Below, piece by piece: positions 1 through 64,000 of a stretch of DNA of 64,000 bases. The stretch is from a phage. The notes beneath the pieces were generated by a model. The model did no database searches and was not told the origin of the DNA. It worked only from the letters and a program-made list of their open reading frames with translations. The number at the start of each line of letters is the position of its first letter. Position 1 is the stretch's first letter. The translations under genes were made by a program, and so were the position numbers. Where the stretch lies: assembly GCA_029742005.1 (NCBI GenBank), contig GCA_029742005.1_4113.1. The stretch is one strand, 5' to 3'.

Positions 1-1
1 T

Positions 2-364
2 CATTCAGACGAAGAAATTGATGACATGGAAGCTGAACTGTCACAAGACCGCCAAATGACTGAAAAATCCCATAACGAACTACAGAAATTAATGCAATGG
101 GTTGCAGATGTTGGTGAAAAAGCTGGTGCTGATAAGAAGAGTATAAACCGAAATCTTAGTTGGATTAAAGATAAAGTTGGTAACAACGCTCGTAAACTAC
201 AAAAAGCGTGGACTGATGTAGTGAATGGTGCTGTTGACATTGATGTTGAATCCGGTGAGGCATATGATTATGCATTGACTACACTTGATGACTCTTTCCG
301 TGATTACGAAAATGGAAATGTAACTCCTTGGGAAAAGGATATCATGAGCAAATACGGTAAATGA
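2..364 (+). CDS. hypothetical protein (5' partial, continues upstream of window)
   Basis: Frame open to window start; stop at 362-364; hairpin + T-run terminator follows. Confidence 0.55.
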   Translation, partial: HSDEEIDDMEAELSQDRQMTEKSHNELQKLMQWVADVGEKAGADKKSINRNLSWIKDKVGNNARKLQKAWTDVVNGAVDIDVESGEAYDYALTTLDDSFRDYENGNVTPWEKDIMSKYGK

Positions 365-373
365 TAAAACAAA

Positions 374-400
374 AGGTTGACTTCGGTCAGCCTTTTTTTT
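374..400 (+). terminator. rho-independent terminator (GGTTGAC-TTCG-GTCAGCC + T8)
   Basis: Stem-loop followed by TTTTTTTT directly after stop. Confidence 0.7.
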
Positions 401-436
401 GTAAATACAAAAGAGGAATTAAGAAGAGGGATTACA

Positions 437-688
437 ATGAAAAAATATATTATATTTGGAATTGTATTATTTTCCAGTACTACTTATGGTGCAGATTATC
501 ATTGCTCCGTAGCAAGGCAGGATTTCAGAAATGGGGAGTTCTATACTACCTCATACACAAAAGGAATAATACACGACACCGACAGAACTATTGGATTTAA
601 TGCGTTTGACAACAAAGATTCATATACTTCAGGTATACTATCTGAGCGTAAGACGGATGTACTCGGAATAGAAAAAGAGTTTCGGTGA
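437..688 (+). CDS. small secreted/membrane-anchored protein (N-terminal signal-like segment)
   Basis: ATG preceded by AAGAGGG; hydrophobic N-terminus MKKYIIFGIVLFSSTTYGA. Confidence 0.55.
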   Translation: MKKYIIFGIVLFSSTTYGADYHCSVARQDFRNGEFYTTSYTKGIIHDTDRTIGFNAFDNKDSYTSGILSERKTDVLGIEKEFR

Positions 689-692
689 TTCC

Positions 693-1022
693 GTGGCAAT
701 GTGTAATGACATTGAAAGTACTAAAAAAATTTATTATAATAATGAAATAAATTATCGTTTTCATAATTTAACCACAAATAAAAGTTTACTATTTTACAAT
801 TGTAAAGAAGTAAAATTCCCACCAGACAATAGCTGTACTCCAACTAATCAACCCCCAGCACAATGTAATACTCCCTCTGAACCTGATAAAAATAAAAAAG
901 ACAAAGATAAAGATAAAAAAGAAGACAAAAAACCTTTAAAAGATAAAAAGAAAGATAAAAAACCTAATCCGTTTAAAAATAATAAACCAGCACAACCCGA
1001 TATGACGTGTAAAATAAAATAA
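693..1022 (+). CDS. hypothetical Lys/Asp-rich low-complexity protein
   Basis: 109-aa ORF with KDKDKDKK repeats and several Cys; no RBS checked. Confidence 0.4.
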   Translation: MAMCNDIESTKKIYYNNEINYRFHNLTTNKSLLFYNCKEVKFPPDNSCTPTNQPPAQCNTPSEPDKNKKDKDKDKKEDKKPLKDKKKDKKPNPFKNNKPAQPDMTCKIK

Positions 1023-1031
1023 GGATATAAA

Positions 1032-1451
1032 ATGAAAAAGATTTTTTTAAGTATTATTTTAGTACTTTTTAGTTTTAATGTATATGCAGCAGATGCTAAA
1101 CAGGTTGCTAATACAGTAAAAGATGTTATAGTAGACAATGCTCCTACCTTAGAGGAAATTGGGGTAAAAACTTGTGATATTGTAATATATAATTTAGTTA
1201 ATGATGAACGAGTTATGTTGAATACGTATGAACAAGTAGTCCCATTGGTTGAATCTGGTGCTGCTTTTAGCTTTACATATAAAGTTAAATTAACAGGAGG
1301 GGTTGAAGTTAATCTTGACATTGATACCGCTTCAGTACTAAAAGATAAACTAGGATATGTGTTCAATCGTATTCGTGAAGAAGGTCATCTTAAGTATGTT
1401 TATGAAAGTAAAATACTAAAACGTGCAATAGTTATAGAAAACTGTAAATGA
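1032..1451 (+). CDS. secreted protein with signal peptide
   Basis: RBS AAGGAT; N-terminus MKKIFLSIILVLFSFNVYAADA; terminator downstream. Confidence 0.65.
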   Translation: MKKIFLSIILVLFSFNVYAADAKQVANTVKDVIVDNAPTLEEIGVKTCDIVIYNLVNDERVMLNTYEQVVPLVESGAAFSFTYKVKLTGGVEVNLDIDTASVLKDKLGYVFNRIREEGHLKYVYESKILKRAIVIENCK

Positions 1452-1458
1452 TAATAAA

Positions 1459-1485
1459 AGGGTTGACTTCGGTCAGCCTTTTTTG
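1459..1485 (+). terminator. rho-independent terminator; stem carries TTGACT
   Basis: GGTTGACTTCGGTCAGCC hairpin + TTTTTTG. Confidence 0.65.
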
Positions 1486-1520
1486 TTATGATGTTGATAT
1501 TAACTACAGAGGATAAAGTA

Positions 1521-2162
1521 ATGACTAAGCAAGAAATATTCAAAACTTTAATTGACATTTTGCGTCCATCAAAAACTCGTTGTGCGATGGAGTTTGATAT
1601 TCCTTATGCTGAACGCGTAATCTTTCCACAAGTTAAAGCTGCTGGACTTACTTTGCTTGGAATGGGGATGTACTCTGTAGTAGTTGAACATAAAAACTAT
1701 CCTGGGCGTGCATTTAAAGTAACCACTTCACGCTGGGATGGTTTTCGTGCTTATGCAATGTACTGCATTGAAAACGCAGGAACCAAGTTTCTTCCAGTGA
1801 TCTACAGTGCAAACGAACAAGGAAACTTTGGATGGTATGAGATGGACAAGTACTATCCTATAATTAAACAAAAAAATAATTATGATGACTTTGTTAGTAC
1901 TAAAATTGGAGATTTATATTCTTATGCACATGCTGGTCAGTATGCTACTTCAGTGAATGATATGCGTGGAAATTCTGAAGAGATTGCTATTGCGACGGTC
2001 GCTGCTAACATCATGAAAGAGTTTCACGGGCGTTTTGTACCAGACATTCATTCCAGTAATGTCATGATGGATAAAGATGGCAATGTATTCATTACTGATC
2101 CTCTTTCGTGTGATGTACGTAGAGAAATACCAGTTACTGAAGAAGATCCAGTTTTTTATTGA
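1521..2162 (+). CDS. hypothetical protein, possible kinase/phosphotransferase-like fold
   Basis: RBS GAGGA before ATG; C-terminal DIHSSNVMMDKDGNVFITDP resembles a catalytic loop plus DFG-like motif. Confidence 0.45.
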   Translation: MTKQEIFKTLIDILRPSKTRCAMEFDIPYAERVIFPQVKAAGLTLLGMGMYSVVVEHKNYPGRAFKVTTSRWDGFRAYAMYCIENAGTKFLPVIYSANEQGNFGWYEMDKYYPIIKQKNNYDDFVSTKIGDLYSYAHAGQYATSVNDMRGNSEEIAIATVAANIMKEFHGRFVPDIHSSNVMMDKDGNVFITDPLSCDVRREIPVTEEDPVFY

Positions 2163-2224
2163 CAGAACTGATGTAATGAGGTATTCTTAATAAACCATTA
2201 AAAAGTGCGGTAAAGGATAAAATC

Positions 2225-2506
2225 ATGCGTTCATTTGAAAACTTAATAGGTAAGAATCTTTTATCTGAAATTGATGCAGACGTTAAAGAATTATCCAAAT
2301 CAAAAAGTTACATTCATTTGGATGAACTATTTGTTAAGTACGGTGAGATTGGTTTTAAGTCATTATTTGTTTTTACTATGAAAGTACATAGTTTAAAGTA
2401 CTTCGATTTGAGTGCTAAAGATGGTGAACCGAATCTATATTACATGTATTACCTTAAGAACAAAGATGAAGCTAATACATTACTCTCTGAATATATATTG
2501 GGGTAA
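2225..2506 (+). CDS. hypothetical protein
   Basis: RBS AAAGGATAAAATC-ATG; 93-aa ORF. Confidence 0.55.
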   Translation: MRSFENLIGKNLLSEIDADVKELSKSKSYIHLDELFVKYGEIGFKSLFVFTMKVHSLKYFDLSAKDGEPNLYYMYYLKNKDEANTLLSEYILG

Positions 2507-2508
2507 AA

Positions 2509-2847
2509 ATGGAACAATATTTTGAATTAATAAACAAAGTATCATTTTATGTAGTATCTTTGGTTTGGGTGTATTATATGTTTTGCTACATTATTGCATT
2601 CTTCCGATACACTACTTTATATGAACGTATCTACTATGATGCCCCAATTTCATTCTTGATGTTTTGTGCATGTACGTGGGGAATATTAGAAGTACTGATA
2701 TGTGGGTATAGTACTGATGAATTAAATCTGGTATCGGTGTTGACTGGGTTTTCATTTGTTGTTATGATAGCTGCCGTTCCAGTATGGTTGTTCTTTGGAC
2801 TAGTTCATCGCATTGATATATGGCGTTCTAATATCCCTGAAAAGTAA
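2509..2847 (+). CDS. small multi-pass membrane protein, family A
   Basis: Hydrophobic segments; basic C-terminus ..RSNIPEK; paralog of the 7584-10023 array. Confidence 0.55.
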   Translation: MEQYFELINKVSFYVVSLVWVYYMFCYIIAFFRYTTLYERIYYDAPISFLMFCACTWGILEVLICGYSTDELNLVSVLTGFSFVVMIAAVPVWLFFGLVHRIDIWRSNIPEK

Positions 2848-2856
2848 GGATTGGTA

Positions 2857-3198
2857 ATGATTTATTACACTAACATGTTTGCCTATGCTGTTGCTTGCAT
2901 TTACATTGTTTACTTCTTATTCGGTGGAGTACTGTGCTTCTTTAAGTACAAAACGTTGTTCAACCGAATGTACCCAAATCATCCAATTGTAGTTGTACTT
3001 TTGATTCTTTCAGTTTCTCAAATAATCGTTGAAACTACAATGGGTATCAGTAGTGTACATTATAGTTTTGGTACTATAGTAATTATTACTATGCTTATTG
3101 CATACATTTTAGTACTTGGATATGGTATCTTTGGTAATATTGGTATGAAAATGTATCATCGAATTAAAACATTACGTGATAATCTACCGGAGCGTTGA
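2857..3198 (+). CDS. small multi-pass membrane protein, family A
   Basis: RBS AAGGA; C-terminus ..LRDNLPER; table start at 2851 is TTG, ATG at 2857 used. Confidence 0.55.
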   Translation: MIYYTNMFAYAVACIYIVYFLFGGVLCFFKYKTLFNRMYPNHPIVVVLLILSVSQIIVETTMGISSVHYSFGTIVIITMLIAYILVLGYGIFGNIGMKMYHRIKTLRDNLPER

Positions 3199-3199
3199 T

Positions 3200-3544
3200 A
3201 TGTATAATTTGAACCTAATCTCATATATTATAACAACACTGTTTACATTCTATGCCTTTGTTGGTATAATCCTACTGTACTTTAAATTTTATAAAGTGTT
3301 TAACCGTTTCTATCCTTCAATGGAGAATGAGTTTTTCTTTGTGTTGTACGTATGTTACACATTCATGGCTACATGTTTCACTGTAGTCGATGGTGTCATC
3401 GGCATTAAAACTGCTGCACCAAATGGTAGTACGCTGGTTGCATTTATTCTTACCGGATTCCTTGCAACTTATATTGCCTTCATTGCAACATGGTCAGTGG
3501 TTGAATTTCTCTTGCGACTACGAAAGAATATGCCGAATCGATAG
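3200..3544 (+). CDS. small multi-pass membrane protein, family A
   Basis: RBS GGAG; C-terminus ..RKNMPNR; ATG at 3200 used instead of upstream GTG. Confidence 0.55.
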   Translation: MYNLNLISYIITTLFTFYAFVGIILLYFKFYKVFNRFYPSMENEFFFVLYVCYTFMATCFTVVDGVIGIKTAAPNGSTLVAFILTGFLATYIAFIATWSVVEFLLRLRKNMPNR

Positions 3545-3553
3545 GAGACATAT

Positions 3554-3808
3554 ATGTTTGCATTGCGTAACAAAAACACTAAAGAAATATTATGTTTAGA
3601 TACCGTATGGGATTGTGCGGGATCAACTACAGTTCTTGAAGAAGGAACTGGATATTGCGTGTTTGTTGTACATGATAGGAATGAACTCGAATTATTACTT
3701 GCTGAGTTCAATGCTGGTGGTAATCCTAACAGTACTGAATACCCTGAGATTATCAATCCAGCACCACCAGGCTCTTATGAAATTCTACAACTGTGGGAGT
3801 TGAAGTAA
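3554..3808 (+). CDS. hypothetical protein
   Basis: RBS TAGGAGA; 84 aa. Confidence 0.55.
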   Translation: MFALRNKNTKEILCLDTVWDCAGSTTVLEEGTGYCVFVVHDRNELELLLAEFNAGGNPNSTEYPEIINPAPPGSYEILQLWELK

Positions 3809-4188
3809 TGCGTCAAATGCACAAAGTAACCGAGCTAAACAAGCGTCTGGTTAAACAATCAATGTTCGAGGATAAAGAGTCTTATTATAACTTTAAACGT
3901 GCAGTAGAGGCTGCTATCCACATTCAGAAGCTTAAAGAACGTGGTTGTATTATTCTGGAAAATGGTTCGGAAGTTGTAACGGATGACTTTAGTGTAGCGT
4001 TTGATGTTTCACCTGACGGGACGCTATCAATGCCCCGCTTAGGAACTGGAAACATGACTGTTTGGGTTGGCTTCACTATGGGGAATGTACCTGGTACTGT
4101 GTACGTAGATGATGCGGAATTGAAAGACAGTTTCAAAAACTTATCTTATCTTGAACCACAATACGCACATGAAATGAATTTATTTTGA
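3808..4188 (+). CDS. hypothetical protein
   Basis: ATG overlaps preceding stop (TAATG); RBS GGGAG. Confidence 0.55.
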   Translation: MRQMHKVTELNKRLVKQSMFEDKESYYNFKRAVEAAIHIQKLKERGCIILENGSEVVTDDFSVAFDVSPDGTLSMPRLGTGNMTVWVGFTMGNVPGTVYVDDAELKDSFKNLSYLEPQYAHEMNLF

Positions 4189-4189
4189 G

Positions 4190-4218
4190 TTGACAAACAC
4201 ATTCAGTACTGTATAATG
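4190..4218 (+). promoter_or_regulatory. sigma70-like promoter (TTGACA-17-TATAAT) followed by 5' stem-loop at 4227-4246
   Basis: Exact consensus hexamers with 17-nt spacer; GGGATGA/TCATCCC hairpin downstream. Confidence 0.65.
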
Positions 4219-4264
4219 CTTATCAAGGGGATGAATTTCTCATCCCTACAATCGAGGAACTACC

Positions 4265-4819
4265 ATGATTACTTTTAAGAAAACTGCTAACCACATCCAT
4301 GAAATCTACATTAACGGTCACAAAGCTGGCCTTCTTCGTTTACTCGCCCATCATCCTGATGTTACCGTATCTGATAATGAACCTAAAGATTGGCGTGTAT
4401 TTTTCTTTGGAAAGTACAGTGATTTTCAAGTATCAAACCTGAAGAACATTCGTTCAGTATGCACGTTAACTGAAATTAAAGAAAAGTTAGAAAAAGCATT
4501 GAAAACTAATCCAGATGGTGTTCTTCCACCTGATAACTTTGTAGAGAAAGGTTATGCATTAGCTCATTTCAAAGATGGTACTATTCAATCTATCAGTACT
4601 GAATATGAATATCAATGGACTGAGTACTTCACTTATGGATCGCGTAATACATTGATGGCTTCACGTAGTAAATTGGAAGAAGTACTGACTCGTATGAATG
4701 AACGCGAACGTCAATTTTATGACAAACCAGAAATGTGGAGTTCAACTTACATTGACCGTATTGACTATGTTATTATGACTCCAATCTTTGACACTGCTTA
4801 CTATGATTCTTTGAAATAA
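4265..4819 (+). CDS. hypothetical protein
   Basis: RBS GAGGAA; 184 aa; downstream of promoter + hairpin. Confidence 0.6.
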   Translation: MITFKKTANHIHEIYINGHKAGLLRLLAHHPDVTVSDNEPKDWRVFFFGKYSDFQVSNLKNIRSVCTLTEIKEKLEKALKTNPDGVLPPDNFVEKGYALAHFKDGTIQSISTEYEYQWTEYFTYGSRNTLMASRSKLEEVLTRMNERERQFYDKPEMWSSTYIDRIDYVIMTPIFDTAYYDSLK

Positions 4820-4830
4820 GGATAACTTAT

Positions 4831-5007
4831 ATGAAACTACGTACTCGTAATCGACTGATGGATGCACTGTACCATGAACAGCTTTCACTGAATGAAGTGA
4901 AGCGACAGTTAATGTACACATATCTGTTACCCGCTCGCATTGCAAAACAACGTGCTAAAGAATTGCTGAAAGAAGCAATCGAGTACTGGGAATCTGATTC
5001 GTACTAA
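4831..5007 (+). CDS. small hypothetical protein (58 aa)
   Basis: RBS TAAGGA before ATG; absent from ORF track because under 60 aa. Confidence 0.45.
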   Translation: MKLRTRNRLMDALYHEQLSLNEVKRQLMYTYLLPARIAKQRAKELLKEAIEYWESDSY

Positions 5008-5035
5008 TTGTCACGTTAATTAAGTGAGGCGATAA

Positions 5036-5287
5036 ATGAAAATTTTATTAGTTCTAATACTACTAATTGTTTTACCATTTACGTTAGTATCCCCTGGACT
5101 TGCATGGAATGTGTTTGTGTACTTAGTATGTACTATTGTAGTAAATGGTATCTTGTTCTTAGTTCTATTCATAAATGGAATAGGACACGGTGGAGGATGG
5201 ACCAGTACTGCTGATATTGTACATAAAACCACTATGTCTTTATTTGTAGTGTGGAATTTATTCTGGACTTGGTTTGTGTTCTTCTAA
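5036..5287 (+). CDS. small membrane protein
   Basis: RBS GTGAGG; strongly hydrophobic 83 aa. Confidence 0.55.
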   Translation: MKILLVLILLIVLPFTLVSPGLAWNVFVYLVCTIVVNGILFLVLFINGIGHGGGWTSTADIVHKTTMSLFVVWNLFWTWFVFF

Positions 5288-5299
5288 TTAAAAAAAAAT

Positions 5300-5671
5300 A
5301 TGAATATAGATTTGAAAGGTGCAACCCGAACTGTCATACTCATTGGGGAATATGCTATCAAGATTCCAACCTTTAAAAGTTGGAAGCTATTCTTAACAGG
5401 GATGATAGCTAACCTCAATGAACGTTCTTGGATGCAGTACTCCAAGCGTAGTGATAGTGGTATCTGCCCTACGTTGTGGTCATCATGTACTGGACTAGTA
5501 ACTGTACAGAAACGTTGTAAGCCAGTACAACATAGGGGTTTATTTTGGGTGGAGTTGTGTGCTTTAGCATTGAATTCAGAGTTAAGTACTGACTTCTTCT
5601 ATTCAGATGCGAAGCCAGAAAACTTTGGGTATCTGGGTGGTAAGTTAGTTAAACTTGATTATGGAGATTAA
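5300..5671 (+). CDS. small protein with kinase-like motifs
   Basis: GATRTV..YAIKIP then DAKPENFG and KLDYGD, resembling Gly-loop/Lys/catalytic loop/DFG; only 123 aa. Confidence 0.4.
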   Translation: MNIDLKGATRTVILIGEYAIKIPTFKSWKLFLTGMIANLNERSWMQYSKRSDSGICPTLWSSCTGLVTVQKRCKPVQHRGLFWVELCALALNSELSTDFFYSDAKPENFGYLGGKLVKLDYGD

Positions 5672-5672
5672 T

Positions 5673-6095
5673 ATGTACGCACTGTATAATAAAGAAAAGA
5701 AACAATTTGCTAAGGTTGAAAAATCGATTGATACATTTGGCATGTTTAAGTACTGTATTGTGACGGACCCATATGCTAACTTGTATTACGTTCTTGATGA
5801 CGTATCAGTACTGCAACGATTGCTTGAACGTTCCAAAAGCCAATGCCAAGGTATCCATGATGGTTCAACTTATGAAACACCTGAGTGTTCCTATGGCTAT
5901 CTGGATGGGTATGAGATTGTGAAGTTGGGTGCATTGTTGATTAATGAGGAATTTATGAAACTATGTACATGTGATGATTGTGGTAAACAAATACCAGAAA
6001 GTGAAGTATATCGTAATGAAACTGCATTCGGTGATGATGGTGACTACTGCCAGGATTGTTTTTACGAGAACCATTATGATTTTGGCGATGATTAA
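5673..6095 (+). CDS. hypothetical protein with C-terminal Cys-rich (zinc-ribbon-like) region
   Basis: RBS GGAG; C-terminal CTCDDCGK..(21)..CQDC. Confidence 0.5.
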   Translation: MYALYNKEKKQFAKVEKSIDTFGMFKYCIVTDPYANLYYVLDDVSVLQRLLERSKSQCQGIHDGSTYETPECSYGYLDGYEIVKLGALLINEEFMKLCTCDDCGKQIPESEVYRNETAFGDDGDYCQDCFYENHYDFGDD

Positions 6096-6099
6096 AACA

Positions 6100-6127
6100 A
6101 AGGGTTGACTTCGGTCAGCCCTTTTTG
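6100..6127 (+). terminator. rho-independent terminator overlapping a promoter -35
   Basis: AGGGTTGACTTCGGTCAGCCCT hairpin + TTTTTG. Confidence 0.65.
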
Positions 6128-6134
6128 TTATAAT
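6105..6134 (+). promoter_or_regulatory. promoter TTGACT-18-TATAAT embedded in terminator
   Basis: -35 lies in hairpin stem; -10 TATAAT at 6129-6134. Confidence 0.5.
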
Positions 6135-6162
6135 CATTTCATCGAAACGAGAGGATGAATAC

Positions 6163-6678
6163 ATGACACGCATTAACTTAGTACACGTTAAAGAACTTGC
6201 TGACCAACATCTGATGGCTGAATATCGTGAACTCCCACGTGTATTTGGTGCTGTACAAAAACACGTTCAAGCACGTAAGCGTGTACGTGATTTCAAAATT
6301 AACAGTACTTACCTGTTAGGTTCAGGTCATGTAACATTCTTCTACAACAAGTTATTGTACTTACAGAAGCGTCATATTGATATTGTTAACGAATGTTTGC
6401 GTCGTGGTATGAAGATTCAAAACACTGAAGTAAACGACATTAGCGGATTCCCTGCTGAGTTTTGTAATGACTACGTACCATCGGAGTCAGAGATTAAAAT
6501 GTCTCGTGAGCGTTTGATTGAGAAGCTACAGATGAAGCCTACGTGGTATAAATTTACTGACGTTGAACGCCCACAGTATGTTAAAGATATGCAGGACGTA
6601 AGTAGTAATATAGAATCTAGTACTGATTTGTTCGACGAAATTGAAGAACAAATCAAAGATGAAATGAATAATTATTAA
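6163..6678 (+). CDS. denV: pyrimidine-dimer DNA glycosylase / endonuclease V
   Basis: N-terminal 130 aa closely match the T4 DenV sequence as recalled ([46 protein letters not shown]); acidic C-terminal extension. Confidence 0.88.
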
Positions 6679-6683
6679 AGAAA

Positions 6684-6710
6684 AGGGTTGACTTCGGTCA
6701 GCCCTTTTTG
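6684..6710 (+). terminator. rho-independent terminator overlapping a promoter -35
   Basis: GGGTTGACTTCGGTCAGCCC + TTTTTG. Confidence 0.65.
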
Positions 6711-6718
6711 CTATAATT
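6688..6718 (+). promoter_or_regulatory. promoter TTGACT-19-TATAAT embedded in terminator
   Basis: Same composite as at 6100; spacer is long (19). Confidence 0.4.
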
Positions 6719-6745
6719 ATTTCATCAACTGATGAGGATAACGAA

Positions 6746-7516
6746 ATGACCAGAGAAGCACGTAGCATTCAAATCCAGAAAAACTTCAACTCCATGATGG
6801 TTGCTCTTGAGTGTTTGCTCGATGATAGCAGTACTGTAAAAAGTATGGTTGTCAGCGGTGCACCTGGTGTTGGTAAGACTTACACCCTGTCACAACGCCT
6901 CCAGAAAGCTCATGACGCAGCAGAATGGAACGTAGCTACTATCAGTGGTAAGATGACTACTCTTGCTCTGTATGAAGTTCTGTACAAGAATCGTCACAGC
7001 ACTAACGTATTAGTACTGGATGATATGGACAGCATCTTTGATTCAGAAGACGGTATGAACCTGCTCAAAGCAGTACTGGACAGCGGTAAACGTACTGTGT
7101 CTTACATGACTAGCTCTAAGTACTTAACTACCAACGGTATCCCTAACAGCTTTGATTTTAACGGTCGTATCGTATTCATTACTAACAAAGATTTAGCACT
7201 GAATGCTAAAGCTAAAACCAAAATGTCTGCTCACTATGCTGCTCTTATGTCTCGCTCTGTGTATGTTGACTTACAGATCCAGACTAAAAGCGATATCATG
7301 ATTCACATTGAAAACGTAATGAACAAGACCAACATCCTGTCAACTAAAGGTGTTAATAGTAATGGTAGTAAAGCAATCCTGAATTGGATGCTGAAACATG
7401 AAGATGCACTTCGTGCCCCTTCACTGCGTATGCCTCTGTTGATTTCAGCAGTATACAACAACAACCCGTATGATTGGGAAGAGCAGTGCGAAAACTTGTT
7501 CCTTGAGAAAATTTAA
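6746..7516 (+). CDS. P-loop NTPase (AAA-like ATPase)
   Basis: Walker A GAPGVGKT and Walker B-like VLVLDDMD; RBS GAGGA. Confidence 0.6.
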   Translation: MTREARSIQIQKNFNSMMVALECLLDDSSTVKSMVVSGAPGVGKTYTLSQRLQKAHDAAEWNVATISGKMTTLALYEVLYKNRHSTNVLVLDDMDSIFDSEDGMNLLKAVLDSGKRTVSYMTSSKYLTTNGIPNSFDFNGRIVFITNKDLALNAKAKTKMSAHYAALMSRSVYVDLQIQTKSDIMIHIENVMNKTNILSTKGVNSNGSKAILNWMLKHEDALRAPSLRMPLLISAVYNNNPYDWEEQCENLFLEKI

Positions 7517-7525
7517 TTACATGTA

Positions 7526-7554
7526 TTGACAGTACTACACTATGGTAGTACTAT
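7526..7554 (+). promoter_or_regulatory. promoter TTGACA-17-TACTAT with inverted repeat AGTACTAC/GTAGTACT
   Basis: Consensus -35; weaker -10; palindrome spans the spacer. Confidence 0.45.
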
Positions 7555-7583
7555 AACTTAATATTCACCACCGGAGATACGAT

Positions 7584-7922
7584 ATGCTTGAGTTTTTTAA
7601 TTCAGATACAATGCTTAGTATTACTTTGATTTATCTGTTTGGTTTTTTCTTTTATCATGCACTAGTTGTAGTACTATGGTATTTTAAAAAGAAAATCGTT
7701 TTCAAACTGTATCCTGATGGAAACATTTCACTACTTCTTTTCACTATTATCCAAGGTATGTTTGCAATTGTTGGTCTTATCGCACACTTAATTTATTGTG
7801 CTAATCCACAGTTGAACTCAATATCACAATATATTGTATTCCTTGGATTACTAATTTGGGTGCTGATATACTTGTTTAATCTCATCATTAATGGTAGAGC
7901 AAAAATTCGTGGGGACTTCTAA
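7584..7922 (+). CDS. small multi-pass membrane protein, family A
   Basis: RBS GGAGA; hydrophobic; first of seven tandem paralogs. Confidence 0.55.
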   Translation: MLEFFNSDTMLSITLIYLFGFFFYHALVVVLWYFKKKIVFKLYPDGNISLLLFTIIQGMFAIVGLIAHLIYCANPQLNSISQYIVFLGLLIWVLIYLFNLIINGRAKIRGDF

Positions 7923-8269
7923 TGTTTGAATCTTATCTTGAGTTTTTAAAGAGTAGTTCTGTTGCACATTCAATTGCAGGGATTATTCTAACAGGTTATG
8001 TAACATTTTGGGTAGTTATGTTTCTAGGATGGTATTTTAAACGACAATTCTATAAGCGTAATGGTGAAGATTTTATGAATTCTTTCATTAATCAATCGTT
8101 GTTTGCATCAACATTGATAGCATGTATTGTAGCAACACTCACAGGAAAGGTACTGCCAGCATTCTCCGCAGTTTACGGTACATTGGGTATGATATGTGTA
8201 GTTTTTTACTTGACCATTAAACTTTGTTGTGTTATGATTGAACTTCGAAACAAGATACCGGAGGAATGA
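7922..8269 (+). CDS. small multi-pass membrane protein, family A
   Basis: Start overlaps previous stop; C-terminus ELRNKIPEE. Confidence 0.55.
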   Translation: MFESYLEFLKSSSVAHSIAGIILTGYVTFWVVMFLGWYFKRQFYKRNGEDFMNSFINQSLFASTLIACIVATLTGKVLPAFSAVYGTLGMICVVFYLTIKLCCVMIELRNKIPEE

Positions 8270-8604
8270 TGGAATATTTTTTACACTTACTGCCGTGGTA
8301 TATGAAAGTTAGTACTATGTACTATATTCTTAGTGCTGGATTCTACTTTCTGATGTGGTTCTTCAAACGACCAATTTCAGTATTCATCTCTGATAACATG
8401 CTGCAATTAAAATTACACGCATGGTTTTTTATGGCGATGTTTATGCCTATTATTCACTACTCAATGATTAGTAGAGGTTTACGTTCTAATGGTGAACCAA
8501 TTATATTAGTATTCTATTGGGGTTCAACTATTGCATATGTAAGTTTGTTGTTGATCCCAGCCGTTCATAAATTACGTGCTAAAGTTCCTGATGTGAGGTA
8601 CTAA
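8266..8604 (+). CDS. small multi-pass membrane protein, family A
   Basis: ATGA stop/start overlap; C-terminus KLRAKVPDVRY. Confidence 0.55.
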   Translation: MMEYFLHLLPWYMKVSTMYYILSAGFYFLMWFFKRPISVFISDNMLQLKLHAWFFMAMFMPIIHYSMISRGLRSNGEPIILVFYWGSTIAYVSLLLIPAVHKLRAKVPDVRY

Positions 8605-8918
8605 TGGATATCTTAACATTGATTTACACGTTGTATTCATTCTATTTTATTATGTGTTGGGTTGGATTTTTATTTGTACTGAAGATGTTTGATTATGTTG
8701 AAAAACAGATAAAAGAATTTTGTATTCCTTTTATTGGGTCAACCATTATTAGTATTACTTGTTTGTATTATTTGGTATGTGATCCACCTGATGATACAGC
8801 TATGATTGATTTCATGTTATTGCCAACAACTGTTATTTTTTTATGTAGTCTGATGCCACCGATTAGCCGTGGACTAACTGAATTTAGACGCAATCAAAAG
8901 CGTAAACGAGGGATGTGA
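8604..8918 (+). CDS. small multi-pass membrane protein, family A
   Basis: RBS GAGG; C-terminus EFRRNQKRKRGM. Confidence 0.55.
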   Translation: MDILTLIYTLYSFYFIMCWVGFLFVLKMFDYVEKQIKEFCIPFIGSTIISITCLYYLVCDPPDDTAMIDFMLLPTTVIFLCSLMPPISRGLTEFRRNQKRKRGM

Positions 8919-9286
8919 TGGAAATTGCACTTATTATATTAACTGCTATGTTGTTTATTAGTACAATTGTTATTATTGGCAAGTTCTTCTGTGTATCCTT
9001 CTTGGAAACCGTATACGATGAAATTGCTGATGATTATGAATTACATGCGGGATTTTTTACTACGTATTGGATTAGTTTATTACTACTTATCACTGTATGG
9101 ATTTTACATATATTCAAATGGGGTATGGTAGATGGTGATCCAGTACTGGCAATTATCTGTGTAGTGTTTGGTCTACTCGGTGGTGCTGTCCATAATCTGA
9201 TGGTAATTTGGCAAACCGTACAATATGTATTAGTTCCACATTTTCAGAGAATGCACCAAAGCATCAAATACCGCAAACGAGGATAA
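8918..9286 (+). CDS. small multi-pass membrane protein, family A
   Basis: ATG at 8918 after RBS GAGGG (ORF track starts at GTG 8915). Confidence 0.55.
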   Translation: MEIALIILTAMLFISTIVIIGKFFCVSFLETVYDEIADDYELHAGFFTTYWISLLLLITVWILHIFKWGMVDGDPVLAIICVVFGLLGGAVHNLMVIWQTVQYVLVPHFQRMHQSIKYRKRG

Positions 9287-9287
9287 C

Positions 9288-9650
9288 ATGAATAATATTG
9301 AATTATCTTTTATTGGTCAATTAATGGTAATGGCGTATACATTTATCTTCTCACTGAATGCATTCGTGTGCATTGGGAAGTACTTCCATAAGCGACCATT
9401 ATCAAATATATATGATGTAATCCAAAAGAGATATAGTCCAGCATATACTGTGTTGGGTACAGTATTCAATTTTGGTTTTATTGTATTAATAATTGGACTG
9501 TTCACATCCTCTTTGAATACAATAACCTTCGGTCTTATGATATGTTCATTGGTATTAGCCGTAATTATATGTTGTTTAGTACTACACCTTGTGATACTAT
9601 TATATATAAAGATCTCTGAAATCCACCAACGTTTGGGTATGAGGAAATAA
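9288..9650 (+). CDS. small multi-pass membrane protein, family A
   Basis: RBS GAGGA; hydrophobic. Confidence 0.55.
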   Translation: MNNIELSFIGQLMVMAYTFIFSLNAFVCIGKYFHKRPLSNIYDVIQKRYSPAYTVLGTVFNFGFIVLIIGLFTSSLNTITFGLMICSLVLAVIICCLVLHLVILLYIKISEIHQRLGMRK

Positions 9651-9651
9651 T

Positions 9652-10023
9652 ATGAGTTACCGTGAGATATTTTCCATTATTTCAATTATTATGTTCAGTA
9701 CTGGAACACTGGTATGGTTATTATATTTCTTCTGTATTAATCCAGTGTATAATATGTTATGTAATATTAAATCAAGTGCCGGATATATCACTTTTATGGT
9801 CTTTATGGGATATTATTGTCTAAGCATTTTAGGTGTTGTTTTGGTTGTTATATTTGATGTGGGGCCAAATAGTGATGGTATGGAAATACATGAATTAATA
9901 ACCATGTTTGGATGTATGATACCAACAGCACTACTGTTTGTAGCTACTGGTAGTGGATTGATAAAATTATATAATTATTTAAAATCCATTCATAATTCCA
10001 TTCATAATAAGCGTATGTCATAA
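9652..10023 (+). CDS. small multi-pass membrane protein, family A
   Basis: RBS GAGGAA; hydrophobic. Confidence 0.55.
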   Translation: MSYREIFSIISIIMFSTGTLVWLLYFFCINPVYNMLCNIKSSAGYITFMVFMGYYCLSILGVVLVVIFDVGPNSDGMEIHELITMFGCMIPTALLFVATGSGLIKLYNYLKSIHNSIHNKRMS

Positions 10024-10065
10024 TAAAAAATCCAGTACTATTAAGTACTGGATGTATAAGGAGTT

Positions 10066-10728
10066 ATGATGAAATCAAAATTAGGTTTGTTTTATAAAAA
10101 CTATTTTGTTAAACAACGTAAATTTATAAAAAAATATTTCTCTGGTGAGAAGTCTAGTCCTATAATTTTTAAAAGACCAAGTTATAATACTTACTTAGCT
10201 GGTGCTAAACAGTCTAAGAAATTTATTACTCTTTTAAATAAAAACAAAATTAAAGCTTCTTATGTTGAAACGAGAAGAAACTCATCAATAACTCCTGGTG
10301 ATTTTATTGAGTACGGATGTTTCAATATTAAGTATAATGATAATACATACTTTATGGATATTGATTGTAATACATCCAATCTTTTTAACATTGTAGTAAA
10401 TCCATTAAAACAATATAATGTTTATGGTGATTCTATTATCAAATTAATAAAAAACAAAGATGGCTTTGATTTTGAAATAAATGTTTTAGATGATAATTTT
10501 GACGAAGTACCCGTAAACCCTGAAATCTGTGATATTTTAAACAGTTTAAAAGGTAGTACCTACAATATATCATCTGATTTAATGTTTCAGTACTCATTAA
10601 TCCATAAAGATATTGAAAAGTATATTGAATGCTCCAGAATTTTGAATTTTCTCTATGATGAATTTAAAAAGAGTTCTAAAATAACTGCATACACTTTGTA
10701 CAATATTCCTAAAATGGTGAATCTTTAA
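10066..10728 (+). CDS. hypothetical protein
   Basis: RBS AAGGAG; 220 aa; converges on the minus-strand block. Confidence 0.55.
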   Translation: MMKSKLGLFYKNYFVKQRKFIKKYFSGEKSSPIIFKRPSYNTYLAGAKQSKKFITLLNKNKIKASYVETRRNSSITPGDFIEYGCFNIKYNDNTYFMDIDCNTSNLFNIVVNPLKQYNVYGDSIIKLIKNKDGFDFEINVLDDNFDEVPVNPEICDILNSLKGSTYNISSDLMFQYSLIHKDIEKYIECSRILNFLYDEFKKSSKITAYTLYNIPKMVNL

Positions 10729-11132
10729 CAAATACAGTACTGGCAACTCCACCGTCTGTAATATATTGTCCAGTACTGTAAATTTGTATACCATCGGTTA
10801 AGTAAGTTCTGTATAAAGTTGCTGTAACATATACGTTATTCATATTCATCTCTATTGGTAGTACACATTTGGTATAGGCCGACACATCTGTTTGTGTACC
10901 TATACCCAATTGACCTGCGTTATCGCCTGTGTTATTACCAGTTGCGTAAACACCCAATGAAGTTATAATATGATTAGAAAAATATGAATAACCCAAACTC
11001 TTGAGATTCTCTACTGTACAACGTACCATCTGACATAAGGGCAAAAACTGTTGTATCAGATGAAGCTATTTTTGTTACAGAAGGTTGTATGTTCTGTTTT
11101 GATGATGTGATAATTCTTCGAAAGGGTAGCAT
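10709..11132 (-). pseudogene. truncated/frameshifted RCC1-like paralog
   Basis: MLPFRR start after GGAGGA at 11132; frame breaks in 10974-11044; downstream frame has GNNTGDNAGQLGIG; total about 170 aa versus 370-395 aa for paralogs. Confidence 0.4.
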
Positions 11133-11203
11133 TGTATCCTCCAAATGTAAATCGTTATTATATTTAGGACAAAAAATGCCAGTACAAGGCACTGGCATAA
11201 AAT

Positions 11204-12373
11204 CTAAGCAGAAGGCATATCCTTCATCTTAATAAATGAAAATTGTGTACCAGTATTTGTGGTTTGATCAGTAAAATATGAATTACTACCAGCCCAGTAC
11301 AATTCATTATTAACTATACAATATATAACAGAACTCGAACTCTGTGAATACACACGACTTATATTTGATGGTTCTACTCCAGTACTGAACTGAACCGAAC
11401 CCAACTGTGAACTTGGTATCACATCAGTTGGTCTACCTAAACCATTAACACCAGCCCCACCACCACATGTATATACCCCAGTACTATCAGTTGATATATT
11501 AACATAACCATTCCCGGCATTTTCAAATAGTATTTCACTGGGAGCAACACCAAATCCTGTAAGATCTATTTTCCTGAATGTAGTGTAAACAGTAGAACCA
11601 CCAACACCTCTTCCACCATAATCATTAGAACCAGCCATATAGATACTATATCCAGAACTTCCTAAACATAATAACTGTACGTTGTCATATAATATTTGCA
11701 TAGATATAACGTTATCAGGAATACTCAATACCGTAAAAGTAGTTAAAGAAGAACTTCCAATATTACTACCAACCGATGTTCCACATCTGTAGTACTTACC
11801 GCCTTTTATATAATGGAACGATGAACCCCCTAACTTATGTGCTCCTATTGCACTTACCTCAGTATCTATGAGAATGGGAGATACAACTTTGTTATTAACA
11901 CCTAACTCAGATCTACTGTTCATACCGAACCCATATAAACGACCATCTAACATCAATATTAGTGTACTACCGGAAGTACCCGCTGACGTAAATTCTATAT
12001 TCTTTATTTGCGACACGTCAATACCTACAAATAATGAAGTTACTTCAGTCCAGTTAACATATGAACCACTAGCCCCAAAATATCCACCCATGTATAGACC
12101 TGCACAATATAATTTATTATCAACAGTCTTTATTAATGTACCGGATACACACGCCCAAAAATCATCAACTTCATAGGGTACATGTACCCAACCACCTAAT
12201 ACATCACTAGCATCCCCTGTACCTAATTTATAGTTCGAACCAGAACCACGCATGTACATATTCCCTGTACTATAAAGTAATCCGACATGTAATTGACTAC
12301 CATCCAATTTCTTTATTTCGGGAAGAGTTGGTTTAATATTTCCGTACTTTAACATTCTTCCAAAAGGTAACAT
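11204..12373 (-). CDS. RCC1-like repeat (beta-propeller) protein, MLPF family
   Basis: Start MLPFGRMLKYGN after AAAGGAGGAA; G-x-N-x-x-G-x-LG-like repeats. Confidence 0.6.
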   Translation of the reverse strand: MLPFGRMLKYGNIKPTLPEIKKLDGSQLHVGLLYSTGNMYMRGSGSNYKLGTGDASDVLGGWVHVPYEVDDFWACVSGTLIKTVDNKLYCAGLYMGGYFGASGSYVNWTEVTSLFVGIDVSQIKNIEFTSAGTSGSTLILMLDGRLYGFGMNSRSELGVNNKVVSPILIDTEVSAIGAHKLGGSSFHYIKGGKYYRCGTSVGSNIGSSSLTTFTVLSIPDNVISMQILYDNVQLLCLGSSGYSIYMAGSNDYGGRGVGGSTVYTTFRKIDLTGFGVAPSEILFENAGNGYVNISTDSTGVYTCGGGAGVNGLGRPTDVIPSSQLGSVQFSTGVEPSNISRVYSQSSSSVIYCIVNNELYWAGSNSYFTDQTTNTGTQFSFIKMKDMPSA

Positions 12374-12399
12374 AATTCCTCCTTTATTCATTATACTAT

Positions 12400-12437
12400 A
12401 TTTAATACAAAAAGAAAAGCCAGTACAGAGTACTGGC
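12400..12437 (-). terminator. terminator hairpin GCCAGTAC-N3-GTACTGGC with T-run on minus strand
   Basis: Perfect 8-bp stem; minus-strand transcript reads hairpin then TTTTCTTTTT. Confidence 0.55.
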
Positions 12438-12444
12438 CTATATT

Positions 12445-13164
12445 TTAGACTGAATTGTTAGGATAATATCTCCCACGTCCCCATATTATTCGCACAGCAC
12501 CACCACCAGCAGCCGTATAAGAAAAATTATCCCATATACTACCACCACCACCATACATCTTACCAGCACCACCACTACCAGCACCACCATTATATGAACC
12601 ATCGTATCTACCGCCAATACCATTAGCACCTTGAACAATGATACCAGTACCACCACCCGTACCAATGAACGAGGTATTATAGAATGCACCACCACCGCCG
12701 CCGCCGCCAGCACCATTTTCACCAGTGATTGCATCTCCGTTACCACCTTTACCAGTGTAGCCACCAGCACCACCACCAATGACTGCACCACCACTTACAC
12801 CAGCGTTGCCCCCATTACCACCACCATCATTAATAGCGTTAGCAGCTTTCCCACCTAGTCCACCAACCCTATATTCACCAGTGAAGCTAACACATAGTTT
12901 TTCAGTTCCACGATATAAACCGTTTTCAACTGGTGTAGTAGTGTTGGGATGTGTAAGAGAAACACTTAAGTACTCACCACTAGTAACCGGAATATTATTA
13001 CGCCACGATAAGCCGCCACCAGCACCACGTTGACCACCCGGCGAAATAACACATACTGATATTTCGGTAACGCCAGCAGGAACTGTAAATTGTGTTGTTC
13101 CTATTGTCGTGATTAATTGTTCACCATGTGGCTTATATTCAATTTTATTCCCTCCTTTATTCAT
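12445..13164 (-). CDS. glycine-rich repeat protein (possible fibre-like structural protein)
   Basis: 239 aa, long GGxGG runs in C-terminal two thirds; same upstream module as RCC1 genes. Confidence 0.55.
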   Translation of the reverse strand: MNKGGNKIEYKPHGEQLITTIGTTQFTVPAGVTEISVCVISPGGQRGAGGGLSWRNNIPVTSGEYLSVSLTHPNTTTPVENGLYRGTEKLCVSFTGEYRVGGLGGKAANAINDGGGNGGNAGVSGGAVIGGGAGGYTGKGGNGDAITGENGAGGGGGGGAFYNTSFIGTGGGTGIIVQGANGIGGRYDGSYNGGAGSGGAGKMYGGGGSIWDNFSYTAAGGGAVRIIWGRGRYYPNNSV

Positions 13165-13180
13165 TATAATATATTTAATA

Positions 13181-13211
13181 CAAAAAAGAAAAGCCAGTAC
13201 TCTGTACTGGC
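13181..13211 (-). terminator. terminator hairpin GCCAGTAC-N3-GTACTGGC with T-run
   Basis: Same hairpin as 12419-12437. Confidence 0.55.
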
Positions 13212-13218
13212 TTTTACA

Positions 13219-14409
13219 TTACAATTGTCTAGGTGTATCCAGTACATATCTATTTGTACGAGGACCACCATCATCATGCGTTCCGGTTGAATATATATTT
13301 TTCATATCAGCAGTTAGGAAAGTACGATACGAACCGCGATATATTTTAATTTTATCATACATAGAATATGTTATTCCTGACGGCAATGGACATGCAGTAA
13401 ATTTACCAATGGTAACATTAGAACCAACACCTAATGTACCAGCATAACCACTCGCATTTAAACCAGTTGCATATACACCTGTACTCGTAACTAGTATACT
13501 AGATTGTGATGCATATCCAGTATGGATTGAATAATAAGTTCCTGATGGTAATGTAGTACTATTATTCCCTAATACTGCTAGTGCTGTACTATTCGTAGTG
13601 TTATTACCCCATGCCCCATTATTAGCTAATCCACCAACTAGAAACTGACGTGCTCCTGTATTTGGATTCTCCACTAAAGCACTGACAGCACCAAATGAAC
13701 AAACAGTATATTGTAATGTTTTTGTATATGTGGTACTTGGCTTATACAAAGTATATTCATTAAATGGTGTCCATGTGGTACTAGTACTTATGCCAGATGT
13801 ACTACCACCAATATATAAATTATTTTGTGTATCAAAAAACATTGCACAGTAATTTGTTGACTGTATTTGTGCAATATCTACATCTGGTGTTACCGCTTTA
13901 ACAAATGAACCATCTGATATTTGATAAGTAGTTCCTGTACCATCTGCGAATTGTCTAGCACTATTCCACCCTGTACTCCATATTGTATTATTATCCATTA
14001 AGAAAGTAAACCATGTAGTACCTGCATACATCTGTTTAATTGAAGTACTTGAACTTTGTTTGTACAATTTTTCAATATATTGGTTATAACTTAAAAATGA
14101 TGTAGTACTAGTTTCTAAACCAATATGACTACCATATCCACAATAAAAATAATTTAAGTCCTTATCTTGAACTAACAAAGTTCCTTGTGTCATCCAGCAA
14201 TCTTTGACATTTTCTCTAATTAATGTCCACGACCTTACTGCATTATTATTTCCTCTACCAAACTTCCCAAAACTATTACTGCCTCGTGCGTATAGTTGAC
14301 CGTCGGTATAAAGTACAACAACCTCAGTATCAGTTGGTATTATTTTCTTAATTTGAAGAGGTTCAGGTGTGATATTCCCATAATCAAACATTCTAACAAA
14401 AGGTAACAT
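13219..14409 (-). CDS. RCC1-like repeat protein, MLPF family
   Basis: MLPFVRMFDYGN; RBS AAGGAGGAAAT; repeats such as YARGSNSFGKFGRGNN. Confidence 0.6.
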   Translation of the reverse strand: MLPFVRMFDYGNITPEPLQIKKIIPTDTEVVVLYTDGQLYARGSNSFGKFGRGNNNAVRSWTLIRENVKDCWMTQGTLLVQDKDLNYFYCGYGSHIGLETSTTSFLSYNQYIEKLYKQSSSTSIKQMYAGTTWFTFLMDNNTIWSTGWNSARQFADGTGTTYQISDGSFVKAVTPDVDIAQIQSTNYCAMFFDTQNNLYIGGSTSGISTSTTWTPFNEYTLYKPSTTYTKTLQYTVCSFGAVSALVENPNTGARQFLVGGLANNGAWGNNTTNSTALAVLGNNSTTLPSGTYYSIHTGYASQSSILVTSTGVYATGLNASGYAGTLGVGSNVTIGKFTACPLPSGITYSMYDKIKIYRGSYRTFLTADMKNIYSTGTHDDGGPRTNRYVLDTPRQL

Positions 14410-14478
14410 ATTTCCTCCTTATTCATTATACTATATTTAATACAAATAAGAATGCCAGTATCAAGTACTGGCATTATG

Positions 14479-15588
14479 TTATTTTGGTAAATCAATTTTA
14501 GTAAAGACTGCAACATCCTCGATTGCACCTGGAATGGCGTAATACGATCCAGTACTATACACATCTCCATTTTTGGTTAATATCGATGTCAAACCATCAC
14601 TAAAAAGAACATCCCTAATCTCACTAACTTCAACGGGTAATTGTAAATTGGTAGCACTATATATAGCACCAGTTTGAGAATTGTTTAATCCCAAACCACG
14701 GTTCGCCCCAACACCCTTCTGATATGTACTAGTAATTACCATTTGTGTAGCAGTATTTAAGGCAGGTGAATTCGTCATAAACAACGGAGAACTATTAGGC
14801 AAAGTACTTACAGGAACGGCACGGAATGTAGTCGTGCCTGAACTAAGAAAGTTTGGAGTTTGACCACATACGAAATATGATGTACCATTATAGTAATTGA
14901 ATGCATTACCACCAATGGCTGCATCGATTACACCAGAACTACGCAATCCCCAAGTGTTAATTTGTGTTTGGTTCCCCGTACCATGCTGTCCACTACTATT
15001 CCATCCAGAACTATATAGCTTATTATCTAATGTAAGATACATACTATCATTCGCATTGGTCATTACTTTACGAACGTTCGTAGCACATTGAGTTAATGTG
15101 TAAATTGATGAGGAACCAATACCCAAAGAACCACGATATCCATTATCTCCTGCACCATAGAGTACTGAATTAGTGCTAAGTACAAATATTAAACCATTTG
15201 TACATACAATATTAGCAATTTCACTTACTGGTATAGCATTGGTAAACCAATTAGTCCTTTCAACTAATACAGTACTGTAAGAAGTAGTTGTAGAAGATGA
15301 GAACCAGTACGTTTGACCTGATGTCCATATCGTATTATCATTTTTAATAATAACAAGTGTACGATCACCCACGAAAAAATTAGAAACATCTGCACTTACT
15401 AATATCCATGAAGATACCGTGTTGGTATTACCATTTCCAGATTCACCACCTTGATTTCTACCTATGTAATATAAATCATGTGAATCAGTCAATAAGAATT
15501 GACCTTGTGTAGAAGCACCAACTTTAATTATATTTTTAGGACCAGGTACAATATTTCCGTACTTAACCATTCTTGCAAAAGGTAACAT
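14479..15588 (-). CDS. RCC1-like repeat protein, MLPF family
   Basis: MLPFARMVKYGN start; 369 aa. Confidence 0.6.
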   Translation of the reverse strand: MLPFARMVKYGNIVPGPKNIIKVGASTQGQFLLTDSHDLYYIGRNQGGESGNGNTNTVSSWILVSADVSNFFVGDRTLVIIKNDNTIWTSGQTYWFSSSTTTSYSTVLVERTNWFTNAIPVSEIANIVCTNGLIFVLSTNSVLYGAGDNGYRGSLGIGSSSIYTLTQCATNVRKVMTNANDSMYLTLDNKLYSSGWNSSGQHGTGNQTQINTWGLRSSGVIDAAIGGNAFNYYNGTSYFVCGQTPNFLSSGTTTFRAVPVSTLPNSSPLFMTNSPALNTATQMVITSTYQKGVGANRGLGLNNSQTGAIYSATNLQLPVEVSEIRDVLFSDGLTSILTKNGDVYSTGSYYAIPGAIEDVAVFTKIDLPK

Positions 15589-15598
15589 AATTCTCTCC

Positions 15599-16729
15599 TT
15601 AATTTAATAATGCCCCTGGCAAATCCACTTTGACGAATTGTGCATATGCTGAGGAATTTTGATCAAAGTTTGGTCCCAATCCATAAAATGAGCTAATGCC
15701 GTCTTCATTTGTGTATATGATATAAACGTTCTTTACATCATTTCCGCATATAAATCGAATGTCTTTCGTTTGTGTTCCCGCTGGAACATTACGAAGGTTC
15801 ACAACGCCATTACTTGCATTGTTATCAGCCGACGCAATTGGTAATTGATTTTGACCATATTGACCACGCATATTTTTTGCATCTAAACCAAACACAGTAT
15901 TTGATACCGCACCAACTTTCAAAAATGAACCAAAACTATTATTGAATGACTTTGGAAATGTACCACTATAAACACTTCTCCCATCTGATAATACCGCTGA
16001 ACTGAATTTCCCGTTATTCGATATGGCAAATTCATTGTAAGGAAGTGTACCCATTTTGGTATATACAGAATATGAATTAGTGGAAGTATTATCAATAATC
16101 TTATTACCATTATATCCAATACCATACTGGTATCCGTCTGCATCTTGAACTATACACAAAGGACCACTTGGGGTTTGTGTCAACGAAACAACACGTTCAA
16201 CTTGTATATCACCAAATGTATTTCTTCGCCATGTTCTATCTATTATAGTACTAGTATTACCCAAAGATAATTCCACACTATATAATAGATTGTTTTCAGT
16301 AAAAATGGCAACATAATATGCGTGGTTAATAACTTGCTTCATCCCAGCATCAATAACTTCCTGTGGAATATGATCAGTAACATCCAACCAATCAAGGTTA
16401 GATGATGCAATATCTGGAGTACTGAATTTGTCAAATCTAGTTGAGCCACAAACTAGCACTCTATCATCATTTGTCAAAGCCACTGTGCTAGTCTGCATAT
16501 TAGAACTGAATGATTTAACATTACTAATGTTAGACTTGTACCAACCCTTATCAGCAGCACCCACCGTGAATCCGGTTCCCATTGATCCACTTGTACTTGT
16601 ACCATAAGCCCACATCTCACCACTATATGTTAGTGCCATACAGTGGCTTCCATTTGCTTGGAAATCCTTTATACCAGTGGGAGCAACCACTGTATTCCCA
16701 TAATCAAACATTCTAACAAAAGGTAACAT
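15599..16729 (-). CDS. RCC1-like repeat protein, MLPF family
   Basis: MLPFVRMFDYGN after GGAGAT; track start MEILV is the SD region. Confidence 0.6.
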   Translation of the reverse strand: MLPFVRMFDYGNTVVAPTGIKDFQANGSHCMALTYSGEMWAYGTSTSGSMGTGFTVGAADKGWYKSNISNVKSFSSNMQTSTVALTNDDRVLVCGSTRFDKFSTPDIASSNLDWLDVTDHIPQEVIDAGMKQVINHAYYVAIFTENNLLYSVELSLGNTSTIIDRTWRRNTFGDIQVERVVSLTQTPSGPLCIVQDADGYQYGIGYNGNKIIDNTSTNSYSVYTKMGTLPYNEFAISNNGKFSSAVLSDGRSVYSGTFPKSFNNSFGSFLKVGAVSNTVFGLDAKNMRGQYGQNQLPIASADNNASNGVVNLRNVPAGTQTKDIRFICGNDVKNVYIIYTNEDGISSFYGLGPNFDQNSSAYAQFVKVDLPGALLN

Positions 16730-16804
16730 AACTAAAATCTCCATATAATAATTATAATGTATTTACAAAAAAATACCAGTACATATTTCAGTACTGGCAT
16801 TTTG

Positions 16805-17932
16805 TTAAAATGGTAAATCTATTTGTTTAGTAAATGTCATACTTAGTGGTATTGAACACATTGACGCATTTCTCCCATTTAAATTGGACGGAGGCTGTCC
16901 GTTCATCCATATATTGGTATCGTCGTAAAAAGTACTCCACCACGTAGAACCTTCCGTATGAAGATTAATATTAAAATCAGGGAATTGACATTCTTGAAAA
17001 ACATCAAAAAACGGGATAGATGATACACTACTACCAGTAAATGGAGTGTAGCCTGTTGACATTAATTTATTAGTATCCGAATTTACCAAAAAGATAACAG
17101 AACCAGTATTGAATGGTGAATATTTTGGATACAAATTACTCATATCACCGATAGTGAAGTTGATATCAAATATTTTACTATGCTTACCAGTTCCTGAAAG
17201 TGTAGTACCAGTTACATATATTTTATTATCAGTTGTTCCCATGACAAACCCAATTCCAAATCCCACACAAAATGTTATGTCATATGGTATATTATCAAAG
17301 AGTGGGACAAACGTTGTGGCATCACCAGTAGTAGCTTTTATTTGATAGCTATTATTTGCCCCAGCACCCCAAACAGTACCATTTGATTTCACTTTGAATA
17401 TACTATCTCCTATGTAGTGACCGTATATACTATCAACTTCAGTATCAAGTTTTGTCCATTGTGATACAAAGTTTTTATGCCCTAAACCTAAACAACCATT
17501 GCGGTTTAGTCCCCTGCCGTATAGTGTACCATCATTCATCAGTACAAATGTTGTGTATCCACAAAGCATTTTTTTGATTTGTGTAACATCAATACCAGCA
17601 AAAAAACCACTCCAATCAGTATATCCTTGTTGGATTGCGTTTGATTTGGTGAATGACATAGTTGGTCCTGAACCATATATTTTACCATCTTTTATAATCA
17701 CTGAATAAGAACCTAACCATACATCTTGAACATTCTCACTAATTGTTTTCAATTCACCATATGCAGAGAATGGAGTACTTTGCCCTGCACTATATGATGA
17801 ATCTTCACCGTGTGCATATAATGTTCCATTTTCTGTTAGAATCATTTCCAAATATACACAATTGACAATTTTCTTTATTTTATTAACTTCTATTTTATTT
17901 CCGTACGCTAACATCCTTGCAAAAGGTAACAT
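16805..17932 (-). CDS. RCC1-like repeat protein, MLPF family
   Basis: MLPFARMLAYGN; YGRGLNRNGCLGLGH repeat. Confidence 0.6.
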   Translation of the reverse strand: MLPFARMLAYGNKIEVNKIKKIVNCVYLEMILTENGTLYAHGEDSSYSAGQSTPFSAYGELKTISENVQDVWLGSYSVIIKDGKIYGSGPTMSFTKSNAIQQGYTDWSGFFAGIDVTQIKKMLCGYTTFVLMNDGTLYGRGLNRNGCLGLGHKNFVSQWTKLDTEVDSIYGHYIGDSIFKVKSNGTVWGAGANNSYQIKATTGDATTFVPLFDNIPYDITFCVGFGIGFVMGTTDNKIYVTGTTLSGTGKHSKIFDINFTIGDMSNLYPKYSPFNTGSVIFLVNSDTNKLMSTGYTPFTGSSVSSIPFFDVFQECQFPDFNINLHTEGSTWWSTFYDDTNIWMNGQPPSNLNGRNASMCSIPLSMTFTKQIDLPF

Positions 17933-18007
17933 AACTAAAATCTCCATATAATAATTATAATGTATTTACAAAAAAATACCAGCACATATTTCAGTACTGG
18001 TATAATG

Positions 18008-19180
18008 TTATGGTAAAATAATAGCTTGTAACGAACTCATACCCAATGTTGGAACACTCGCCTGTGGTGCTGGTGCATTCACTTTTGGTGATGAAACCGC
18101 ATAAGTCATTCCTGTACCCAAATCTGGATCAAAAACTACAGAACAATAATCCCCATTGTATATAAGTCCATTAGTATATCCTTGTACACTTTGAATGCAT
18201 TTCGTGAACGTACCAATGTCAGTAGTGGCATTTATTAAGTTCCTCCCACGGTAGCCACATGTGTATATGAAATTATCATCACCTATGTACATACTCGCAT
18301 TCCCAGAAGAACTACATAGATAAGACATATAAGCACGCATGTTTTTAGGAGCAACTGACAATGTACCAGCATAGAATTTATTATTCATACCCGAAATATC
18401 ACCATCACCCAAAGCACCAAAACTCCCCCAACCAGTACCATAATATCTCTTATCACTCAAGAATATAATACAGTTGTTATTACACATCTTGACTTGATAT
18501 ATCAATGAAGGATCAACCCCAGGGAATGATTCAGTGTATGTTAGAACAGCCAGATCAGTACTGGCATTACATTGATGATATGTATTAGTACCAGCGGACA
18601 ATATTGTACCATCAACTAATAGAATCCTCGAAGTGCCAGTACCAGCAATACAAGCAACAGCATTACCTGTATATATTTTTCTGAAAGTAAAGAAACCAAC
18701 AGTCTTACTCCCCTGTCCACTCCAACCAGTATTATCAACACCACATGCCCATACTGAACCATCTTGCATGATCATCATTACACCATAGCGTTCTATCGAA
18801 ATATAGACAATCTTCGTAGTATCAACTGCACTAAATCTAGAAGTTATATCAGTCCAAACCTTTACACTCACCGCCGTCGCACCGAAAGTAGGATCTTCCC
18901 CTGCTATCATTATCCTACCATTGTTAGTCAGATACATTGTCTGACTATAACCAGTACTACAAAACTTAACACTATCAGTCTCTGGAACTTTTAACCACTC
19001 GTTGTAACGTGTTACGTTAGTGTTATTATCTAACTGATAATAGTTATTCATCCCAGATACATATAACACACCATCCTTTATTAAACTATAAGTCGCACTA
19101 TAGTCACTACAGGTATAACGTGTACCCACAGGTCGCTCAACGACGTTCCCATATTCTAACATCCTTACAAAAGGCAACAT
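18008..19180 (-). CDS. RCC1-like repeat protein, MLPF family
   Basis: MLPFVRMLEYGN; no clear SD; start uncertain. Confidence 0.5.
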   Translation of the reverse strand: MLPFVRMLEYGNVVERPVGTRYTCSDYSATYSLIKDGVLYVSGMNNYYQLDNNTNVTRYNEWLKVPETDSVKFCSTGYSQTMYLTNNGRIMIAGEDPTFGATAVSVKVWTDITSRFSAVDTTKIVYISIERYGVMMIMQDGSVWACGVDNTGWSGQGSKTVGFFTFRKIYTGNAVACIAGTGTSRILLVDGTILSAGTNTYHQCNASTDLAVLTYTESFPGVDPSLIYQVKMCNNNCIIFLSDKRYYGTGWGSFGALGDGDISGMNNKFYAGTLSVAPKNMRAYMSYLCSSSGNASMYIGDDNFIYTCGYRGRNLINATTDIGTFTKCIQSVQGYTNGLIYNGDYCSVVFDPDLGTGMTYAVSSPKVNAPAPQASVPTLGMSSLQAIILP

Positions 19181-19221
19181 AACTAAATACCAGAACATAT
19201 TTCAGTACTGGTATCGTAGCG

Positions 19222-20364
19222 TTAAAATGGCATCTTAACCTCTTTATATACTAATATATCACCGGATAAACCAGGAAACGCAGAACCATTACCACATGCA
19301 TATATAGTACTGTCATTCCACGCCGCTTGATGGTAATTACCTATAGTACATTTATAATTCGATAAATCAGTCACACCAGGTGTTAGTACATAATATACTG
19401 GTCCACTAGGTAAATTAAAATCAAATCTACCAAAGTAGTTCAAACCAGATGAATAGGACTTGTCATTAGCAAATATTACAGTACCATCTTCTGTAAAAGA
19501 ACTGTGAGAAATGTCTTTGAGATTGTTCACAACACCAGACGGTATTGATGTATTCAACGTAAAGGACGTCAATGGTGCTGCACTCGGTGTGTTGTTCGCC
19601 GTGTAACCATAATATGCATAACCAGCTACATATACACTCGAATCTGAACAAAATAAAAATGCACTCCTATAACCCAACCTAATACTCTCTATAGTCTTAC
19701 TAAAAGTAACTTTAGTAAAGGTAGGAACTAAACCACTATATCCTACCCCACATGTACCAAAATCATTCTTCCCAGTACTGTACAATTCGTTATTATTTGT
19801 AAGGTAAAATGACGCAGCAGCACCGCTATCTAAAGTACTGTAAACGTCTTTTACATTACTCGCAATCAATTTAAATGCACTCAATACGGTAGCCGAACCA
19901 TTGTTAGACAGCGTTGTTGAATCCGTGCCTTGTCCTATTGTATATAAATCTCCAGTACTAGTCAAAACAAATATACCATTAGTCGCCATAACAATTCTGT
20001 CATTCTTTAAATTAAATGAACTAAAAAGTGTACTTATATCAGTAAAGGTAGTATAACGCCCACTCTGCCCTATACTCGATAAATTCCCACTCAAATAAAC
20101 CTTATTATCATTACCAACAGCTACATAACAACCCCACCCAGCATATATCTGATCAATGCCTTGTATCGGTATTTGTAACCATTCACTACCAGTTACCGAA
20201 GCAGTACTTCCAGTTCCAAGTTCACCAGAGTTATTAGCTCCGAATACATATAAATTCCCACTATCCGATAAAACAACTGTATTACCAACTCCAGTTTTTA
20301 TATCCTTGATACCATTCTTAGGAGCAACATTCCCATAATCAAACATTCTAACAAAAGGTAACAT
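19222..20364 (-). CDS. RCC1-like repeat protein, MLPF family
   Basis: MLPFVRMFDYGN; RBS GGAGGGAAAT. Confidence 0.6.
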   Translation of the reverse strand: MLPFVRMFDYGNVAPKNGIKDIKTGVGNTVVLSDSGNLYVFGANNSGELGTGSTASVTGSEWLQIPIQGIDQIYAGWGCYVAVGNDNKVYLSGNLSSIGQSGRYTTFTDISTLFSSFNLKNDRIVMATNGIFVLTSTGDLYTIGQGTDSTTLSNNGSATVLSAFKLIASNVKDVYSTLDSGAAASFYLTNNNELYSTGKNDFGTCGVGYSGLVPTFTKVTFSKTIESIRLGYRSAFLFCSDSSVYVAGYAYYGYTANNTPSAAPLTSFTLNTSIPSGVVNNLKDISHSSFTEDGTVIFANDKSYSSGLNYFGRFDFNLPSGPVYYVLTPGVTDLSNYKCTIGNYHQAAWNDSTIYACGNGSAFPGLSGDILVYKEVKMPF

Positions 20365-20436
20365 ATTTCCCTCCTTTATTCATTATACTATATTTAATCA
20401 AAAATAAAAGCCAGTACTTGAGTACTGGCATAGTAT

Positions 20437-21564
20437 TCAAAAAGGTAAATCAATTTGCTTAGTAATAATAGTATCTAACGGTATTGAACACAATGAGAAA
20501 TTCTTTCCACCCGTATTTTCAGGATTATATCCATTCATCCATACATTATTACCTTCGTAAAATGTATTCCAGTATAAAGCCCCACTATATCGTGTATTCG
20601 AATTGAACGATGGAAAGTTGAATTCTTGGAATGATGTAAAATATGGAATGGAACTTGAACTACTTCCCGTAAATGGGGTATACCCAGTTGCTATTAGTTT
20701 GTTTGTATCTGCATTAATTAAAAATACAACACTAGTCGAATAGTCCAACGAATCAGGATGATATATATTACTCATATCACCTATAGTAAAACCAACATCA
20801 AAAACTTTACTATGTGCACCACTACCAGCAAAAGTAGTTCCAGTTGCATATATTTTATTATCAGATGTTATCATTACAAAACCAACACCAGAAACAAAAC
20901 TGCATTTTATATCATAAGATATATCATCAAACAACGGAACAAATGTGGTTGCATCACCCGATGTTGCTTTAACTTGAAAGCTGTTATTTGAACCTGAACC
21001 ATATACAGTTCCATCGTTTTTAATCTTAAACAATGTATCGCCAAGGTAACCGCCAAATATATTATCCACATTAGTGTCAAGTACAGTCCACGCTGAAACA
21101 TAATTTTTATGTCCTAAACCTAATGCACCACTTCGATTCCATCCTCTTCCATAAAGTGTTCCGTCTTTCATTAATATAAATGCTGTATAACCACATAACA
21201 TTTTTTTAATTTGGGTAACATCTATACCAGTGAAATACACAGCCCAGTCAGTATATCCTTGTTGGAAAGTATCAGAATTCGTGAATGCATATGTTGGACC
21301 TGAACCATATATTTTATCACCTTTAATAACAACGGAAAACAATCCTAACCATAAGTCATCAACTTCAGTTGTGATTTGTTGAACTGCTCCTAACGATACA
21401 AACTTTGTACTTAAACCCGCATTATAGTTTGAATCTTCACCGTGTGCATATACAGTGCCATCTTGCATTAGAAACATTTCAAGAGTGCCACTAACAACAC
21501 TTTTCTTTATATTATTAACTTCGATTATATTCCCATAATCAAACATTCTAACAAAAGGTAACAT
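20437..21564 (-). CDS. RCC1-like repeat protein, MLPF family
   Basis: MLPFVRMFDYGN; YGRGWNRSGALGLGH repeat; closest paralog of 16805-17932. Confidence 0.6.
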   Translation of the reverse strand: MLPFVRMFDYGNIIEVNNIKKSVVSGTLEMFLMQDGTVYAHGEDSNYNAGLSTKFVSLGAVQQITTEVDDLWLGLFSVVIKGDKIYGSGPTYAFTNSDTFQQGYTDWAVYFTGIDVTQIKKMLCGYTAFILMKDGTLYGRGWNRSGALGLGHKNYVSAWTVLDTNVDNIFGGYLGDTLFKIKNDGTVYGSGSNNSFQVKATSGDATTFVPLFDDISYDIKCSFVSGVGFVMITSDNKIYATGTTFAGSGAHSKVFDVGFTIGDMSNIYHPDSLDYSTSVVFLINADTNKLIATGYTPFTGSSSSSIPYFTSFQEFNFPSFNSNTRYSGALYWNTFYEGNNVWMNGYNPENTGGKNFSLCSIPLDTIITKQIDLPF

Positions 21565-21636
21565 AATTCCCTCCTTTATTCATTATACTTTATTTAATAC
21601 AAATAAGAATTCCTGTATCGAGTACTGGCATTCAAT

Positions 21637-22785
21637 TTATTGTAAAAAGGACATATCTACTTCTGTATAACTAAGAATGTTTTGACCAGCAATTCCACCC
21701 ATTACTACTATTGCATACCCACAATAATATAATTTCCCAGTGTCCGTAAGTATAAGTGAACCAGAAGGTGTTCTTACCAAATTACACGAACTATTAAAAG
21801 AAGTATACGAAGGAGTATAGGAGTACTGATTAATATTATTACCAACACCTAATTGACCACCCCTATTCGAACCAGATGCATAAAGTACTTCATCTGCTTT
21901 GACAATATGTGATGCCATGTTAGCAACACATGCATATACACCATATACCCCTGTACTCAATAATGTAGGAGTCTTGTATTGAATATCAGTACTAGTAGAT
22001 GTTCCACCTGTGCCAAATTCATTACCATATTGTGCTCCGTACTGCTTCCCACATGCGTACAAATTATTATCCGATTTGATAAAAAATGTACTCTGATAAC
22101 TTACATCAAAATCTATAACATCCGAAGAAATCATCGTTACCCCAGTAATCGAAGTTTGATTACCAGTACCCAACTGGTAGTAATAGTTAAAACCACAACC
22201 CCATAAAGTATTATCTTCTTTTAGGTATATGTTACCAACTGCCTTTTTAACCGAAGTTATAGTATCTACCCTTTTGAATGTGTTAAAAGAATTAATGTTT
22301 GTACCATCACCAAATGATGATAGGTTCGAGTTATTGTTAACTCCACAACAATACAACGTACCATCGTTTGTTATCAAATTCACCTTCATATCATTAAAAC
22401 TACTCATGTATTTTATATCAGAAACATTAATACCACCTGATGTTATCCATGTAGTACAGTCCGTCCATAACGTCTTCCTATCAGTTACCCCAGTAAATGC
22501 CTTCGTGTTACCAGTGATAAACACTTTACCAGTACCCTTTTCTTCATACAATTGACAATCACTACTGTTATCTTCCAATAAAACCCTCTGTACATTCTCT
22601 GCACAAAGAATAAATTTACTCGATGCTACACCTGTTCCAGTACCCCAATTCGTCGCAGAAGATGCATACAACTTATGTGTTAGTGTATCATGCAAATACA
22701 TAGAACCACTAGAATATATTTTAAAACGCCCAGAGTTGGTAGGTGCTTCATTCCCATAATCAAACATTCTAACAAAAGGTAACAT
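21637..22785 (-). CDS. RCC1-like repeat protein, MLPF family
   Basis: MLPFVRMFDYGN after AAAGGAGGAAAT; track start MNKGGN covers the SD. Confidence 0.6.
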   Translation of the reverse strand: MLPFVRMFDYGNEAPTNSGRFKIYSSGSMYLHDTLTHKLYASSATNWGTGTGVASSKFILCAENVQRVLLEDNSSDCQLYEEKGTGKVFITGNTKAFTGVTDRKTLWTDCTTWITSGGINVSDIKYMSSFNDMKVNLITNDGTLYCCGVNNNSNLSSFGDGTNINSFNTFKRVDTITSVKKAVGNIYLKEDNTLWGCGFNYYYQLGTGNQTSITGVTMISSDVIDFDVSYQSTFFIKSDNNLYACGKQYGAQYGNEFGTGGTSTSTDIQYKTPTLLSTGVYGVYACVANMASHIVKADEVLYASGSNRGGQLGVGNNINQYSYTPSYTSFNSSCNLVRTPSGSLILTDTGKLYYCGYAIVVMGGIAGQNILSYTEVDMSFLQ

Positions 22786-22827
22786 ATTTCCTCCTTTATT
22801 CATTATATCATATTTACCCCATAACCC

Positions 22828-22856
22828 TTGACATCCTTTCAGTACTGGTGTACTAT
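22828..22856 (+). promoter_or_regulatory. promoter TTGACA-17-TACTAT heading the 22.9-26.9 kb array
   Basis: Consensus -35, 17-nt spacer containing CAGTACTG. Confidence 0.5.
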
Positions 22857-22881
22857 AGAAGGAATATAAGGAGAACTACAC

Positions 22882-23109
22882 ATGACAGCTACACTTAAGT
22901 ACTACATTAATACTCTAAATGAACTAGAGTACGGTAAGTTTCTCGCGGATTGTTCGTGGCTAATAGAGCTAAAAACACATAACAGTACTGGATGTAACCT
23001 TATGCTGAACAATGCACTTGATACCCTTGTAGTGAGTATTTTACACAGCAACATCTGCGGGAATAGCAATAAACAATTATCAAAAATCTTAGTACTGGTA
23101 GCTATATGA
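22882..23109 (+). CDS. small hypothetical protein (family B-like)
   Basis: RBS TAAGGAG; 75 aa. Confidence 0.5.
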   Translation: MTATLKYYINTLNELEYGKFLADCSWLIELKTHNSTGCNLMLNNALDTLVVSILHSNICGNSNKQLSKILVLVAI

Positions 23110-23318
23110 ACACTATGAACATTAAACAGTACTACATCGATGCACTACCAACAAAAGGTCTACGAGAAAGCCTACTGTATACACAAAATAATTTTATACA
23201 CTACAAACGTTATCCTAAACTCCTGAACTCGTACAGGAATAATAACATAAGAAATGCTTTACAAGGGGTAGAAAGTATGCAATACTATTACATCCTTACC
23301 CTTTTAATCGAGTACTAA
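23106..23318 (+). CDS. small protein, family B
   Basis: ATGA overlap; MNTMNIKQYY.., C-terminus LTLLIEY. Confidence 0.5.
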   Translation: MNTMNIKQYYIDALPTKGLRESLLYTQNNFIHYKRYPKLLNSYRNNNIRNALQGVESMQYYYILTLLIEY

Positions 23319-23319
23319 T

Positions 23320-23505
23320 ATGTATAAAGAATTCTACTGTAGTAAGCTGCACAAGCAATACCGAGATTCATTCCCCAATGAACCTATGGACATGAATAGT
23401 CCATTTTATAAATTTGACTTCAGACTGGAGACACGTTATGCAATAGAACATCAATTTCCTGAAACTAAGTACTTATCTATCATGAACCTCATCTTTAAGT
23501 TCTAA
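23320..23505 (+). CDS. small protein, family B
   Basis: 61 aa, tightly packed. Confidence 0.45.
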   Translation: MYKEFYCSKLHKQYRDSFPNEPMDMNSPFYKFDFRLETRYAIEHQFPETKYLSIMNLIFKF

Positions 23506-23516
23506 AAGAGTACTAT

Positions 23517-23729
23517 ATGAAAACTATGAACATTCATCAGTACTACTTAGATATTCTCCCTAAAGATGTGCAGAACATCCTTAAACAAGAATTCAGTACT
23601 TTAAAAAACCTTAAAAGATCCGCACCGAATGTACTCATCCTGCACCAAATAAATGTAGTTGATAATATTCTACAAGGTGTACCAGGAACCGAGTACTTTA
23701 ATATAGTAAGGCTAATTACATTACAATGA
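23517..23729 (+). CDS. small protein, family B
   Basis: MKTMNIHQYY.., paralog of 23106. Confidence 0.5.
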   Translation: MKTMNIHQYYLDILPKDVQNILKQEFSTLKNLKRSAPNVLILHQINVVDNILQGVPGTEYFNIVRLITLQ

Positions 23730-23911
23730 ATCATATAAGCTACTATTACCAAAAACTATCCGACCGAGACAAGTACAGCCACAACTCCCATGTATGGTAC
23801 TACAAACGCGGTAGTATAAGGGACAAACAACATTACTTCTGTACTGCTATAAAAGAAAAACTAACAACTAAGTACACGTACAGAGCAGTACTGAAACTTA
23901 TTGATATGTAA
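23726..23911 (+). CDS. small protein, family B
   Basis: ATGA overlap; C-terminus KYTYRAVLKLIDM. Confidence 0.5.
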   Translation: MNHISYYYQKLSDRDKYSHNSHVWYYKRGSIRDKQHYFCTAIKEKLTTKYTYRAVLKLIDM

Positions 23912-23921
23912 AGAGAATACT

Positions 23922-24107
23922 ATGAATACATTTGAGTACTATACAAATAAACTATCTATGCCAGAAAGATCTCATCTCTATGTGTGGAGAAATGCGTATA
24001 AAAGCGGCAATAAACTTATACAAAGAAATTCCCTTACAGTGTGTACAAATTTAATTAAAGCAGAGTACCGCACATATATTGAAGTACTGAAACTAATCTC
24101 TATCTAA
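23922..24107 (+). CDS. small protein, family B
   Basis: RBS AAGAGA; C-terminus EYRTYIEVLKLISI. Confidence 0.5.
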   Translation: MNTFEYYTNKLSMPERSHLYVWRNAYKSGNKLIQRNSLTVCTNLIKAEYRTYIEVLKLISI

Positions 24108-24115
24108 GGTACTCT

Positions 24116-24295
24116 ATGCAAGAATTCTATATCTATAAACTTCAGCACAAAGATAGATACAACTATAATAAATTCCAAAGGTACTACACAGTCGGGAACA
24201 AAAGAGATAAAAAACGATACTTTCTATCATGTACAGTAGAAGCACAAAACGAAAAGTACACGTACAGAGAAGTACTGAAACTCATCTCAATCTAA
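24116..24295 (+). CDS. small protein, family B (59 aa)
   Basis: RBS TAAGG; C-terminus KYTYREVLKLISI; missing from ORF track. Confidence 0.5.
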   Translation: MQEFYIYKLQHKDRYNYNKFQRYYTVGNKRDKKRYFLSCTVEAQNEKYTYREVLKLISI

Positions 24296-24303
24296 GGAAT
24301 AAT

Positions 24304-24483
24304 ATGCAAGAATACTATATAGAACACATAAGCATTAAAGACCGTTTCATGTACGACACCTTCGTGAAGTACTACAACCTGGCAACTAACAGTACTAAAA
24401 ATATTAATCTCAATAGCTGCATTCATCAGGCACTAACAAAAGATAATCCCTTCAGGGAAATCCTCGCTCTCGCATCTGTATAA
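24304..24483 (+). CDS. small protein, family B
   Basis: RBS TAAGGAA; MQEYYIEH.. Confidence 0.5.
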   Translation: MQEYYIEHISIKDRFMYDTFVKYYNLATNSTKNINLNSCIHQALTKDNPFREILALASV

Positions 24484-24494
24484 AGGAATCTAAT

Positions 24495-25154
24495 ATGAAA
24501 CTTAATGCACACAGTAAACAATACCTTAAGCACTTTAAGTACCTCAACAGTATTCAAGCAGAATCTTTTACACCAACATATACTTACGACCCGTGTGTAC
24601 TAAAGAAACGAAATAAAAAGAAAAAATCCAGAAATGTTCTCGTATCTAAGAACCTCAAATCGTACTTGAAGAAAAATAATATAGCTCTTGCTTTTATTAA
24701 TATCTATAATACTGATTTAAAAGTATTGAGTACTAATACCAGCACAAAAGCACTAAAGAATGCATCTATCTATATACACATGGATAATATCCCGTGTACT
24801 ATAATTCTATCTTTCGGGAATGTATACTTCTTCGGGAATTGTAATAGCACCCATGATATCAGTACTGCACAATTCCAAATCGGCGATATGTACTGCATGG
24901 GTTCAGAAAAAATACACGATAACATGCACTTCTTCCAAAAGCAACGTACTAACGAAACTGATACAGTACTGCAATTCCTCAAAGAATTACAAGGCAAAGA
25001 ATTATCAGAAGAAGATCTATTCATGTACAGTACTGTAATCGATAATCCAGAACTCTATAAAAACGCGTACAATCTAACAAAACATGTACAGGAACTTATC
25101 AGTACTGATAAGAAATTTCATCACCTCATTACGTATATTTCAAACTATGTATAA
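24495..25154 (+). CDS. hypothetical protein (219 aa) inside small-gene array
   Basis: RBS AAAGGAA; Lys-rich N-terminal region. Confidence 0.55.
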   Translation: MKLNAHSKQYLKHFKYLNSIQAESFTPTYTYDPCVLKKRNKKKKSRNVLVSKNLKSYLKKNNIALAFINIYNTDLKVLSTNTSTKALKNASIYIHMDNIPCTIILSFGNVYFFGNCNSTHDISTAQFQIGDMYCMGSEKIHDNMHFFQKQRTNETDTVLQFLKELQGKELSEEDLFMYSTVIDNPELYKNAYNLTKHVQELISTDKKFHHLITYISNYV

Positions 25155-25329
25155 AGAATACTACAAAGATAAAATCCCAATGCATCTACAACACCATATA
25201 CCAAACGTTGCATTGGGTATCAAAGATCACGCAAAGATAATGTTCCAACAATGTACTAAGTACACGCTCATATACGATGATAATCCATATATGCTGTACT
25301 ACGTAGTAATGCTAACATTCAGGTACTAA
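25147..25329 (+). CDS. small protein, family B
   Basis: MYKEYYKD.., C-terminus VVMLTFRY. Confidence 0.5.
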   Translation: MYKEYYKDKIPMHLQHHIPNVALGIKDHAKIMFQQCTKYTLIYDDNPYMLYYVVMLTFRY

Positions 25330-25330
25330 T

Positions 25331-25510
25331 ATGAATACTTATAAAGAATTCTACCTCTCGTACCTTAATTCCGATATAGTAACATCCAATACATTCAGTA
25401 CTAAAATTATCTATAATGAATTAATGAAAGAATGTATTAACGGTGCTATTAACCCTAAAGATACGTATGACTTGTACTATGCAGTACTAACCCTTGTTTT
25501 CACGAAATAA
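25331..25510 (+). CDS. small protein, family B (59 aa)
   Basis: MNTYKEFY.., C-terminus LTLVFTK; missing from ORF track. Confidence 0.5.
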   Translation: MNTYKEFYLSYLNSDIVTSNTFSTKIIYNELMKECINGAINPKDTYDLYYAVLTLVFTK

Positions 25511-25518
25511 CACATAAT

Positions 25519-25710
25519 ATGAATAACCACAAAGAATACTACATAGAGAAACTCCCAATGTATCTCCAACACCTTGTACCAACAGAACCATTGGGTATAG
25601 AAAAAAACTACGAAAAAGACTACTTCATTCAGTGCACTAAATCCTCGATATATATTGAAGACTATAATCGAGTACTGTATCACATCCTTTTACTAATATA
25701 TAGGTACTAA
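25519..25710 (+). CDS. small protein, family B
   Basis: MNNHKEYYIEKLPMYLQH.., C-terminus LLLIYRY. Confidence 0.5.
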   Translation: MNNHKEYYIEKLPMYLQHLVPTEPLGIEKNYEKDYFIQCTKSSIYIEDYNRVLYHILLLIYRY

Positions 25711-25711
25711 T

Positions 25712-25894
25712 ATGCACAAAGAATACTACACACAATTTCTCCCCAGCATTTTTGAACACTACGCCAGATACAAAGTCCCTATGGATAACGATTTGGCAGT
25801 ACTGGGATTCAATAACTGCATAGAACGAAGTATAGAAAATAGTAGTAGTTATGACCAGCTATATAACACTATCCTACTTATATTCAGGTACTAA
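25712..25894 (+). CDS. small protein, family B
   Basis: MHKEYYTQF.., C-terminus ILLIFRY. Confidence 0.5.
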   Translation: MHKEYYTQFLPSIFEHYARYKVPMDNDLAVLGFNNCIERSIENSSSYDQLYNTILLIFRY

Positions 25895-25895
25895 T

Positions 25896-26081
25896 ATGCA
25901 TAAAGAATACTACACACAATTTGTTAAAGGGAACTACAAACATGCCGTACCCAGAACCCCTTTAAATTCTCATGACCCAAGTACTATATTCTTGTTTAAT
26001 GACGCAATACGTACAGTACTCAATACTAAAGATGAAGATGTGCAGTACGTATTCTTACTATTACTTATATACAGACACTAA
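25896..26081 (+). CDS. small protein, family B
   Basis: MHKEYYTQF.., C-terminus LLLLIYRH. Confidence 0.5.
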   Translation: MHKEYYTQFVKGNYKHAVPRTPLNSHDPSTIFLFNDAIRTVLNTKDEDVQYVFLLLLIYRH

Positions 26082-26086
26082 CTAAT

Positions 26087-26296
26087 ATGAATAAAGAACA
26101 TAAAGAATTCTACTCCAAATACATAAGCCCCTCAGAACAAATGTTTCTAAGGACTACTCCACCTTTAAGTACTAATACATTTTTCGGCAGAGTATGCTAC
26201 AATAATTGTATTCAAATGACTTTAAACGCAAACGAAGATGGTAACAGTACTAACCTGTACTCAGGTATCATAGGTATACTATTCCTGTATGAATAA
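26087..26296 (+). CDS. small protein, family B
   Basis: MNKEHKEFY.. Confidence 0.5.
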   Translation: MNKEHKEFYSKYISPSEQMFLRTTPPLSTNTFFGRVCYNNCIQMTLNANEDGNSTNLYSGIIGILFLYE

Positions 26297-26477
26297 TTAC
26301 AAAGACTTCTATTTGAATACACTACCTACTGTACTTTCTCTAAGTGCTCAATGTAAAATCCCGCTGGATAATGCTTACGCCAGATATAGCTATTCCATAA
26401 CTGTTAATCGATGTATAGAGAATCATTGCAGTACTAACCAGTACTATAACATAATCCTACTTATATTCAGGTACTAA
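26289..26477 (+). CDS. small protein, family B
   Basis: MNNYKDFY.., C-terminus ILLIFRY. Confidence 0.5.
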   Translation: MNNYKDFYLNTLPTVLSLSAQCKIPLDNAYARYSYSITVNRCIENHCSTNQYYNIILLIFRY

Positions 26478-26478
26478 T

Positions 26479-26625
26479 ATGAATAAAGAACATAAAGAAT
26501 TCTATATACGAAAACTAACATTCGTCCCCGTAAGAATATATAAAGAATGCGACCCAAGATTATACCTATGGCACTTCAATGAGTGCATAAAAGATTCTAT
26601 ATACCATAAGAACTATAAAGAATAA
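26479..26625 (+). CDS. small protein, family B (48 aa, possibly truncated)
   Basis: MNKEHKEFY.. N-terminus; short; missing from ORF track. Confidence 0.35.
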   Translation: MNKEHKEFYIRKLTFVPVRIYKECDPRLYLWHFNECIKDSIYHKNYKE

Positions 26626-26676
26626 TTGTGCTCAGTACTAACACTAGTACTATCATATTAATTAATAGAGAATACT

Positions 26677-26868
26677 ATGTATAAAAACTTCTATATAAGT
26701 AAACTAAAAGAAAATGAACAAGTATGGATTAGATCTATAATTCCACTGGCATTTAATAGATATGCATTTAACAGATGTACCGAGATTGCTATAGACCCTT
26801 ATAATATTAAAGAGAATGTACAGTATAATCAGTACTACTATATCTTAATGCTTATATATAGAAAGTAA
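26677..26868 (+). CDS. small protein, family B
   Basis: MYKNFYISKL.., C-terminus LMLIYRK. Confidence 0.5.
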   Translation: MYKNFYISKLKENEQVWIRSIIPLAFNRYAFNRCTEIAIDPYNIKENVQYNQYYYILMLIYRK

Positions 26869-27506
26869 TTAAACACAAGTAGACAGGGGAAGCTCCTAGT
26901 GAACAACCTTTATGTACAGGCGAATTGTTAAAATTCAGCCTGGACAAATGCGATCACTAGGATTCTCCCCAGGCTAAACCCCGTAATCATAGGTAGTCAT
27001 AAGTAATCATATATAAACATTTATATGAGCACCGTAGAATCACAGAATGATTATATATGATTCAGTACTGATTAGTATAGACAAGATTGCTCAAGAATGC
27101 ACGGAAATGTGTGTGAATGATTCAGTACTGATATCCCACTAAGTAGGCAGAGGAAGTCTGCCGTACTTTTTAGTTTCCAAGCTCCTTTTCCATTTTTCAA
27201 ATTACATCAAATGTAATCAAAAGTAATCACGCAATGATTAGTACTGAATTATTACTTTCACCTTAATTTCAATGACCCCTTTACCCTTCGGGGTAAAATT
27301 CCATTACCCCTTGAGGCTCCAGCAAAAAGTTGGTTAGTACTCCATCCTAAATCTCGATCCTAAAAATTTTGGAGTACCTATGAAATAAAAGTTGGATCTT
27401 CGAAAGTTGAAATTTACGTTGGGACGTTTATGATTTGTGGGATATAATGATGTTTGTAGTCGGGTAGTTCTCAAGAATATCAGTACTGAATAATGAAAGA
27501 AAGCTA

Positions 27507-27534
27507 TTGACATTATGATTCAGTACTGTATAAT
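27507..27534 (+). promoter_or_regulatory. promoter TTGACA-16-TATAAT in non-coding region
   Basis: Consensus hexamers; no protein ORF downstream. Confidence 0.5.
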
Positions 27535-27540
27535 GTTCTA

Positions 27541-27655
27541 CATAGCTTCAAGGGGTGATGAGTTGCTGCGAACAATTCATTTACTCTACCTCCTGTCGTG
27601 AGACAGTACAGAAAAGATAGTTCCTCCTGTGGTGGTACATCTTTTTGAACCTCAT
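27541..27655 (+). ncRNA. candidate small non-coding transcript
   Basis: Promoter upstream, no credible ORF, T-run near 27650. Confidence 0.25.
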
Positions 27656-27726
27656 ATGAAAATCGTAATAACAGTACTGATATTAACAGAATGGTGTCAG
27701 TACTGATTTTAATCTAAAGCATTATG

Positions 27727-27746
27727 CCACCAGCACAAGCTGGTGG
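27727..27746 (+). repeat. inverted Chi octamers forming hairpin CCACCAGC-ACAA-GCTGGTGG
   Basis: Perfect 8-bp inverted repeat whose arms are the E. coli Chi octamer and its complement. Confidence 0.6.
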
Positions 27747-27889
27747 ATTCCCTCTAACAGTATTCAGTACTACATGATAGTCTTCATCCTCCTAGGGTAA
27801 CATAGTGAGGGCTATGATGGCAGTACTGAATACTCCCTTTCAAAAGATAGATCTATGGTATAGTACTGACGGATTTTGGGCGTAGTTAC

Positions 27890-28060
27890 CCTGGATGGAT
27901 TTTGGACGTAGATATGTCTAGCCCTCCAGAAGTCTGGAAGTAAAGATGGCTATCCATCTAGACGGCTAAACGGCTAGATTTCTGGATGGCTGGATGGCTA
28001 GACGTTTGGACGGCTAAACGGCTAGATGGTTACACGTCTGGAAGTATAGACGGCTAAATC
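27890..28060. repeat. iteron-like direct repeat cluster
   Basis: GACGGCTAAACGGCTAGAT at 27961 and 28009, partial at 28049; TCTGGAAGTA twice; palindrome AGATGGCTATCCATCT. Confidence 0.6.
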
Positions 28061-28816
28061 AAAATTTTATTTTGTTTTTTCCAATAGTTCCCCTACCGCG
28101 TGGGGATAGTTTCCCCGCAGTATCTGGAGTTAGATTTTTCTGAATCTGGAATCATTATCTTATAAACTGGGGGCAATGTCAACCGCCTGGACGGATATTT
28201 TTAAAAATTTTTTCAGTACTGAATTTTGGGCGTAACTATGCACCCGGTGGGCTATAGTCTTTCTCGACTTGATGGAACTATTATACAGTACTGAAAAAAT
28301 AAAGCAATACCCTGGAAGCAAAAAAGTTTTAATTAATTTGCTTGCCATCCTGGGCCGTACTATGGTACTATATTTCAGTACTGAGAAAGTGCGTTTACCT
28401 GCTAGGGTGCGGGAGTGTATCCTTTTTTTATATCTTGAATTTTGGGCGTAATTCCGCACCCTCTGGGGTTTCCGCTTTCTCGCGTCTATGTAGTAATTAT
28501 ACGCTTTTTCAGGATCAAGTCAATACCTAAAAACAAAATAATTGAAAATAATTTAACGCGTTTAAACGGCCCGTAACGCCCTGGAATGATTGGAATGGTG
28601 CAAATGTATAGCTTAGGTGTATTAATGCGTTAGAATGCGTCTGAGGCCGTTTTACGGGGTATGGGGATGATTTAGTGGATTGATTCAGTACTGAATGATA
28701 GTACTACTATATAGAAAGATAGTTCCCCTGGATGGTTGCAGTACTGAATGATAGTACTGAATAATAGTTCCCCTATATAGAAAGAAAACTATTTTAAAAG
28801 TATTTGTAGAAAGTAC

Positions 28817-28844
28817 TTGCAAACTATGTTTAACGGCGTATAAT
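28817..28844 (+). promoter_or_regulatory. promoter TTGCAA-16-TATAAT followed by 5' stem-loop at 28856-28877
   Basis: First PeSL-like unit of the 28.8-45.3 kb region. Confidence 0.6.
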
Positions 28845-28899
28845 GTTTTACATCGAGAGCGGGAACACTTCCCGCTACACTTTAAGAGAGATTAATACG

Positions 28900-29262
28900 A
28901 TGGCGACTCAAATCACTAAAATCATGCTTAACCTGGTAAACTTCCGCGATGAGATGAAAGGTCTTCCGGCTGAAACTGTAAAAATTCACATTGCAGCTTA
29001 TCGGGAACTTATTGCAATGTTGCCGCTTAAGCGTGAACAATACGCCGCTACTTTGATGCTTGATTCAATGATCCATATAATGATCTCAAATGATTTAACG
29101 ATGGTTTATCAGTATATGGGTGAATTGTTCGCGGTGTATAGTAAACCAGTACCAGGAATGGAAAGTACAGAAGTATTACACGGTTTAAATTTAAAACAAG
29201 ATGCATGGGATAATATGCCTCGTTTCCTGGTATGGGCTGACAGTGGCAAGATTTACGAATAA
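28900..29262 (+). CDS. hypothetical protein
   Basis: ATG after RBS and hairpin; track start 28843 lies in the promoter. Confidence 0.55.
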   Translation: MATQITKIMLNLVNFRDEMKGLPAETVKIHIAAYRELIAMLPLKREQYAATLMLDSMIHIMISNDLTMVYQYMGELFAVYSKPVPGMESTEVLHGLNLKQDAWDNMPRFLVWADSGKIYE

Positions 29263-29276
29263 GTTTTAGAAAGTAC

Positions 29277-29304
29277 TTGCAAACTAAGTTTAAAAGCGTA
29301 TAAT
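29277..29304 (+). promoter_or_regulatory. promoter TTGCAA-16-TATAAT followed by stem-loop GTGGGGAATAGTTCCCCAC
   Basis: Same architecture as 28817. Confidence 0.6.
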
Positions 29305-29355
29305 GTTTTACATCAGGTGGGGAATAGTTCCCCACTATATAAGAGGATTAAAAAA

Positions 29356-29595
29356 ATGGCTAAATCAAAAATGTTCTTGGGTCACAAAAACAAAACTCAT
29401 TGGAATGTAAGCCTTTGGATTAATAACGATGAGTCATTGTACCGGTTGGCCCAGGACTTTATTGCCGCCAATACTAATCGCAATGATGCGGCCCGTCATA
29501 TGATGTTATTTTTAGAACAGACTGGACAATATAAAACACCGGACGGATTCAAATATAGCACTACTGCGATCCGTGCGGCGATGGTTGGAATGTAA
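29356..29595 (+). CDS. hypothetical protein
   Basis: RBS AAGAGGA; MAKSKMF.. Confidence 0.55.
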   Translation: MAKSKMFLGHKNKTHWNVSLWINNDESLYRLAQDFIAANTNRNDAARHMMLFLEQTGQYKTPDGFKYSTTAIRAAMVGM

Positions 29596-29609
29596 TAGAA
29601 TTTATTTAA

Positions 29610-29643
29610 AGTACTATCGCAAAAAATGATAGTACTTTATAAT
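29610..29643 (+). promoter_or_regulatory. promoter with operator-like inverted repeat AGTACTATC-N9-GATAGTACT before TATAAT
   Basis: Perfect 9-bp arms; -10 at 29638-29643; weak -35. Confidence 0.45.
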
Positions 29644-29680
29644 AGTGTTTTATTCATACACCAACGATAAGGGCAACAGC

Positions 29681-29947
29681 ATGAATATTAAGTATTTTGC
29701 GACGCGTGAACAAGCTCGGATCGCCGCACGCCAGGACGGGGCAACGTTTAAAGATATGGGCGTACAATCGGAACGTGGTAAACGTTGGGCCATTATAAAG
29801 CGTAGTACCGCCAGATCATTACAGTACTGGCTATCTGCTTTAAAGCGTCCTGATAGTGTATCGCGTCGCGTGGTAGAAATAAAGCACGACCGCAAGGGCA
29901 ACCGCGTTACTGTGTACAGTACTAAAAAGATAGCAGTACTTGAATAA
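29681..29947 (+). CDS. hypothetical protein, KYFATREQAR family
   Basis: Paralog of 40678-41073 (shared ..FATREQARI.AR..G.TFKDMG.. and ..HDRKGNRVTVYS..). Confidence 0.55.
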   Translation: MNIKYFATREQARIAARQDGATFKDMGVQSERGKRWAIIKRSTARSLQYWLSALKRPDSVSRRVVEIKHDRKGNRVTVYSTKKIAVLE

Positions 29948-30131
29948 AAGTACTTGCATACTATGTTTAAAGGCGTATAATGTTTTACATCAGGACGGGG
30001 AACGAAATAAGTAACTTCCCGTTAAGTAGCCCAGGAGTAAGGCACACGAAAAACTCCCCTGATAAAATAGTTTGACAAATGTTTTTAAAAGCGTATAATA
30101 CTTACATCAACTACTGAATGAGGGTTACAAA
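29946..30131 (+). repeat. dual-promoter repeat unit, copy 1
   Basis: Near-identical to 39417-39601; promoters at 29954-29981 and 30072-30099. Confidence 0.6.
29988..30070 (+). ncRNA. candidate small RNA between tandem promoters
   Basis: Hairpin ACGGGGAA..CTTCCCCGT; no ATG-initiated ORF; conserved in second copy. Confidence 0.3.
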
Positions 30132-30743
30132 ATGAAAACTATCACTACTACTACTTTCGTTATGGCTTTTTCTGAATTGAACGCAGAACAACAAACGTCA
30201 GCTATCGAACTGGTTCGGGATCGGGAACGTTCAAGCGGTGATGATTTCTTTTCTGAGTCAGTGATCGAGTACTATAAAGAAACAGTACTACCAGAATATG
30301 GAATTGATGACGCTGATTTGCAATTCAGTGGTTTTTGGTCGCAGGGTGACGGTGCATCAATCAGTACTGACCACGTTGACGCAGTGAAGTTTTTACGCAA
30401 GATTAAAGCATTAACTAAGTATCGTTCTATCCGTCACCTGCTGAATGAAGATGATTTGGCGATGAGTGTAAAGCGTTCTCACTCCCACTACTCGCATGAA
30501 AACACTGTAAGCGGGTACATTGAATCGGGGTACACTGATTTAACCGCAAAACAAGAAACGTTAGTTAATGAGCTTGAGGAACTACTCACTGAAACTATTC
30601 GTGAATTATCCCGCAAGTTGTACCGTGATTTAGAGAATGCATATGAGGATCAATTCACTACTGAAAACATTACGGCACTGATTGAGGGTAACGAATATCA
30701 ATTCAATGTTATTGATGGCGTAGTAGAATCTATCGAATATTAA
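30132..30743 (+). CDS. hypothetical protein
   Basis: 203 aa after promoter 30072-30099. Confidence 0.6.
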   Translation: MKTITTTTFVMAFSELNAEQQTSAIELVRDRERSSGDDFFSESVIEYYKETVLPEYGIDDADLQFSGFWSQGDGASISTDHVDAVKFLRKIKALTKYRSIRHLLNEDDLAMSVKRSHSHYSHENTVSGYIESGYTDLTAKQETLVNELEELLTETIRELSRKLYRDLENAYEDQFTTENITALIEGNEYQFNVIDGVVESIEY

Positions 30744-30799
30744 TTCAGTACTGAATCAATGGCGGGAGTGGTTCCCGCCTATAACCAGGAGTAAGCATC

Positions 30800-31033
30800 A
30801 TGTTCGAACAAATTCAAACGACCACAAGCCGGAGCGGAACGAAAGTACATTACATCGCTGATACTGATAAAGGTGTACCCTATTGTGCTGTACACGTAAA
30901 TACTGACGGTGACTATTGGTTAACTGTATACGGGCGTTACTCGTTTGCTTTTAGTGCACATTGTAAGATCCTGGAAGTAGTGAAGCCTACCGGTAAGAAT
31001 ATCACGCCGGGAAAATGTTTTACTAAGCACTAA
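30800..31033 (+). CDS. hypothetical protein, family with 31955-32191
   Basis: RBS AGGAG; shares GVPYCAVHVNT..YW.TVYG.YSF and ..PTGKNIT. Confidence 0.55.
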   Translation: MFEQIQTTTSRSGTKVHYIADTDKGVPYCAVHVNTDGDYWLTVYGRYSFAFSAHCKILEVVKPTGKNITPGKCFTKH

Positions 31034-31119
31034 AAAGTACTTGCATACTAAGTTTAAAAGCGTATAATACTTTATATCGAGGCGGGGGAATGGTTCCCGC
31101 CTTTACTGAGGATTATCTA

Positions 31120-31407
31120 ATGAGCAAAGTAATTAACTATACAGTACTAAGCAAGTCATTATCTATTAGCCAGTGCACCGATGGTTTTTGGCTGTACGAT
31201 GAAACGCGTGGCATGAATTTAGCTATGCGGGAGAAAACTGCTGAGGCGGCGTATTTACAAGCCCTGGAATACTACCAGGAACGTTTAAAGGAAGTAGAAA
31301 ACAATTATCAAAATTTAAAAGAGAAAGTAGATAATTTCGTTGGTCAATTCGTTGACGATGACGAGGAAGACGGGCACTACTGCAACCGTTGCGGATCTTA
31401 CAATTAA
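31120..31407 (+). CDS. hypothetical protein with C-terminal CxxC
   Basis: Promoter + hairpin GGCGGGGGAATGGTTCCCGCC upstream; RBS GAGGA. Confidence 0.55.
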   Translation: MSKVINYTVLSKSLSISQCTDGFWLYDETRGMNLAMREKTAEAAYLQALEYYQERLKEVENNYQNLKEKVDNFVGQFVDDDEEDGHYCNRCGSYN

Positions 31408-31489
31408 GTACTTGCAATTAGTTTTCAGTACTGTATAATGGTTTACATCAAAGGGAGAAATGGTTCTCCCTGGTAATGAGGAAAATAAA

Positions 31490-31711
31490 ATGGCTAATAT
31501 CACTACTCTTTCCCAACTGGAAGCACTGGTTAAATCTATGCGGGAACATGCCGACAAAATCGGCGTACAAGATCCAGCCGTTTGCTTTTGCGACGAATTG
31601 AATGATGATACCCTGGTAATAGCAGAAGTCCAGGACGTTTCTAACTATTCCTCGCGTTACACTGGCGGCGTAGCAAATAAAGGTGACTTCTGTTTATACC
31701 TTACAAAATAA
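31490..31711 (+). CDS. hypothetical protein
   Basis: Promoter + hairpin GGGAGAAATGGTTCTCCC upstream; RBS GAGGAA. Confidence 0.55.
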   Translation: MANITTLSQLEALVKSMREHADKIGVQDPAVCFCDELNDDTLVIAEVQDVSNYSSRYTGGVANKGDFCLYLTK

Positions 31712-31714
31712 CAA

Positions 31715-31747
31715 CGCGGGGAGATAATAACTCCCCGTTACTTTTTC
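31715..31747 (+). terminator. rho-independent terminator
   Basis: CGCGGGGAG..CTCCCCGT hairpin + TTACTTTTTC. Confidence 0.6.
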
Positions 31748-31954
31748 AGTACTGAATCATTTAATAGACGGATCTATGCACCCGGTGGGTTAGTGACTGT
31801 TTCGTCTTGATGTAGTAATTATGCCAGTACTGGATGCACTTGTCAACAATTATTTTTCAAATACTTTTTATTAAAATACTTGCAATTAGTTTTTAAACGC
31901 GTATAATGTTTTGCATAGGGGGAGCGGTTCCCCTGGTAACTAAGGAATAATAAA

Positions 31955-32191
31955 ATGCTTGAACAAATCAAATCAACGTCTTCGAATGTAACGGGAACGG
32001 TAGCACACTTTACTAGTGATGAATCGCGGGGCGTTCCCTATTGTGCTGTACATGTAAACACTGAGGGTAACTACTGGTTTACGGTTTACGGTTCATATTC
32101 ATTTGGACGGCCAGGGCATCAAAAAATTCTGGATAAAGTACAGCCAACGGGTAAAAATATCACTGCTGAAATGTTTTATAAAAAATCATAA
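31955..32191 (+). CDS. hypothetical protein, paralog of 30800-31033
   Basis: Promoter + hairpin upstream; RBS TAAGGAA. Confidence 0.55.
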   Translation: MLEQIKSTSSNVTGTVAHFTSDESRGVPYCAVHVNTEGNYWFTVYGSYSFGRPGHQKILDKVQPTGKNITAEMFYKKS

Positions 32192-32275
32192 AGTACTTGC
32201 AATTAGTTTTTAGTACTGTATAATATTTTACATCGCAAGGGGGAGCGGTTCCCCCTGGTAACTAAGGATAATCAA

Positions 32276-32575
32276 ATGAAAATTGCAATCATCGCCCTGG
32301 CTTTATCTGTTTCCTCTTTCGCTGTTAATGCGTCATTAGATGTAAGTAGTGAAAAATTCATTCAGTGCACTGTTGCAATGACCGATGAAAGTACTGGCGA
32401 GATTGTTTTAAAGGATTTAGAGATCCAGCCGGAAGCATTTAAAAACGGGCCGTTCCATGAAGAAGACGAAAAAGGTAGCACGACAATTTATTACGATGCA
32501 AGTACTAAACGCGGTTCGGTCACTGTTATGGATACTGAGAAAGTAACTCATACTGGCGTTATTAATTGCCGTTGA
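32276..32575 (+). CDS. secreted protein with signal peptide
   Basis: MKIAIIALALSVSSFAVNA; promoter + hairpin upstream. Confidence 0.6.
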   Translation: MKIAIIALALSVSSFAVNASLDVSSEKFIQCTVAMTDESTGEIVLKDLEIQPEAFKNGPFHEEDEKGSTTIYYDASTKRGSVTVMDTEKVTHTGVINCR

Positions 32576-32596
32576 TAGATACTACGGGGTAACATC

Positions 32597-32827
32597 ATGA
32601 CTAAGCGAATTGTTTTACTTAACGAAAGCAGTACTACACAACTACTTAACGCCGTGCATTATGATATTGAAACGAGCGTTAATCTTATCAGTACTGTCGT
32701 ACTGTTGGACACTGGAAAGGTCGCCAATGATAAAGCGATTGCAGGTATACTAACGGATCTTGAGCCTGGTAGCAGTGCACCAATAACGTTAAATGGTAAA
32801 GTGTTTAACATTTTACTTACTGATTAA
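32597..32827 (+). CDS. hypothetical protein
   Basis: 76-aa ORF, terminator immediately downstream. Confidence 0.5.
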   Translation: MTKRIVLLNESSTTQLLNAVHYDIETSVNLISTVVLLDTGKVANDKAIAGILTDLEPGSSAPITLNGKVFNILLTD

Positions 32828-32833
32828 GTACAT

Positions 32834-32856
32834 AGCCCACCCGGTGGGCTTTTTTG
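32834..32856 (+). terminator. rho-independent terminator AGCCCACC-CGGTGGGCT + T-run
   Basis: Perfect stem + TTTTTTG. Confidence 0.7.
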
Positions 32857-33059
32857 TTTTTGTAGTATCGTAGTACTGAGATACTTTGAAAATAGTTTTA
32901 AAAAATAGTTGACATTACCGCAGAAAAGCGTAGAATGTATTACATCAAGACGGGGAGCACTAAGTAGACCGCCAGTAAGTCGAACGAAAAACTGGACACG
33001 TCGAGAAAACTTTGATACACTAATAAACGTAAACTAAACTTTAATTGAGGATTTATAAA

Positions 33060-33542
33060 ATGGCTAATGTAAAATCATTCATCAAAGCACTGGTAGCAAA
33101 TGAAACTAACGTCGCGGCAGAGATCCTGGCTGATCTGGATAACGATACCATGAAAGCGGTACGCAATAATTTTAACATCGCTTATAGTACTGCGAAAGAA
33201 CTACAAGCAAATAAAGCGGCAGAAATTGAAGCGGCAAAGGCGGCCCGTGAAGCAGAACTACAAGCAACAATTGAAAGTATCCAGGCGGCAGTAGTTGGAT
33301 TGGATCTGGAAGTAGTTACAGAGATGGCACAAAAAGCCCTGGCGGTTAAGTATGGGGAAGATAAGCCGGAATCTAAGCCTAAAAAATGGATTCAAAAACG
33401 TGTAGCGGTAGTACTGGACAACGGGGAAGAATATCTGATTCCGGTGCGTGGTAACTGCATTGCGGTAGTACTGGATGCGATTAACTCCAGTGGTATGACT
33501 CGCGAGGAATGGATCGAAGCTCATCGCAAAGTGGAAGCATAA
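33060..33542 (+). CDS. hypothetical Ala-rich protein
   Basis: RBS GAGGA; long 5' UTR after promoter TTGACA..TAGAAT near 32909. Confidence 0.55.
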   Translation: MANVKSFIKALVANETNVAAEILADLDNDTMKAVRNNFNIAYSTAKELQANKAAEIEAAKAAREAELQATIESIQAAVVGLDLEVVTEMAQKALAVKYGEDKPESKPKKWIQKRVAVVLDNGEEYLIPVRGNCIAVVLDAINSSGMTREEWIEAHRKVEA

Positions 33543-33563
33543 CAATTAAAGTACTGAATCACT

Positions 33564-33590
33564 AGCCCACCTTAAACGGTGGGCTTTTTT
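33564..33590 (+). terminator. rho-independent terminator AGCCCACC-TTAAAC-GGTGGGCT + T-run
   Basis: Stem + TTTTTTG. Confidence 0.7.
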
Positions 33591-33609
33591 GTGTTTATCG
33601 TTTACCAGG

Positions 33610-33679
33610 CCACCAGCACCGCCTAGAAACGATTCTAACGCATTAAACTGATTATCTGATGCATTGCCCTAGCTGGTGG
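33610..33679 (+). repeat. inverted Chi octamers separated by about 55 nt
   Basis: CCACCAGC at 33610-33617 and GCTGGTGG at 33672-33679. Confidence 0.5.
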
Positions 33680-33827
33680 CGTTAAGGCTGTAAGAACGCG
33701 ATTGAGAGCGTTTAAAGTATTTTGCAAAAAGTAATAAAAAGTACTTGCACGATTAAGAGATTAGCGTATAATGTTTTACATCGAGAGGGGGAAACGGTTC
33801 TCCTTCCAAATCAAAGGAATTAAAACA

Positions 33828-34055
33828 ATGGCTATCGTAATCACTCGCGTAACTGGTACTACTGGCAATTCTTCTACTGTTGCTGTAATTACTAATAAGA
33901 AAGGTGCGGAATTGCATTTTGCAATGGATAAATGGGCCGTTAATGAGTTCGGTCAGTGGGCAAGTGTAGCATACATTGAAACCTATCAAGTGCCGTCAAT
34001 TAGTTTAACTGATTTGGGCGTTGAGCGTATCCTTTGCCTGGATGAATTAAATTAA
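33828..34055 (+). CDS. hypothetical protein
   Basis: Promoter + hairpin upstream; RBS AAAGGAA. Confidence 0.55.
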   Translation: MAIVITRVTGTTGNSSTVAVITNKKGAELHFAMDKWAVNEFGQWASVAYIETYQVPSISLTDLGVERILCLDELN

Positions 34056-34141
34056 AAAAGTACTTGCAAAGTAAATCAGATAAAGTATAATACATTACAT
34101 CAAGGGGAGAAATGGTTCTCCCTGATAATGAGGAAACTAAT

Positions 34142-34285
34142 ATGAAAACTTGTCAATGTGGTAAAAAATCTATTACTGGTTTAAAGCGGGGCGTTGCACT
34201 TTGCCAGTACCATTATAATTTACAAGTATGGGGTAAAGAATGGGCCGACCAGGTGGAAGCAGCAAAGAAAGCAAAAAGTAAGTAA
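34142..34285 (+). CDS. small Cys-containing protein (47 aa)
   Basis: Promoter + hairpin upstream; RBS GAGGAA; CQCG..CQYH. Confidence 0.45.
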   Translation: MKTCQCGKKSITGLKRGVALCQYHYNLQVWGKEWADQVEAAKKAKSK

Positions 34286-34297
34286 AAATATTATCAC

Positions 34298-34333
34298 AGT
34301 ACTATTGACATAGTTTGATAGTACTGGCATAAT
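34298..34333 (+). promoter_or_regulatory. promoter TTGACA-17-CATAAT bracketed by inverted repeat CAGTACTAT/ATAGTACTG
   Basis: IR arms flank -35 and fill the spacer; same unit at 37151, 40593, 43371. Confidence 0.55.
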
Positions 34334-34366
34334 AGATTTTATCAAGACAACTAAGAGGAAATTAAA

Positions 34367-34711
34367 ATGGCTAATATCAACACTATCGCAAAACAAAATA
34401 TCAACCTGTCTTCTGTTGAAGTTGTACATATTGCCGCTCGGCGTTGGTTCCAGGCTTCATATGGTAACACTTATTTCTCTTTAAGTGTAGACGTAGAAAT
34501 TGATGGTAATTTTATTGAAGTAGTAAACGTGCCGTTCCAATATGGATACGGGGATCACTTTGACACTGTAGCAATGGAAGAATTTAGCAAGGTTATTAAT
34601 ATGGAAGATAAGGAGTTTACACGCGGAACGTACCTTTCACGTTTTTGCCGTGATAATAATATCACTGTTTATAGTTCTGTTAGTGATGTTAAACGCAAAA
34701 AAGATCTTTAA
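34367..34711 (+). CDS. hypothetical protein, paralog of 40255-40578
   Basis: Shared ..GNTY.S..V..YGYG.. and C-terminal VKRKKD. Confidence 0.55.
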   Translation: MANINTIAKQNINLSSVEVVHIAARRWFQASYGNTYFSLSVDVEIDGNFIEVVNVPFQYGYGDHFDTVAMEEFSKVINMEDKEFTRGTYLSRFCRDNNITVYSSVSDVKRKKDL

Positions 34712-34791
34712 TTAGCTTTACTTTATGCAGATACTTTGATATAGTGTCTGCATAGGGGAAAGAAATTAAATTAACTTAAGAGGATAGTATA

Positions 34792-35061
34792 ATGAAAAAT
34801 ATCAGTACTTTAATCGATGCAGGTACACATGTTCGGCGGTCAATGGTTGCAACCAGTACTACAAAACAAGTAGCGAGCGGTTATCTTGTATTTGTGCACG
34901 ATGGTAAACTCCTGGAACGTTCAATCAATTTTGATGTTAAAAACAATTGCCGTTTTATTATCTTTCGCCGTGAACAATATAAGATCGACATTCCAGCGAA
35001 GCCCATTAGCGGGGCGTATAACGTCTATTCATTGTTTGAGCGTCAACCATACACCTATTAA
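34792..35061 (+). CDS. hypothetical protein
   Basis: RBS AAGAGGA. Confidence 0.5.
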   Translation: MKNISTLIDAGTHVRRSMVATSTTKQVASGYLVFVHDGKLLERSINFDVKNNCRFIIFRREQYKIDIPAKPISGAYNVYSLFERQPYTY

Positions 35062-35112
35062 TCAAAACATCGTTAGCGGTTGATTTAGGCCGCTTATATT
35101 GAGGATTATACC

Positions 35113-35385
35113 ATGAACGTTAATCAAGTACTGAATGAGATCGAAAGCATCATTAAACCGATGAAGCGTACTGATGCTATGTTAACACCGGAAGAATGCC
35201 GCCTATATGAGCGTTATAGCGTCGAACAAGTCCAGGCAATGGCTATGGCTACCCCAGCCGTTAAACCGCCTGAGAATGCGTTACAGGACGTTACAGGGGA
35301 TTATATCATCAATCCAGTACTAGGGAAGATGGCTGCAATCACCGAAGATCAACAAGACTACTTAAGCCAGTACTTAAAAGGTTAA
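35113..35385 (+). CDS. hypothetical protein
   Basis: RBS GAGGA. Confidence 0.5.
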   Translation: MNVNQVLNEIESIIKPMKRTDAMLTPEECRLYERYSVEQVQAMAMATPAVKPPENALQDVTGDYIINPVLGKMAAITEDQQDYLSQYLKG

Positions 35386-35390
35386 TTAAT

Positions 35391-35600
35391 ATGCTTACTG
35401 TACAGGATAAGATCGACATCTTAAAGGTTAATATGTATGTGATTGATGCCGTACCTGGTAAAGTATTTGCATACGATGATAGTACTGTAAGCGATTTCTA
35501 CTATAGCCAGGACGTGGGGGATCTTTCTGTACAGTCGGTTATTGAAAACGTAGTTAATGCAGCGTATGAGCATTTACTTTCAAATAGTACTTGCAATTAG
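35391..35600 (+). CDS. hypothetical protein
   Basis: 69-aa ORF; weak RBS. Confidence 0.4.
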   Translation: MLTVQDKIDILKVNMYVIDAVPGKVFAYDDSTVSDFYYSQDVGDLSVQSVIENVVNAAYEHLLSNSTCN

Positions 35601-35669
35601 TTTTTAAACGCGTATAATGTTTTACATGAAGGGGAGAAATGATTCTCCCCACTAATTAAGGAATATGAA

Positions 35670-35816
35670 ATGAAAGCATCAAAAAAGAGTAATACCAAGA
35701 AAGCATGTTCACCTTTCGCTGGGGTATTCCCTTTACGTTTCGTTGATGAAGTAGTTTCCTACCCGCCGGGCCTTACTCCTGAGATGGTAGAAAGTTTGCG
35801 TAAATCTAAAAAATAG
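35670..35816 (+). CDS. small hypothetical protein (48 aa)
   Basis: Promoter + hairpin GGGGAGAAATGATTCTCCCC upstream; RBS TAAGGAA. Confidence 0.45.
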   Translation: MKASKKSNTKKACSPFAGVFPLRFVDEVVSYPPGLTPEMVESLRKSKK

Positions 35817-35897
35817 TACTTGCAATTAGTTTTTAGTACTGTATAATAGTTTACATGAAGGGGAGAAATGGTTCTCCCCAATAACAGGAGAATCAAA

Positions 35898-36050
35898 ATG
35901 AAACAATACAACGCTCGGTTTGATGTTACTATCGGTAACGGCAAAGGTCAATTCTCTTTCAGTACTCGCAAAAGTTATACAGAAAACTTCCTGCGTAATT
36001 GTGCACTGACCGCCGCACAAATTAAACATTATTTTCAGGCTAAAAAATGA
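35898..36050 (+). CDS. small hypothetical protein (50 aa)
   Basis: Promoter + hairpin upstream; RBS AGGAGAA. Confidence 0.5.
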   Translation: MKQYNARFDVTIGNGKGQFSFSTRKSYTENFLRNCALTAAQIKHYFQAKK

Positions 36051-36136
36051 AAACATTAGCTTACTATAGTTCGGCCCTGGTCGGTGCATTGATCGCGGCG
36101 TTGTTAGTAACCTATCTATTCTTTATGGTGATTTAA
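36047..36136 (+). CDS. tiny hydrophobic peptide (29 aa)
   Basis: ATGA overlap with upstream gene; one predicted TM helix. Confidence 0.3.
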   Translation: MKTLAYYSSALVGALIAALLVTYLFFMVI

Positions 36137-36280
36137 ATGAATCCAACAGGTTTAAACTATAAAAGTTGTTCGGCGTTTACGAAAGCAAATAAAGCGAATG
36201 CACGTAAAGCGAAAGTACAGGAATACATCAAGCAAGGCATGACGCGAAAGGCGGCGATTCTAAAAGCTAAAAATAAATGA
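36137..36280 (+). CDS. small basic protein (47 aa)
   Basis: Starts right after previous stop; Lys/Ala-rich; terminator follows. Confidence 0.35.
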   Translation: MNPTGLNYKSCSAFTKANKANARKAKVQEYIKQGMTRKAAILKAKNK

Positions 36281-36285
36281 AAAAA

Positions 36286-36319
36286 GTGGTTGACTCCGGT
36301 CAGCCATTTTGCTATTATA
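36286..36319 (+). terminator. terminator-promoter composite (hairpin with TTGACT, then TATTAT)
   Basis: TGGTTGACTCCGGTCAGCCA hairpin; -35 36290-36295; -10 36314-36319. Confidence 0.55.
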
Positions 36320-36490
36320 TATTCATTGAGAGATAGCTCACTAGCCCACAGGGTGCATAAGTGTATCTATTATATAAGTATTGAGTACTGAAAACTATTT
36401 TTAAAAAGTACTTGCAAACTATCTCAATTGGCGTATAATGTTTTACATCGCAAGGGGAAACGGTTTCCCCTGGTAATAAGGAAACGAATC

Positions 36491-36832
36491 ATGACTATCT
36501 CAATTGCTCAATCTAACTTTGAAAACGAAATCATCGCCCAGGCACTGCGTTTAAATGATGGTCGGGCCGAAATTAATTACGGTTTCAATTCAGGCGGTTG
36601 CGAAAAATATCAGTACTTTGTAACGGCTGATGGCGGTGTCCTGGGGATCAATACAGTTATTGTAAACATTCAGAAAATTAATTTCAATGATCCAGAAGAT
36701 AGCCAGTTTTACATCACGGGTGTGAACGTGAACTATGAGGATGATTATCTAACTGATGATCACACTGGCGAGAAGTTAGAAAGTGCATACGGTGAAGATG
36801 ATTATCAGTCCGGTCCAGAAGATTTTGAATAA
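36491..36832 (+). CDS. hypothetical acidic protein
   Basis: Promoter + hairpin upstream; RBS AAGGAAA. Confidence 0.55.
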   Translation: MTISIAQSNFENEIIAQALRLNDGRAEINYGFNSGGCEKYQYFVTADGGVLGINTVIVNIQKINFNDPEDSQFYITGVNVNYEDDYLTDDHTGEKLESAYGEDDYQSGPEDFE

Positions 36833-36927
36833 TATTAAAAAATAGTTTGACAATAGATTATAGTACTGTATAATAAGTTACATCAAGGGGAGAAATGATT
36901 CTCCCCCACTAACAAAGAGAAAACAAA

Positions 36928-37140
36928 ATGGCTAATATCTGCACTGTACTGAAAAATGCAAAACAAGTTTTATTTTCTGATCATGAAAATTTCAACAAGG
37001 ATATTACGGGCGTTCGGAATATCAAAGATGTAAAAAGTGTTATGGGTATCTATTGCAATATGAAACGTGTTGGTACGTTCGGCGACAAAGTACTATACCA
37101 GGCAGGGGATTATAACTTTACATTAACCATTATCAATTAA
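36928..37140 (+). CDS. hypothetical protein
   Basis: Promoter + hairpin upstream. Confidence 0.5.
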   Translation: MANICTVLKNAKQVLFSDHENFNKDITGVRNIKDVKSVMGIYCNMKRVGTFGDKVLYQAGDYNFTLTIIN

Positions 37141-37150
37141 AATATATTAC

Positions 37151-37187
37151 CAGTACTATTGACAATGATTGATAGTACTGGCATAAT
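37151..37187 (+). promoter_or_regulatory. promoter TTGACA-17-CATAAT bracketed by IR CAGTACTAT/ATAGTACTG
   Basis: -35 37159-37164; -10 37182-37187. Confidence 0.55.
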
Positions 37188-37231
37188 AACTTTTATCAAC
37201 AGTAGTTAACTTAACAAAAGAGAGAAACAAA

Positions 37232-37375
37232 ATGATCGCACTAGATTCATTCATCGACGCAGTACTGGCAAAAACTGGCGAGGATCTGACCGCAGAACAA
37301 TACGCGATGATCGAACAATGTCAGCAAAACGGTAAATCGGTGAAAGATACTGTTAAGATTATCCGCAAGATGTAA
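37232..37375 (+). CDS. small hypothetical protein (47 aa)
   Basis: RBS AGAGAGAAA; hairpin with Chi octamer downstream. Confidence 0.45.
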   Translation: MIALDSFIDAVLAKTGEDLTAEQYAMIEQCQQNGKSVKDTVKIIRKM

Positions 37376-37474
37376 GATTATAGCCCACTGGTTAACGCTG
37401 GTGGGCTATAATTCATTACCCTATACAATGCCAGTACTAAACCGTTTATCTCGTTAGAATGCGTTACAGGACGT

Positions 37475-37678
37475 TTGACAATGATTAGCATGAAATCAGT
37501 ACAAAAACAAATAGAAACATTATCAAAAATTAAACGTAAACAATACTCCTTAGAATATAATATCAATGGTAACTATCATCTAATGAAAGAAAATAATTTT
37601 ATAGTCATTGATGAATCATTGCAAATTATTAGTATAGTACTGAAAGCATTAATCAATGACAGAAAAAAGTTAAAATAA
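37475..37678 (+). CDS. hypothetical protein
   Basis: ORF only; start uncertain (alternative ATG at 37490). Confidence 0.4.
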   Translation: MTMISMKSVQKQIETLSKIKRKQYSLEYNINGNYHLMKENNFIVIDESLQIISIVLKALINDRKKLK

Positions 37679-37935
37679 TGGCTGTAGGATTCGCGAAAGA
37701 CGGGGCCGAGCAAGACGAGATTAACGCAGTGATTCAGGCCGCCGTAAACCACGCTAGAAAGCAAATTAACGCACAAATAGAATCACTGATACATTGCCGC
37801 GACTGCGGCGATATAATCCCTGAGAAACGACGCCAGGCCGTTAAGGGATGTAAGTACTGCATAACTTGCCAGGAGGATCATGATAGTACTTTTAAACGTC
37901 CCCCGCGTAATTGTTGGCATAGATCTATGAGATAA
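37678..37935 (+). CDS. TraR/DksA-type C4 zinc-finger protein
   Basis: CRDCGDIIPEKRRQAVKGCKYCITCQ = CxxC-N17-CxxC typical of the family. Confidence 0.55.
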   Translation: MAVGFAKDGAEQDEINAVIQAAVNHARKQINAQIESLIHCRDCGDIIPEKRRQAVKGCKYCITCQEDHDSTFKRPPRNCWHRSMR

Positions 37936-38016
37936 AAAGTATTGACAGTACTATCCAGTAGTGTTATAGTACTTACATCAAGGGGAAACATCTTCCCCTA
38001 CTAAGAGGAAATGAAA

Positions 38017-38205
38017 ATGGAAAACTTATCAAGTATTTTAGTACAAGATGATTTCGGTAATCCTGGAAGTGCTATCATTGTTCGGGGTAATAAAGCAACA
38101 TTTGTTATTGCTGGTGGACCTGTACAGCGTAGCATTAAAAACAATGCCGTTACTATTAATAATGTACGCTATCGCTTAGATAAAGAATTGATTCATAAAC
38201 TGTAA
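38017..38205 (+). CDS. hypothetical protein
   Basis: Promoter + hairpin upstream; RBS AAGAGGAAA. Confidence 0.5.
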   Translation: MENLSSILVQDDFGNPGSAIIVRGNKATFVIAGGPVQRSIKNNAVTINNVRYRLDKELIHKL

Positions 38206-38232
38206 TATTAATTTAATAGAGGATAACAATAA

Positions 38233-38556
38233 ATGTACATTCATACTACTATCACAAAGGAAGTCCGTTGCCAGTTCGAAAGTATTCCGGGCGTATGTTT
38301 CATCACTGGTACGTTTTCCCCTGGTGATCGTGATAATCCAGTACTGTTACAATTACGCCATCCATCATGGGATAAAGCATTTGATCTACCGTTGAATGAA
38401 TTCGCAACTACTGCTGAAAAGTACATTAAAAATATTCGCGAGAATGATCGACTATTCATTAATGCTTTTAGTGATTCCGCGTTAAGCGAGATCCACGGCG
38501 TATTGGTTGCAATCATGGAATCAATGGAGAAAACTAAATTCAAACAAGGTGAATAA
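38233..38556 (+). CDS. hypothetical protein
   Basis: RBS TAGAGGA. Confidence 0.55.
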   Translation: MYIHTTITKEVRCQFESIPGVCFITGTFSPGDRDNPVLLQLRHPSWDKAFDLPLNEFATTAEKYIKNIRENDRLFINAFSDSALSEIHGVLVAIMESMEKTKFKQGE

Positions 38557-38639
38557 AAACTATTGACAATGTAATCTAGTACTGTATAATAAGTTACATG
38601 AAGGGGAGAAATGATTCTCCCCACTGAGAGGAAAGAAAA

Positions 38640-38852
38640 ATGCAAGGTCAACTAATCGTTCGTAAATGGTCTGATACTAACGAAAAACCGTGGGATGTAC
38701 AATACATCGGACCGGACGGTGTTTCACGTTATCAACCTGGCGTAACGCATAGTACTGAGCAATATGCCGCCGCTCACCGCGAACGCCTGTTAGAATCCAT
38801 GAAACAGGGATTCTGTGAAAAATTCATTCAAGATCATTGGCTGAAAGATTAA
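38640..38852 (+). CDS. hypothetical protein
   Basis: Promoter TTGACA-16-TATAAT + hairpin upstream; RBS GAGAGGAAA. Confidence 0.55.
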   Translation: MQGQLIVRKWSDTNEKPWDVQYIGPDGVSRYQPGVTHSTEQYAAAHRERLLESMKQGFCEKFIQDHWLKD

Positions 38853-38869
38853 TATAAGGAGTACAGCTT

Positions 38870-38962
38870 ATGCAAATGAATCCGATGATTATTGTTTTAG
38901 CTGTACTTATGATCATTCATGCAATTGTAGAAGTATTAACGCAATCAGGAGTAATAAAATGA
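38870..38962 (+). CDS. tiny hydrophobic peptide (30 aa)
   Basis: RBS TAAGGAG; one TM-like segment. Confidence 0.35.
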   Translation: MQMNPMIIVLAVLMIIHAIVEVLTQSGVIK

Positions 38963-39132
38963 TTCAAGTAGAATTATCAGTACTGAAAGATCTGTTTTAT
39001 CGGATTGGTACTACTGGCGAATATCCGAAGGGTGATAATGCAAAACTTTACGTATCACTCGACTTATGGCAACGCGAACAATTAGCAACAGCGTGGCGTA
39101 AAGGTAAAGCAGATCGCGAGGTGAAAGCATGA
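38959..39132 (+). CDS. small hypothetical protein (57 aa)
   Basis: ATGA overlap with upstream ORF. Confidence 0.4.
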   Translation: MIQVELSVLKDLFYRIGTTGEYPKGDNAKLYVSLDLWQREQLATAWRKGKADREVKA

Positions 39133-39278
39133 AAGAATTCTTATTCGAAGTAGTGTTCCAGGGCGTAGGAAGTAACCAACTGATTCGATCAAGTGGTTAC
39201 AATGTTAACCAGGCATGGAATAACATTAAACAAATGTACCCGAACGCTATCACCTATCGCAACCCAAAACAAGTTTAA
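39129..39278 (+). CDS. small hypothetical protein (49 aa)
   Basis: ATGA overlap; terminator-promoter follows. Confidence 0.4.
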   Translation: MKEFLFEVVFQGVGSNQLIRSSGYNVNQAWNNIKQMYPNAITYRNPKQV

Positions 39279-39292
39279 AAAGAATTGAAAAA

Positions 39293-39325
39293 GGGATTGA
39301 CTCCGGTCAGTCCCTTTGCTATTAT
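39293..39325 (+). terminator. terminator-promoter composite
   Basis: GGGATTGACTCCGGTCAGTCCC hairpin; TTGACT-17-TATTAT. Confidence 0.6.
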
Positions 39326-39416
39326 ATATTCATTGAAACAATCTAGCCCACAGGGTGCATAAATGTATCTATTGTTTGCTGGTGGCTAGTACTATCAAGT
39401 ACTGAAAACTATTTTT

Positions 39417-39601
39417 AAAAAGTACTTGCAAAGTATCACGATAAGCGTATAATGTTTTACATCAGGACGGGGAACGAAACAAGTAACTCCCCGTTAAGTA
39501 GTCCAGGAGTAAGACATACGAAAACCTCCCCTGATAAAATAGTTTGACAATAGAAATTAAACGAGTATAATACTTACATCAACCACAAAGAGGAATACAA
39601 A
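39417..39601 (+). repeat. dual-promoter repeat unit, copy 2
   Basis: Near-identical to 29946-30131. Confidence 0.6.
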
Positions 39602-39802
39602 ATGAAACATTTTACTTTCGGTGTAGTAGGCTTTACAGTATCCAGCGGCGTTTATAAATCAGAACGCGGTGCTAAAAATGCAGCAAGTCGGGCGTATGGT
39701 TCACAGCGTGACTTACAGGTCGGTTATATTAGTAACATTAATAACATGTTTATTCCTGTTTCACAGCGTAAAGCGGGTAACATGAAATGGGAAACAATTT
39801 GA
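39602..39802 (+). CDS. hypothetical protein
   Basis: RBS AAGAGGAA. Confidence 0.5.
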   Translation: MKHFTFGVVGFTVSSGVYKSERGAKNAASRAYGSQRDLQVGYISNINNMFIPVSQRKAGNMKWETI

Positions 39803-39891
39803 TAAAATAGTTTGACAATAGTTTTTAGTACTGTATAATAGTTTACATCAAGTGGGGAATAGTTCCCCACCTAACAAAGAGAGAAATTAAA

Positions 39892-40167
39892 ATGCGGATT
39901 CTACTGACAGCTAACGAAATCGAGCAAGTACTGACTACTAACCTGGAAGACTGGAAACGTGATGCAGATATCCAGGCGGTTCAATGCCTTAACGATAAGT
40001 TAACGCCAGATGACTTAAGCACGATTGTTGATCCACAATTTTATGAAGATATTCACGACATGGATTTAAGCGTAGAGGATGTACTTGATAAGCACTACAT
40101 TGATACTGATTTACAGGTTTACGGTCGTAAAAACTTTATCACTATTCACGACATTTACAATACTTAA
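39892..40167 (+). CDS. hypothetical acidic protein
   Basis: Promoter + hairpin GTGGGGAATAGTTCCCCAC upstream. Confidence 0.55.
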   Translation: MRILLTANEIEQVLTTNLEDWKRDADIQAVQCLNDKLTPDDLSTIVDPQFYEDIHDMDLSVEDVLDKHYIDTDLQVYGRKNFITIHDIYNT

Positions 40168-40254
40168 GTATTGACAAAGTATCTTAGTACTGTATAATAG
40201 TTTACATCAAGTGAGGGGAATGGTTCCCCTCCTAACAAAAAGAGAGAAATTAAA

Positions 40255-40578
40255 ATGGCTATGATCCTTACCCAGAAAGTAGAAATGAAAATTGTAACTT
40301 CCTTTGACATTAAAGTTAATCGGTGGACTGATAGCCACGGCAATACTTACCACTCATGCTACGTGTCTGCATTGATTGGTGACCGCTGGGAAGACCTGGG
40401 ACATGAAACCTTTACTTACGGTTACGGTACACAAGGCGAATACACGGGCTTGGAGATCATTAAAGAAACTGTAATAGGTTTCAACCCGAAAGAGAAAGTA
40501 CTACACAGAATTGAGGATGAGATCAACAAAGAAATTACAGTTCGTTACTACGATGTAAAACGTAAGAAAGACATGTAA
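40255..40578 (+). CDS. hypothetical protein, paralog of 34367-34711
   Basis: Promoter + hairpin upstream; C-terminus VKRKKDM. Confidence 0.55.
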   Translation: MAMILTQKVEMKIVTSFDIKVNRWTDSHGNTYHSCYVSALIGDRWEDLGHETFTYGYGTQGEYTGLEIIKETVIGFNPKEKVLHRIEDEINKEITVRYYDVKRKKDM

Positions 40579-40592
40579 TAGAATCCATTTAA

Positions 40593-40629
40593 AGTACTAT
40601 TTGACATTACCCAGATAGTACTTTATAAT
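40593..40629 (+). promoter_or_regulatory. promoter TTGACA-17-TATAAT bracketed by IR AGTACTAT/ATAGTACT
   Basis: -35 40601-40606; -10 40624-40629. Confidence 0.6.
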
Positions 40630-40677
40630 AGACTCTAACTTGTAGTACTAATTAACTTAACTAATAGGATGTACACC

Positions 40678-41073
40678 ATGATTACTAAATTCTTCGCTAC
40701 CCGTGAACAAGCTCGCATCGTTGCCCGTGAAGAAGGTGAAACATTTAAAGACATGGGCAAAGATGCACCGAAAGGACAACGCTGGGCGGTACAGTTCAAA
40801 GAGATCTCTGATATTGTGAATTCACCTGAACCAGTACTTACTGAAGCAGAACTAAAGCAAGCTCAAGAACTGGCTGAAGTACTGAACGCTCAAGATGACT
40901 TCTTGGAAGGTTCTGATATTCAAGTACAAGTGAATAGTAATGCATGGACTCACGCGGATCACCTGGCAAACCTTAAGCGTCCAAGTGAACTGATTCGTAA
41001 CCAGAAAGAGATCCGTCATGACCGTAAAGGAAACCGTGTAACAGTATACAGTAAACGCCGCCAGGTTATCTAA
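40678..41073 (+). CDS. hypothetical protein, KFFATREQAR family
   Basis: Paralog of 29681-29947. Confidence 0.55.
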   Translation: MITKFFATREQARIVAREEGETFKDMGKDAPKGQRWAVQFKEISDIVNSPEPVLTEAELKQAQELAEVLNAQDDFLEGSDIQVQVNSNAWTHADHLANLKRPSELIRNQKEIRHDRKGNRVTVYSKRRQVI

Positions 41074-41095
41074 TAACTTGCAGTACTAACAACAC

Positions 41096-41120
41096 GGCGG
41101 GTTCAGTTCCCGCCTTTTTT
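41096..41120 (+). terminator. rho-independent terminator
   Basis: GGCGGG-TTCAGTT-CCCGCC + TTTTTT. Confidence 0.7.
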
Positions 41121-41135
41121 ATAGGATAAACTAAA

Positions 41136-41390
41136 ATGATGAAGGTACAACTATCTAAAGATAATATCTTGCGGGTACACTATAAAGCACCACAGAGAAT
41201 CATCACAAAGGCCGTACAGCTTGCTAATGAGTTTATTAATGGTAGTCTATTACCCAGGAAGTTAAGCAACGGAAAACTACGTGTTATCGATGTAGACACT
41301 AACAATAGAATAGTAATTGAGAGTACTGGAAAAATTAATCTATATGAACACCAACAATACAATAAAAAAATAAAACTAATATCACGTTGA
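41136..41390 (+). CDS. hypothetical protein
   Basis: RBS TAGGATAAA. Confidence 0.5.
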   Translation: MMKVQLSKDNILRVHYKAPQRIITKAVQLANEFINGSLLPRKLSNGKLRVIDVDTNNRIVIESTGKINLYEHQQYNKKIKLISR

Positions 41391-41446
41391 CAGTACTCAA
41401 TTGTTTTAGTATTATGTATCTATACCAACACAGAGAGAGAAACAAA

Positions 41447-41665
41447 ATGAAATTATCTAAAATCGAAAAGAAAACTATTGATGAAGCAGTGAAGCACGGT
41501 TATACCTTTCGTAATGATTCACATTTTACCAATTTTCAACAAGGGTATCGTACTATTAAAAAACTAATTGACAAAGGTTTATTAGTTGAAGTCAATAACG
41601 GCAATGGCATTGAGTATCAACCAACACAAGACGCATTATCACTAAAGAAATATTCTATTATCTAA
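41447..41665 (+). CDS. hypothetical protein
   Basis: Promoter TTGACAGTACTCAATTGTTTTAG-TATTAT upstream. Confidence 0.5.
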   Translation: MKLSKIEKKTIDEAVKHGYTFRNDSHFTNFQQGYRTIKKLIDKGLLVEVNNGNGIEYQPTQDALSLKKYSII

Positions 41666-41722
41666 TTGACAGTACTCAAATGTTTTAGTACTATGTACGC
41701 ATACCAACACGGGGAAAACAAA

Positions 41723-41950
41723 ATGATTACTTTAGAAAAACGTATCAAAGAGACTACAACGCTGGTGGAACTGTTAACCGTTCTTAAATGCCGGGTAACT
41801 CCATTCAGTACACCGGACTTTATCAACATGGTGGACGTTAACGGTCGATATCGTATTGCGGTCGAACAAGGTACGGCAAAAGTATTCAGTACTAAAAATA
41901 CGCGTGAAGTATTCCACGCAGTTCAAGTAAAAAAAAGTAGTTGCCATTGA
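41723..41950 (+). CDS. hypothetical protein
   Basis: Near-identical duplicated promoter upstream. Confidence 0.5.
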   Translation: MITLEKRIKETTTLVELLTVLKCRVTPFSTPDFINMVDVNGRYRIAVEQGTAKVFSTKNTREVFHAVQVKKSSCH

Positions 41951-41997
41951 TAGTAAAGTACTGTAATATAGTTTCATTAACTCAAGGAGTCAACACA

Positions 41998-42582
41998 ATG
42001 CGTAACTATACTAAATTCATCCGTTCACTTCATGCAATGGAAACCAACAAAGAGATCCTTTCAGCTTGTCGGTTAGCTGGACTGGAGATCGTCGGTGCGG
42101 GTTCTTCCCGTATTGTATTCGCTTTAAATGATCGGTTAGTGATTAAGGTCGCGAATTGTGATGCGGGTGTAGAACAAAATGAAACTGAATGTAAGGTATG
42201 GAATTTTTTAGATTATGACCGTCCGCACCTTAAACAGTTCTTTGCCAAGGTGCATATGCATTTATGCGATCCTGATAATCTGTTTATTGTTATGGATCGT
42301 TTGAGTACTGCAAGCAAAGGCAGTGTAAAGCATGTAAACGCGTGCAATGAGTTAAAGTACAATATTAAACGTAATACGGTAGAACGCCAACACCATTTCG
42401 CTGATGCTCTCAATCACGTTGATGATACATTATCCACACTAACGATAAGAGATATCAGAAAACAGAATATCGGCCAGGATCGCAACGGCTTGATTAAAGT
42501 ACTTGATTACGGTTTAACCCGCAATATCTGGAATCAGTACTATAAAAAACGTGATGTTAACGCGATAACTATAACACGATAA
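41998..42582 (+). CDS. protein kinase-like protein
   Basis: GAGSSRIVF (Gly loop), VIKVA (Lys), IRDIRKQN (catalytic loop), KVLDYG (DFG-like); RBS AAGGAG. Confidence 0.5.
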   Translation: MRNYTKFIRSLHAMETNKEILSACRLAGLEIVGAGSSRIVFALNDRLVIKVANCDAGVEQNETECKVWNFLDYDRPHLKQFFAKVHMHLCDPDNLFIVMDRLSTASKGSVKHVNACNELKYNIKRNTVERQHHFADALNHVDDTLSTLTIRDIRKQNIGQDRNGLIKVLDYGLTRNIWNQYYKKRDVNAITITR

Positions 42583-42596
42583 AAAAGATTAAAAAA

Positions 42597-42629
42597 GGGA
42601 TTGACTCCAGTCAGTCCCTTTGCTATTAT
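42597..42629 (+). terminator. terminator-promoter composite
   Basis: GGGATTGACTCCAGTCAGTCCC hairpin; TTGACT-17-TATTAT. Confidence 0.6.
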
Positions 42630-42803
42630 ATATTCATTGAGAGATAACTCACTGACCCATAGGGTGCGGAAGTGTATCTATTATATAAGTATTCAGTACT
42701 GAAAACTATTTGATAAAAAGTACTTGCAAACTATCTCAAAGAGCGTATAATGTTTTATATCGAGAGGGGGAAATGGTTTCCCCTCAAGTCCAGGAGATAC
42801 ACC

Positions 42804-43067
42804 ATGAACACTATCGAAATCACTATCAATGCACACGTATACGACAACGTAGTACTGCAAACTACTATGACCGCTAACGATACCAGTACTTTGCGGAATA
42901 CTGTTATTAGTGCTGTATGTGCCGCTATCGGTGATGTCGCCCTGGAAAATGCAAAACACGTAAACGATGGTTTCACTATGTGCAAACGTGATAACGCAAA
43001 ACATATCATCGTAGAAGGTTACGGCGGTGTAGAATATAATGTTTATATGAAAAAAGTACTTGCATAG
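42804..43067 (+). CDS. hypothetical protein
   Basis: Promoter + hairpin GAGAGGGGGAAATGGTTTCCCCTC upstream. Confidence 0.55.
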   Translation: MNTIEITINAHVYDNVVLQTTMTANDTSTLRNTVISAVCAAIGDVALENAKHVNDGFTMCKRDNAKHIIVEGYGGVEYNVYMKKVLA

Positions 43068-43134
43068 TACTGAATAAAGCGTATAATGTTTTGCATAGGG
43101 GGAGATATCCTCCCCCACTAAAAGGAGTATTAAA

Positions 43135-43359
43135 ATGGCTAACTTTGATGAACTGATGCGGGAAGTAGCTAACCTGGCAGAAGAGAAGAAATCATTCGAT
43201 TCTATCTATAACACCGCTCACCGTGATTCAGTACTGGCATGTAACCAGGATCAAAAAGATGAACTAATCGCCACATATCATGAAGCATGGAAGTACTACC
43301 GACAATGGGAGAAAGAAGAAAGCGAGTCTACCATCGAAGGTATCAATAATCTAATCTAA
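43135..43359 (+). CDS. hypothetical protein
   Basis: Promoter + hairpin upstream; RBS AAGGAG. Confidence 0.55.
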   Translation: MANFDELMREVANLAEEKKSFDSIYNTAHRDSVLACNQDQKDELIATYHEAWKYYRQWEKEESESTIEGINNLI

Positions 43360-43370
43360 AAGTTTTATTT

Positions 43371-43407
43371 CAGTACTATTGACATAGCTTGATAGTACTG
43401 ATATGAT
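43371..43407 (+). promoter_or_regulatory. promoter TTGACA-17-TATGAT bracketed by IR CAGTACTAT/ATAGTACTG
   Basis: -35 43379-43384; -10 43402-43407. Confidence 0.55.
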
Positions 43408-43434
43408 AACTTTACTAACTAAAGGGGAAACATA

Positions 43435-43692
43435 ATGGAACAGTTCACACAATATCGGGTAAATCCTCAAGCGATGGCCTACGTAGAAGACCATAAAACG
43501 TTACCAGTACTGCAACCAGTTAAAGGCCATATCTATCGTGCAATGTCGTGGAGTGCGGCCCAGGATGGATATAAAACCGTCGCCGTGGGGATGTATTGCG
43601 GGAATGGTGAATGGTTTGATCCTAACAATCCGATTGCACTTGACAGTACTGAAAAAATGAAATGGGCCGACTACATCGAAGATATTTCATAA
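43435..43692 (+). CDS. hypothetical protein
   Basis: RBS AAAGGGGAAA. Confidence 0.55.
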   Translation: MEQFTQYRVNPQAMAYVEDHKTLPVLQPVKGHIYRAMSWSAAQDGYKTVAVGMYCGNGEWFDPNNPIALDSTEKMKWADYIEDIS

Positions 43693-43782
43693 AAACTATT
43701 TGACAGTACTAACCAGTAATGTATAATGTTTTACATAGAGCGGGGGAATAGTTCTCCCGCCAATAGTTTGGAGTAAAACATT

Positions 43783-43983
43783 ATGTCTATCGCTATCGCC
43801 CTGGTTGAAGTACTGAAAGAAGCTAAAGCCAACCTTATCGATGTACAGATTAAGGAATTGCAAAACGGCTTAATCGGCTGTACTTGTACCGCTGGTGGAG
43901 CGGCAGACTATCGAGAACACGAATCACTCGAATCACTGGTTCGGTATCTTACCATGATCGTTGATGATTGGAGAATCATCTAA
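43783..43983 (+). CDS. hypothetical protein
   Basis: Promoter + hairpin GCGGGGGAATAGTTCTCCCGC upstream. Confidence 0.55.
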   Translation: MSIAIALVEVLKEAKANLIDVQIKELQNGLIGCTCTAGGAADYREHESLESLVRYLTMIVDDWRII

Positions 43984-44000
43984 CAAAAAAGAATAAAAAA

Positions 44001-44033
44001 GGGATTGACTCCGGTCAGTCCCTTTGCTATTAT
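44001..44033 (+). terminator. terminator-promoter composite
   Basis: GGGATTGACTCCGGTCAGTCCC hairpin; TTGACT-17-TATTAT. Confidence 0.6.
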
Positions 44034-44228
44034 ATACGCATAGACAAAAACTAGCCCACTGGGTGCATAAGTGTATCCAAAATATATAGTTAATAACGGT
44101 GAGTAACTATCTGCTGGTGGAGTGAAAACTATTAATAAAAAAAGTATTGACAAAGTATATCAGTACTGCGATAATGTATCTCGTAGGGCGGCAATGGTGC
44201 GACGGCCCACAAAGTTAGGAGATTCAAA

Positions 44229-44561
44229 ATGACTACTTCAATCGCTATCGTTAAAGCTTTCATCCGTACTAATGTTTCCTCTGTATTCATCGACGGCCTC
44301 GACCGTAACGTAGAATACTCAATCATTATCGCACAAACGGCAAACGGTTCTCGGTACATCCTGAATGATAGTGAAGCAAATCACTACTACTTCACTAAAG
44401 CCACTGGCTTTAAACGCATCGATGCTGATGTAGTATACGCTAAGATGAATAAGCTGGTAGATAAGATTAACGCTAAAGGTACTATAGATTTACAGTACTG
44501 GACCGAAACCGATCCAGAATATGGATCTCACCGCTACCTGAATCCAGGTATTAAAATGTAA
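44229..44561 (+). CDS. hypothetical protein
   Basis: RBS TAGGAGA. Confidence 0.55.
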   Translation: MTTSIAIVKAFIRTNVSSVFIDGLDRNVEYSIIIAQTANGSRYILNDSEANHYYFTKATGFKRIDADVVYAKMNKLVDKINAKGTIDLQYWTETDPEYGSHRYLNPGIKM

Positions 44562-44650
44562 AAAGTACTTGCATAGTACTTAGATTCATGTATAATGTTT
44601 TACATAGAGAGGGGGAAATGGTTCTCCCTCCTAAATTAAGGAGTTTTATC

Positions 44651-45052
44651 ATGACCTTCTCAATCACTTCCTTCGCTGACGTTTTAGTACTGGCTCGGAC
44701 TTTTGGTAAAGATGCACTGGAGTACGCTGTAAGTAATGGCACTATCCAACCGGAACAGTGCCGCATCATTGGAAACTGCAAACGTTGGGCGGTATCCAAT
44801 ACTATTGCACTGGAAAACTTCAACGATGGCAACAATGAATATTCTGTTGATGCAGTATTCGAAGCCGTAGACCTGGGCGGTATCTATAACACTAACCTGA
44901 ATGATGTGCGTATCGTTCGCACTGGCTTCGGTGCTTATGATGTATCTATCCGTGAAGCTATGGACAAGGGATACATTAGCAAGGACCAGTTAGCTTACAT
45001 CATGCAGCAAACTAAGGAGCGTAACGAAGCCCGTACTATCTTAGGGTTGTAA
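44651..45052 (+). CDS. hypothetical protein
   Basis: Promoter + hairpin GAGAGGGGGAAATGGTTCTCCCTC upstream; RBS AAGGAG. Confidence 0.55.
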   Translation: MTFSITSFADVLVLARTFGKDALEYAVSNGTIQPEQCRIIGNCKRWAVSNTIALENFNDGNNEYSVDAVFEAVDLGGIYNTNLNDVRIVRTGFGAYDVSIREAMDKGYISKDQLAYIMQQTKERNEARTILGL

Positions 45053-45120
45053 GCGTTACACATCACCAAACATCATAGGCCGCCTTGTAGCGGCCTTAAC
45101 TATATCAGGAGTACATACAC

Positions 45121-45330
45121 ATGATCTATACAGTATATAGCGTTCTAGGTACTATTGCAGGCGTACACGATAACGTCGATAGTGCTATGCGTACAGTACT
45201 GCAACAGGTTCCACTAAAGCCTAAGACCATTAAGCAGATGACAGCACGATTAACCAGGGCGACGGCTGGCGTGGAAGTATGGCAGGACTATGGGGATACA
45301 CAGATAATCGTAAGCGTAACGAAGGATTAA
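45121..45330 (+). CDS. hypothetical protein
   Basis: RBS TCAGGAG. Confidence 0.5.
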   Translation: MIYTVYSVLGTIAGVHDNVDSAMRTVLQQVPLKPKTIKQMTARLTRATAGVEVWQDYGDTQIIVSVTKD

Positions 45331-45561
45331 TGCGTAAAAGGATTTAGTACTGAATCAAAAAAAAGTCAAGGCATTTTTTTCATGCGTCGAAAAAAAACTT
45401 AACCAGTACACTATCACGCATGAAATAATTTTGACCAGTGATTATATCTCTTGCCCTAAAGGGCGGGTAATGTCTTAGCGAGCATATTGGAGTTCTTGGG
45501 TAGGACAAAATTATTTCTTGTGCTATAATTATATCGAATGTAATCATAGAAAGGAGTCCCT

Positions 45562-45759
45562 ATGCGTATTTTAACTGAAGAAGAGCACAACCACACACTC
45601 ATATCCAACATGGCATATATCCTACATATGTCACATATCCGTGGTATTGCATATAAGCGTGAATTGGTTATGAAACTTTTCATAGGAACTAACTATCAAG
45701 AAAAGTATATCGAACTATACTTACAAGAATTACGAAGGGACATAAAAGGAAGACGATGA
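45562..45759 (+). CDS. small protein, LGTNYQ-motif family C
   Basis: RBS AAAGGAG; ..FIGTNYQEKY.. Confidence 0.55.
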   Translation: MRILTEEEHNHTLISNMAYILHMSHIRGIAYKRELVMKLFIGTNYQEKYIELYLQELRRDIKGRR

Positions 45760-45956
45760 AAATGCGTATTTTAAATAAAGAAGATTATCAAGAACTGTTA
45801 TGTAAAAACATGGTAAAGATTTATAACACAGACACAAACTTAGAACGAATTGAGTTATACCTTTTGATTACATTGGGAACAAGCTATCAGAGAAGATGGG
45901 TGATTCAATATATGGATGCATTGAAAAATGAAATATTGTCCACGAGGAAACAATGA
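45756..45956 (+). CDS. small protein, family C
   Basis: ATGA overlap; ..LGTSYQRR.. Confidence 0.5.
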   Translation: MKMRILNKEDYQELLCKNMVKIYNTDTNLERIELYLLITLGTSYQRRWVIQYMDALKNEILSTRKQ

Positions 45957-46162
45957 AAACTATAACACGAACCCAATCATACGGTCTTATCTTGAGATAC
46001 ATGGACTTAATGTTGGATATCAGCAAAGACCTTCCTAAAACTGCAATTGAAGTTACAAGAGCAGAGATCCGCATGTTGGCTGTACTGAACACAAACCATC
46101 AGGAAGAGTATGTTGATGATTGGATTAATTTTTTAATTCAAGATATAAAGAGTAAACTATGA
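45953..46162 (+). CDS. small protein, family C
   Basis: ATGA overlap; ..LNTNHQEEY.. Confidence 0.5.
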   Translation: MKTITRTQSYGLILRYMDLMLDISKDLPKTAIEVTRAEIRMLAVLNTNHQEEYVDDWINFLIQDIKSKL

Positions 46163-46371
46163 TTTTTTTAACACCAGAAGAATATAAGATACGTTTTGTT
46201 TCTGTCCAGAATAAAATCTTAATTATATACAATTCAAATGCAGACCTTAACTTATCAAGGGTATTAGAAAAAGATTTACTTATGGGTGCATTTTTGGATA
46301 CAGACTTTCAGGAGTATTATGTAGGGGAATACTTAATTGCACTCAAGAATTATATTAAGAGTAAACTATGA
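46159..46371 (+). CDS. small protein, family C
   Basis: ATGA overlap; ..LDTDFQEYY.. Confidence 0.5.
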   Translation: MIFLTPEEYKIRFVSVQNKILIIYNSNADLNLSRVLEKDLLMGAFLDTDFQEYYVGEYLIALKNYIKSKL

Positions 46372-46583
46372 ATATCATTGCAAACTCAAATCAATATACC
46401 GAACGCGTCGCTGCAAGACAACTTGAAATTCTCATAGTATACGAAGAGACTTCTGATTTAAACTTAGCCGAGGTATTGGAAAATGATATACTATTGGGTG
46501 CATTCCTCGGCACAGACTATCAGGAGCACTTCTTGAATGAGTATATAATTGCACTCCAGAAATACATTAAGAGCAAACTATGA
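46368..46583 (+). CDS. small protein, family C
   Basis: ATGA overlap; ..LGTDYQEHF.. Confidence 0.5.
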   Translation: MNIIANSNQYTERVAARQLEILIVYEETSDLNLAEVLENDILLGAFLGTDYQEHFLNEYIIALQKYIKSKL

Positions 46584-46816
46584 AACATTTAAGTAACTCC
46601 GAGAAGAATAAAATTATCGTTGCTGCAATAAACAAATATTTTACACTTCCTCACACAGAAGGTTTATGTGTAAGAGAACACAGGATAAACACCACCGATA
46701 TACGCATGATGGCTGTACTGGGGACTAACTTTCAGAAGGAGTATGTTGATGCACACATTACCGCACTGATGAACTTTATAATGGGAAAGGTAAATGAAAC
46801 ACTTAACACTAGATGA
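46580..46816 (+). CDS. small protein, family C
   Basis: ATGA overlap; ..LGTNFQKEY.. Confidence 0.5.
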   Translation: MKHLSNSEKNKIIVAAINKYFTLPHTEGLCVREHRINTTDIRMMAVLGTNFQKEYVDAHITALMNFIMGKVNETLNTR

Positions 46817-47051
46817 ATATGAAACTATAGTCCGTAAACTAACCCCTATAGCAAGGATAGTCTACGATGACCCCAGCCTTACATGGAACCAAATGCGAGC
46901 TAAAGTTAATGAGCTATGGTTGCTGTACTTTATGGGAACGCAATATCAAGATAAGTTTTGCACAGAATATGTCGAACAATTAATGAATGTTATACAGGAT
47001 AAACTAGATGATTATTGGCTCGCAAAACATGAAGACTTTATCAGGAGTTGA
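46794..47051 (+). CDS. small protein, family C
   Basis: ..MGTQYQDKF.. Confidence 0.5.
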   Translation: MKHLTLDEYETIVRKLTPIARIVYDDPSLTWNQMRAKVNELWLLYFMGTQYQDKFCTEYVEQLMNVIQDKLDDYWLAKHEDFIRS

Positions 47052-47280
47052 GTATCAAACTGCCCTATTCTCTTTAATCCATACCCTTAGAAAAAACAAT
47101 GCCTTACATGGTGCACCTGAAGTGGATGTTATCAACGGTGAACTTTATCTGATGAAATTCATTGGAACAAACTATCAAGATCTGTTCATTCAACGATACC
47201 TATCAGCATTAAGAAACCAAATCCAATATAAAACCATCAAGGCCAAAAAAGAATGGAATAAACAATGCGACACAGACTAA
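47029..47280 (+). CDS. small protein, family C
   Basis: ..IGTNYQDLF..; start uncertain. Confidence 0.45.
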   Translation: MKTLSGVEYQTALFSLIHTLRKNNALHGAPEVDVINGELYLMKFIGTNYQDLFIQRYLSALRNQIQYKTIKAKKEWNKQCDTD

Positions 47281-47516
47281 ATCACAAAATGTATTGTAAA
47301 CTATTGCAGACACTGGCACAGAAACACTATGACACGGTATCTGAAATATTACCCTATGATATCATGCGTTTACTTCACTGTGAGGCCGAGATGCTTGTAC
47401 TGATGACAGGCACAGATAAAAAAGCAATTGCCAAATCAATAGATATGTTCATCGAAGCACAATGTCAACACATTAGAACCGAGATATGGAGGCGAGAGAA
47501 TGATAACCCTAAATGA
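47265..47516 (+). CDS. small protein, family C (divergent)
   Basis: ..MTGTDKKAI.. Confidence 0.45.
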   Translation: MRHRLNHKMYCKLLQTLAQKHYDTVSEILPYDIMRLLHCEAEMLVLMTGTDKKAIAKSIDMFIEAQCQHIRTEIWRRENDNPK

Positions 47517-47715
47517 GTATCAGTATCATTGGAGGTTACAAGCTATAAGAAGGAAAGTTGTTAGTATTTCTTTAGACAAGTCTATTGCACAAGAGGACAA
47601 ATGTGTTATAATAGCTGAAATGAAGTTGGGTGTTTTCGTAGGGACAAACTATCAAAACATCTACACTGACGTATTGTTAAGTGTCTTACGTAACAAGGTG
47701 ATATCAAAAGAATGA
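47500..47715 (+). CDS. small protein, family C
   Basis: ..VGTNYQNIY.. Confidence 0.5.
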   Translation: MITLNEYQYHWRLQAIRRKVVSISLDKSIAQEDKCVIIAEMKLGVFVGTNYQNIYTDVLLSVLRNKVISKE

Positions 47716-47930
47716 GAAAATTACAAGGCTTTGAATACATCAGGCTCCTGAAAACATGTGGCAGCAGAAGGAGAATGATATCAAGCGATAAGAGCATCTC
47801 TATTGACCTGAAGCACGCAATGAAAGCTGAACTCTATGTATGAGCACTATTGGGGACAAACTATCAACAAATGTATGTAGACCTATGGATTGATGCATTA
47901 GTCAAGGAGGTCCAAAGTAAATGCAAATGA
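47712..47930 (+). pseudogene. family C member interrupted by in-frame TGA at 47841-47843
   Basis: ATGA overlap start; 43 codons, TGA, then ALLGTNYQQMYVDLWIDALVKEVQSKCK in the same frame. Confidence 0.5.
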
Positions 47931-48139
47931 TTAATTTAAGTAAAGATGAATTTTATGTTCTACTGGCGAAAACTTATTCATTACGCAAGGCCGTTTATGA
48001 TAGTCACATTATTGAACCAACAAAGAAGTTGATTTTAGTATCTGAGATAAAGATGCTTTCAGTCTTAGGAACAAACTACCAAGAGAATGCTGTACTGTTG
48101 TTAATTGATGCCCTCAAGAGAGAGATACAAAGTAAATGA
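47927..48139 (+). CDS. small protein, family C
   Basis: ATGA overlap; ..LGTNYQENA.. Confidence 0.5.
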   Translation: MINLSKDEFYVLLAKTYSLRKAVYDSHIIEPTKKLILVSEIKMLSVLGTNYQENAVLLLIDALKREIQSK

Positions 48140-48375
48140 TTCATTTATCTTACCATGATTATCAAAAACGTTTAAATGCATCAAGGGATATAAGAATTCA
48201 AATCTTCAATAACAAAAAATTGAAACCTGACACCAGAAGAATCAAAATAATCGAAGCAGAGTTATGCAACTTCCTGGGGACGAACTATCAGGCAGGTAAG
48301 GTAAAAAACTATCTTAGAGAACTCATGAATTGTATCGAAAATAAATGCGATGCTTTGGAGGATAAAAATGATTAA
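48136..48375 (+). CDS. small protein, family C
   Basis: ATGA overlap; ..LGTNYQAGK.. Confidence 0.5.
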   Translation: MIHLSYHDYQKRLNASRDIRIQIFNNKKLKPDTRRIKIIEAELCNFLGTNYQAGKVKNYLRELMNCIENKCDALEDKND

Positions 48376-48625
48376 TTTAAATTCTGATGAATATCATGAA
48401 CGCATGGCTAAAATCTCAACTAAACGAAATGAAATCTATCACAACCCAGAAATTCAACACAGTAAGAAAATGATTATGATGCGTGAGTTAAAGTTGGGTG
48501 TATTCTTAGGAACAAACTATCAAGAACCAGAGGTCCAACGCGTATTAAATGAATTACTAATGGAAATCAGAGGTAAGCTTTACTTTCATCAAATGACCCA
48601 ACCACTGAGGTGTACTGTGAAATGA
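48368..48625 (+). CDS. small protein, family C
   Basis: RBS GGAGGA; ..LGTNYQEPE.. Confidence 0.5.
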   Translation: MINLNSDEYHERMAKISTKRNEIYHNPEIQHSKKMIMMRELKLGVFLGTNYQEPEVQRVLNELLMEIRGKLYFHQMTQPLRCTVK

Positions 48626-48837
48626 TCAACATCACATTACAAGAAAGATTCATCCGAATCAACTATGCAATTTCCAAATTAGATGCTACAATAGGATTTC
48701 AAAGTCTACCGTTCAAAACCAGAATGATATTAGAGTGCGAAGCCAGGTTAGGTGTACTGTTAGGGACGCAACACCAACAACGATATGTGGAAATCTGGAT
48801 TGATCTTTTAACCCAAAATGCACATGAGAGAATGTAA
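48622..48837 (+). CDS. small protein, family C
   Basis: ..LGTQHQQRY.. Confidence 0.5.
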   Translation: MINITLQERFIRINYAISKLDATIGFQSLPFKTRMILECEARLGVLLGTQHQQRYVEIWIDLLTQNAHERM

Positions 48838-49068
48838 ATGCAAAATGAAATGATATACTTAACACATGATGAATTTCAAGAGAAGATGTTAAAAGCCAAT
48901 AACATTACTCTTAAGTTCGTTCCAAATCAATCAATATATGAAATGTCTGCGAATGTATTGTTTGAGAAGCTACCATACGTTCTTGGAACTGATAAACAAG
49001 AATTTATGGTTCAAAATATGATTGAGCATCTTGCAATGAGTATTATGGAAAAAGTAAATGCAAAATGA
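48838..49068 (+). CDS. small protein, family C (divergent)
   Basis: ..LGTDKQEFM..; start may be 48850. Confidence 0.45.
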   Translation: MQNEMIYLTHDEFQEKMLKANNITLKFVPNQSIYEMSANVLFEKLPYVLGTDKQEFMVQNMIEHLAMSIMEKVNAK

Positions 49069-49318
49069 AATGAAATACTTAACATATAATGAATACGTCG
49101 AGAGATTAGTTAGTGCCAAGAGATATGCCAATCAACTTCCTAATGATCCAAACCAAACCCCAGAGGAAAAGAATGCGGAAGCTCTATTCCAAGCACTACC
49201 ATACCTTCTTGGAACTGATAGGCAGGAGTATCACGTTGAACGTATAATTAAATCTCTTAAAATCACTATTAAGGAAAAAGTAAATGCAAAAGGAAATGAT
49301 ATACTTAACAGACGATGA
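49058..49318 (+). CDS. small protein, family C (divergent)
   Basis: ..LGTDRQEYH..; start may be 49070. Confidence 0.45.
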   Translation: MQNEMKYLTYNEYVERLVSAKRYANQLPNDPNQTPEEKNAEALFQALPYLLGTDRQEYHVERIIKSLKITIKEKVNAKGNDILNRR

Positions 49319-49541
49319 GTTAAAAGAACGATTAATTAAATCCAGAAAACTTACAAATCAACTTCCAAACGACACAAACAAGTCACCTGCCGAAAGGAGT
49401 GCAGAAGTTTTATACATTCAACTCATGTACTTTCTTGGAACTGACAGACAAGAGTATTACATTGAAAGTATGCTTCGATATCTTAAATTCTCTATAAAGG
49501 AAAAGATACATGCTCAAGAATTTAAAAATCCTAACAGCTAA
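49284..49541 (+). CDS. small protein, family C (divergent)
   Basis: ..LGTDRQEYY..; start may be 49296. Confidence 0.45.
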   Translation: MQKEMIYLTDDELKERLIKSRKLTNQLPNDTNKSPAERSAEVLYIQLMYFLGTDRQEYYIESMLRYLKFSIKEKIHAQEFKNPNS

Positions 49542-49767
49542 TGAATATCATAAGATTGTAATGGAAACTAATAGTGCTTACGCTAAAAAATCAAACCCAA
49601 AGTATATACTGGAACACACATTTGAAGAACGTCAATTAGCTCTAGTTGAAGCAAAACTTCTTGCACTATTAGGAACAAACTATCAGGAAGAATACAATAG
49701 AAAACTAATATACCTTTTAACTAAACACATCAGGAAAAGAAAAAAGCATGAAACACTTGACAGATGA
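49510..49767 (+). CDS. small protein, family C
   Basis: ..LGTNYQEEY.. Confidence 0.5.
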   Translation: MLKNLKILTANEYHKIVMETNSAYAKKSNPKYILEHTFEERQLALVEAKLLALLGTNYQEEYNRKLIYLLTKHIRKRKKHETLDR

Positions 49768-49978
49768 TGAACATGGGCTTATAGTAATGGATGTAATCAA
49801 CATCGAATTCAAAAAGTTGATACGCTACCGTTGTTATGAAGATAAGCAACTCGTTCTAGCAGAACAGAAGTTGTTTCGACTCTTAAACACAAACTACCAA
49901 GCACAATACGAAGAATCGTATATGTACCTTTTGGCGAGGAAAGCAAAAAGAGATTATGAAAATTTTAAGCCACGATAA
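49748..49978 (+). CDS. small protein, family C
   Basis: ..LNTNYQAQY.. Confidence 0.5.
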   Translation: MKHLTDDEHGLIVMDVINIEFKKLIRYRCYEDKQLVLAEQKLFRLLNTNYQAQYEESYMYLLARKAKRDYENFKPR

Positions 49979-50171
49979 ACAAACAGAATTGTTAATCTTT
50001 AATACAAGTAAATTCTTAAACATAACATTGTCTGATATAGATGAGGATGAAAAAGAGTTACTTAGAGCAGATTTAAGAGTTCTTTTATATATTGGAACTA
50101 ACTTCCAAGAGCAATTCGTTGAGGACTACATCGATGAACTTAAAGAATCTGTACTGAGAACATGCAAATGA
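49956..50171 (+). CDS. small protein, family C
   Basis: ..IGTNFQEQF.. Confidence 0.5.
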   Translation: MKILSHDKQTELLIFNTSKFLNITLSDIDEDEKELLRADLRVLLYIGTNFQEQFVEDYIDELKESVLRTCK

Positions 50172-50413
50172 AAATCCTTTCACCAAGTGAATACCACGAA
50201 CTATTAAGTAGTTTAATTCTAAAATTGTATATAGCAAAGACCACAGATTTACCAGATGAAGAAAAAAATATTCTAATGAGTGAAATCTATGTTAATTCTA
50301 CCCTAGGGACTAACTATCAAGAATGTAATATTAATGATTACATCAAAGAACTAAAAAGGTTTATCCAATGCAAATGCGAATCATTACCGGAGAAGAATAC
50401 CGAACAATCATAA
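50168..50413 (+). CDS. small protein, family C
   Basis: ATGA overlap; ..LGTNYQECN..; 3' end runs into next gene. Confidence 0.5.
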   Translation: MKILSPSEYHELLSSLILKLYIAKTTDLPDEEKNILMSEIYVNSTLGTNYQECNINDYIKELKRFIQCKCESLPEKNTEQS

Positions 50414-50610
50414 ATGGACTGTTTTTGAAGTTATTTGCCATTAACACATCAAAACTACCAGATACGGATAAAATTATTAAGTTAAATGAAATCTACGTTC
50501 AAGCTACTCTAGGAACTAACTATCAAGAAGCCAATGTGTATAATTACATTAATACACTTAAAAGGGTAATACAATTAAAATGCACAGACAGCACATACAC
50601 AAACCCCTAG
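50374..50610 (+). CDS. small protein, family C
   Basis: ..LGTNYQEAN..; near-duplicate of 50168. Confidence 0.5.
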   Translation: MRIITGEEYRTIINGLFLKLFAINTSKLPDTDKIIKLNEIYVQATLGTNYQEANVYNYINTLKRVIQLKCTDSTYTNP

Positions 50611-50810
50611 GAACAGCAGAATACATTGAACTAATGGCAGCAAACTTCTCATCCTTTCAGAAACTGATGCAAGAATCAAATAATGATTTAGAATATCATA
50701 TCAAAAGTTCAGATTTAAGATTGTTACTCACTCTAGGAACAGACAGTCAGTACAAATTCGTACAGGAGCATATTAGAGCACTTTTAAATGGCATCAGGAA
50801 TAAACTATGA
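50580..50810 (+). CDS. small protein, family C (divergent)
   Basis: ..LGTDSQYKF.. Confidence 0.45.
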   Translation: MHRQHIHKPLGTAEYIELMAANFSSFQKLMQESNNDLEYHIKSSDLRLLLTLGTDSQYKFVQEHIRALLNGIRNKL

Positions 50811-51022
50811 AGGTAATATCAAACCAAGAGTACTTGGCACTATTCAGAAAAAATAGTCAAGAATTTCTGAATCTTGATACAAGAACTGATATAAGTGAAC
50901 TTGAAAAAAATCTTTTGCGTTCAGAGATGATAGTACTGACACTCTTAGGAACACAGCACCAAGAGAGAACTGTTAATTCACACATAGGGATTCTTATACA
51001 GATAGTACAGGAAAAGATATGA
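50807..51022 (+). CDS. small protein, family C (divergent)
   Basis: ATGA overlap; ..LGTQHQERT.. Confidence 0.5.
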   Translation: MKVISNQEYLALFRKNSQEFLNLDTRTDISELEKNLLRSEMIVLTLLGTQHQERTVNSHIGILIQIVQEKI

Positions 51023-51240
51023 GAATCATAACACAACAAGATATTCTTAAGTTCACAAGGGTTCATGCATCTGAATTTGATGCTATATTATCAAAAAGTT
51101 ACAACAACCCTTATACAGAAGATGTACACTACAGTGAATTATGGGTGTATATACTTTTAGGTACAGATCATCAAGAGCAAGCAGTACAGAAGTATTTGTT
51201 AGCGTTAAGTACTGCTACTGCTAATGGAGTATGTGTTTAA
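51019..51240 (+). CDS. small protein, family C (divergent)
   Basis: ATGA overlap; ..LGTDHQEQA.. Confidence 0.5.
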   Translation: MRIITQQDILKFTRVHASEFDAILSKSYNNPYTEDVHYSELWVYILLGTDHQEQAVQKYLLALSTATANGVCV

Positions 51241-51241
51241 T

Positions 51242-51484
51242 ATGAAAGTACTGACAGAATTAGAAATGTATCATAGATTTAATAAGTACTATCATTTACT
51301 TAAACCTATACAGAGGATTAAGTGTCCCTTTGTAGTGAAACAGGTATTAATTTATGAGCATAAGTTATTTGTATCATTAGGTACGAATGAACAAGAGTAT
51401 TATTTGAAGTTGTACTTAATTACTTTAATTGAATTGATTAATTACAAAACTCAGAAAGCGAAGAAATCTAAAAATGAAAACTAA
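51242..51484 (+). CDS. small protein, family C (divergent)
   Basis: RBS GGAG; ..LGTNEQEYY.. Confidence 0.5.
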   Translation: MKVLTELEMYHRFNKYYHLLKPIQRIKCPFVVKQVLIYEHKLFVSLGTNEQEYYLKLYLITLIELINYKTQKAKKSKNEN

Positions 51485-51815
51485 AATTCAACTCAGGGTA
51501 TACATATCGTATGAAAATATATACGTTAAAAGTAGTCTATGTAAAGATGTAATGGACTACAAAGGTAAACCATTCACAGTTACTTACAGTTTAACAGGAG
51601 GTTTATATATCTCTTTTGCTAATTACGAAAATAATATGTACGAACACATTGACATTGAAGATTTAAGTACTTTATCACCAGAGGAATACTTCCAGGAATC
51701 ATTAGTATGGGATTTAGAGTTCCCTATGCCATTAGTACATAAGATGATAGTACTAATGAAAGAATCTAAACAGGAGCCTAATAGTGCTTATGAAGAACAC
51801 ATTATTGAGTATTAA
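51474..51815 (+). CDS. FQ-motif family D protein inside family C array
   Basis: ..SPEEYFQESLVWDLEF.. Confidence 0.5.
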   Translation: MKTKIQLRVYISYENIYVKSSLCKDVMDYKGKPFTVTYSLTGGLYISFANYENNMYEHIDIEDLSTLSPEEYFQESLVWDLEFPMPLVHKMIVLMKESKQEPNSAYEEHIIEY

Positions 51816-51827
51816 GAGTACTGATAT

Positions 51828-52043
51828 ATGAAAAGATTATCATACAAAGATTACAGTAAACTTATCAGTACTTTACAACCAGAAATTAGAAGAATTAATT
51901 ATCTTCCTATATCTAACGAAGAACGTGTAGTACTGAAAAATGAGTTAATCTTAAAACGCACAGTAGGTACTAACTATCAAGATAATAGTGTTCGCGATTT
52001 AATTAGAGGGTTAATGATCACAATAAAGGCCAAGTGCTATTGA
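51828..52043 (+). CDS. small protein, family C
   Basis: ..VGTNYQDNS.. Confidence 0.5.
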   Translation: MKRLSYKDYSKLISTLQPEIRRINYLPISNEERVVLKNELILKRTVGTNYQDNSVRDLIRGLMITIKAKCY

Positions 52044-52107
52044 CAGTACTTGACGGAGCTTTTCATTACTGATATAGTGCATCAACGTTAATCATAGGGT
52101 ACAGATT

Positions 52108-52353
52108 ATGTTAAAATTTTTAAATTTCCTTATCGTCTTGTGTATTGTTCTTGGAATTGCACCGTTTGTATTAGCGTATCTGGATTCAGATGAAATGCAG
52201 AAGATGAATTGCACAAAGACAGGACAGAGTAGAGAAGAGACGGTTATGATGCCTGTAACGGTTATTGTGAATAACATACCAATTACGAACATGATTCCTA
52301 CCCTAACGACAACGTACCAGTACTCTTGTGCTGACGGAGAGAGGTGGAGATGA
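52108..52353 (+). CDS. small membrane protein
   Basis: Hydrophobic N-terminus; RBS ATAGGG weak. Confidence 0.45.
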   Translation: MLKFLNFLIVLCIVLGIAPFVLAYLDSDEMQKMNCTKTGQSREETVMMPVTVIVNNIPITNMIPTLTTTYQYSCADGERWR

Positions 52354-52661
52354 AATTTAATATAGCAAAAACATCGAGTATATGTATTTTTGGTTATTCC
52401 TATGAATTGGGTGATATTGACATTCTATTGTACAAAACGAATGGTGTTATGCATTTCAAGTACCAGGATGAAGAGGCAGACAATTATCTTTTACCTAATT
52501 TAGTACAAATGCAGGAAGAGGAATTATTCCAGTACAGCTTAATATACGACATTGATATTTGCACGATGCCAGTATTAATTAGTATTCAAAAAGTGATGCT
52601 CGATATGTATGATAAGCTAATACAAGGTATGTCAGGGAGGATCATTGAAATCGATATATAA
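52344..52661 (+). CDS. FQ-motif family D protein
   Basis: ..QEEELFQYSLIYDIDI.. Confidence 0.5.
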   Translation: MEMKFNIAKTSSICIFGYSYELGDIDILLYKTNGVMHFKYQDEEADNYLLPNLVQMQEEELFQYSLIYDIDICTMPVLISIQKVMLDMYDKLIQGMSGRIIEIDI

Positions 52662-52857
52662 GAATTTACCTAATGAATATTTGTTGAAGTACAAAGAGTT
52701 TATTAAAGATGTATATGTAGATCCTTTTAATATCAAATTTGCAGAGTTCGAAGTATCATTTTATCTAGGGACAATAGTACAGGACCAATACGTTGATAAT
52801 CTAATAAGGTGTTTGAAAAAGGAGATACAATGCAGACCCAAATGTACAAAAAAATAA
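52645..52857 (+). CDS. small protein, family C (divergent)
   Basis: ..LGTIVQDQY.. Confidence 0.45.
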   Translation: MKSIYKNLPNEYLLKYKEFIKDVYVDPFNIKFAEFEVSFYLGTIVQDQYVDNLIRCLKKEIQCRPKCTKK

Positions 52858-53093
52858 ACTGTTATTTGTATGCATCAAAGTACAGGGATTTTTGTTTACG
52901 AGGGGGAGAGGAAGATTTTGCTCTGAGATTATCGGAATTTAATATGTTATTTTATCTTGGTACATCAGTACAAGAAGAAATGGTACAGAAATTTATCAAT
53001 CACCTTGTACAAAAAATTAATATGCAAATTTTGATGCTTGAGTTACAGAATGAGATAAACAAATATGAACCCAACAATAGTACAGGATCTTAA
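52830..53093 (+). CDS. small protein, family C (divergent)
   Basis: RBS AGGAGA; ..LGTSVQEEM.. Confidence 0.45.
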   Translation: MQTQMYKKINCYLYASKYRDFCLRGGEEDFALRLSEFNMLFYLGTSVQEEMVQKFINHLVQKINMQILMLELQNEINKYEPNNSTGS

Positions 53094-53454
53094 ACAAGTA
53101 ATATTCCTTTTGAATACAAGAAGTGAAATGTATACAGAGTTTAAAGAGATTAATGCATTTTATCAGAATTTTGTAATTCAAGAGTTCAGTGATTTAATTA
53201 CAGATGCATTATTTGAATTATCGGAAAAATACAAAGGAACAGAGTTCAGTGTTAAAAATGTATTACGTTCTTTATCAACGCGTATAATAAAATTAGATCA
53301 TTTCAAATTTGAAAATAAAGATTTATTCAGTCACAATCCAAGTACAGCTTTATATTTTATTCCTGATTCAGACAAAAATCATCCTATTCATTACGGATGG
53401 ATTTTGTCGTACATAGTACAAGGAAAGGAGTATCCTATTAAATGGAACGATTAG
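53065..53454 (+). CDS. hypothetical protein
   Basis: 129-aa ORF. Confidence 0.45.
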   Translation: MNPTIVQDLKQVIFLLNTRSEMYTEFKEINAFYQNFVIQEFSDLITDALFELSEKYKGTEFSVKNVLRSLSTRIIKLDHFKFENKDLFSHNPSTALYFIPDSDKNHPIHYGWILSYIVQGKEYPIKWND

Positions 53455-53602
53455 GGCGATTAGATTATTACACAATTAATACAAATTATTTGTTGCGTAA
53501 TATAAAATCCGATTACAAAATATGGATAAAGAACAGAGATAGTATGTGTTATGAATTTTATTTAGATTATGCCATCAAACGCTTTTTAAGAGAAGAACAT
53601 TA

Positions 53603-53794
53603 ATGCACACACCGCACAAAGAGCACAAAAATACAAAAACGATAAATGTTTTAAATGATTCTTTATTGGTGAGTATAAATTTATATTATAAAATTCATTT
53701 AAATGGTGGTATTGAAAATTTTAGTTATTATTTGAGTGCAATATCGCAAGAGCATTTAATATACCAAGATCATTTATTGCACCCGAATCCATAA
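53603..53794 (+). CDS. hypothetical small protein (doubtful)
   Basis: ORF only; no RBS; AT-rich. Confidence 0.25.
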   Translation: MHTPHKEHKNTKTINVLNDSLLVSINLYYKIHLNGGIENFSYYLSAISQEHLIYQDHLLHPNP

Positions 53795-53802
53795 GGCGAA
53801 TT

Positions 53803-54348
53803 ATGAATGAGATAGAATTATTAGCACACAAGATTAGTACAATAATGCTTATCCTAAATAACAACCATCCTATATCGCAGATAGATGGAATCCTGAGTCA
53901 GAGGACAGGTGGTAGTTTATATTTGACATTAACAGAGGTTATCGCAAGGAATTACATTGATATTGAAATCGAGAACAGTGATGCATCAGGAAAGGTTGAT
54001 GTAGGTGCATTAATCAGTTCAAATCCAGTATCAGCATCCCCATTGACCAAAGGTGTTAGTACAGGATTCGAAGGGTATTTGTGGTACAATACCAATGATG
54101 ATTATTTTATATATCAGCATTCCAATACAAATTATGATGAAGACAAATTTCAGTTCATAGACCCTTATGATGAAGCTGAAGTATTTCAAAAATCATTAAT
54201 CACAAAACCGCATGAGATGATGTATCTAATGTTATTCAGTACAATGCATTTGAATCCATTAATTAAAGGTTTAAAATTTTATATTCAATTGAAATTAGTC
54301 CATGTAGTTTATGATTTATTAATGCAAGGATATAGTTATGAAGTATAA
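53803..54348 (+). CDS. FQ-motif family D protein
   Basis: ..YDEAEVFQKSLITKP.. Confidence 0.5.
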   Translation: MNEIELLAHKISTIMLILNNNHPISQIDGILSQRTGGSLYLTLTEVIARNYIDIEIENSDASGKVDVGALISSNPVSASPLTKGVSTGFEGYLWYNTNDDYFIYQHSNTNYDEDKFQFIDPYDEAEVFQKSLITKPHEMMYLMLFSTMHLNPLIKGLKFYIQLKLVHVVYDLLMQGYSYEV

Positions 54349-54655
54349 AATGCTTAATACAGTATCAGGGATATATGTAGAATTAGAATCCGATTATTCA
54401 GATGGATGGAATTTTATTAAACGACACGATAGAAATACATGGTACATGGCACATTTGGATAATGACGTAATAATAGATAATTTTGTCGATTTTAATACAT
54501 TATCAGAAGAAGAATTTTTCCAAATGCAATTTGTGCTTGATACAAATGGATTTGATTTGCTATTATTAAGGAATATTCAGAAAGCGGTTAATGAATTCAT
54601 AATCCAAAATAATTCAGGTAAAATGGGGATGTTCCATGATCTGGAAGTACAATGA
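54338..54655 (+). CDS. FQ-motif family D protein
   Basis: ..LSEEEFFQMQFVLDT.. Confidence 0.5.
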   Translation: MKYKMLNTVSGIYVELESDYSDGWNFIKRHDRNTWYMAHLDNDVIIDNFVDFNTLSEEEFFQMQFVLDTNGFDLLLLRNIQKAVNEFIIQNNSGKMGMFHDLEVQ

Positions 54656-55193
54656 AATTCAGTACACCTACGCTAATGCAATCCTTATGGGACAAAAGTT
54701 AGCTTGTATTGTTGCAGCCTTATATAATGCACAGAAAGATTACAAGCGTCATATCCACAAATGTATTGGTATTATTCCATCGAAGTACAATACATATATT
54801 GCGTGCACGAGTCATTTTGATAAACGATTCAATACACCTGATACCCCAAATGCCAGTAGTGTTATTGGTCTTTTGGATTTCGCACCTGGTGCTGTTATTG
54901 GAAAGAATGATTTAGAGTACACATGGTATAATAAAAATGCCCCGTTAGTAATGGGAAAATATGATACAGAAACGAACAAAACAATAGAGTACAATACATA
55001 TAAATCAGAGGAAGAATTTTTCCAAGGTTCATTGCTTGTACCAGTGCGTTTGTTGTTTTATAATGTCCTTATTAGTACAGTACACAATAGTCCATTACAC
55101 AAGAATCACAAAATTAATTTCAATTTTTGTGCTTATGCGATTGATGGTGTGTATGAGTGTTTAATGGAGGTATTGAGTTATGAAGCTGAATAA
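54636..55193 (+). CDS. FQ-motif family D protein
   Basis: ..KSEEEFFQGSLLVP.. Confidence 0.5.
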   Translation: MIWKYNEIQYTYANAILMGQKLACIVAALYNAQKDYKRHIHKCIGIIPSKYNTYIACTSHFDKRFNTPDTPNASSVIGLLDFAPGAVIGKNDLEYTWYNKNAPLVMGKYDTETNKTIEYNTYKSEEEFFQGSLLVPVRLLFYNVLISTVHNSPLHKNHKINFNFCAYAIDGVYECLMEVLSYEAE

Positions 55194-55521
55194 TACATTT
55201 GATATTAATAAGTTAAGAGAATGGTTTTATAGTATTGAAATTGAAGCCATCCCGTATCATAGATATGAACAATATAATTTAACCAGTATTGATATCCGTG
55301 AGTTGTACGCGTATTATCAAAGTGCATTAGAGATGCATAAGTTATTTTTGAGTACAGATTTTGTTATAAATTACAATTTTGAGGAATTTAATAATTATAA
55401 TTTAGTACAGAAATATGTAGTAGCAAAGTACATGTACCTTCAAGGAATTACAAGTAATTTGGAATTCAATACAGTCCTGGCTTTAGTTGAGGTAATTTTA
55501 TGCAGTACATGTATGATTTAG
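55180..55521 (+). CDS. hypothetical protein (array member, motif not evident)
   Basis: RBS GGAGG. Confidence 0.45.
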   Translation: MKLNNTFDINKLREWFYSIEIEAIPYHRYEQYNLTSIDIRELYAYYQSALEMHKLFLSTDFVINYNFEEFNNYNLVQKYVVAKYMYLQGITSNLEFNTVLALVEVILCSTCMI

Positions 55522-55895
55522 AGTTTAGTTTAGATGCTGCCTTTAAATTTGTTCACAAGATAGAAACAATATACAGTACATTATGTGCAATACAATCAGT
55601 ATCATCTGAGTTTGATGTTGGTGAAAAATATCAGGTATGGAATAATACATTTCTAAACAAAGAACGTTGCTCTACGGGGTTTAATATTTTAACATTTAAT
55701 CCCAGCAATTGTTACCCAGAGAAGCATGAACGTTATCCGAATGACGACATGTGGTTTGATTACACAAAAGATGGTGATATGTCATCCCTTGTAGTTCCTG
55801 ATGATTTTAATGCCGAAGATTTAACGGAAGAGTGGTGGTTTCAACAGAATTTAGTTCACGATGATATTGATTTATTTTTTTTATGTAGTATTTAA
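55500..55895 (+). CDS. FQ-motif family D protein
   Basis: ..LTEEWWFQQNLVHDDIDL.. Confidence 0.5.
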   Translation: MQYMYDLEFSLDAAFKFVHKIETIYSTLCAIQSVSSEFDVGEKYQVWNNTFLNKERCSTGFNILTFNPSNCYPEKHERYPNDDMWFDYTKDGDMSSLVVPDDFNAEDLTEEWWFQQNLVHDDIDLFFLCSI

Positions 55896-56022
55896 AATGC
55901 TTTATCACAACAATATATTAAAAGATAGTGTGTTTTTTTCATGTCTATATATTGATGATTTGTACAATGAAATCCAAATCAACATTCCCAGCACGCCTGT
56001 ATCGTAAGATATGGGCTTTTTT

Positions 56023-56050
56023 CGTTTTGGTATTGACAAAGAAGTGCAAA
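56023..56050 (+). promoter_or_regulatory. internal promoter TTGACA-16-TATCAT
   Basis: Consensus -35; precedes RBS AAAGGAGAA and GTG start. Confidence 0.45.
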
Positions 56051-56089
56051 GCTGTTATCATGTGTAATCATTTTAAAGGAGAACATATA

Positions 56090-56602
56090 GTGAGTTTCAT
56101 AATCCCAAGTACATACGAAGATGCATCAAGTGCAGTTCATAAGATTCATTATATTTTTAATTTAATTATTAGATCTGCAAAAATTAAAATGTATGCACCT
56201 CTTGTGGAATACGATAAAAATGAGGAAATTTTTGTTAGCACAGACCAAATTATTTTTCCATATTTCAATGAAGATAGATTGTGGTTCATGCATTTAGCTG
56301 CATTACAAAAATATAAAATGTCAATTCGTAATAATTTGGATATACCGTTATATCATCCTGATATTGGAGAGGATGAATATTTTCAGTACAGTACAGTACA
56401 CCGCCATGAAGATATCTTTGTTGCTATGCTTATTGCTAAATTGAATACCGTTGATTTGGAGCAGTACAAATACAATAATAAATCATGTAAGATCATAATC
56501 CCTGCATTCATAGCTCTTTATGATTATGTGGTGCATAACAAAAAAGATGATACATATGCTTTCAATGAAGAGTATTTGAATTTTTTTAAGGAGAACATAT
56601 GA
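56090..56602 (+). CDS. FQ-motif family D protein
   Basis: GTG start after AAAGGAGAA; ..IGEDEYFQYSTVHRHED.. Confidence 0.5.
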   Translation: MSFIIPSTYEDASSAVHKIHYIFNLIIRSAKIKMYAPLVEYDKNEEIFVSTDQIIFPYFNEDRLWFMHLAALQKYKMSIRNNLDIPLYHPDIGEDEYFQYSTVHRHEDIFVAMLIAKLNTVDLEQYKYNNKSCKIIIPAFIALYDYVVHNKKDDTYAFNEEYLNFFKENI

Positions 56603-57126
56603 GCAGTGAAGTGCTGAAATCAATGACATTCAATGAAATTGGTGCATTTAAAGATAAGATCATTGATTGCATTGAATACATGATTTGTAGTAATATCGAA
56701 AGTATTGAGATATTTAACAAGACAAATCGCTCTTACCATATGATGTACATTGCAAACAATAATGGTATCATTCCATTTATTTCGGATAGTACAATATGGT
56801 ACGCATGTGATACGAAAAAAACCACAATAGGTTTACATTCATTTGAGACACATTATGATCTAATTATTCCTGAACATTGTATGCAAGAAGAAGAATATTT
56901 TCAAATGCAATGTATACATTCACCATTAGTGTTGTTTAGTTTATATATTATACCTTATATCACCAAATGTGTTCATGAGAATAAAGCTCCGTGGAATCAT
57001 GAATTTGTATCGTTGAAGTTATTGTATAATGTATTAGTAGAATATTATGATTACAGGCACAATGGTACAATCAGTGATGTATGGGATTTTGAATCGCTAA
57101 GGGTGAAAACATACACAGGTGAATGA
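56599..57126 (+). CDS. FQ-motif family D protein
   Basis: ..MQEEEYFQMQCIHSP.. Confidence 0.5.
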   Translation: MSSEVLKSMTFNEIGAFKDKIIDCIEYMICSNIESIEIFNKTNRSYHMMYIANNNGIIPFISDSTIWYACDTKKTTIGLHSFETHYDLIIPEHCMQEEEYFQMQCIHSPLVLFSLYIIPYITKCVHENKAPWNHEFVSLKLLYNVLVEYYDYRHNGTISDVWDFESLRVKTYTGE

Positions 57127-57742
57127 TATGACCAGAATTAAAATGTATGATTTGATGCAGTACAGTAAAATTGCCATTCCAGTGCTTAATAAAGTGCTGG
57201 ATGCATTCATTGCCAAATACCCTGAGAATTCAGTGTTATGTATTCCATTTAGTGTTCCAGATAAAGATGATATATTCCAAGTGAATGTCAGTACACGTGG
57301 TATTACATTGCAGCAGAAATACATGGATACGGAATATTATGGAATAAAGTTGGATTCAGTACAGGGTTCAAAATCAGCCTATGATTTTTTTGTTCCTAAT
57401 AATATAGAGTCATGGGAAACAAACATTTCAAAGAAAGATGAAAATGATGTTCCTATTAGTGGTGTGTTCAACAATAAAGTTTTTTATTATTACGAAACCG
57501 ACAAATTCCCTGAAGAGTTATATTACAATTCAGAAATGATTGAAGATGTAGATGCATTCATGTTTCAATTATCGTTAGTACATGATATCATTGATGTTCA
57601 AGAGTTAAGAGCAGAAATCAATTTAGCTAAAGAGTTATCGGACATGCTGCCACCGTTTAGTATGCTTTTTTGTGAAGGAGGTTATTTTTCAAAAGAAGTG
57701 TTTGAACATTTCGTAGATGTTGTAAAAGGGTTGGATATATAG
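57119..57742 (+). CDS. FQ-motif family D protein (divergent)
   Basis: ..EDVDAFMFQLSLVHDIIDV.. Confidence 0.5.
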   Translation: MNDMTRIKMYDLMQYSKIAIPVLNKVLDAFIAKYPENSVLCIPFSVPDKDDIFQVNVSTRGITLQQKYMDTEYYGIKLDSVQGSKSAYDFFVPNNIESWETNISKKDENDVPISGVFNNKVFYYYETDKFPEELYYNSEMIEDVDAFMFQLSLVHDIIDVQELRAEINLAKELSDMLPPFSMLFCEGGYFSKEVFEHFVDVVKGLDI

Positions 57743-57743
57743 T

Positions 57744-57938
57744 ATGCTTACAGTTGATGTTAAACAAAAATACCGTAAGTTTGATTGGTTCACCGACAGT
57801 TTCCAGCTTGAATTATTACATTTGAATATCTGTGAAACATTATGTGCAGAAACACAAGATGAATTTGATGATAGAGTGCTTCACATCGTAGTTCTTTCTT
57901 GCTTTAAACATTTTGGTTATTTTTTCGGACAGAATTGA
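57744..57938 (+). CDS. small hypothetical protein
   Basis: 64-aa ORF. Confidence 0.4.
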   Translation: MLTVDVKQKYRKFDWFTDSFQLELLHLNICETLCAETQDEFDDRVLHIVVLSCFKHFGYFFGQN

Positions 57939-57946
57939 GGTAAAAA

Positions 57947-58465
57947 ATGCATCAACACAAGCATCATTCATATGATTTTGCAATTAACATTATGAAGTTC
58001 ATTCGAGCGTTGGAGGATGGGAAGCTTAGTCATAAGTACACCAAAGTGGGTGACAATTGGTTCAGAAATGATGATGATGAGTTCAGAAGTCATAAGATTG
58101 TTTACAGCAATAATTACAGTGCCAATTACCTACAAGATGTAGTGATGTGTTTTGAATACGTGTTACAGTTCAGGGGTTCCATCAGTCCTGAGCTAAGAGA
58201 ACACATGTACATTCGATACCTACCAATGCTTAAGGATGAGAAATCAATATTCAATTCAGTACACCACAGAGTACGAGAGAGAACATTCAGAGATATTTTG
58301 GAAGATGAAGCTGCCTATTTTCAGCAATCATTGATTGATGCTCCTGATGTGTTACAGATGCAGAATTTGTATAATGTATTAGATGCGAACATCGATACGG
58401 ATATCTTTTTTTCCTTAAGTGATTATGAAACATTTTTGGAAGATTTAAAGGAAATAGGATTATGA
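57947..58465 (+). CDS. FQ-motif family D protein
   Basis: RBS GAGGT; ..EDEAAYFQQSLIDAPD.. Confidence 0.5.
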   Translation: MHQHKHHSYDFAINIMKFIRALEDGKLSHKYTKVGDNWFRNDDDEFRSHKIVYSNNYSANYLQDVVMCFEYVLQFRGSISPELREHMYIRYLPMLKDEKSIFNSVHHRVRERTFRDILEDEAAYFQQSLIDAPDVLQMQNLYNVLDANIDTDIFFSLSDYETFLEDLKEIGL

Positions 58466-58806
58466 GTAGATTTTCAGTTTATATAGTAAACGTCAGTAAA
58501 GATGGTAGTTTAATTGAATTTGATGTAGTTGATAACAATGATAATTCATATGGTATTAAGGTACAGGACAATGATGTACAGTTCAGTACAAGGACAAATT
58601 TTGAGAATCCAGTCCAAGTTCCGAATTTCATAGAAGATGAAGCTGCACGATTCCAATACGAAACGGCCTTTGATAATTTAGCGATGCATATTATTATGCA
58701 AGAAAGTTTAGTTCAATTGCTTCAGGTATTCAGACAAAATATATATGTACATGAAGTGTCGATTAATGGCATTCAAAGTTCCGTTTTGTTCGGTACAAAT
58801 ATGTAA
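58462..58806 (+). CDS. FQ-motif family D protein
   Basis: ATGA overlap; ..EDEAARFQYETAFD.. Confidence 0.5.
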   Translation: MSRFSVYIVNVSKDGSLIEFDVVDNNDNSYGIKVQDNDVQFSTRTNFENPVQVPNFIEDEAARFQYETAFDNLAMHIIMQESLVQLLQVFRQNIYVHEVSINGIQSSVLFGTNM

Positions 58807-58816
58807 GGAAAGTACA

Positions 58817-59371
58817 ATGAGTTCAATGAGTTTATTAGATACATTAGAAAAAGACAGAAGTGCCATTAAGAGATTAAAAAATCTTGTCCAGAGCATTGCG
58901 AACAACGCTGAGAAGTTCAGTGACAATCTTAGTATAGGTGATATAACCAGTACAGGAATAAAATCCCTGAAGTCAGATTTATTAATTCATAAGGAAGATA
59001 AATTATTATTTGTATTGAGTTCAGATTTAATGGTTGCAAGTAATGGTTTCAATTCGATATCAACACAAGATGGTAGCACAGGATTATATCTATCACAGGG
59101 TGTCCAGACGAACGAACAGAAGTGTTTTAGTTCAGGAGTACAGAATCCCTTTAAGTTCAGTACAGAACAAGCTACAGAGCTTTTAGAGGCTTCAGAAGAG
59201 ATGTTATTTCAGTACAAAACGGTTCATACAGATTTTGAATTACGATGCATGTACGCTGTTAAGCATTATGTTCAGGAGTTCGAGGATTTAAGTTATCTTT
59301 TAGTTCGAACGAATACAAAGAACATTGGTGCATTAGAAGATTACATTTCAAAAGTTGTTAAAGGTTGTTAA
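58817..59371 (+). CDS. FQ-motif family D protein
   Basis: RBS AAGGAAAG; ..SEEMLFQYKTVHTDF.. Confidence 0.5.
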   Translation: MSSMSLLDTLEKDRSAIKRLKNLVQSIANNAEKFSDNLSIGDITSTGIKSLKSDLLIHKEDKLLFVLSSDLMVASNGFNSISTQDGSTGLYLSQGVQTNEQKCFSSGVQNPFKFSTEQATELLEASEEMLFQYKTVHTDFELRCMYAVKHYVQEFEDLSYLLVRTNTKNIGALEDYISKVVKGC

Positions 59372-59380
59372 AGGGTGCTG

Positions 59381-59542
59381 ATGAAAGAGTTATTTGAAGA
59401 ACAGTTCGATACATATGTGGATAATATTCTTTATTCTAGCCGTGCTAGTCAACGAGGAAATCGTGCTTACAACATAGATTACCTATTAACGGTGCTGAGT
59501 TCACAGTACACCTACGCTGTACAGAGGACATATTATGAATAA
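59381..59542 (+). CDS. small hypothetical protein (53 aa)
   Basis: ORF overlapping next start; weak RBS. Confidence 0.3.
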   Translation: MKELFEEQFDTYVDNILYSSRASQRGNRAYNIDYLLTVLSSQYTYAVQRTYYE

Positions 59543-59738
59543 TTTTAGAGATGTTGCAAAGGAGAAGTTCAAGTGCAGTTTAGATTACGGTTTAAATGAT
59601 TTTCTTACATGCACAATGTACAGGAATGATGATTATGAGCAATCCGTAATTTCGTTGCACAGATATTTCGAAATAATTTACGCAAGATATCTTAGAAGGT
59701 TAGAGGGAATAGGGGATTGGAATTATGATTACGTTTGA
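59535..59738 (+). CDS. small hypothetical protein
   Basis: 67-aa ORF. Confidence 0.4.
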   Translation: MNNFRDVAKEKFKCSLDYGLNDFLTCTMYRNDDYEQSVISLHRYFEIIYARYLRRLEGIGDWNYDYV

Positions 59739-59949
59739 AGAGCCGGAAGTGGTATATTGCTTTAGTGTGAAAGGTTTTGAATACATGATGGATTCGATTT
59801 TGAAGGATACATATTTGGTTCAGATTGCAGTTACAGATAATACAGATAATGCATTACAGCGTGTAATGAATATGTACGAGAAGACAAGTCGAAGGCTTTG
59901 TGCAATGAAAAGGATTGAAGAAATCAAGGTTTCTAGGCTGAATAAATAG
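59725..59949 (+). CDS. small hypothetical protein
   Basis: 74-aa ORF, RBS GGAATT weak. Confidence 0.4.
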   Translation: MITFEEPEVVYCFSVKGFEYMMDSILKDTYLVQIAVTDNTDNALQRVMNMYEKTSRRLCAMKRIEEIKVSRLNK

Positions 59950-60147
59950 AGACGTTTCATTTTGACAGGCCGCAGGGGGGTCAAAAAAATTTCCGCTGAA
60001 AAACATGCTAAGGTATATGTTTAATATAAAGTTTTATATTGTGTTTTTCAGAGTACAGTTCATGTTTCCTGAAACAAAAAAAATACCCCGCCACCGAACG
60101 TGCTCCTTATATTGGAGTTTACCTTATTAATTATAGTAGAGATTAAG

Positions 60148-60525
60148 ATGGAAATAAAATATAATGAATTTTGTGCAAGGACATGGATGTACACTGGTGA
60201 GTTAGTTACGCACTCTAACTTATACAAGGGTGATTTAAACTACGCTAGGGACAAGATTTTAAAGTACTGGAATGCTGACTTTTATTTGATGGATTTTAGT
60301 ACTGGGTTTAGGGGTAAAGCAACCGAGATGTTGGACTATACAGTACTTGATGATGCTGCACTGTTTCAGGAGGCATTAGTATTTGATAAGAAGTACATCT
60401 GTACATTAGAAGAGATGATTGAATTACAGCGTAGAATTAAATGTATTCACAGGGAATGTATAGATATCTGGTGCAGTACTGGTGAAGTTGATTTTTGTAA
60501 TCATTTCAATCTAGGGGAAGTGTGA
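60148..60525 (+). CDS. FQ-motif family D protein (LFQEALVFDKKYICT subgroup)
   Basis: ..DDAALFQEALVFDKKYICTLEEMIELQ.. Confidence 0.5.
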   Translation: MEIKYNEFCARTWMYTGELVTHSNLYKGDLNYARDKILKYWNADFYLMDFSTGFRGKATEMLDYTVLDDAALFQEALVFDKKYICTLEEMIELQRRIKCIHRECIDIWCSTGEVDFCNHFNLGEV

Positions 60526-60881
60526 TGGAATTTGATTTTTTAATATCAGTACATTCTTTTAAGCACAGTTTTCAGTACTTTTGTAATTTAAACAAAGGTG
60601 ATTTAATGCACAGTGCGAATGAGTATATTCATTTTACTGATGGTAAATTCTCATTTATTGATTACAGTTCATTAGATTTTCCATACACTGATATGCCGGA
60701 CTATACATTGATGGATGCTGGTGAACTATTTCAAGCTGCATTAGTATTTGACAAGAAGTACATCTGTACATTTGAAGAAGTAATTACTATACAAAATGAA
60801 ATGAAGGTGTATGCATCGTTGAATAAACCTAATGAATGTATTAATCAAGAATACAAATTCAATATAGGAATTCCAAAATGA
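60522..60881 (+). CDS. FQ-motif family D protein (same subgroup)
   Basis: ATGA overlap; ..DAGELFQAALVFDKKYICTFEEVITIQ.. Confidence 0.55.
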   Translation: MMEFDFLISVHSFKHSFQYFCNLNKGDLMHSANEYIHFTDGKFSFIDYSSLDFPYTDMPDYTLMDAGELFQAALVFDKKYICTFEEVITIQNEMKVYASLNKPNECINQEYKFNIGIPK

Positions 60882-61237
60882 CATATGATTATTCTATGTA
60901 CTATTATAAGTTACCTAAAGGATGGGACTTGTGCTGTAATCTTATTAAGGGAGACTCGGAACATGAGTTGAGTTTATATATGCACTACAAAGATTCTTGT
61001 TTTAAATTTATTCATGTATTACATGATGGCTATGACTATGAATCTGAGAGTCTTATAGATTATACAGTACTGGACGATGGTGAACTATTTCAGGAAGCAT
61101 TAGTGTTTGATAAGAATAAGTACTCCTGTACATTTGAAGAAATGGTTTCTTTGCAAAATGAAATGAAGAGATTTGAAAAAGAAAACGTATTTAATCCATC
61201 CCCATCAAGAACGAATAATTATTATTTCAATATATGA
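60878..61237 (+). CDS. FQ-motif family D protein (same subgroup)
   Basis: ATGA overlap; ..DDGELFQEALVFDKNKYSCTFEEMVSLQ.. Confidence 0.55.
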   Translation: MTYDYSMYYYKLPKGWDLCCNLIKGDSEHELSLYMHYKDSCFKFIHVLHDGYDYESESLIDYTVLDDGELFQEALVFDKNKYSCTFEEMVSLQNEMKRFEKENVFNPSPSRTNNYYFNI

Positions 61238-61246
61238 GATTATAAA

Positions 61247-61741
61247 ATGACATTACAGAGTTCATTGGAAAAAGCAAAGAAGATTCATGAGTACATGAAT
61301 ATGGCAAAAGAAGGTTCAGTTTACGGTGTTTTCAAAGACACAAGTACTCAATATTATGTGCCAGATAACCTCCTTTATAATGACTGCTCAGATACAGAAA
61401 CGTGCGTACTGGATACAGAAACGTGCATACTAGATACCGACCCTAATGATTATGAATGTTTCATTGATATGCATAATGAGTACATGGTCTATATTAATGA
61501 TGCAGATATTACCATATACAGTACTGACTGCGATTCCGATGACATTATAATTCCGAGTGAAGTACTAGAAGGTCAGTGGGATAGTGAAGAGTATTACTTC
61601 CAACAAAGTACTGTTTACGATGATGAAGTACTTGAAGTATTAGTTATTATGTGGTACTTTAAAAGTATTGGTTCTGGGAACTTCTATTTCGATTACAGAT
61701 ACGTAACGAAAACTGTAGATAACGGTATTAACAGGGGTTGA
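61247..61741 (+). CDS. FQ-motif family D protein (EEYYFQ/WYFK subgroup)
   Basis: RBS GAGATT; ..WDSEEYYFQQSTVYDDEVLEVLVIMWYFKSI.. Confidence 0.55.
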   Translation: MTLQSSLEKAKKIHEYMNMAKEGSVYGVFKDTSTQYYVPDNLLYNDCSDTETCVLDTETCILDTDPNDYECFIDMHNEYMVYINDADITIYSTDCDSDDIIIPSEVLEGQWDSEEYYFQQSTVYDDEVLEVLVIMWYFKSIGSGNFYFDYRYVTKTVDNGINRG

Positions 61742-61742
61742 A

Positions 61743-62213
61743 ATGAGTTTAGAAAGAGCATTAGAGATTGCGAAGTTAATTGATTTATGCAGCAAAGAAA
61801 TTGTATCAAATTGTCTCAATGGATATCTATTCAAGGAAGGTAAATCATATTGTCGAATGATATACGATGACAGTAGTGAATATATCCATATGTATGAAGA
61901 AAACTTAGATGATTCTGACATAGTACTCACAGGATGTGATGTTAATTTGGAAGATAATTACATGTACTTCTGCCGTGATGCTGATATTTTAATCCAAGAT
62001 TCATTAATTCAAACAGGTGCACCAGAGGTATATCTTCCGTATTCAGTACTGGATAATAACTGGGGTAGTGAAGATTACTATTTCCAGCAGAGTACTATAT
62101 ATAATGAAGATATACTTGACAAACTTGTTATTTCGTGGTACTTTCATAACACGGATTATAGTAGCTTCTACATAGACTTGGATCTACTAAGAGTACTTAA
62201 AGAGGATATATGA
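61743..62213 (+). CDS. FQ-motif family D protein (same subgroup)
   Basis: ..WGSEDYYFQQSTIYNEDILDKLVISWYFH.. Confidence 0.55.
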   Translation: MSLERALEIAKLIDLCSKEIVSNCLNGYLFKEGKSYCRMIYDDSSEYIHMYEENLDDSDIVLTGCDVNLEDNYMYFCRDADILIQDSLIQTGAPEVYLPYSVLDNNWGSEDYYFQQSTIYNEDILDKLVISWYFHNTDYSSFYIDLDLLRVLKEDI

Positions 62214-62650
62214 GTTTAGAAAGAGCACTAGAACTAGCCAACAAAATACATCAGTACTACGATAAAATAAAAAGTGGGTTCTATGGTGATAAAGTACATG
62301 CATATGGGAATGAATATTACCTCACAGGAGTAAAGAGATACTCTAATGATATTTTACTTATGGGTCATGATAAAGACTATACTATACAGTACTCTTCATG
62401 TAGTCAATATACTAGTTTTATGGTATATATTCCTGGTACTAAGATTACTTTTGACACATCAAATACACCTGTTGACTTTGAAGTGTTGGAAGGACCGTGG
62501 GGTACTGAAGAATATTACTTCCAACAGAGTCTCATTTTTAACCAAGAAATGCTTGATTCCTTGGTTGTGTTGTGGTACTTTAAGGAATTGAATTTTGAAC
62601 CATTCTTTCTTGACTGGGGATCATGTGAGTATTTAATTTCAGGGGAATAA
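62210..62650 (+). CDS. FQ-motif family D protein (same subgroup)
   Basis: ATGA overlap; ..WGTEEYYFQQSLIFNQEMLDSLVVLWYFK.. Confidence 0.55.
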   Translation: MSLERALELANKIHQYYDKIKSGFYGDKVHAYGNEYYLTGVKRYSNDILLMGHDKDYTIQYSSCSQYTSFMVYIPGTKITFDTSNTPVDFEVLEGPWGTEEYYFQQSLIFNQEMLDSLVVLWYFKELNFEPFFLDWGSCEYLISGE

Positions 62651-62652
62651 TA

Positions 62653-63141
62653 ATGTCATTACAAAGTGCATTGAAAGAAGCAAAGAAAATTCATGAGTTC
62701 ATGATTATGGTACAGGAAGGTTCAGTACCAGGTGTATACAAAACATCAGATACGGAATTCTTCGTTAAGGATAGAGATGATTATGACGATTCAGAGGTAT
62801 GTGCAGAAACATTAGTACTGCACACTGATACTGGTGACAGTGATAACTGTGAATATCATATGTACAATCAGTACATTAGTTATTGCCGTAATGAAGATAT
62901 TACCATCTACAACACAGATAGTGATGCTGATGACACTATCATTCCTTATTCAGTACTGGAAGGTCCGTGGGATAGTGAAGAATATTACTTCCAGAATAGT
63001 ACTATCTACAATGAAGAAGAACTGGATGTTATTGTGATTATGTGGTATTTCAAAAGTATTGACTCCAGTAGTTTCTATTTTGATTATGAATATGTAGAGA
63101 ATACAGTAGGAGAAGGTAATGTCATTACAAAGTGCTCTTGA
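62653..63141 (+). CDS. FQ-motif family D protein (same subgroup)
   Basis: ..WDSEEYYFQNSTIYNEEELDVIVIMWYFKSI.. Confidence 0.55.
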   Translation: MSLQSALKEAKKIHEFMIMVQEGSVPGVYKTSDTEFFVKDRDDYDDSEVCAETLVLHTDTGDSDNCEYHMYNQYISYCRNEDITIYNTDSDADDTIIPYSVLEGPWDSEEYYFQNSTIYNEEELDVIVIMWYFKSIDSSSFYFDYEYVENTVGEGNVITKCS

Positions 63142-63571
63142 AAAAGCAAAAGAACTACATGGATACTTTGAAGATATAAAGGCCGGAAAGTTCAAAGAAG
63201 TGTACAAAGCCGAGAACGGTAACTACTACAAAGATGAAATGTATAATAACTCCGTTGGTGTAAGGGTTATTCTTGGGTTGAATTCCAATAGTCCTATATC
63301 GTTTTCTGAATACAATAGAGATGCAGAATTTATTAGTTATGTTGAAAATGGTAGCATTCGTTTTATTAATAGACAAAAACCATTAATTTTGAATTATGAA
63401 GTACTGGATGGACAGTGGAATAGTGAAGAGTATTACTTCCAAAACAGTACTGTATATGATGATGAAGTACTTGAAGCATTAGTTATTATGTGGTACTTCA
63501 AGAGTGTTAGCTGTCCTCGATTTTATTTGGATTTCGAAGATCTTCGTAAAGATCCAGAAGGTATAGAATGA
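63119..63571 (+). CDS. FQ-motif family D protein (same subgroup)
   Basis: ..WNSEEYYFQNSTVYDDEVLEALVIMWYFKSV.. Confidence 0.55.
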   Translation: MSLQSALEKAKELHGYFEDIKAGKFKEVYKAENGNYYKDEMYNNSVGVRVILGLNSNSPISFSEYNRDAEFISYVENGSIRFINRQKPLILNYEVLDGQWNSEEYYFQNSTVYDDEVLEALVIMWYFKSVSCPRFYLDFEDLRKDPEGIE

Positions 63572-63882
63572 AAAACTTATTCAGTGTTCAGTACGTTCCT
63601 GGTGAAATTGGTTTATTGTATCTATTTGACCATGATAATTCATTATTACTAGTAGTGAAGAAATGCCAAGCTAGTTCGTTTGTTGAATACATTCACGATA
63701 GTGAATACATTCCTGATTTCCTAGAGTGTGATTATCACGATGAACATGAATCATTTATTTTTCAGGAATCACTCGTTTGGGATAAGTCTATTAACTTCTT
63801 TACGTTAATTGAATTACAAAAGCAGGTGAAGTATCATTGGGATTACTTAATTACACAGGATTACATTGAGATAGAAATATAA
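63568..63882 (+). CDS. FQ-motif family D protein
   Basis: ATGA overlap; ..HESFIFQESLVWDKSINFF.. Confidence 0.5.
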   Translation: MKNLFSVQYVPGEIGLLYLFDHDNSLLLVVKKCQASSFVEYIHDSEYIPDFLECDYHDEHESFIFQESLVWDKSINFFTLIELQKQVKYHWDYLITQDYIEIEI

Positions 63883-64000
63883 TGACTAAAAATGAATTTG
63901 ATTCACTTTGTACGGTTTATAATTCATTGACAGAAATACCTGACTTTATTAATTACATTTCAGCTTTAAATCAAATTATGCATAGTTTTGAACAATCGTT
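63882..64000 (+). CDS. hypothetical protein (3' partial, continues past window end)
   Basis: ATG overlapping previous stop (TAATG); open to window end. Confidence 0.4.
   Translation, partial: MTKNEFDSLCTVYNSLTEIPDFINYISALNQIMHSFEQS

What the first reader, a model, noticed from the sequence alone, without database searches (positions are those of the whole stretch)
10709..22803. Minus-strand array of about ten paralogous RCC1-like beta-propeller proteins sharing the N-terminal motif MLPF[VA]RM[FL]xYGN
Ten consecutive genes on one strand (nine intact, one decayed) encode 370-395 aa proteins with RCC1-type glycine-rich blade repeats. Their bodies are strongly diverged, yet the first 12 residues are nearly invariant. 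Such a conserved N-terminal tag on variable propellers could be a shared virion-attachment or capsid-targeting/processing segment, with the variable part acting as interchangeable binding modules. Each gene has its own terminator hairpin and upstream module, so the family looks like a cassette-wise amplified set.
Basis: partly seen in the sequence, partly recalled or inferred. Interest (0 to 1): 0.78.

Follow-up and report, generated by a model that had tools for sequence, protein, structure and literature searches.

The report
Shared address tag on phage binding-module cassettes
A giant E. coli phage carries a row of very different sugar- or protein-binding modules that all start with the same 12-amino-acid tag. 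The tag most likely plugs them into the virus particle and lets whole genes be swapped between phages like cassettes.

Summary
Window 10709-22803 (minus strand) comes from an Asteriusvirus-type (121Q/PBECO4/phAPEC6) jumbo coliphage.

The first 12 residues are 84% identical between paralogs; the bodies are 21% identical. The array and its presence in virions are already published. What I could not find in the literature is the tag's behaviour:

- M-[L/I]-P-F-x-R-[M/I/L]-x-x-Y-G-N also heads Kelch propellers, ConA/LamG lectin-like domains and a tail-fibre-type glycine-rich domain across RaK2-like jumbo phages (118 non-redundant ORFs).
- It is modelled as a free, disordered tail on two different folds.
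- Its invariant residues use several synonymous codons, so selection acts on the protein.
- Tag peptides appear in the published peptide list of purified CBB virions, so the tag is not cleaved off like a T4 capsid-targeting sequence.

Homology blocks between related phages begin and end in the conserved joint (terminator hairpin, promoter-like box, ribosome-binding site, tag).

Best reading: a retained virion-docking tag on interchangeable, probably surface-exposed binding modules that are shuffled by recombination. The docking site and the location on the particle are inferred, not shown.

The parts
21637..22785 (-). RCC1-like propeller gene 1 (382 aa), tag MLPFVRMFDYGN
20437..21564 (-). RCC1-like propeller gene 2 (375 aa), tag MLPFVRMFDYGN; 63% identical to gene 5
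19222..20364 (-). RCC1-like propeller gene 3 (380 aa), tag MLPFVRMFDYGN. This is the copy that was modelled. No relative above 60% identity in the phage records; a 97%-identical metagenome protein carries a different tag.
18008..19180 (-). RCC1-like propeller gene 4 (390 aa), tag MLPFVRMLEYGN; a hairpin lies directly before the ATG and there is no promoter or ribosome-binding-site box
16805..17932 (-). RCC1-like propeller gene 5 (375 aa), tag MLPFARMLAYGN
15599..16729 (-). RCC1-like propeller gene 6 (376 aa), tag MLPFVRMFDYGN
14479..15588 (-). RCC1-like propeller gene 7 (369 aa), tag MLPFARMVKYGN; only 10 nt after gene 6
13219..14409 (-). RCC1-like propeller gene 8 (396 aa), tag MLPFVRMFDYGN
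12445..13164 (-). Glycine-rich non-RCC1 cassette (phrog_4474). Its fold matches the receptor-binding part of the cyanophage Pam3 tail fibre. It has the same upstream module as its neighbours, but its 36-nt tag is precisely deleted.
11204..12373 (-). RCC1-like propeller gene 9 (389 aa), tag MLPFGRMLKYGN; 99% identical block shared with phAPEC6 gp010
10709..11134 (-). Decayed tenth RCC1 cassette: degenerate tag, frameshift, internal deletion, last blades only
12374..12444 (-). Example of the conserved joint: hairpin 12420-12436, T-run, box TAAATATAGTATAATGAATAAAGGAGG. Equivalent joints lie at 22786-22816, 21565-21636, 20365-20436, 17933-18007, 16730-16804, 14410-14478, 13165-13218 and 11135-11203.
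22750..22785 (-). Example of the 36-nt tag-coding segment ATGTTACCTTTTGTTAGAATGTTTGATTATGGGAAT. It is identical in five genes, whose ATGs are at 22785, 21564, 20364, 16729 and 14409.

Best explanation
The region is a cassette array of accessory virion proteins. Each cassette has two parts. The first is a conserved joint: the terminator hairpin of the previous gene, a promoter-like AT-rich box, a ribosome-binding site, and 36 nt encoding the tag M-[L/I]-P-F-x-R-[M/I/L]-x-x-Y-G-N. The second is a highly variable beta-rich binding module. In this window the modules are RCC1-like seven-bladed propellers plus one tail-fibre-type glycine-rich domain. In related phages they are also Kelch propellers and ConA/LamG lectin-like domains.

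The tag is a flexible N-terminal peptide that stays on the mature protein. It most likely docks every module onto one common site of the particle, so that many different binding specificities can be loaded on the same socket. Because the joint is the only DNA shared by all cassettes, homologous recombination within it adds, removes, reorders and imports cassettes between co-infecting phages.

The modules are most likely exposed on the outside of the particle. These phages have unassigned hexon-centre decoration densities and hair-like fibres. There the modules would act as accessory adhesins for host or environmental surface structures.

Shown: the anatomy, the folds, the tag on unrelated folds, protein-level conservation of the tag, retention of the tag in one related phage, virion association in three related phages, and the position of the breakpoints.
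Inferred: that the tag is what docks the proteins, where it docks, the outside location and the adhesin role.
For: Tag versus body: 84% against 21% identity.

The tag is a separate module:
- Residues 1-14 of the propeller model have pLDDT below 50 and no secondary structure. The propeller starts at residue 19; pTM is 0.84 and TM-score to UVR8 is 0.80.
- The tag is likewise unstructured on the glycine-rich fold (pLDDT 91.5 overall, 47 for residues 1-10).

The same tag sits on other folds:
- Laminin_G_3, Kelch (E 1e-32), Gly_rich_2 and unknown bodies.
- Clustering the bodies without the tag gave 11 groups.
- One protein is a 667-aa tag + RCC1 + Kelch fusion.

Specificity and distribution:
- All 48 matches of a degenerate tag DNA pattern in IMG/VR are genuine ORF starts. 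Eight of the nine contigs are 348-378 kb RaK2-like genomes; the ninth is a 109 kb fragment.
- A metagenome scan added more arrays.

Protein-level selection: P3, F4 and Y10 are invariant, and R6, G11 and N12 are present in 90-99% of 118 non-redundant ORFs. They use several synonymous codons (CCT 68/CCA 45; TAT 62/TAC 56; GGG 63/GGA 31/GGT 16).

Virion association (published data):
- phAPEC6 gp003, 005, 006, 007, 009 and 010 were found by virion mass spectrometry (PMC7247149).
- In CBB, 7 of 9 checked tagged proteins (536, 537, 548, 549, 551, 552, 553) are among the 55 of 554 proteins detected in CsCl-purified virions (PMC5259590).
- GAP32 gp001 was also detected.

Tag retained: the peptides LLQYGNK (CBB_553 residues 7-13) and YANVIVEYATK (CBB_548 residues 10-20) are in the raw CBB peptide list.

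Cassette exchange:
- Megablast blocks against five related arrays end 20-48 nt after a tag ATG and begin 6-89 nt before one. They are not collinear between genomes.
- A body that is 97% identical carries a different tag in a metagenome protein.
- Array size varies: at least 12 tag-associated genes are annotated in G17 and at least 14 in vB_Ec-M-J.

Outside location:
- In Pam3 gp24 the N-terminal segment is the baseplate-docking element (PMC9608196).
- Some homologs are fused to fn3 domains.
- All bodies are lectin-like or propeller binding scaffolds.
- 121Q and phAPEC6 have unassigned hexon-centre decoration and fibres.
Against: - No structure or experiment shows the tag bound to anything.
- A 12-residue anchor on a monomeric globular protein is unusual for phage appendages.
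- The RCC1 paralogs gave only 1-4 peptides each in phAPEC6, and none was flagged in the low-purity proteome of fENko-Kae01.
- CBB has whiskers but no RCC1 genes, and GAP32 has tagged proteins but no reported hairs, so tagged proteins cannot simply be equated with the hairs.
- Retention of the tag was checked in one phage (CBB) and for two non-RCC1 proteins only.
- The phage lineage has a T4-type head module with a gp21-like protease and an inner body, so an internal location is not excluded.
- Within a genome the tags are homogenised at the DNA level (five identical 36-mers). Part of the conservation is therefore concerted evolution.
Confidence: 0.6

Rival explanations
1. The tag is the RaK2-lineage counterpart of the T4 capsid-targeting sequence. 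It would direct the proteins into the prohead core, so that they end up inside the head (inner body) and are ejected into the cell. There they might act as variable inhibitors of host defences or as DNA organisers.
For: The architecture matches the T4 capsid-targeting sequence: a 10-19-residue leader at the extreme N-terminus of unrelated proteins, which is sufficient to package even beta-galactosidase or GFP (PMC9026906). The lineage has a T4-type major capsid protein, scaffold and gp21-like protease, and an inner body. The phAPEC6 authors proposed RCC1-like proteins as inner-body candidates. The locus is hypervariable between near-identical phages, as expected for an arms-race locus.
Against: - Tag peptides are present in mature CBB virions, whereas T4 leaders are removed.
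- No conserved Glu or other cleavage motif lies in or after the tag.
- Peptide counts are low (1-4; 3-17% coverage), against several other virion proteins with up to 70% coverage. This fits poorly with a bulk inner-body component.
- The bodies are acidic (pI 4.7-6.7 for 8 of 9).
- The body folds are lectin-like, and one is a tail-fibre receptor-binding fold.
- A rigid 40 kDa propeller would have to unfold to pass through the tail tube.
Confidence: 0.2
2. The conserved start has no protein function. It is kept alike only because the promoter, ribosome-binding site and first codons form one expression and recombination unit that is homogenised by gene conversion.
For: Five genes share an identical 36-nt start together with a near-identical upstream box. 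Breakpoints fall in this joint. Tags are more alike within a genome than between genomes.
Against: - The key residues are invariant or nearly so across genera whose DNA has diverged, and they are written with different synonymous codons.
- In CBB the upstream DNA differs between cassettes while the peptide is kept.
- The conserved stretch stops exactly at N12 in every fold class.
Confidence: 0.07
3. The N-terminal strand is simply the closing ('Velcro') strand of the propeller and is conserved for folding.
For: RCC1-type propellers close their last blade with N- and C-terminal strands (established knowledge). The paralogs also share a C-terminal ..DLPF-like end.
Against: In the model the tag is outside the propeller and disordered, and the first strand starts at residue 19. 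The same tag heads non-propeller folds.
Confidence: 0.03
4. The proteins are true 'regulators of chromosome condensation' or DNA-condensation proteins, as annotated in GenBank.
For: Database names. The PHROG category is 'DNA, RNA and nucleotide metabolism'.
Against: The name comes from fold similarity only. Bacteria have no Ran or nucleosomes (established knowledge). The proteins are mostly acidic. They are virion components and hypervariable.
Confidence: 0.03

Closest known systems
RCC1-like gene arrays of Asteriusvirus phages (121Q_234-248, PBECO4, phAPEC6 gp001-gp010)
   Same: It is the same locus. Blocks are 88-99% identical, the position next to a strand switch is the same, and the proteins were detected in virions by mass spectrometry.
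   Different: This window has its own cassette set. Copy 20364 has no relative above 60% identity in any phage record, and copy 17932 has no megablast counterpart in the five arrays compared. The window also carries a tag-less glycine-rich gene. The papers describe the copies as RCC1 or 'DNA condensation' paralogs. I found no mention of the shared tag or of its presence on other folds in the searchable library.
T4 capsid-targeting sequences on internal proteins IPI, IPII, IPIII and Alt
   Same: A short leader at the very N-terminus of unrelated, non-essential and poorly conserved virion proteins. T4-related phages carry other proteins with similar leaders.
   Different: The T4 leader is cleaved off by gp21 and the proteins lie inside the head. 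Here the tag is retained and has no conserved cleavage motif. The bodies are large lectin-like scaffolds rather than small basic proteins.
Modular receptor-binding proteins with a conserved N-terminal anchor and exchangeable distal domains (for example Pam3 gp24, tail fibres and tailspikes in general)
   Same: A conserved N-terminal docking element with a variable binding part, and recombination at the junction. One cassette has the Pam3 gp24 receptor-binding fold.
   Different: Known anchors are folded, usually trimerising domains of tens to hundreds of residues. Here the anchor is a 12-residue unstructured peptide on modules that are modelled as single globular domains. About ten different modules share it in one genome.
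Adenovirus fibre N-terminal tail motif binding the penton base (own knowledge, not tested here)
   Same: A short conserved N-terminal peptide that plugs a variable receptor-binding protein into a capsid protein.
   Different: The virus lineage is unrelated, the fibre is trimeric, and there are one or two fibre genes rather than a cassette array.

Membership tests
RCC1-like domain (seven-bladed beta-propeller) superfamily | RCC1 repeat signatures in profile searches | tested here: met
   RCC1_2 (PF13540) is above its curated cut-off in 7 of 9 paralogs. PF25390 scores E 1e-7 to 1e-30 in all nine, but below its cut-off of 150 bits. phrog_4219 scores E 1e-55 to 1e-95.
RCC1-like domain (seven-bladed beta-propeller) superfamily | Seven-bladed propeller fold | tested here: met
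   AlphaFold2 model with pTM 0.84. Foldseek against PDB: UVR8 E 1e-20 with TM-score 0.80; RPGR, RCC1 and HERC2 RCC1-like domains also match. Only copy 20364 was modelled.
RCC1 proper (Ran exchange factor, chromatin binding, 'chromosome condensation') | Ran-GEF activity and nucleosome or DNA binding | not testable with these tools
   The host has no Ran or histones (established knowledge). The paralogs are mostly acidic. The GenBank name reflects the fold only.
T4-type capsid-targeting-sequence proteins | Short leader at the extreme N-terminus shared by unrelated bodies | tested here: met
T4-type capsid-targeting-sequence proteins | Leader removed by the prohead protease in the mature virion | tested here: not met
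   The tag-derived peptides LLQYGNK and YANVIVEYATK are in the CBB virion peptide list. No conserved Glu lies in or after the tag. This was checked only for two CBB proteins.
T4-type capsid-targeting-sequence proteins | Location inside the head and ejection into the host | not testable with these tools
   Published proteomes give presence in virions but not position.
Modular phage receptor-binding proteins (N-terminal anchor plus exchangeable binding domain) | Conserved N-terminus, variable distal part, mosaic breakpoints at the junction | tested here: met
Modular phage receptor-binding proteins (N-terminal anchor plus exchangeable binding domain) | Folded, oligomerising anchor domain; fibrous or spike architecture | tested here: not met
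   The tag is 12 residues long and unstructured, and the bodies are modelled as compact single domains. Oligomeric state was not testable.
Modular phage receptor-binding proteins (N-terminal anchor plus exchangeable binding domain) | Binding to a host receptor | not testable with these tools
   Only fold-based inference is available: lectin-like, propeller and Pam3-fibre-like folds.
Glycine-rich domain family (Pfam PF21722; Pam3 gp24-type TNF-like plus polyglycine domain), for gene 12445-13164 | Profile match and fold match | tested here: met

The most novel reading that the evidence does not exclude
Large phages may use a lineage-specific N-terminal 'address code'. A peptide of about a dozen residues would be enough to load any folded module onto one socket of the virion, and its coding DNA would double as the recombination site for exchanging modules. 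RaK2-like phages use MLPFxRMxxYGN. The same glycine-rich and LamG-like bodies in a phiTE-like 150 kb phage and in other large phages start instead with M-[L/I/F]-E-[L/M]-[L/M], which suggests parallel systems. If so, the tag is a natural, portable virion-display handle, and the 'RCC1 region' is the accessory host-range locus of these phages.
Probability: 0.35. Interest if true: 0.75.

Novelty: new variant of a known kind. Interest (0 to 1): 0.55.

Why it matters
- It would replace a misleading annotation ('regulator of chromosome condensation', 'DNA condensation protein') that is carried in dozens of jumbo-phage genomes.
- It would explain why this locus is the most variable part of otherwise near-identical therapeutic coliphages.
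- It points to a 12-residue peptide that could serve as a handle to display or load foreign proteins on jumbo-phage particles.
- It gives a concrete way to identify the unassigned decoration or hair densities on 121Q, phAPEC6 and CBB: look for the socket that binds the tag.
- The window contains a natural tag-deletion allele of one cassette, which is a ready-made control.

Tried and rejected
- Velcro-strand idea: rejected by the models and by the tag on non-propeller folds.
- DNA-condensation reading: rejected on charge, low abundance and variability.
- Sigma-70 promoter scan: no enrichment (74 found, 76.5 expected), so I do not call the conserved box a sigma-70 promoter.
- Fixed-loop hairpin pattern: found nothing because loop lengths vary. 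A variable-gap pattern found 9 matches against 0.4 expected.
- Peptide-level data for phAPEC6 and fENko-Kae01: no usable supplements are held. The Kae01 proteome came from ultrafiltered lysate with 220 proteins, so I gave it little weight.
- High-resolution structures: the phiKp24 capsid paper and the phiTE atlas do not mention such proteins.
- PDB sequence searches for the glycine-rich and LamG-like bodies found nothing useful. Only the fold comparison worked.
- A search for 'MLPF' with 'phage' in the paper library gave no relevant paper.
- Enzymatic or fibre domains behind the tag in metagenomes: none found; all bodies are beta-rich binding scaffolds or unknown.
- The apparently ORF-poor stretch 25-51 kb is just densely packed small genes.
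- Co-folding the tag with virion proteins was not possible: only single chains from the window can be submitted.

Full report
**Origin and anatomy**

The window comes from an Asteriusvirus-type jumbo coliphage (the 121Q/PBECO4/phAPEC6 group). Megablast of 10709-22803 hits 37 such records at 80-99% identity, but in no record does a single continuous match cover 80% of the query.

On the minus strand there are nine intact genes of 369-396 codons. Their true start is the ATG of M-L-P-F. The longer ORF calls (MNKGGNMLPF, MEILVMLPF) read through the ribosome-binding site AAAGGAGG. All nine give RCC1-type profile hits. A model of copy 20364 has pTM 0.84 and superposes on UVR8, RPGR and RCC1 with a TM-score of about 0.8, so it is a seven-bladed RCC1-like propeller.

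Two further members complete the array:
- A decayed copy at 10709-11134, with a degenerate tag, a frameshift and only the last blades.

Residues 1-12 are 84% identical on average, against 21% for the bodies. Eighteen relatives aligned together keep M1, P3, F4, R6, Y10 and N12 invariant.

Between genes lies a recurring joint. It has a hairpin CCAGTAC..GTACTGG followed by a T-run: clean at 7 junctions, degenerate at 2, absent at 1. Terminator-like sites number 15 against 5.6 expected. Then comes a 27-nt box TAAATATAGTATAATGAATAAAGGAGG, found five times, only in the array, with none expected by chance. Five genes share an identical 36-nt tag-coding segment.

**What is already known**

The phAPEC6 paper reports eleven RCC1-like proteins. 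It lists gp003, 005, 006, 007, 009 and 010 in the virion proteome with 1-4 peptides each, and speculates on a role in DNA organisation or the inner body (PMC7247149). These genes are the orthologous array.

The CBB paper notes multiple copies in 121Q and PBECO4, and that GAP32 gp001 is a virion protein. A 2026 genome paper notes that 'chromosome condensation regulators' are among the few proteins that differ strongly between near-identical phages. So the array, its variability and its virion association are not new.

**What appears to be new: the tag is an independent module**

In related genera the same start heads proteins that are not RCC1-like:
- GAP32_002 and Serratia phage BF gp372 (phrog_6011, 'virion structural protein').
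- Xanthomonas phage XbC2_582 to 585.
- fENko-Kae01 515c, 523c and 525c.
- All seven genes CBB_548 to 554, plus CBB_536 and 537.

Pfam assigns these bodies to Laminin_G_3/ConA-like lectin domains, Kelch propellers (E down to 1e-32) and Gly_rich_2. Others are unknown. Clustering of the bodies without the tag gives 11 groups, and one protein is a tag-RCC1-Kelch fusion.

A degenerate DNA pattern for the tag found 48 sites in IMG/VR. Every one is the start of a real ORF, and all lie in nine contigs: eight 348-378 kb RaK2-like genomes (121Q, BF, GAP32, CBB and metagenomic relatives) and one 109 kb fragment. A metagenome scan added more arrays, beside a score of obvious chance hits.

Over 118 non-redundant ORFs the logo is M-[L/I]-P-F-x-R-[M/I/L]-x-x-Y-G-N. 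P3, F4 and Y10 are invariant; R6, G11 and N12 are present in 90-99%. These residues are written with several synonymous codons, which shows selection on the peptide and not only on the DNA.

In both AlphaFold models the tag is a low-confidence, unstructured tail in front of a confident domain. This holds for the propeller and for the glycine-rich protein (pLDDT 91.5).

**Virion association and tag retention**

In CBB, 55 of 554 proteins were detected in CsCl-purified virions. Seven of the nine tagged proteins I checked are among them, with 2-8 peptides and 9.5-50.7% coverage. My own rough calculation puts the chance of this at about 3e-6.

The raw peptide table of that study contains LLQYGNK (CBB_553 residues 7-13, preceded by R) and YANVIVEYATK (CBB_548 residues 10-20, preceded by K). 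The tag is therefore present in mature virion protein. T4 capsid-targeting leaders, in contrast, are removed by gp21. No conserved Glu or other cleavage motif follows the tag.

**Cassette exchange**

I compared the array with those of phAPEC6, 121Q, CMSTMSU, vB_Ec-M-J and G17. The right ends of homology blocks fall 20-48 nt after a tag ATG (the tag is 36 nt long), and the left ends fall 6-89 nt before one. The blocks sit in different orders and neighbourhoods in different genomes.

Further signs of exchange:
- Copy 20364 has no relative above 60% identity in any phage record. A metagenome protein is 97% identical in its body, yet has a different tag (MLPFARILEYAN).
- Array size varies: at least 12 tag-associated genes are annotated in G17 and at least 14 in vB_Ec-M-J.

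The joint is thus the recombination substrate. The paralogs are old (about 20% identity) and are shuffled rather than recently amplified.

**A natural tag deletion**

The glycine-rich gene in the window has the usual hairpin, box and ribosome-binding site, but the 36 tag nucleotides are missing (...AAAGGAGGGAAT|AAAATTGAATAT...). The phAPEC6 and 121Q orthologs read MLPFGRMVKYGN-KIEYKP....

All 18 phage records that span this junction are 31-36 nt longer there. A metagenome protein starts with the same tag-less MNKGGNKIEYKPHGEQ, so the allele is real and circulates. GGRAAT microhomology between the ribosome-binding-site region and the Y-G-N codons could explain the deletion; this is my inference.

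**Inside or outside?**

All other bodies are lectin-like or propeller binding scaffolds. The RCC1 paralogs are mostly acidic and rich in Ser, Thr and Asn. 121Q and phAPEC6 have an unassigned decoration protein at each hexon centre and long fibres on head and sheath. I therefore favour external display.

An internal, uncleaved targeting role cannot be excluded. The lineage has a T4-type head module and an inner body. However, the low peptide counts argue against the propellers being a bulk inner-body component.

**Verdict**

The finding is an already known locus. The feature that appears undescribed is a retained 12-residue N-terminal address tag, shared by unrelated binding folds across a whole jumbo-phage lineage, whose coding DNA is also the cassette-exchange joint. 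The docking site, the location and the adhesin function are inferences that simple experiments could settle.

Noticed in passing
window 12445-13164 (junction at about 13146-13150): The glycine-rich cassette has lost exactly its 36-nt tag and its ATG. All 18 phage records spanning the junction keep the tag. A metagenome protein (P0016) has the same tag-less start. The only possible in-frame starts are the ATG inside TATAATG or an ATT seven nt after the ribosome-binding site.
   Followed up: yes
L076:459-1109 and L076:8001-8693 (phiTE-like 150 kb E. coli contig); proteins P0019-P0053: Homologs of the glycine-rich body and of the LamG-like 'LDIDF..IGST' body in other large phages start with a different shared leader, M-[L/I/F/N]-E-[L/M]-[L/M] (32 of 120 glycine-rich homologs). 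This suggests a parallel, lineage-specific N-terminal tag system.
   Followed up: partly
window 45500-52050, + strand: About 30 tandem, tightly abutting small ORFs of 65-90 aa. [quoted passage not shown] 2017.
   Followed up: no
window 7584-10023, + strand: Seven tandem ORFs of 104-123 aa encoding hydrophobic, membrane-like paralogs, convergent on the tagged array. CBB shows the same neighbourhood (CBB_543-547 'putative membrane protein' next to CBB_548-554).
   Followed up: partly
L001 (phAPEC6 MK817115) locus coordinates about 18600-20700, minus strand: The GenBank record lacks two genes of the array. One is an intact RCC1 paralog (ortholog of window gene 13219-14409). The other is the glycine-rich gene, for which gp004 is called in a wrong frame. 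Their products could therefore not be found in the published proteome search.
   Followed up: partly
L026 (CBB 350196-355464), L002 (GAP32 301-2436), L003 (BF), L005 (fENko-Kae01): In several genera the tagged array lies directly next to the terminal repeat or at the end of the linear genome map.
   Followed up: no
window 10032-10051: The same palindromic hairpin core CCAGTAC..GTACTGG also lies between two + strand genes outside the array. It is therefore a general terminator-type element of this phage and not specific to the cassettes.
   Followed up: no
L014 minus strand, ORF starting at locus position 4199 on the reverse strand (667 aa): A single tagged protein that fuses an RCC1-like propeller to a Kelch propeller.
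   Followed up: no
window RCC1 paralogs, C-terminal ends: Most paralogs end in a weakly conserved ..[VI]D[LM]P[FK] motif, which forms the last strand of the model. It resembles the LPF of the N-terminal tag. The significance is unknown.
   Followed up: no

What the first reader, a model, noticed from the sequence alone, without database searches (positions are those of the whole stretch)
10709..11198. Decayed RCC1 paralog: MLPF start followed by a frame break
An MLPFRR start with a GGAGGA Shine-Dalgarno opens one frame (to 10974), while the RCC1 repeat GNNTGDNAGQLGIG continues in another frame (11044..10709). The combined length of about 170 aa is half that of the intact paralogs. This is either a pseudogene showing turnover within the family or a programmed frameshift.
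Basis: seen in the sequence. Interest (0 to 1): 0.4.

Follow-up and report, generated by a model that had tools for sequence, protein, structure and literature searches.

The report
Deletion remnant of an RCC1-like phage gene
This is the dead stump of one gene in a jumbo coliphage's family of RCC1-like propeller genes: a 729-base internal deletion left only its two ends, which sit in different reading frames because the full-length gene in related phages already carries one extra G that has, oddly, been conserved under selection.

Summary
On the minus strand, a GGAGGA Shine-Dalgarno site precedes an ATG at 11132 (MLPFRR...). That frame stops at TAA 10976-10974. An RCC1-like C-terminus continues in the +1 frame to 10709.

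The window comes from an Asteriusvirus-type jumbo coliphage (121Q/PBECO4/phAPEC6 group). Eight related phages carry a 1153-nt version of this gene (121Q gp235+gp234). The window lacks exactly 729 nt of it (121Q allele positions 138-866), joined at a TGGG microhomology. What survives is residues 1-47 and 290-383 of a 383-residue seven-bladed propeller.

The same allele is base-identical in phAPEC6, SP27 and a metagenome contig, so it is not a sequencing error. G17 has the same deletion plus stop codons in both fragments. That argues for decay, and against a programmed frameshift in this allele.

The twist concerns the frame offset. The deletion is a multiple of 3, so it did not create the offset. 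The offset is inherited from one extra G after Trp71 (TGG|G|TGC), present in every full-length allele and in a metagenomic orthologue at saturated synonymous divergence (dS about 1.6, dN/dS 0.08). An intact 382-aa orthologue also exists. This suggests +1 recoding or a functional split gene in the full-length form, but that site is deleted in the window.

Verdict: an ordinary pseudogene remnant with an interesting ancestry.

The parts
11176..11198 (-). Terminator-like hairpin (ATGCCAGTGCCTTGTACTGGCAT plus a T-run) of the upstream intact RCC1-like paralogue (11204-12391). It contains the spurious ATG of the 74-aa ORF.
   Evidence: 10-bp stem, T-run. The same GCCAGTAC...GTACTGGC hairpin precedes most paralogues. 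G17 annotates a terminator here.
11155..11166 (-). A/T-rich box TAAATATAATAA between the terminator and the SD. It resembles the TATTAAATATAGTATA box upstream of the intact paralogues. It is an inferred promoter-like element.
   Evidence: sequence comparison only; function inferred.
11137..11142 (-). Shine-Dalgarno GGAGGA, 4 nt upstream of the MLPF ATG.
10992..11132 (-). N-terminal fragment: codons 1-47 (MLPFRRIITSSKQNIQPSVTKIASSDTTVFALMSDGTLYSRESQEFG) of the ancestral 383-codon gene, frame f0. It includes G42E (GGC>GAA, 11009-11007) at a glycine invariant among the orthologues.
   Evidence: 94% identity to 121Q residues 1-47, E=1.5e-22. Pfam RCC1_2 gives 16.5 bits, below the cut-off.
10992..10995 (-). 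Deletion junction: the 4-nt microhomology TGGG (AGTTTGGG / AGTGTGGG, 7 of 8) where 729 nt, 121Q allele positions 138-866, were lost.
10974..10991 (-). Out-of-frame tail of the N-fragment ORF (LFIFF plus TAA). This is C-fragment DNA read in the wrong frame.
10709..10993 (-). C-terminal fragment: codons 290-383 plus the stop (GYSYFSNHIITSLGVYATGNNTGDNAGQLGIG...FVKDSPF*), frame f1 (+1 relative to the N fragment). There is no Shine-Dalgarno sequence before its internal ATG/TTG. Its last 20 nt overlap the convergent gene 10066-10728(+).
   Evidence: SP27 and JP4 annotate a 106-aa CDS here.

Best explanation
The locus is a non-functional remnant (pseudogene) of the last gene in the phage's tandem array of RCC1-like beta-propeller genes. 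The inferred history has four steps.

(1) The ancestor was an intact gene of about 383 codons, as still seen in metagenomic orthologue P0001.

(2) One G was inserted after the Trp71 codon (TGG TGC became TGG G TGC). This put everything downstream in the +1 frame. That 1153-nt form persists under purifying selection in the 121Q/PBECO4 group.

(3) In one sub-lineage, illegitimate recombination or replication slippage between two TGGG microhomologies removed 729 nt, including the extra-G site. Codon 47 became joined to codon 290. Because 729 is a multiple of 3, the two ends kept the inherited one-base offset.

(4) The remnant has since drifted. The window type acquired G42E. G17 acquired two nonsense mutations and two small slippage deletions.

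The remnant keeps the family's terminator / A-T box / SD / ATG cassette. At most it should therefore yield a 52-aa peptide (47 authentic residues plus LFIFF). The C fragment has no ribosome-binding site and is probably untranslated. Steps 1 to 4 are shown by comparative sequence. The expression statements are inference.
For: Window identity and allele structure:
- The window is an Asteriusvirus-type jumbo coliphage.
- From the MLPF ATG to the shared stop, the allele is 1153 nt in 121Q, E9.1, slurp01, UB, PBECO4, ELP-22, SHEFM2K and CRJP21.
- It is 424 nt in the window, phAPEC6, SP27, ECO103 4-12-1 and JP4, and 406 nt in G17.
- The difference is one clean 729-nt gap at 138-866 with TGGG microhomology.

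Not a sequencing error:
- The window allele is identical to phAPEC6, SP27 and metagenome contig L025.

Origin of the frame offset:
- Removing one G from TGGG in all nine full-length alleles gives a clean 383-codon ORF.
- An intact 382-aa orthologue exists (P0001, 76% identity).
- It models as a seven-bladed RCC1-like propeller: pLDDT 88, TM 0.8 to UVR8, and RCC1 itself at E=1e-15.
- The window retains 3 plus 7 of the model's 27 strands.

Decay:
- G17 has GAG>TAG in the N fragment and TCA>TAA in the C fragment.
- Codon changes found only in deletion alleles are 4 synonymous to 8 non-synonymous or stop. In full-length alleles the ratio is 39 to 7 (Fisher p=0.001).

Not a recent copy of a neighbour:
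- The window's own paralogues are only 24-36% identical to this gene.
Against: - The relaxed-constraint signal comes mostly from G17. In the window-type allele itself only two derived codon changes exist, one non-synonymous and one synonymous, so decay of this particular allele is weakly sampled.
- The regulatory cassette and start codon are intact, so a 52-aa peptide could be made and could conceivably have some activity.
- The deletion allele is widespread (Belgium, Japan, Turkey, China, Germany, and metagenomes). That shows it is at least not deleterious and could even be favoured.
- No expression data were available.
Confidence: 0.88

Rival explanations
1. A programmed +1 (or -2) ribosomal frameshift in the window's allele fuses the N and C fragments into a functional mini-protein of about 146 aa. 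The shift could occur on the U-run just before the stop (A UUU UUC UAA, 10985-10974).
For: Both frames are open across a roughly 70-nt overlap. A U5 tract lies directly upstream of the f0 stop codon. The ancestral full-length gene may itself use +1 recoding.
Against: - The U-run and the TAA are simply the f1 codons for the invariant YSYFSNH motif (TAT TTT TCT AAT) read out of frame. They are present for coding reasons in all full-length orthologues.
- G17 has a stop codon in each frame on either side of the junction.
- The fusion would carry only 10 of the 27 propeller strands and could not close a seven-bladed propeller.
- The candidate ancestral recoding site lies inside the deletion.
Confidence: 0.03
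2. A sequencing or assembly error created the frame break, and the real gene is a single uninterrupted ORF.
For: None beyond the a priori possibility. A 1-nt length difference in the upstream T-run between the window and phAPEC6/SP27 shows that homopolymer-length variation or error occurs nearby.
Against: - The 424-nt allele is base-identical in three independent sources: phAPEC6, SP27 and L025. It is near-identical in ECO103 4-12-1, JP4 and L026.
- One search shows EC22.5-2 with the same short, one-piece allele.
- The one-base offset is explained by the extra G seen in every full-length allele from eight separately sequenced phages.
- Correcting the frame would still leave a 243-codon hole.
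Confidence: 0.01
3. The remnant has been co-opted. The 52-aa N-terminal peptide, or the 106-aa C-terminal ORF annotated in SP27 and JP4, is a functional small protein, and the deletion was selected for.
For: - The terminator / A-T box / SD / ATG cassette is retained.
- The allele is geographically widespread and found on several recombinant backgrounds.
- The full-length and deletion alleles coexist in one metagenome: L024 ends and L027 begins at the junction region.
Against: - G17 and Sharanji truncate the N peptide at codon 45 and interrupt the C ORF.
- G42E hits an invariant glycine.
- The C ORF has no Shine-Dalgarno sequence.
- Frequency alone is compatible with neutrality and hitch-hiking in a recombining phage population.
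Confidence: 0.07

Closest known systems
Escherichia phage 121Q gp235 + gp234 (YP_009101822.1, 74 aa; YP_009101821.1, 298 aa), and the equivalent CDS pairs in slurp01, E9.1, UB, ELP-22, SHEFM2K and CRJP21. PBECO4 carries the same allele, but only its 298-aa ORF is annotated.
   Same: Orthologous locus with the same flanks: the upstream RCC1 paralogue with its terminator, and a convergent 220-aa gene overlapping by 20 nt. The retained parts are 97-98% identical in DNA, and the two ends have the same f0/f1 offset.
   Different: These alleles are full length (1153 nt). They contain the extra-G frame-break site and evolve under purifying selection (39 synonymous to 7 non-synonymous). The window lacks the central 729 nt, including that site.
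The same remnant in phAPEC6 (unannotated, between gp010 and gp011c), SP27 (EO157G_2130, 'putative DNA condensation protein'), JP4 (CDS0214/0215), ECO103 4-12-1, EC22.5-2, and G17/Sharanji.
   Same: Identical deletion junction. phAPEC6 and SP27 are base-identical to the window over the 424 nt.
   Different: G17 and Sharanji have decayed further, with two nonsense mutations and 12-nt and 6-nt deletions. The database annotations disagree with one another, and none of the annotation tables fetched flags a pseudogene.
RCC1-like domain seven-bladed beta-propellers (RCC1 1A12, UVR8 4DNW, RPGR 4JHN; Pfam PF00415 / PF13540 / PF25390).
   Same: The ancestral or intact orthologue matches the RCC1 repeat profiles above the cut-offs and models as a full seven-bladed RLD propeller.
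   Different: The window retains under 40% of the domain, in two frames. The function of phage RCC1-like proteins is unknown. The phAPEC6 paper only speculates about DNA ordering in the capsid (PMC7247149).
'Corrective' +1 ribosomal frameshifting over conserved single-nucleotide insertions (bird and turtle mitochondrial nad3), and +1 sites at a stop codon (E. coli prfB CUU_UGA; Listeria phage PSA CCC_UGA), as reviewed in PMC5009743.
   Same: This applies to the full-length relatives only. A single inserted base is retained over deep divergence with coding constraint on both sides, and the 0-frame stop lies 3 codons downstream. In metagenomic L021 the 0-frame reads CUU UGA, as in prfB.
   Different: No shared canonical shift motif: 121Q reads GUA UGA and L021 reads CUU UGA. 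There is no upstream SD-like stimulator and no experimental evidence. The site is absent from the window.

Membership tests
RCC1-like repeat propeller (Pfam PF00415 / PF13540) | Profile match above the curated cut-off | tested here: not met
   Window N fragment: RCC1_2 at 16.5 bits against a cut-off of 22. C fragment: no hit. The repaired 121Q orthologue passes, with RCC1 at 33.0 against 21.7 and RCC1_2 at 28.8 against 22. The fragments belong to the family by descent (94% and 84% identity to the orthologue), not as a domain.
RCC1-like repeat propeller | Complete seven-bladed beta-propeller fold | tested here: not met
   The intact orthologue P0001 models as a full propeller (pLDDT 87.8; TM 0.80 to UVR8; RCC1 1A12 at E=1e-15). 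The window retains only strands 1-3 and the last 7 of the 27, in different frames.
Pseudogene / gene remnant | An intact or longer homologue at the orthologous position in relatives, with a disrupted ORF here | tested here: met
   A 1153-nt allele at the same position in 8 phages, and an intact 382-aa orthologue in metagenomes. The window has a 729-nt deletion plus a frame offset.
Pseudogene / gene remnant | The disruption is real, not an assembly or sequencing artefact | tested here: met
   Identical allele in phAPEC6, SP27 and L025, and near-identical in ECO103, JP4 and L026.
Pseudogene / gene remnant | Relaxed selective constraint after the disruption | tested here: met
   Changes found only in deletion alleles are 4 synonymous to 8 non-synonymous or stop, against 39 to 7 in full-length alleles (Fisher p=0.001). 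The signal is dominated by G17. The window-type lineage contributes 1 non-synonymous (G42E) and 1 synonymous change.
Programmed ribosomal frameshift site (in the window's allele) | A conserved shift-prone motif in the frame overlap, with both frames kept open in relatives | tested here: not met
   G17 and Sharanji have TAG in f0 upstream of the junction and TAA in f1 downstream of it. The required shift is +1. The only slippery element, U5 before the TAA, is a by-product of the f1 coding sequence.
Programmed ribosomal frameshift site (in the window's allele) | Detection of a trans-frame protein product | not testable with these tools
   No proteomic or ribosome-profiling data were accessible.
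Conserved recoding / corrective +1 frameshift (full-length orthologue, outside the window) | The same frame break conserved across divergent lineages, with purifying selection in the appropriate frame on both sides | tested here: met
   - The extra G at TGG|G|TGC is present in 8 phages and in L021.
- 121Q against L021: dS 1.6 and dN/dS 0.084 (N part 0.19, C part 0.065).
- 121Q against PBECO4: dN/dS 0.058.
- 37 of 46 variable sites fall at codon position 3 (p=7e-11).
- A split-gene alternative is not excluded.

The most novel reading that the evidence does not exclude
The one-base offset between the two fragments is a fossil of a conserved recoding site. In the full-length orthologue (121Q gp235/gp234, PBECO4 and others, and metagenomic L021), the single extra G after Trp71 would be bypassed by +1 ribosomal frameshifting somewhere in UGG GUK CGG NUW UGA. 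This would produce one 383-aa RCC1-like propeller. That would be a 'corrective' +1 frameshift maintained in a phage over saturated synonymous divergence.

Two observations favour recoding over a two-polypeptide split gene:
- The 14 codons between the break and the next ATG, including the strand TLIKK of the model, stay conserved in f1.
- No conserved canonical start codon precedes them in f1. In 121Q an f1 stop (TAG) lies just upstream and no ATG, GTG or TTG follows it before ATG257.

The window's allele would then be a deletion that destroyed a recoded gene.
Probability: 0.45. Interest if true: 0.55.

Novelty: new member of a known kind. Interest (0 to 1): 0.3.

Why it matters
For the window itself, the result is a correct annotation. 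The region 10709-11198 should be flagged as a pseudogene remnant. It should not be annotated as one or two 'DNA condensation / RCC1' proteins, as it is in SP27 and JP4.

The locus also documents how the large RCC1-like paralogue array of Asteriusvirus jumbo phages turns over, namely by microhomology-mediated internal deletion. The full-length and deleted alleles coexist in nature.

The wider interest lies in the ancestry. The full-length orthologue carries a single-base insertion that has been kept, with strong purifying selection on both sides, since before lineages diverged to synonymous saturation. If it is decoded by +1 frameshifting, it would be a rare phage example of long-lived 'corrective' recoding. 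It would also be a simple reporter-testable site in E. coli.

Tried and rejected
- IMG/VR scan with the repaired protein: it returned only 121Q itself.
- tRNA scan of the window, looking for a possible frameshift-suppressor tRNA: none found.
- Search for -1 slippery heptamers: dropped, because the required shift is +1.
- Stop-codon reassignment as an explanation of the break: rejected, because f0 after the break contains several stops of more than one kind.
- Salmonella phages SD-15_S21, SD-2_S15, SD-1_S14 and SD-6_S16: they show five to seven further different deletions in this gene. Most lack microhomology, and the genomes are 25-40 kb shorter than their relatives. I did not rely on them because assembly artefacts cannot be excluded.
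- In-frame length of the G17 deletions (12 and 6 nt) as a sign of selection: rejected. Both are direct-repeat or tandem-unit slippage events, and G17 has nonsense mutations.
- Literature search: nothing found on this locus or on the frame break. The phAPEC6 paper only counts 'eleven RCC1-like proteins'.
- Second homology search, with the 74-aa N-terminal ORF: it added no lineages beyond the 121Q type and L021.

Full report
**What is there**

On the minus strand, the upstream intact RCC1-like paralogue (11204-12391) ends and is followed by a terminator-like hairpin at 11198-11176 with a T-run. After it come:
- an A/T box (TAAATATAATAA, 11166-11155);
- a GGAGGA Shine-Dalgarno site (11142-11137);
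- an ATG at 11132-11130 that opens MLPFRRIITSSKQNIQ....

Most intact paralogues of the array (11204-22803) have the same cassette of hairpin, T-run, TATTAAATATAGTATA, AAGGAGG and ATG TTA CCT TTT.

The 74-aa ORF listed from 11198 starts inside the terminator stem, so that start is spurious. The real N fragment is 52 aa and stops at TAA 10976-10974. The RCC1-like sequence GYSYFSNHIITSLGVYATGNNTGDNAGQLGIG...FVKDSPF continues in the +1 frame from 10993 to the stop at 10711-10709. Its last 20 nt overlap the convergent 220-aa gene 10066-10728.

**Where the window comes from**

Megablast and blastn place the window in the Asteriusvirus jumbo coliphages: 121Q, PBECO4, phAPEC6, G17, SP27 and relatives. 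The 611-nt region matches in one piece in phAPEC6, SP27, ECO103 4-12-1, EC22.5-2, JP4, G17 and Sharanji. It matches in two pieces about 730 nt further apart in 121Q, PBECO4, UB, slurp01, E9.1, ELP-22, SHEFM2K and CRJP21.

**The lesion**

I anchored every allele at the MLPF ATG and at the shared stop codon.
- The long form is exactly 1153 nt in all eight phages.
- The short form is 424 nt (406 nt in G17).
- The difference is one gap of 729 nt (121Q allele positions 138-866), flanked by the microhomology TGGG within AGTTTGGG / AGTGTGGG.
- The window's 424 nt are base-identical to phAPEC6, SP27 and metagenome contig L025 (OERM01000102.1). They differ at one to six positions from ECO103 4-12-1, L026 and JP4.

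This excludes a sequencing error. It also shows that the allele is widespread.

In one metagenome assembly (OEQX01), a short contig carrying the full-length allele (L024) overlaps the start of a 179-kb contig (L027). That larger contig begins exactly at TGGG|TTATTC. This suggests both alleles were present in that sample.

**What was lost**

tblastn with the repaired 121Q protein gives two hits in the remnant:
- residues 1-47 at 11132-10992, 94% identity;
- residues 269-383 at 11053-10712, 84% identity over the HSP. Authentic homology starts at residue 290.

The window's own paralogues are only 24-36% identical to this gene, so the remnant is not a recent copy of a neighbour. No other RCC1 remnants occur in the window.

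An intact 382-aa orthologue from metagenomes (P0001, 76% identity) was modelled together with the paralogues as an alignment. The model has pLDDT 87.8 and pTM 0.87. It matches RCC1-like seven-bladed propellers over its whole length: UVR8 at TM 0.80, plus RPGR, HERC2 and RCC1.

Of the model's 27 strands, the window keeps the first 3 and the last 7, in two different frames. Pfam agrees:
- the repaired orthologue passes the RCC1 and RCC1_2 cut-offs;
- the N fragment is sub-threshold at 16.5 bits;
- the C fragment has no hit.

**Why the two ends are out of frame**

The deletion is 729 nt, which is 243 x 3, so it did not create the offset. Every full-length allele is 1153 nt (3n+1), and each is annotated as two CDSs of 74 aa and 298 aa.

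The cause is one extra G:
- 121Q reads CTA TGG G TTC GGG TAT GAG;
- PBECO4 reads TGG G TGC GGG;
- intact P0001 reads ATA TGG TGT GGC TAT GAA;
- L022 reads GTT TGG TGT GGT TAT GAG.

Removing one G restores a clean 383-codon ORF in all nine full-length alleles. The deletion removed this site, and the window's fragments inherited the offset.

**Evidence for decay of the deletion allele**

G17 (and Sharanji) share the junction but also carry:
- GAG>TAG at codon 45 of the N fragment;
- TCA>TAA just after the junction in the C fragment;
- a T27K change and four further non-synonymous changes;
- 12-nt and 6-nt deletions that are simple direct-repeat slippage.

The window-type lineage has GGC>GAA (G42E) at a glycine that is invariant among the orthologues.

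Codon changes confined to deletion alleles are 4 synonymous to 8 non-synonymous or stop. In the full-length alleles the ratio is 39 to 7 (Fisher p=0.001). Most of this signal comes from G17, so relaxation in the window-type allele itself is only weakly sampled.

**Programmed frameshift in this allele**

The shift required is +1 (or -2). The only slippery feature is a U5 run before the f0 stop (A UUU UUC UAA). That run is simply the f1 codons of the invariant motif YSYFSNH read out of frame, and G17 has stops on both sides of it. A fusion product would carry 10 of the 27 propeller strands. I rate this rival at about 3%.

**An unexpected point about the full-length relatives**

Among the full-length alleles, 37 of 46 variable sites fall at third codon positions when f0 is used before the break and f1 after it (binomial p=7e-11). 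Of the 46, 39 are synonymous.

A metagenomic orthologue (L021, ERR11558579; 82% amino-acid identity over the C-terminal ORF) has the same extra G, the same 74-aa and 298-aa ORFs, and the same total length of 1153 nt. Nei-Gojobori estimates are as follows.

| Comparison | dS | dN/dS |
|---|---|---|
| 121Q vs L021, whole gene | 1.6 | 0.084 |
| 121Q vs L021, N part | 1.26 | 0.19 |
| 121Q vs L021, C part | 1.71 | 0.065 |
| 121Q vs PBECO4, whole gene | 0.137 | 0.058 |

The frame break has therefore been kept, with protein-level constraint on both sides, since before these lineages reached synonymous saturation. No further disruption has accumulated in that time.

The 31 nt between the f0 stop (TGA, 223-225) and the next ATG (257) differ at only 4 positions between 121Q and L021. 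In f1 they encode STLIKKKDNT versus TTLIKKKDNS. This stretch includes a predicted beta-strand of the model, E76-81. In 121Q no ATG, GTG or TTG precedes it in f1 after the f1 stop.

This favours +1 recoding within UGG GUK CGG NUW UGA over a two-polypeptide split gene, but it does not prove it. There is no shared canonical slip motif: 121Q reads GUA UGA, while L021 reads CUU UGA, as in prfB.

The nearest known analogues are the 'corrective' +1 frameshifts over conserved single-base insertions in mitochondrial nad3, and the +1 sites at stop codons in prfB and Listeria phage PSA (PMC5009743).

A third orthologue (L022, 69% identity) is intact at this site but has a different extra base upstream (AAG GAC C GGG).

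None of this lies inside the window, whose allele has lost the site.

**Comparison with what is known**

The sequence itself is already in GenBank. It is annotated inconsistently:
- unannotated in phAPEC6 and G17;
- 'putative DNA condensation protein' in SP27;
- 'regulator of chromosome condensation' in JP4.

The literature searched says only that phAPEC6 has eleven RCC1-like proteins of unknown function. I found no description of the deletion or of the conserved frame break.

**Verdict**

This is an ordinary, well-supported gene remnant (confidence about 0.88). It is a new documented member of a known kind. Modest added interest comes from its ancestry, a conserved single-base frame break in the parental gene.

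Noticed in passing
L004:1570-2722 (121Q gp235/gp234); also L009, L010, L011, L001, L015-L017, and L021:1309-2461: Every full-length orthologue carries the same single extra G after Trp71 (TGG|G|TGC/TTC), yet evolves under strong purifying selection on both sides. Among the phage alleles, 39 variable sites are synonymous and 7 non-synonymous. 121Q against metagenomic L021 gives dS 1.6 and dN/dS 0.08. This is a candidate conserved +1 recoding site or a functional split gene.
   Followed up: partly
L022:2704-3862 (Logan SRR30543657 contig): A 69%-identical orthologue is intact at the 121Q break site. It has a different one-base insertion upstream (AAG GAC C GGG ACG), which gives 52-aa and 307-aa ORFs. 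It rests on a single contig, so an assembly error is not excluded.
   Followed up: no
L024 (OEQX01001432.1) and L027:1-60 (OEQX01000005.1): In one metagenome, a short contig with the full-length allele overlaps the start of a 179-kb contig that begins exactly at the TGGG deletion junction. This suggests the full-length and deleted alleles coexisted in that sample. L024 also has a second 1-nt deletion (CC>C at allele position 527/528) that returns the reading to f0.
   Followed up: partly
L005-L008 (Salmonella phages SD-15_S21, SD-2_S15, SD-1_S14, SD-6_S16): The same gene carries several other internal deletions: 68; 27+192; 445+72; and 223+149 plus a 3' deletion that also truncates the convergent gene. 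Most lack microhomology. These genomes are 25-40 kb shorter than their relatives, so the deletions may be a real deletion hot spot or assembly artefacts.
   Followed up: partly
window 11133-11203, 12392-12444, 13165-13218, 14410-14478 and other gaps between genes of the array, up to 22880 (minus strand): Most genes of the RCC1-like array are preceded by one conserved cassette: a GCCAGTAC...GTACTGGC hairpin with a T-run, TATTAAATATAGTATA, then ATGAATAAAGGAGG and ATG TTA CCT TTT. The 'MNKGG(I/N)' extensions that an ORF caller adds to some paralogues (11204-12391 and 21637-22803) are probably spurious, because that sequence contains the SD for the MLPF start.
   Followed up: partly
window 12445-13164 (-): A 239-aa glycine-rich protein (long GGxGG runs) sits inside the RCC1-like array behind the same regulatory cassette. 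It has no Pfam hit.
   Followed up: no
window 7584-10023 (+): A tandem run of at least seven small (104-123 aa), very hydrophobic ORFs, tightly packed or overlapping by 1-4 nt. Most end in a short basic tail. They look like a paralogous family of small membrane proteins, convergent with the RCC1-like array. A similar run lies next to the intact orthologue in L018.
   Followed up: no

What the first reader, a model, noticed from the sequence alone, without database searches (positions are those of the whole stretch)
12400..12445. Conserved intergenic module repeated before every RCC1 gene
Between consecutive minus-strand genes the same unit recurs: a GCCAGTAC-N3-GTACTGGC hairpin with T-runs on both strands (bidirectional terminator), then on the coding strand TTTGTATTAAATATAGTATAATGAATAAAGGAGG-ATG. 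Representative copies are at 12400-12445, 13165-13215, 14410-14470, 16745-16800 and 20365-20430. The AT-rich TATAAT-containing box directly abutting the Shine-Dalgarno suggests a dedicated, possibly late-type, promoter duplicated with each gene.
Basis: seen in the sequence. Interest (0 to 1): 0.45.

Follow-up and report, generated by a model that had tools for sequence, protein, structure and literature searches.

The report
Terminator plus late-promoter cassette between phage genes
In a giant E. coli phage, most genes in an array of particle-protein genes are separated by the same ~70-base unit, a transcription stop hairpin followed by a T4-style late promoter core and a ribosome site; this is ordinary regulatory DNA, but it also marks the points where related phages have swapped these genes.

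Summary
The repeat is real, but it does not precede every RCC1 gene and it is not specific to them. The window is an Asteriusvirus-like jumbo coliphage. Its minus-strand array (10709-22803) holds 9 RCC1-like genes, one Gly-rich gene and one frameshifted remnant.

- **Copies.** Five type-A modules, two type-B variants, one hairpin-only relic, one degenerate copy in front of the remnant, one box without a hairpin, and one 10-bp junction with no module.
- **Hairpin.** It behaves as an intrinsic terminator: dG -11 to -17 kcal/mol with a 3' T-run.
- **Promoter.** There is no -35 element and no TG motif. The invariant element is TAAATA, intact in 66 of 66 modules from 7 genomes. TATAAT is mutated in 7 true modules.
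- **TAAATA is a genome-wide signal.** It is about 3-fold depleted overall. 36% of its copies lie just upstream of genes in the sense orientation. It is 7.7-fold enriched before phAPEC6 virion-protein genes. TATAAATA precedes the major capsid gene, and relatives encode a gp55-like late sigma.
- **Expression class.** RCC1-like proteins are virion components, so a T4-type late promoter is the best reading. This is inferred; no start sites have been mapped.
- **Conservation and shuffling.** The module plus a 12-codon head (MLPFxRMxxYGN) stays far more conserved than the paralog bodies (mostly 24-35% protein identity). Synteny breaks between genomes fall exactly on it, as with T4 PeSL cassettes.

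The parts
12374..12444 (-). Type-A module between the Gly-rich gene (stop 12445) and an RCC1-like gene (ATG 12373). Hairpin 12419-12437, T-run 12409-12418, TAAATA 12399-12404, TATAAT 12390-12395, SD GGAGG 12378-12382.
   Evidence: Hairpin dG -15.0, z -4.2. Terminator-scan hit.
13144..13218 (-). Type-A module in front of the Gly-rich gene. Hairpin 13193-13211 (extended stem 13189-13215), TAAATA 13172-13177, TATAAT 13163-13168, SD 13151-13155. The normal ATG and the MLPF head are deleted here.
   Evidence: dG -16.0, z -4.4. Head present in the phAPEC6 and G17 orthologues but missing here.
14410..14478 (-). Type-A module. Hairpin 14454-14472, TAAATA 14434-14439, TATAAT 14425-14430, SD 14414-14418.
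   Evidence: dG -14.5, z -4.6.
15589..15598 (-). Junction without a module: TAAGGAGAGAATTATG, 10 bp with only an SD. The downstream gene is presumably co-transcribed with its upstream neighbour.
   Evidence: The same packed junction is seen in other genomes.
16730..16804 (-). Type-B module. Hairpin 16775-16798 (8-nt loop), T7, TAAATA 16760-16765, TATAAT 16751-16756, SD GGAGA 16738-16742.
   Evidence: dG -17.2, z -5.0.
17933..18007 (-). Type-B module. Hairpin 17978-18001, TAAATA 17963-17968, TATAAT 17954-17959, SD 17941-17945.
   Evidence: dG -14.8, z -4.4.
19181..19221 (-). Relic of a type-B module. Hairpin 19189-19212 only. T-run, TAAATA, TATAAT and SD were lost in a deletion of about 38 nt between ATTT repeats. 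The hairpin abuts the ATG at 19180.
   Evidence: dG -11.1. The 92% orthologue in vB_Ec-M-J keeps a full type-B module.
20365..20436 (-). Type-A module. Hairpin 20410-20429, TAAATA 20391-20396, TATAAT 20382-20387, SD 20370-20374.
   Evidence: dG -13.8, z -4.1.
21565..21636 (-). Type-A module with a decayed hairpin (3' arm ATACAGGAA). TAAATA 21591-21596, TATAAT 21582-21587, SD 21570-21574.
   Evidence: dG -7.1, z -1.3, not better than shuffles.
22786..22816 (-). Promoter box of the first gene of the array, with no terminator hairpin: GGGGTAAATAtgaTATAATGAATAAAGGAGG. TAAATA 22811-22816, TATAAT 22802-22807, SD 22790-22794.
   Evidence: The same 'first-type' box occurs in 121Q, CMSTMSU, vB_Ec-M-J and SD-15_S21.
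11131..11203 (-). Degenerate module in front of a frameshifted RCC1 remnant. Hairpin 11178-11196, T6, TAAATA 11161-11166 overlapping TATAAT 11157-11162, SD 11138-11142.
   Evidence: dG -15.5.
10709..22785 (-). The gene array the modules punctuate. Nine RCC1-like genes: 11204-12373, 13219-14409, 14479-15588, 15599-16729, 16805-17932, 18008-19180, 19222-20364, 20437-21564, 21637-22785. One Gly-rich gene at 12445-13164 and one remnant at 10709-11130. Each RCC1 gene opens with the conserved head MLPFxRMxxYGN (first 36 nt).
   Evidence: Pfam RCC1/RLD hits for 9 genes and none for the Gly-rich one. PDB hits to RCC1, RPGR and HERC. Head conservation 84% nt against 33-50% in the bodies.

Best explanation
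Each module is a compact terminator, late promoter and ribosome-site cassette. It turns most genes of the array into their own late transcription unit.

Proposed mechanism:
1. Transcription of the upstream gene ends at the GC-cored hairpin and its U-run.
2. Eight to 13 bases later, host RNA polymerase carrying the phage's gp55-like late sigma opens the DNA at TAAATA. This is a 6-of-8 (type A) or 7-of-8 (type B) match to the T4 late promoter TATAAATA, and it has no -35 element.
3. Transcription starts a few bases downstream, inside or next to the TATAAT.
4. The short, unstructured leader presents a strong AAGGAGG Shine-Dalgarno 5-8 nt before the ATG.
5. The products are minor virion proteins.

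Because the module plus the first 12 codons is a roughly 110-nt near-identical repeat, it also serves as the crossover point for deleting, replacing and reordering whole genes between related phages.

Shown here: the sequence anatomy, hairpin stability, absence of a -35, genome-wide behaviour of TAAATA, virion association, and breakpoints at the modules. Inferred: the start site, which sigma is used, timing, terminator efficiency, and whether recombination is a selected function or a by-product of the repeat.
For: **Terminator.**
- Stems of 8-12 bp with dG -11 to -17 kcal/mol and z -3.5 to -5.0.
- 15 terminator-like sites in 10000-23500 against 4.5 expected, eight of them at modules on the coding strand.
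- Loops vary while stems are kept, and the pair next to the core switches G-C, A-T and T-A.
- G17's record annotates the same hairpins as terminators.

**Not a sigma-70 promoter.** No -35/-10 pair is found at the TATAAT of any module and there is no TG. The window's real early promoters have a canonical TTGCAA/TTGACA, a 16-18 bp spacer and TATAAT.

**TAAATA is the signal.**
- It is intact in 66 of 66 modules. TATAAT is changed in 7 true modules, including loss of the -7 T in TATAAC x4, all before intact genes.
- TAAATA occurs 132 times in 214 kb, against 349-490 for same-composition hexamers.
- 36% of its copies lie intergenic, in the sense orientation, 10-90 nt before a gene start. Controls give 2-11%.
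- TATAAATA occurs 0 times in the window against 14.5 +/- 3.7 expected.
- In phAPEC6, TATAAATA or xxTAAATA precedes the capsid, scaffold, protease, sheath, neck and baseplate genes.
- 34 of 58 virion-protein genes have TAAATA within 100 nt upstream, against 43 of 278 other genes (OR 7.7, p 5e-11). Without the RCC1 genes the figure is 30 of 52 (p 7e-10).
- phAPEC6 gp237c matches the late-sigma family phrog_234 (8e-18).
- Rak2-like phages CBB and GAP32 were predicted to use ATAAATA before structural genes (PMC5259590).

**Late class.** Eight RCC1-like proteins of phAPEC6 were found in virions by MS (PMC7247149 Table 1).

**Depth of conservation.** Salmonella phage Munch, a relative outside Asteriusvirus whose RCC1-like proteins are about 34% identical, keeps hairpin, T-run and TAAATA at its three spacers. 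GAP32 gp001 keeps a different hairpin, T8 and GTAAATA without TATAAT.

**Leader.** It folds no better than shuffles (z +0.7 to +1.1).

**Shuffling.**
- Paralog proteins are 24-35% identical (one pair is 64%), but module and head are far more conserved: 84% mean nt identity over the first 30 nt of the genes.
- Megablast blocks against five genomes end inside the modules. Neighbouring blocks overlap there and map to non-adjacent places.
- Module type does not follow gene phylogeny. The 64%-identical pair 20437-21564 and 16805-17932 carries type A and type B.
Against: - No transcription start or 3'-end data exist for any Asteriusvirus in the searchable literature, so promoter class and terminator efficiency are inferred.
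- The match to the T4 octamer is partial. Position -1 is T or G rather than the A preferred at other late genes.
- A perfect TATAAT at fixed spacing is kept in 57 of 66 modules, in both module types and in Munch. TAAATA-N3-4-TATAAT recurs at four other virion genes. TATAAT therefore probably matters too, as a second -10 or a preferred initiation region, and the model does not explain that.
- The gp55-like sigma is seen in relatives, not in this 64-kb window.
- CBB's authors found no gp33 or gp45 homologues.
- Module copies are related by descent, so the 66/66 versus 57/66 counts are not independent events.
- Breakpoints at repeats are expected from homology alone and do not prove a selected recombination role.
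Confidence: 0.65

Rival explanations
1. The functional promoter is the TATAAT box, a -10-only promoter with an AT/T-rich upstream region. It would be read by host sigma-70 or by the phage's RpoD-like sigma, giving early or middle expression. Alternatively it works alongside TAAATA as a dual promoter, so the genes are made at two stages.
For: - A perfect TATAAT lies 9 nt after the start of TAAATA in 57 of 66 modules, in both types A and B, although the 3-nt spacer varies (tag, cat, tga, aag).
- The composite is also present in Munch.
- It occurs at four other virion genes, more often than after control hexamers (7.4% against 0.2-2.5%).
- phAPEC6 encodes an RpoD-like sigma with regions 2-4.
Against: - No -35 and no extended -10 TG.
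- The phage's own sigma-70 promoters are canonical and look quite different.
- TATAAC, TATAAA and TATTAT variants precede intact genes.
- GAP32 and one Munch spacer have TAAATA without TATAAT.
- A start 7 nt after TATAAT would leave only 1-3 nt before the SD.
- The products are virion proteins.
Confidence: 0.17
2. There is no internal promoter. The array is one read-through transcript from the box at 22790-22816. The intergenic units are conserved because they are leaky attenuators plus translation-initiation regions, kept uniform by gene conversion between repeats.
For: - Twelve of 79 scored RCC1 gene starts have no module and must be co-transcribed.
- Munch's array is mostly packed like an operon.
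- The T-runs are interrupted (TTTTCTTTTT).
- One hairpin is decayed and one gene lacks box and SD, yet both ORFs are intact.
- Breakpoints at modules show that recombination acts there.
Against: - TAAATA is strongly avoided genome-wide, is oriented with genes and is tied to virion genes. Its perfect retention in every module is not explained by translation or by conversion alone.
- Variant T-run and loop sequences are shared between genomes rather than homogenised within one genome.
- The terminator-then-TAAATA arrangement recurs at unrelated late genes (gp244, gp245, gp274c, GAP32 gp001).
Confidence: 0.1
3. The hairpin is a sequence-specific protein or nuclease target rather than, or in addition to, a terminator. 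Its arms are built from the clade's hugely over-represented palindrome (C)AGTACT(G). It could serve RNA processing, 3'-end stabilisation or DNA binding.
For: - The CCAGTAC/GTACTGG stem sequence itself, not just the pairing, is conserved between Asteriusvirus and Munch, although the genes are only about 34% identical.
- AGTACT is 6- to 27-fold over-represented in all Rak2-like loci examined.
Against: - GAP32 and other late genes use unrelated hairpins (cTTCGg loops) in the same position.
- Two nearby copies of any palindrome pair automatically, so the stem may simply be made from abundant material.
- AGTACT sites show no preferred spacing and lie mostly inside genes.
- No Rfam family matches.
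Confidence: 0.08

Closest known systems
T4-type late promoter (TATAAATA, read by gp55 late sigma with gp33 and the gp45 clamp)
   Same: An AT-only -10-type element with no -35. It lies 20-40 nt before late or virion genes. The phage clade encodes a gp55-family sigma. The canonical octamer sits before the capsid gene of close relatives. The motif is purged from the rest of the genome.
   Different: The modules carry only the 3' hexamer TAAATA (ATTAAATA, TGTAAATA or GGTAAATA). A TATAAT follows 3 nt later. gp33 and gp45 homologues were reported as not detected in the related phage CBB. No start site has been mapped.
PeSL cassettes (promoter-early stem-loops) of T4-like phages (Arbiol 2010, PMC2839356; Comeau 2014, PMC4122927)
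   Same: A small repeated intergenic composite of stem-loop terminator, promoter and SD that flanks variable genes. It sits exactly at insertion, deletion and replacement junctions between related genomes.
   Different: PeSLs carry strong sigma-70 early promoters, with the stem-loop between or over the -35 and -10 boxes, and they flank ORFans. Here the promoter is late-type, the stem-loop lies upstream of it, the repeat extends 36 nt into the coding sequence, and the cargo is paralogous virion proteins in a Rak2-like jumbo phage. Mini-circles were not tested.
Predicted late promoter ATAAATA of Rak2-like phages CBB and GAP32 (PMC5259590)
   Same: The same clade, the same core and the same link to structural genes. 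GAP32's RCC1-like virion gene gp001 carries it.
   Different: That work described the motif in general. It did not describe the fused terminator, promoter and head unit or its role in the RCC1 arrays. At the position before TAAATA the Asteriusvirus modules have T or G, not A.
Rho-independent terminators annotated in phage G17 (MK327931, ARNold)
   Same: The same hairpins at the same intergenic positions in an orthologous array.
   Different: Those are annotated as terminators only. Nothing is said about the adjoining promoter or the repeat structure.

Membership tests
Intrinsic (Rho-independent) terminator | Stable GC-containing stem-loop just downstream of a stop codon | tested here: met
   Stems of 8-12 bp with 4-5 GC pairs, dG -11 to -17 and z -3.5 to -5, starting 6-13 nt after the stop. 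Exception: 21565-21636 is decayed.
Intrinsic (Rho-independent) terminator | U-rich tract directly 3' of the stem | tested here: met
   TTTTCTTTTT, TTTTTTT, TTTTATTTTT and similar on the coding strand. The opposite strand has only weak, interrupted tails.
Intrinsic (Rho-independent) terminator | RNA 3' ends or termination activity at the site | not testable with these tools
   No term-seq or RNA-seq data for Asteriusvirus were found.
T4-type late promoter | TATAAATA octamer at about -10 | tested here: inconclusive
   The modules have 6/8 (ATTAAATA, GGTAAATA) or 7/8 (TGTAAATA). The invariant part is TAAATA. The full octamer precedes the capsid gene and other major late genes in phAPEC6.
T4-type late promoter | No -35 element | tested here: met
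   The consensus scan finds no -35 partner at any module.
T4-type late promoter | Phage encodes a gp55-family sigma | tested here: met
   phAPEC6 gp237c matches phrog_234 'late sigma transcription factor' at 8e-18 and phrog_12791 at 3e-154. This was seen in a close relative, not inside this window.
T4-type late promoter | Precedes late (virion) genes; motif oriented with genes and avoided elsewhere | tested here: met
T4-type late promoter | Start site about 6-7 nt downstream, late timing, dependence on clamp and co-activator | not testable with these tools
   Needs 5'-end mapping and in vitro transcription.
Sigma-70 -35/-10 promoter | TATAAT-like -10 hexamer | tested here: met
   Perfect TATAAT in 57 of 66 modules.
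Sigma-70 -35/-10 promoter | TTGACA-like -35 at 16-18 bp, or an extended -10 TG | tested here: not met
   The sequence 17 bp upstream is TTTTCT and the bases before TATAAT are tAG, cAT or tGA.
PeSL mobile regulatory cassette | Repeated intergenic composite of stem-loop, promoter and SD | tested here: met
PeSL mobile regulatory cassette | Sigma-70 early promoter consensus | tested here: not met
   The core is late-type instead.
PeSL mobile regulatory cassette | Located at indel or replacement junctions between related genomes | tested here: met
   All megablast block ends against G17, phAPEC6, 121Q, vB_Ec-M-J and SD-15_S21 that lie inside the array fall in the modules or heads. Neighbouring blocks overlap there and map to non-adjacent loci.
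PeSL mobile regulatory cassette | Excised mini-circles formed by recombination between flanking cassettes | not testable with these tools
   Needs inverse PCR on infected cells.

The most novel reading that the evidence does not exclude
The module together with the 12-codon head MLPFxRMxxYGN is a plug-and-play 'express late and dock on the virion' cassette, a late-promoter counterpart of T4 PeSLs. Homologous exchange at this roughly 110-nt repeat would let Rak2-like jumbo phages insert, delete, reorder and replace unrelated surface-protein bodies. RCC1 propellers, a Kelch propeller and a Gly-rich protein all carry the head. The result would be a diversifying array of virion decorations or adhesins.
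Probability: 0.3. Interest if true: 0.6.

Novelty: new variant of a known kind. Interest (0 to 1): 0.35.

Why it matters
- **Annotation.** It gives Asteriusvirus genomes a usable late-promoter definition: the TAAATA core, often fused to a terminator. It also corrects gene starts; the ATG inside TATAATG is not the start.
- **Biology of the RCC1-like genes.** These are annotated as 'DNA condensation' genes, but they behave as individually insulated late genes for minor virion proteins.
- **Genome evolution.** The cassette explains why the RCC1 array is the most mosaic part of these genomes. A conserved regulatory unit plus N-terminal head provides the crossover sites. If confirmed, it extends the PeSL idea from early ORFan regions of T4-like phages to late structural paralog arrays of jumbo phages.
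- **Engineering.** It points to a natural site for swapping surface proteins.

None of this changes basic concepts. The elements themselves are ordinary.

Tried and rejected
- **Sigma-70 promoter at the box.** Rejected as the main reading: no -35 or TG and the -7 T is dispensable.
- **Regulatory RNA structure in the leader** (AAAGG pairing with CCUUU to hide the SD). Rejected: the fold is no better than shuffles, z +0.7 to +1.1.
- **Known RNA family.** Only sub-threshold Rfam hits to generic terminator-like leaders.
- **ATG within TATAATG as the true start.** Rejected: its frame relative to the ORF differs between copies, and the MLPF ATG behind the SD is the conserved one.
- **Recent duplication as the reason for identity.** Rejected: the paralog bodies are mostly 24-35% identical.
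- **Within-genome homogenisation.** Not supported: T-run and loop variants are shared across genomes.
- **Published promoter or transcriptome data for Asteriusvirus.** None found. PA5oct RNA-seq gave no transferable late motif.
- **IMG/VR scan for more arrays.** It returned essentially only 121Q.
- **Preferred spacing of AGTACT sites.** None found.
- **Technical note.** Loci fetched by parallel calls only reached the Python sandbox later, which cost a few searches.

Full report
**Identity and setting.** The window (35% GC) matches Asteriusvirus jumbo coliphages: 121Q, PBECO4, G17, phAPEC6 and Salmonella relatives. The array region matches only in patches, 17-44% coverage at 88-97% identity. 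On the minus strand, 10709-22803 holds a gene array. Nine genes give Pfam RCC1 / RCC1-like-domain hits and PDB sequence hits to RCC1, RPGR and HERC. One gene (12445-13164) is Gly-rich with no Pfam hit (phrog_4474, unknown function). The stretch 10709-11130 is a frameshifted RCC1 remnant. True starts are the MLPF ATGs behind the SD. The ORF lister picks upstream ATGs, including the one inside TATAATG.

**The observation.** Reading every intergenic spacer confirms the unit at all five cited places and shows its real distribution.
- Five type-A modules: hairpin GCCAGTAC-N3-5-GTACTGGC, T-run, ATTAAATAtagTATAATGAATAAAGGAGG.
- Two type-B modules with an 8-nt loop and a different box: GTAAATAcatTATAAT...GGAGA.
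- One relic at 19181-19221 where box and SD were deleted between ATTT repeats.
- One degenerate copy before the remnant.
- One box without a hairpin before the first gene.
- One 10-bp junction with no module.

The box is far beyond chance: 5 matches against 0, and TAAATAnnnTATAAT 8 against 0.12. In seven genomes, 64 of 79 scored RCC1-type starts carry hairpin plus TAAATA, 12 have only an SD, 2 have TAAATA only and 1 has the hairpin only. So 'every RCC1 gene' is an overstatement, and one module serves a non-RCC1 gene.

**Terminator.** The hairpins fold at -11 to -17 kcal/mol with z -3.5 to -5. The copy at 21565-21636 has decayed (-7.1, z -1.3). The consensus scan finds 15 terminator-like sites in 13.5 kb against 4.5 expected, eight of them at modules on the coding strand. 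On the opposite strand only three pass, with interrupted tails, so 'bidirectional' is weak. Across 51 distinct copies the loops vary freely while the stems are kept, and the pair next to the core switches among G-C, A-T and T-A. G17's GenBank record already annotates these hairpins as ARNold terminators.

**Promoter class.**
- The TATAAT has no -35 partner and no TG. The window's genuine early promoters (about 24 copies at 27.4-44.6 kb) are canonical: AAAGTACTTGCAA, a 16-18 bp spacer, TATAAT.
- TAAATA/TATTTA is the most under-represented hexamer by a maximal-order Markov test: 25 observed against 76 expected.
- Ten of its 25 copies lie in the array.
- TATAAATA is absent from the window, against 14.5 +/- 3.7 expected.
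- Over the window plus 150 kb of phAPEC6, TAAATA occurs 132 times, against 349-490 for same-composition hexamers. 36% of its copies are intergenic, in the sense orientation and 10-90 nt before a gene start, against 2-11% for controls.
- In phAPEC6 the major capsid gene has TATAAATA 47 nt upstream. The scaffold, protease, portal-region, sheath, neck and baseplate genes have TATAAATA or xxTAAATA, often directly after a terminator.
- 34 of 58 MS-identified virion genes have TAAATA within 100 nt upstream, against 43 of 278 other predicted genes (OR 7.7, p 5e-11). The association holds without the RCC1 genes.
- phAPEC6 encodes a gp55-family late sigma and a separate RpoD-like sigma.
- CBB and GAP32 were predicted to use ATAAATA before structural genes (PMC5259590).
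- Eight RCC1-like proteins are virion components in phAPEC6 (PMC7247149).
- In the modules TAAATA is never mutated (66/66). TATAAT is TATAAC x4, TATAAA x2 (one inside a true module) and TATTAT x1, plus a further deviant hexamer, all before intact genes; that is 7 deviants among true modules.

I therefore assign the modules to the phage's T4-type late promoter class, as weaker 6/8 or 7/8 variants. This is an inference. TATAAT is nevertheless kept in both module types despite a variable 3-nt spacer, and TAAATA-N3-4-TATAAT recurs before four other virion genes. It probably contributes, either as the initiation region or as a second -10.

**Conservation and the head.** Paralog proteins share 24-35% identity; one pair reaches 64%. 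Nucleotide identity across the bodies is 33-50%. The first 30 nt of the CDS reach 84%, and the type-A modules are near-identical. The leader is unstructured. The same head MLPFGRMxKYGN opens the Gly-rich protein in phAPEC6 and G17; the window copy has lost it by deletion. It also opens a Kelch-repeat 'virion structural protein' in vB_Ec-M-J. The conserved unit is thus terminator, late promoter, SD and a 12-codon head, attached to three unrelated bodies.

**Mosaic junctions.** Megablast of the array against five genomes gives blocks that end in the modules or heads, for example 12330-12384, 13147-13165, 14361-14484, 21527-21564 and 22737-22816. Neighbouring blocks overlap there and map to non-adjacent positions, and the gene order differs. 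One paralog (19222-20364) has no relative above 35% identity in the whole phage collection. Module type does not follow gene phylogeny. This is the pattern described for PeSL cassettes (PMC2839356, PMC4122927), but with a late promoter and virion-protein cargo.

**Depth.** In Salmonella phage Munch, a relative outside Asteriusvirus, the array is mostly packed like an operon, with heads MIPFxRIxxYGN. Its three spacers carry hairpin, T-run and AATTAAATA. Two have GGCCAGTAC-type stems followed by TATAAT, and one has TAAATA alone. GAP32's single RCC1-like virion gene has an unrelated hairpin, T8 and GGGTAAATA without TATAAT. TAAATA is the common denominator.

**Verdict.** This is a real, functional-looking but conventional regulatory cassette. 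Parts of it are already annotated or predicted in relatives. The additions here are its assignment to the TAAATA late class, its extension into a shared N-terminal head, and its role as the junction of gene shuffling. Timing, start sites and terminator strength remain untested.

Noticed in passing
whole window; also L002-L006 (phAPEC6), L013, L014, L015 (Munch), L016 (GAP32): The palindrome AGTACT is hugely over-represented: 269 sites in 64 kb against 22 expected (12x). CAGTACTG has 61 sites against 0.7 expected. The excess is 6x over 250 kb of phAPEC6, 7.6x in Munch and 27x in a 4-kb GAP32 end. Sites fall in all three reading frames and in spacers, with no preferred spacing. The module hairpin arms and many early promoters (AAAGTACTTGCA, AGTACTGTATAAT) contain the motif. 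No paper in the library links the motif to these phages. Unexplained.
   Followed up: partly
window 27400-44650, plus strand (TATAAT at 27529, 28839, 29299, 29976, 31063, 31434, 31902, 32219, 33767, 35613, 35842, 36434, 36869, 38585, 39448, 39834, 40193, 42746, 43082, 43722, 44591 and others): About 24 near-identical strong sigma-70 early promoters: AAAGTACTTGCAA or TTGACA, 16-18 bp, TATAAT, GTTTTACATC. Each is followed by a conserved 5'-leader hairpin such as GGGGAGAAATGGTTCTCCCC and a small ORF. This is a PeSL-like early ORFan region.
   Followed up: no
window 6100-6135 and 6683-6718 (+); compare 373-407 (+): Terminator-promoter composites in which the -35 (TTGACT) lies inside the hairpin GGGTTGACTTCGGTCAGCCC and TATAAT follows the T-run. 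This is the classic PeSL layout. At 373-407 the same hairpin is followed by TAAATA instead.
   Followed up: no
whole window and phAPEC6 1-250 kb: Six 6-bp palindromes are completely absent: CCGCGG, CCCGGG, CCATGG, CAGCTG, AGGCCT and AGCGCT (0 against up to 23 expected in 250 kb). GATC, CTAG and CATG are depleted. This looks like classic restriction-site avoidance.
   Followed up: partly
window 13143-13168 (-): The Gly-rich gene has lost its ATG and the 11-codon MLPF head through a deletion between GGAGG and ACGGGAAT. The only in-frame ATG left is the one inside TATAATG, with no SD. That implies a near-leaderless mRNA, a rare ATT start or a crippled gene.
   Followed up: partly
window 19181-19221 (-): The RCC1 gene at 18008-19180 has no promoter box and no SD. 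A deletion of about 38 nt between ATTT repeats left the terminator hairpin abutting the ATG. The ORF is intact and 92% identical to its vB_Ec-M-J orthologue.
   Followed up: partly
window 22737-22816 against L013 14070-14927: vB_Ec-M-J has a Kelch-repeat virion protein (EcMJ_585) with the same MLPF head at the start of its array. The window lacks it. The junction lies in the repeated box and head, which is the signature of homologous deletion.
   Followed up: partly
window 19222-20364 (-): This RCC1-like paralog has no relative above 35% identity in the 50,697-record phage collection. Its neighbours have 89-100% orthologues. It is a non-orthologous replacement in one slot of the array.
   Followed up: partly
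window 14454-14472 against L001 (G17) near 13010; also L013 and L012 copies: Some hairpin copies are exact reverse complements of others: GCCAGTACTTGATACTGGC against GCCAGTATCAAGTACTGGC. The stem-loop has flipped in place.
   Followed up: no
L007 (phAPEC6) upstream of gp215c and gp219c: A possible third (middle) promoter class, AAAAAATGAGACAA, about 15 nt, then GATAnAAT. It recalls the TGAAACG/TATA motif reported for CBB and GAP32. It is not present at the RCC1 modules.
   Followed up: no
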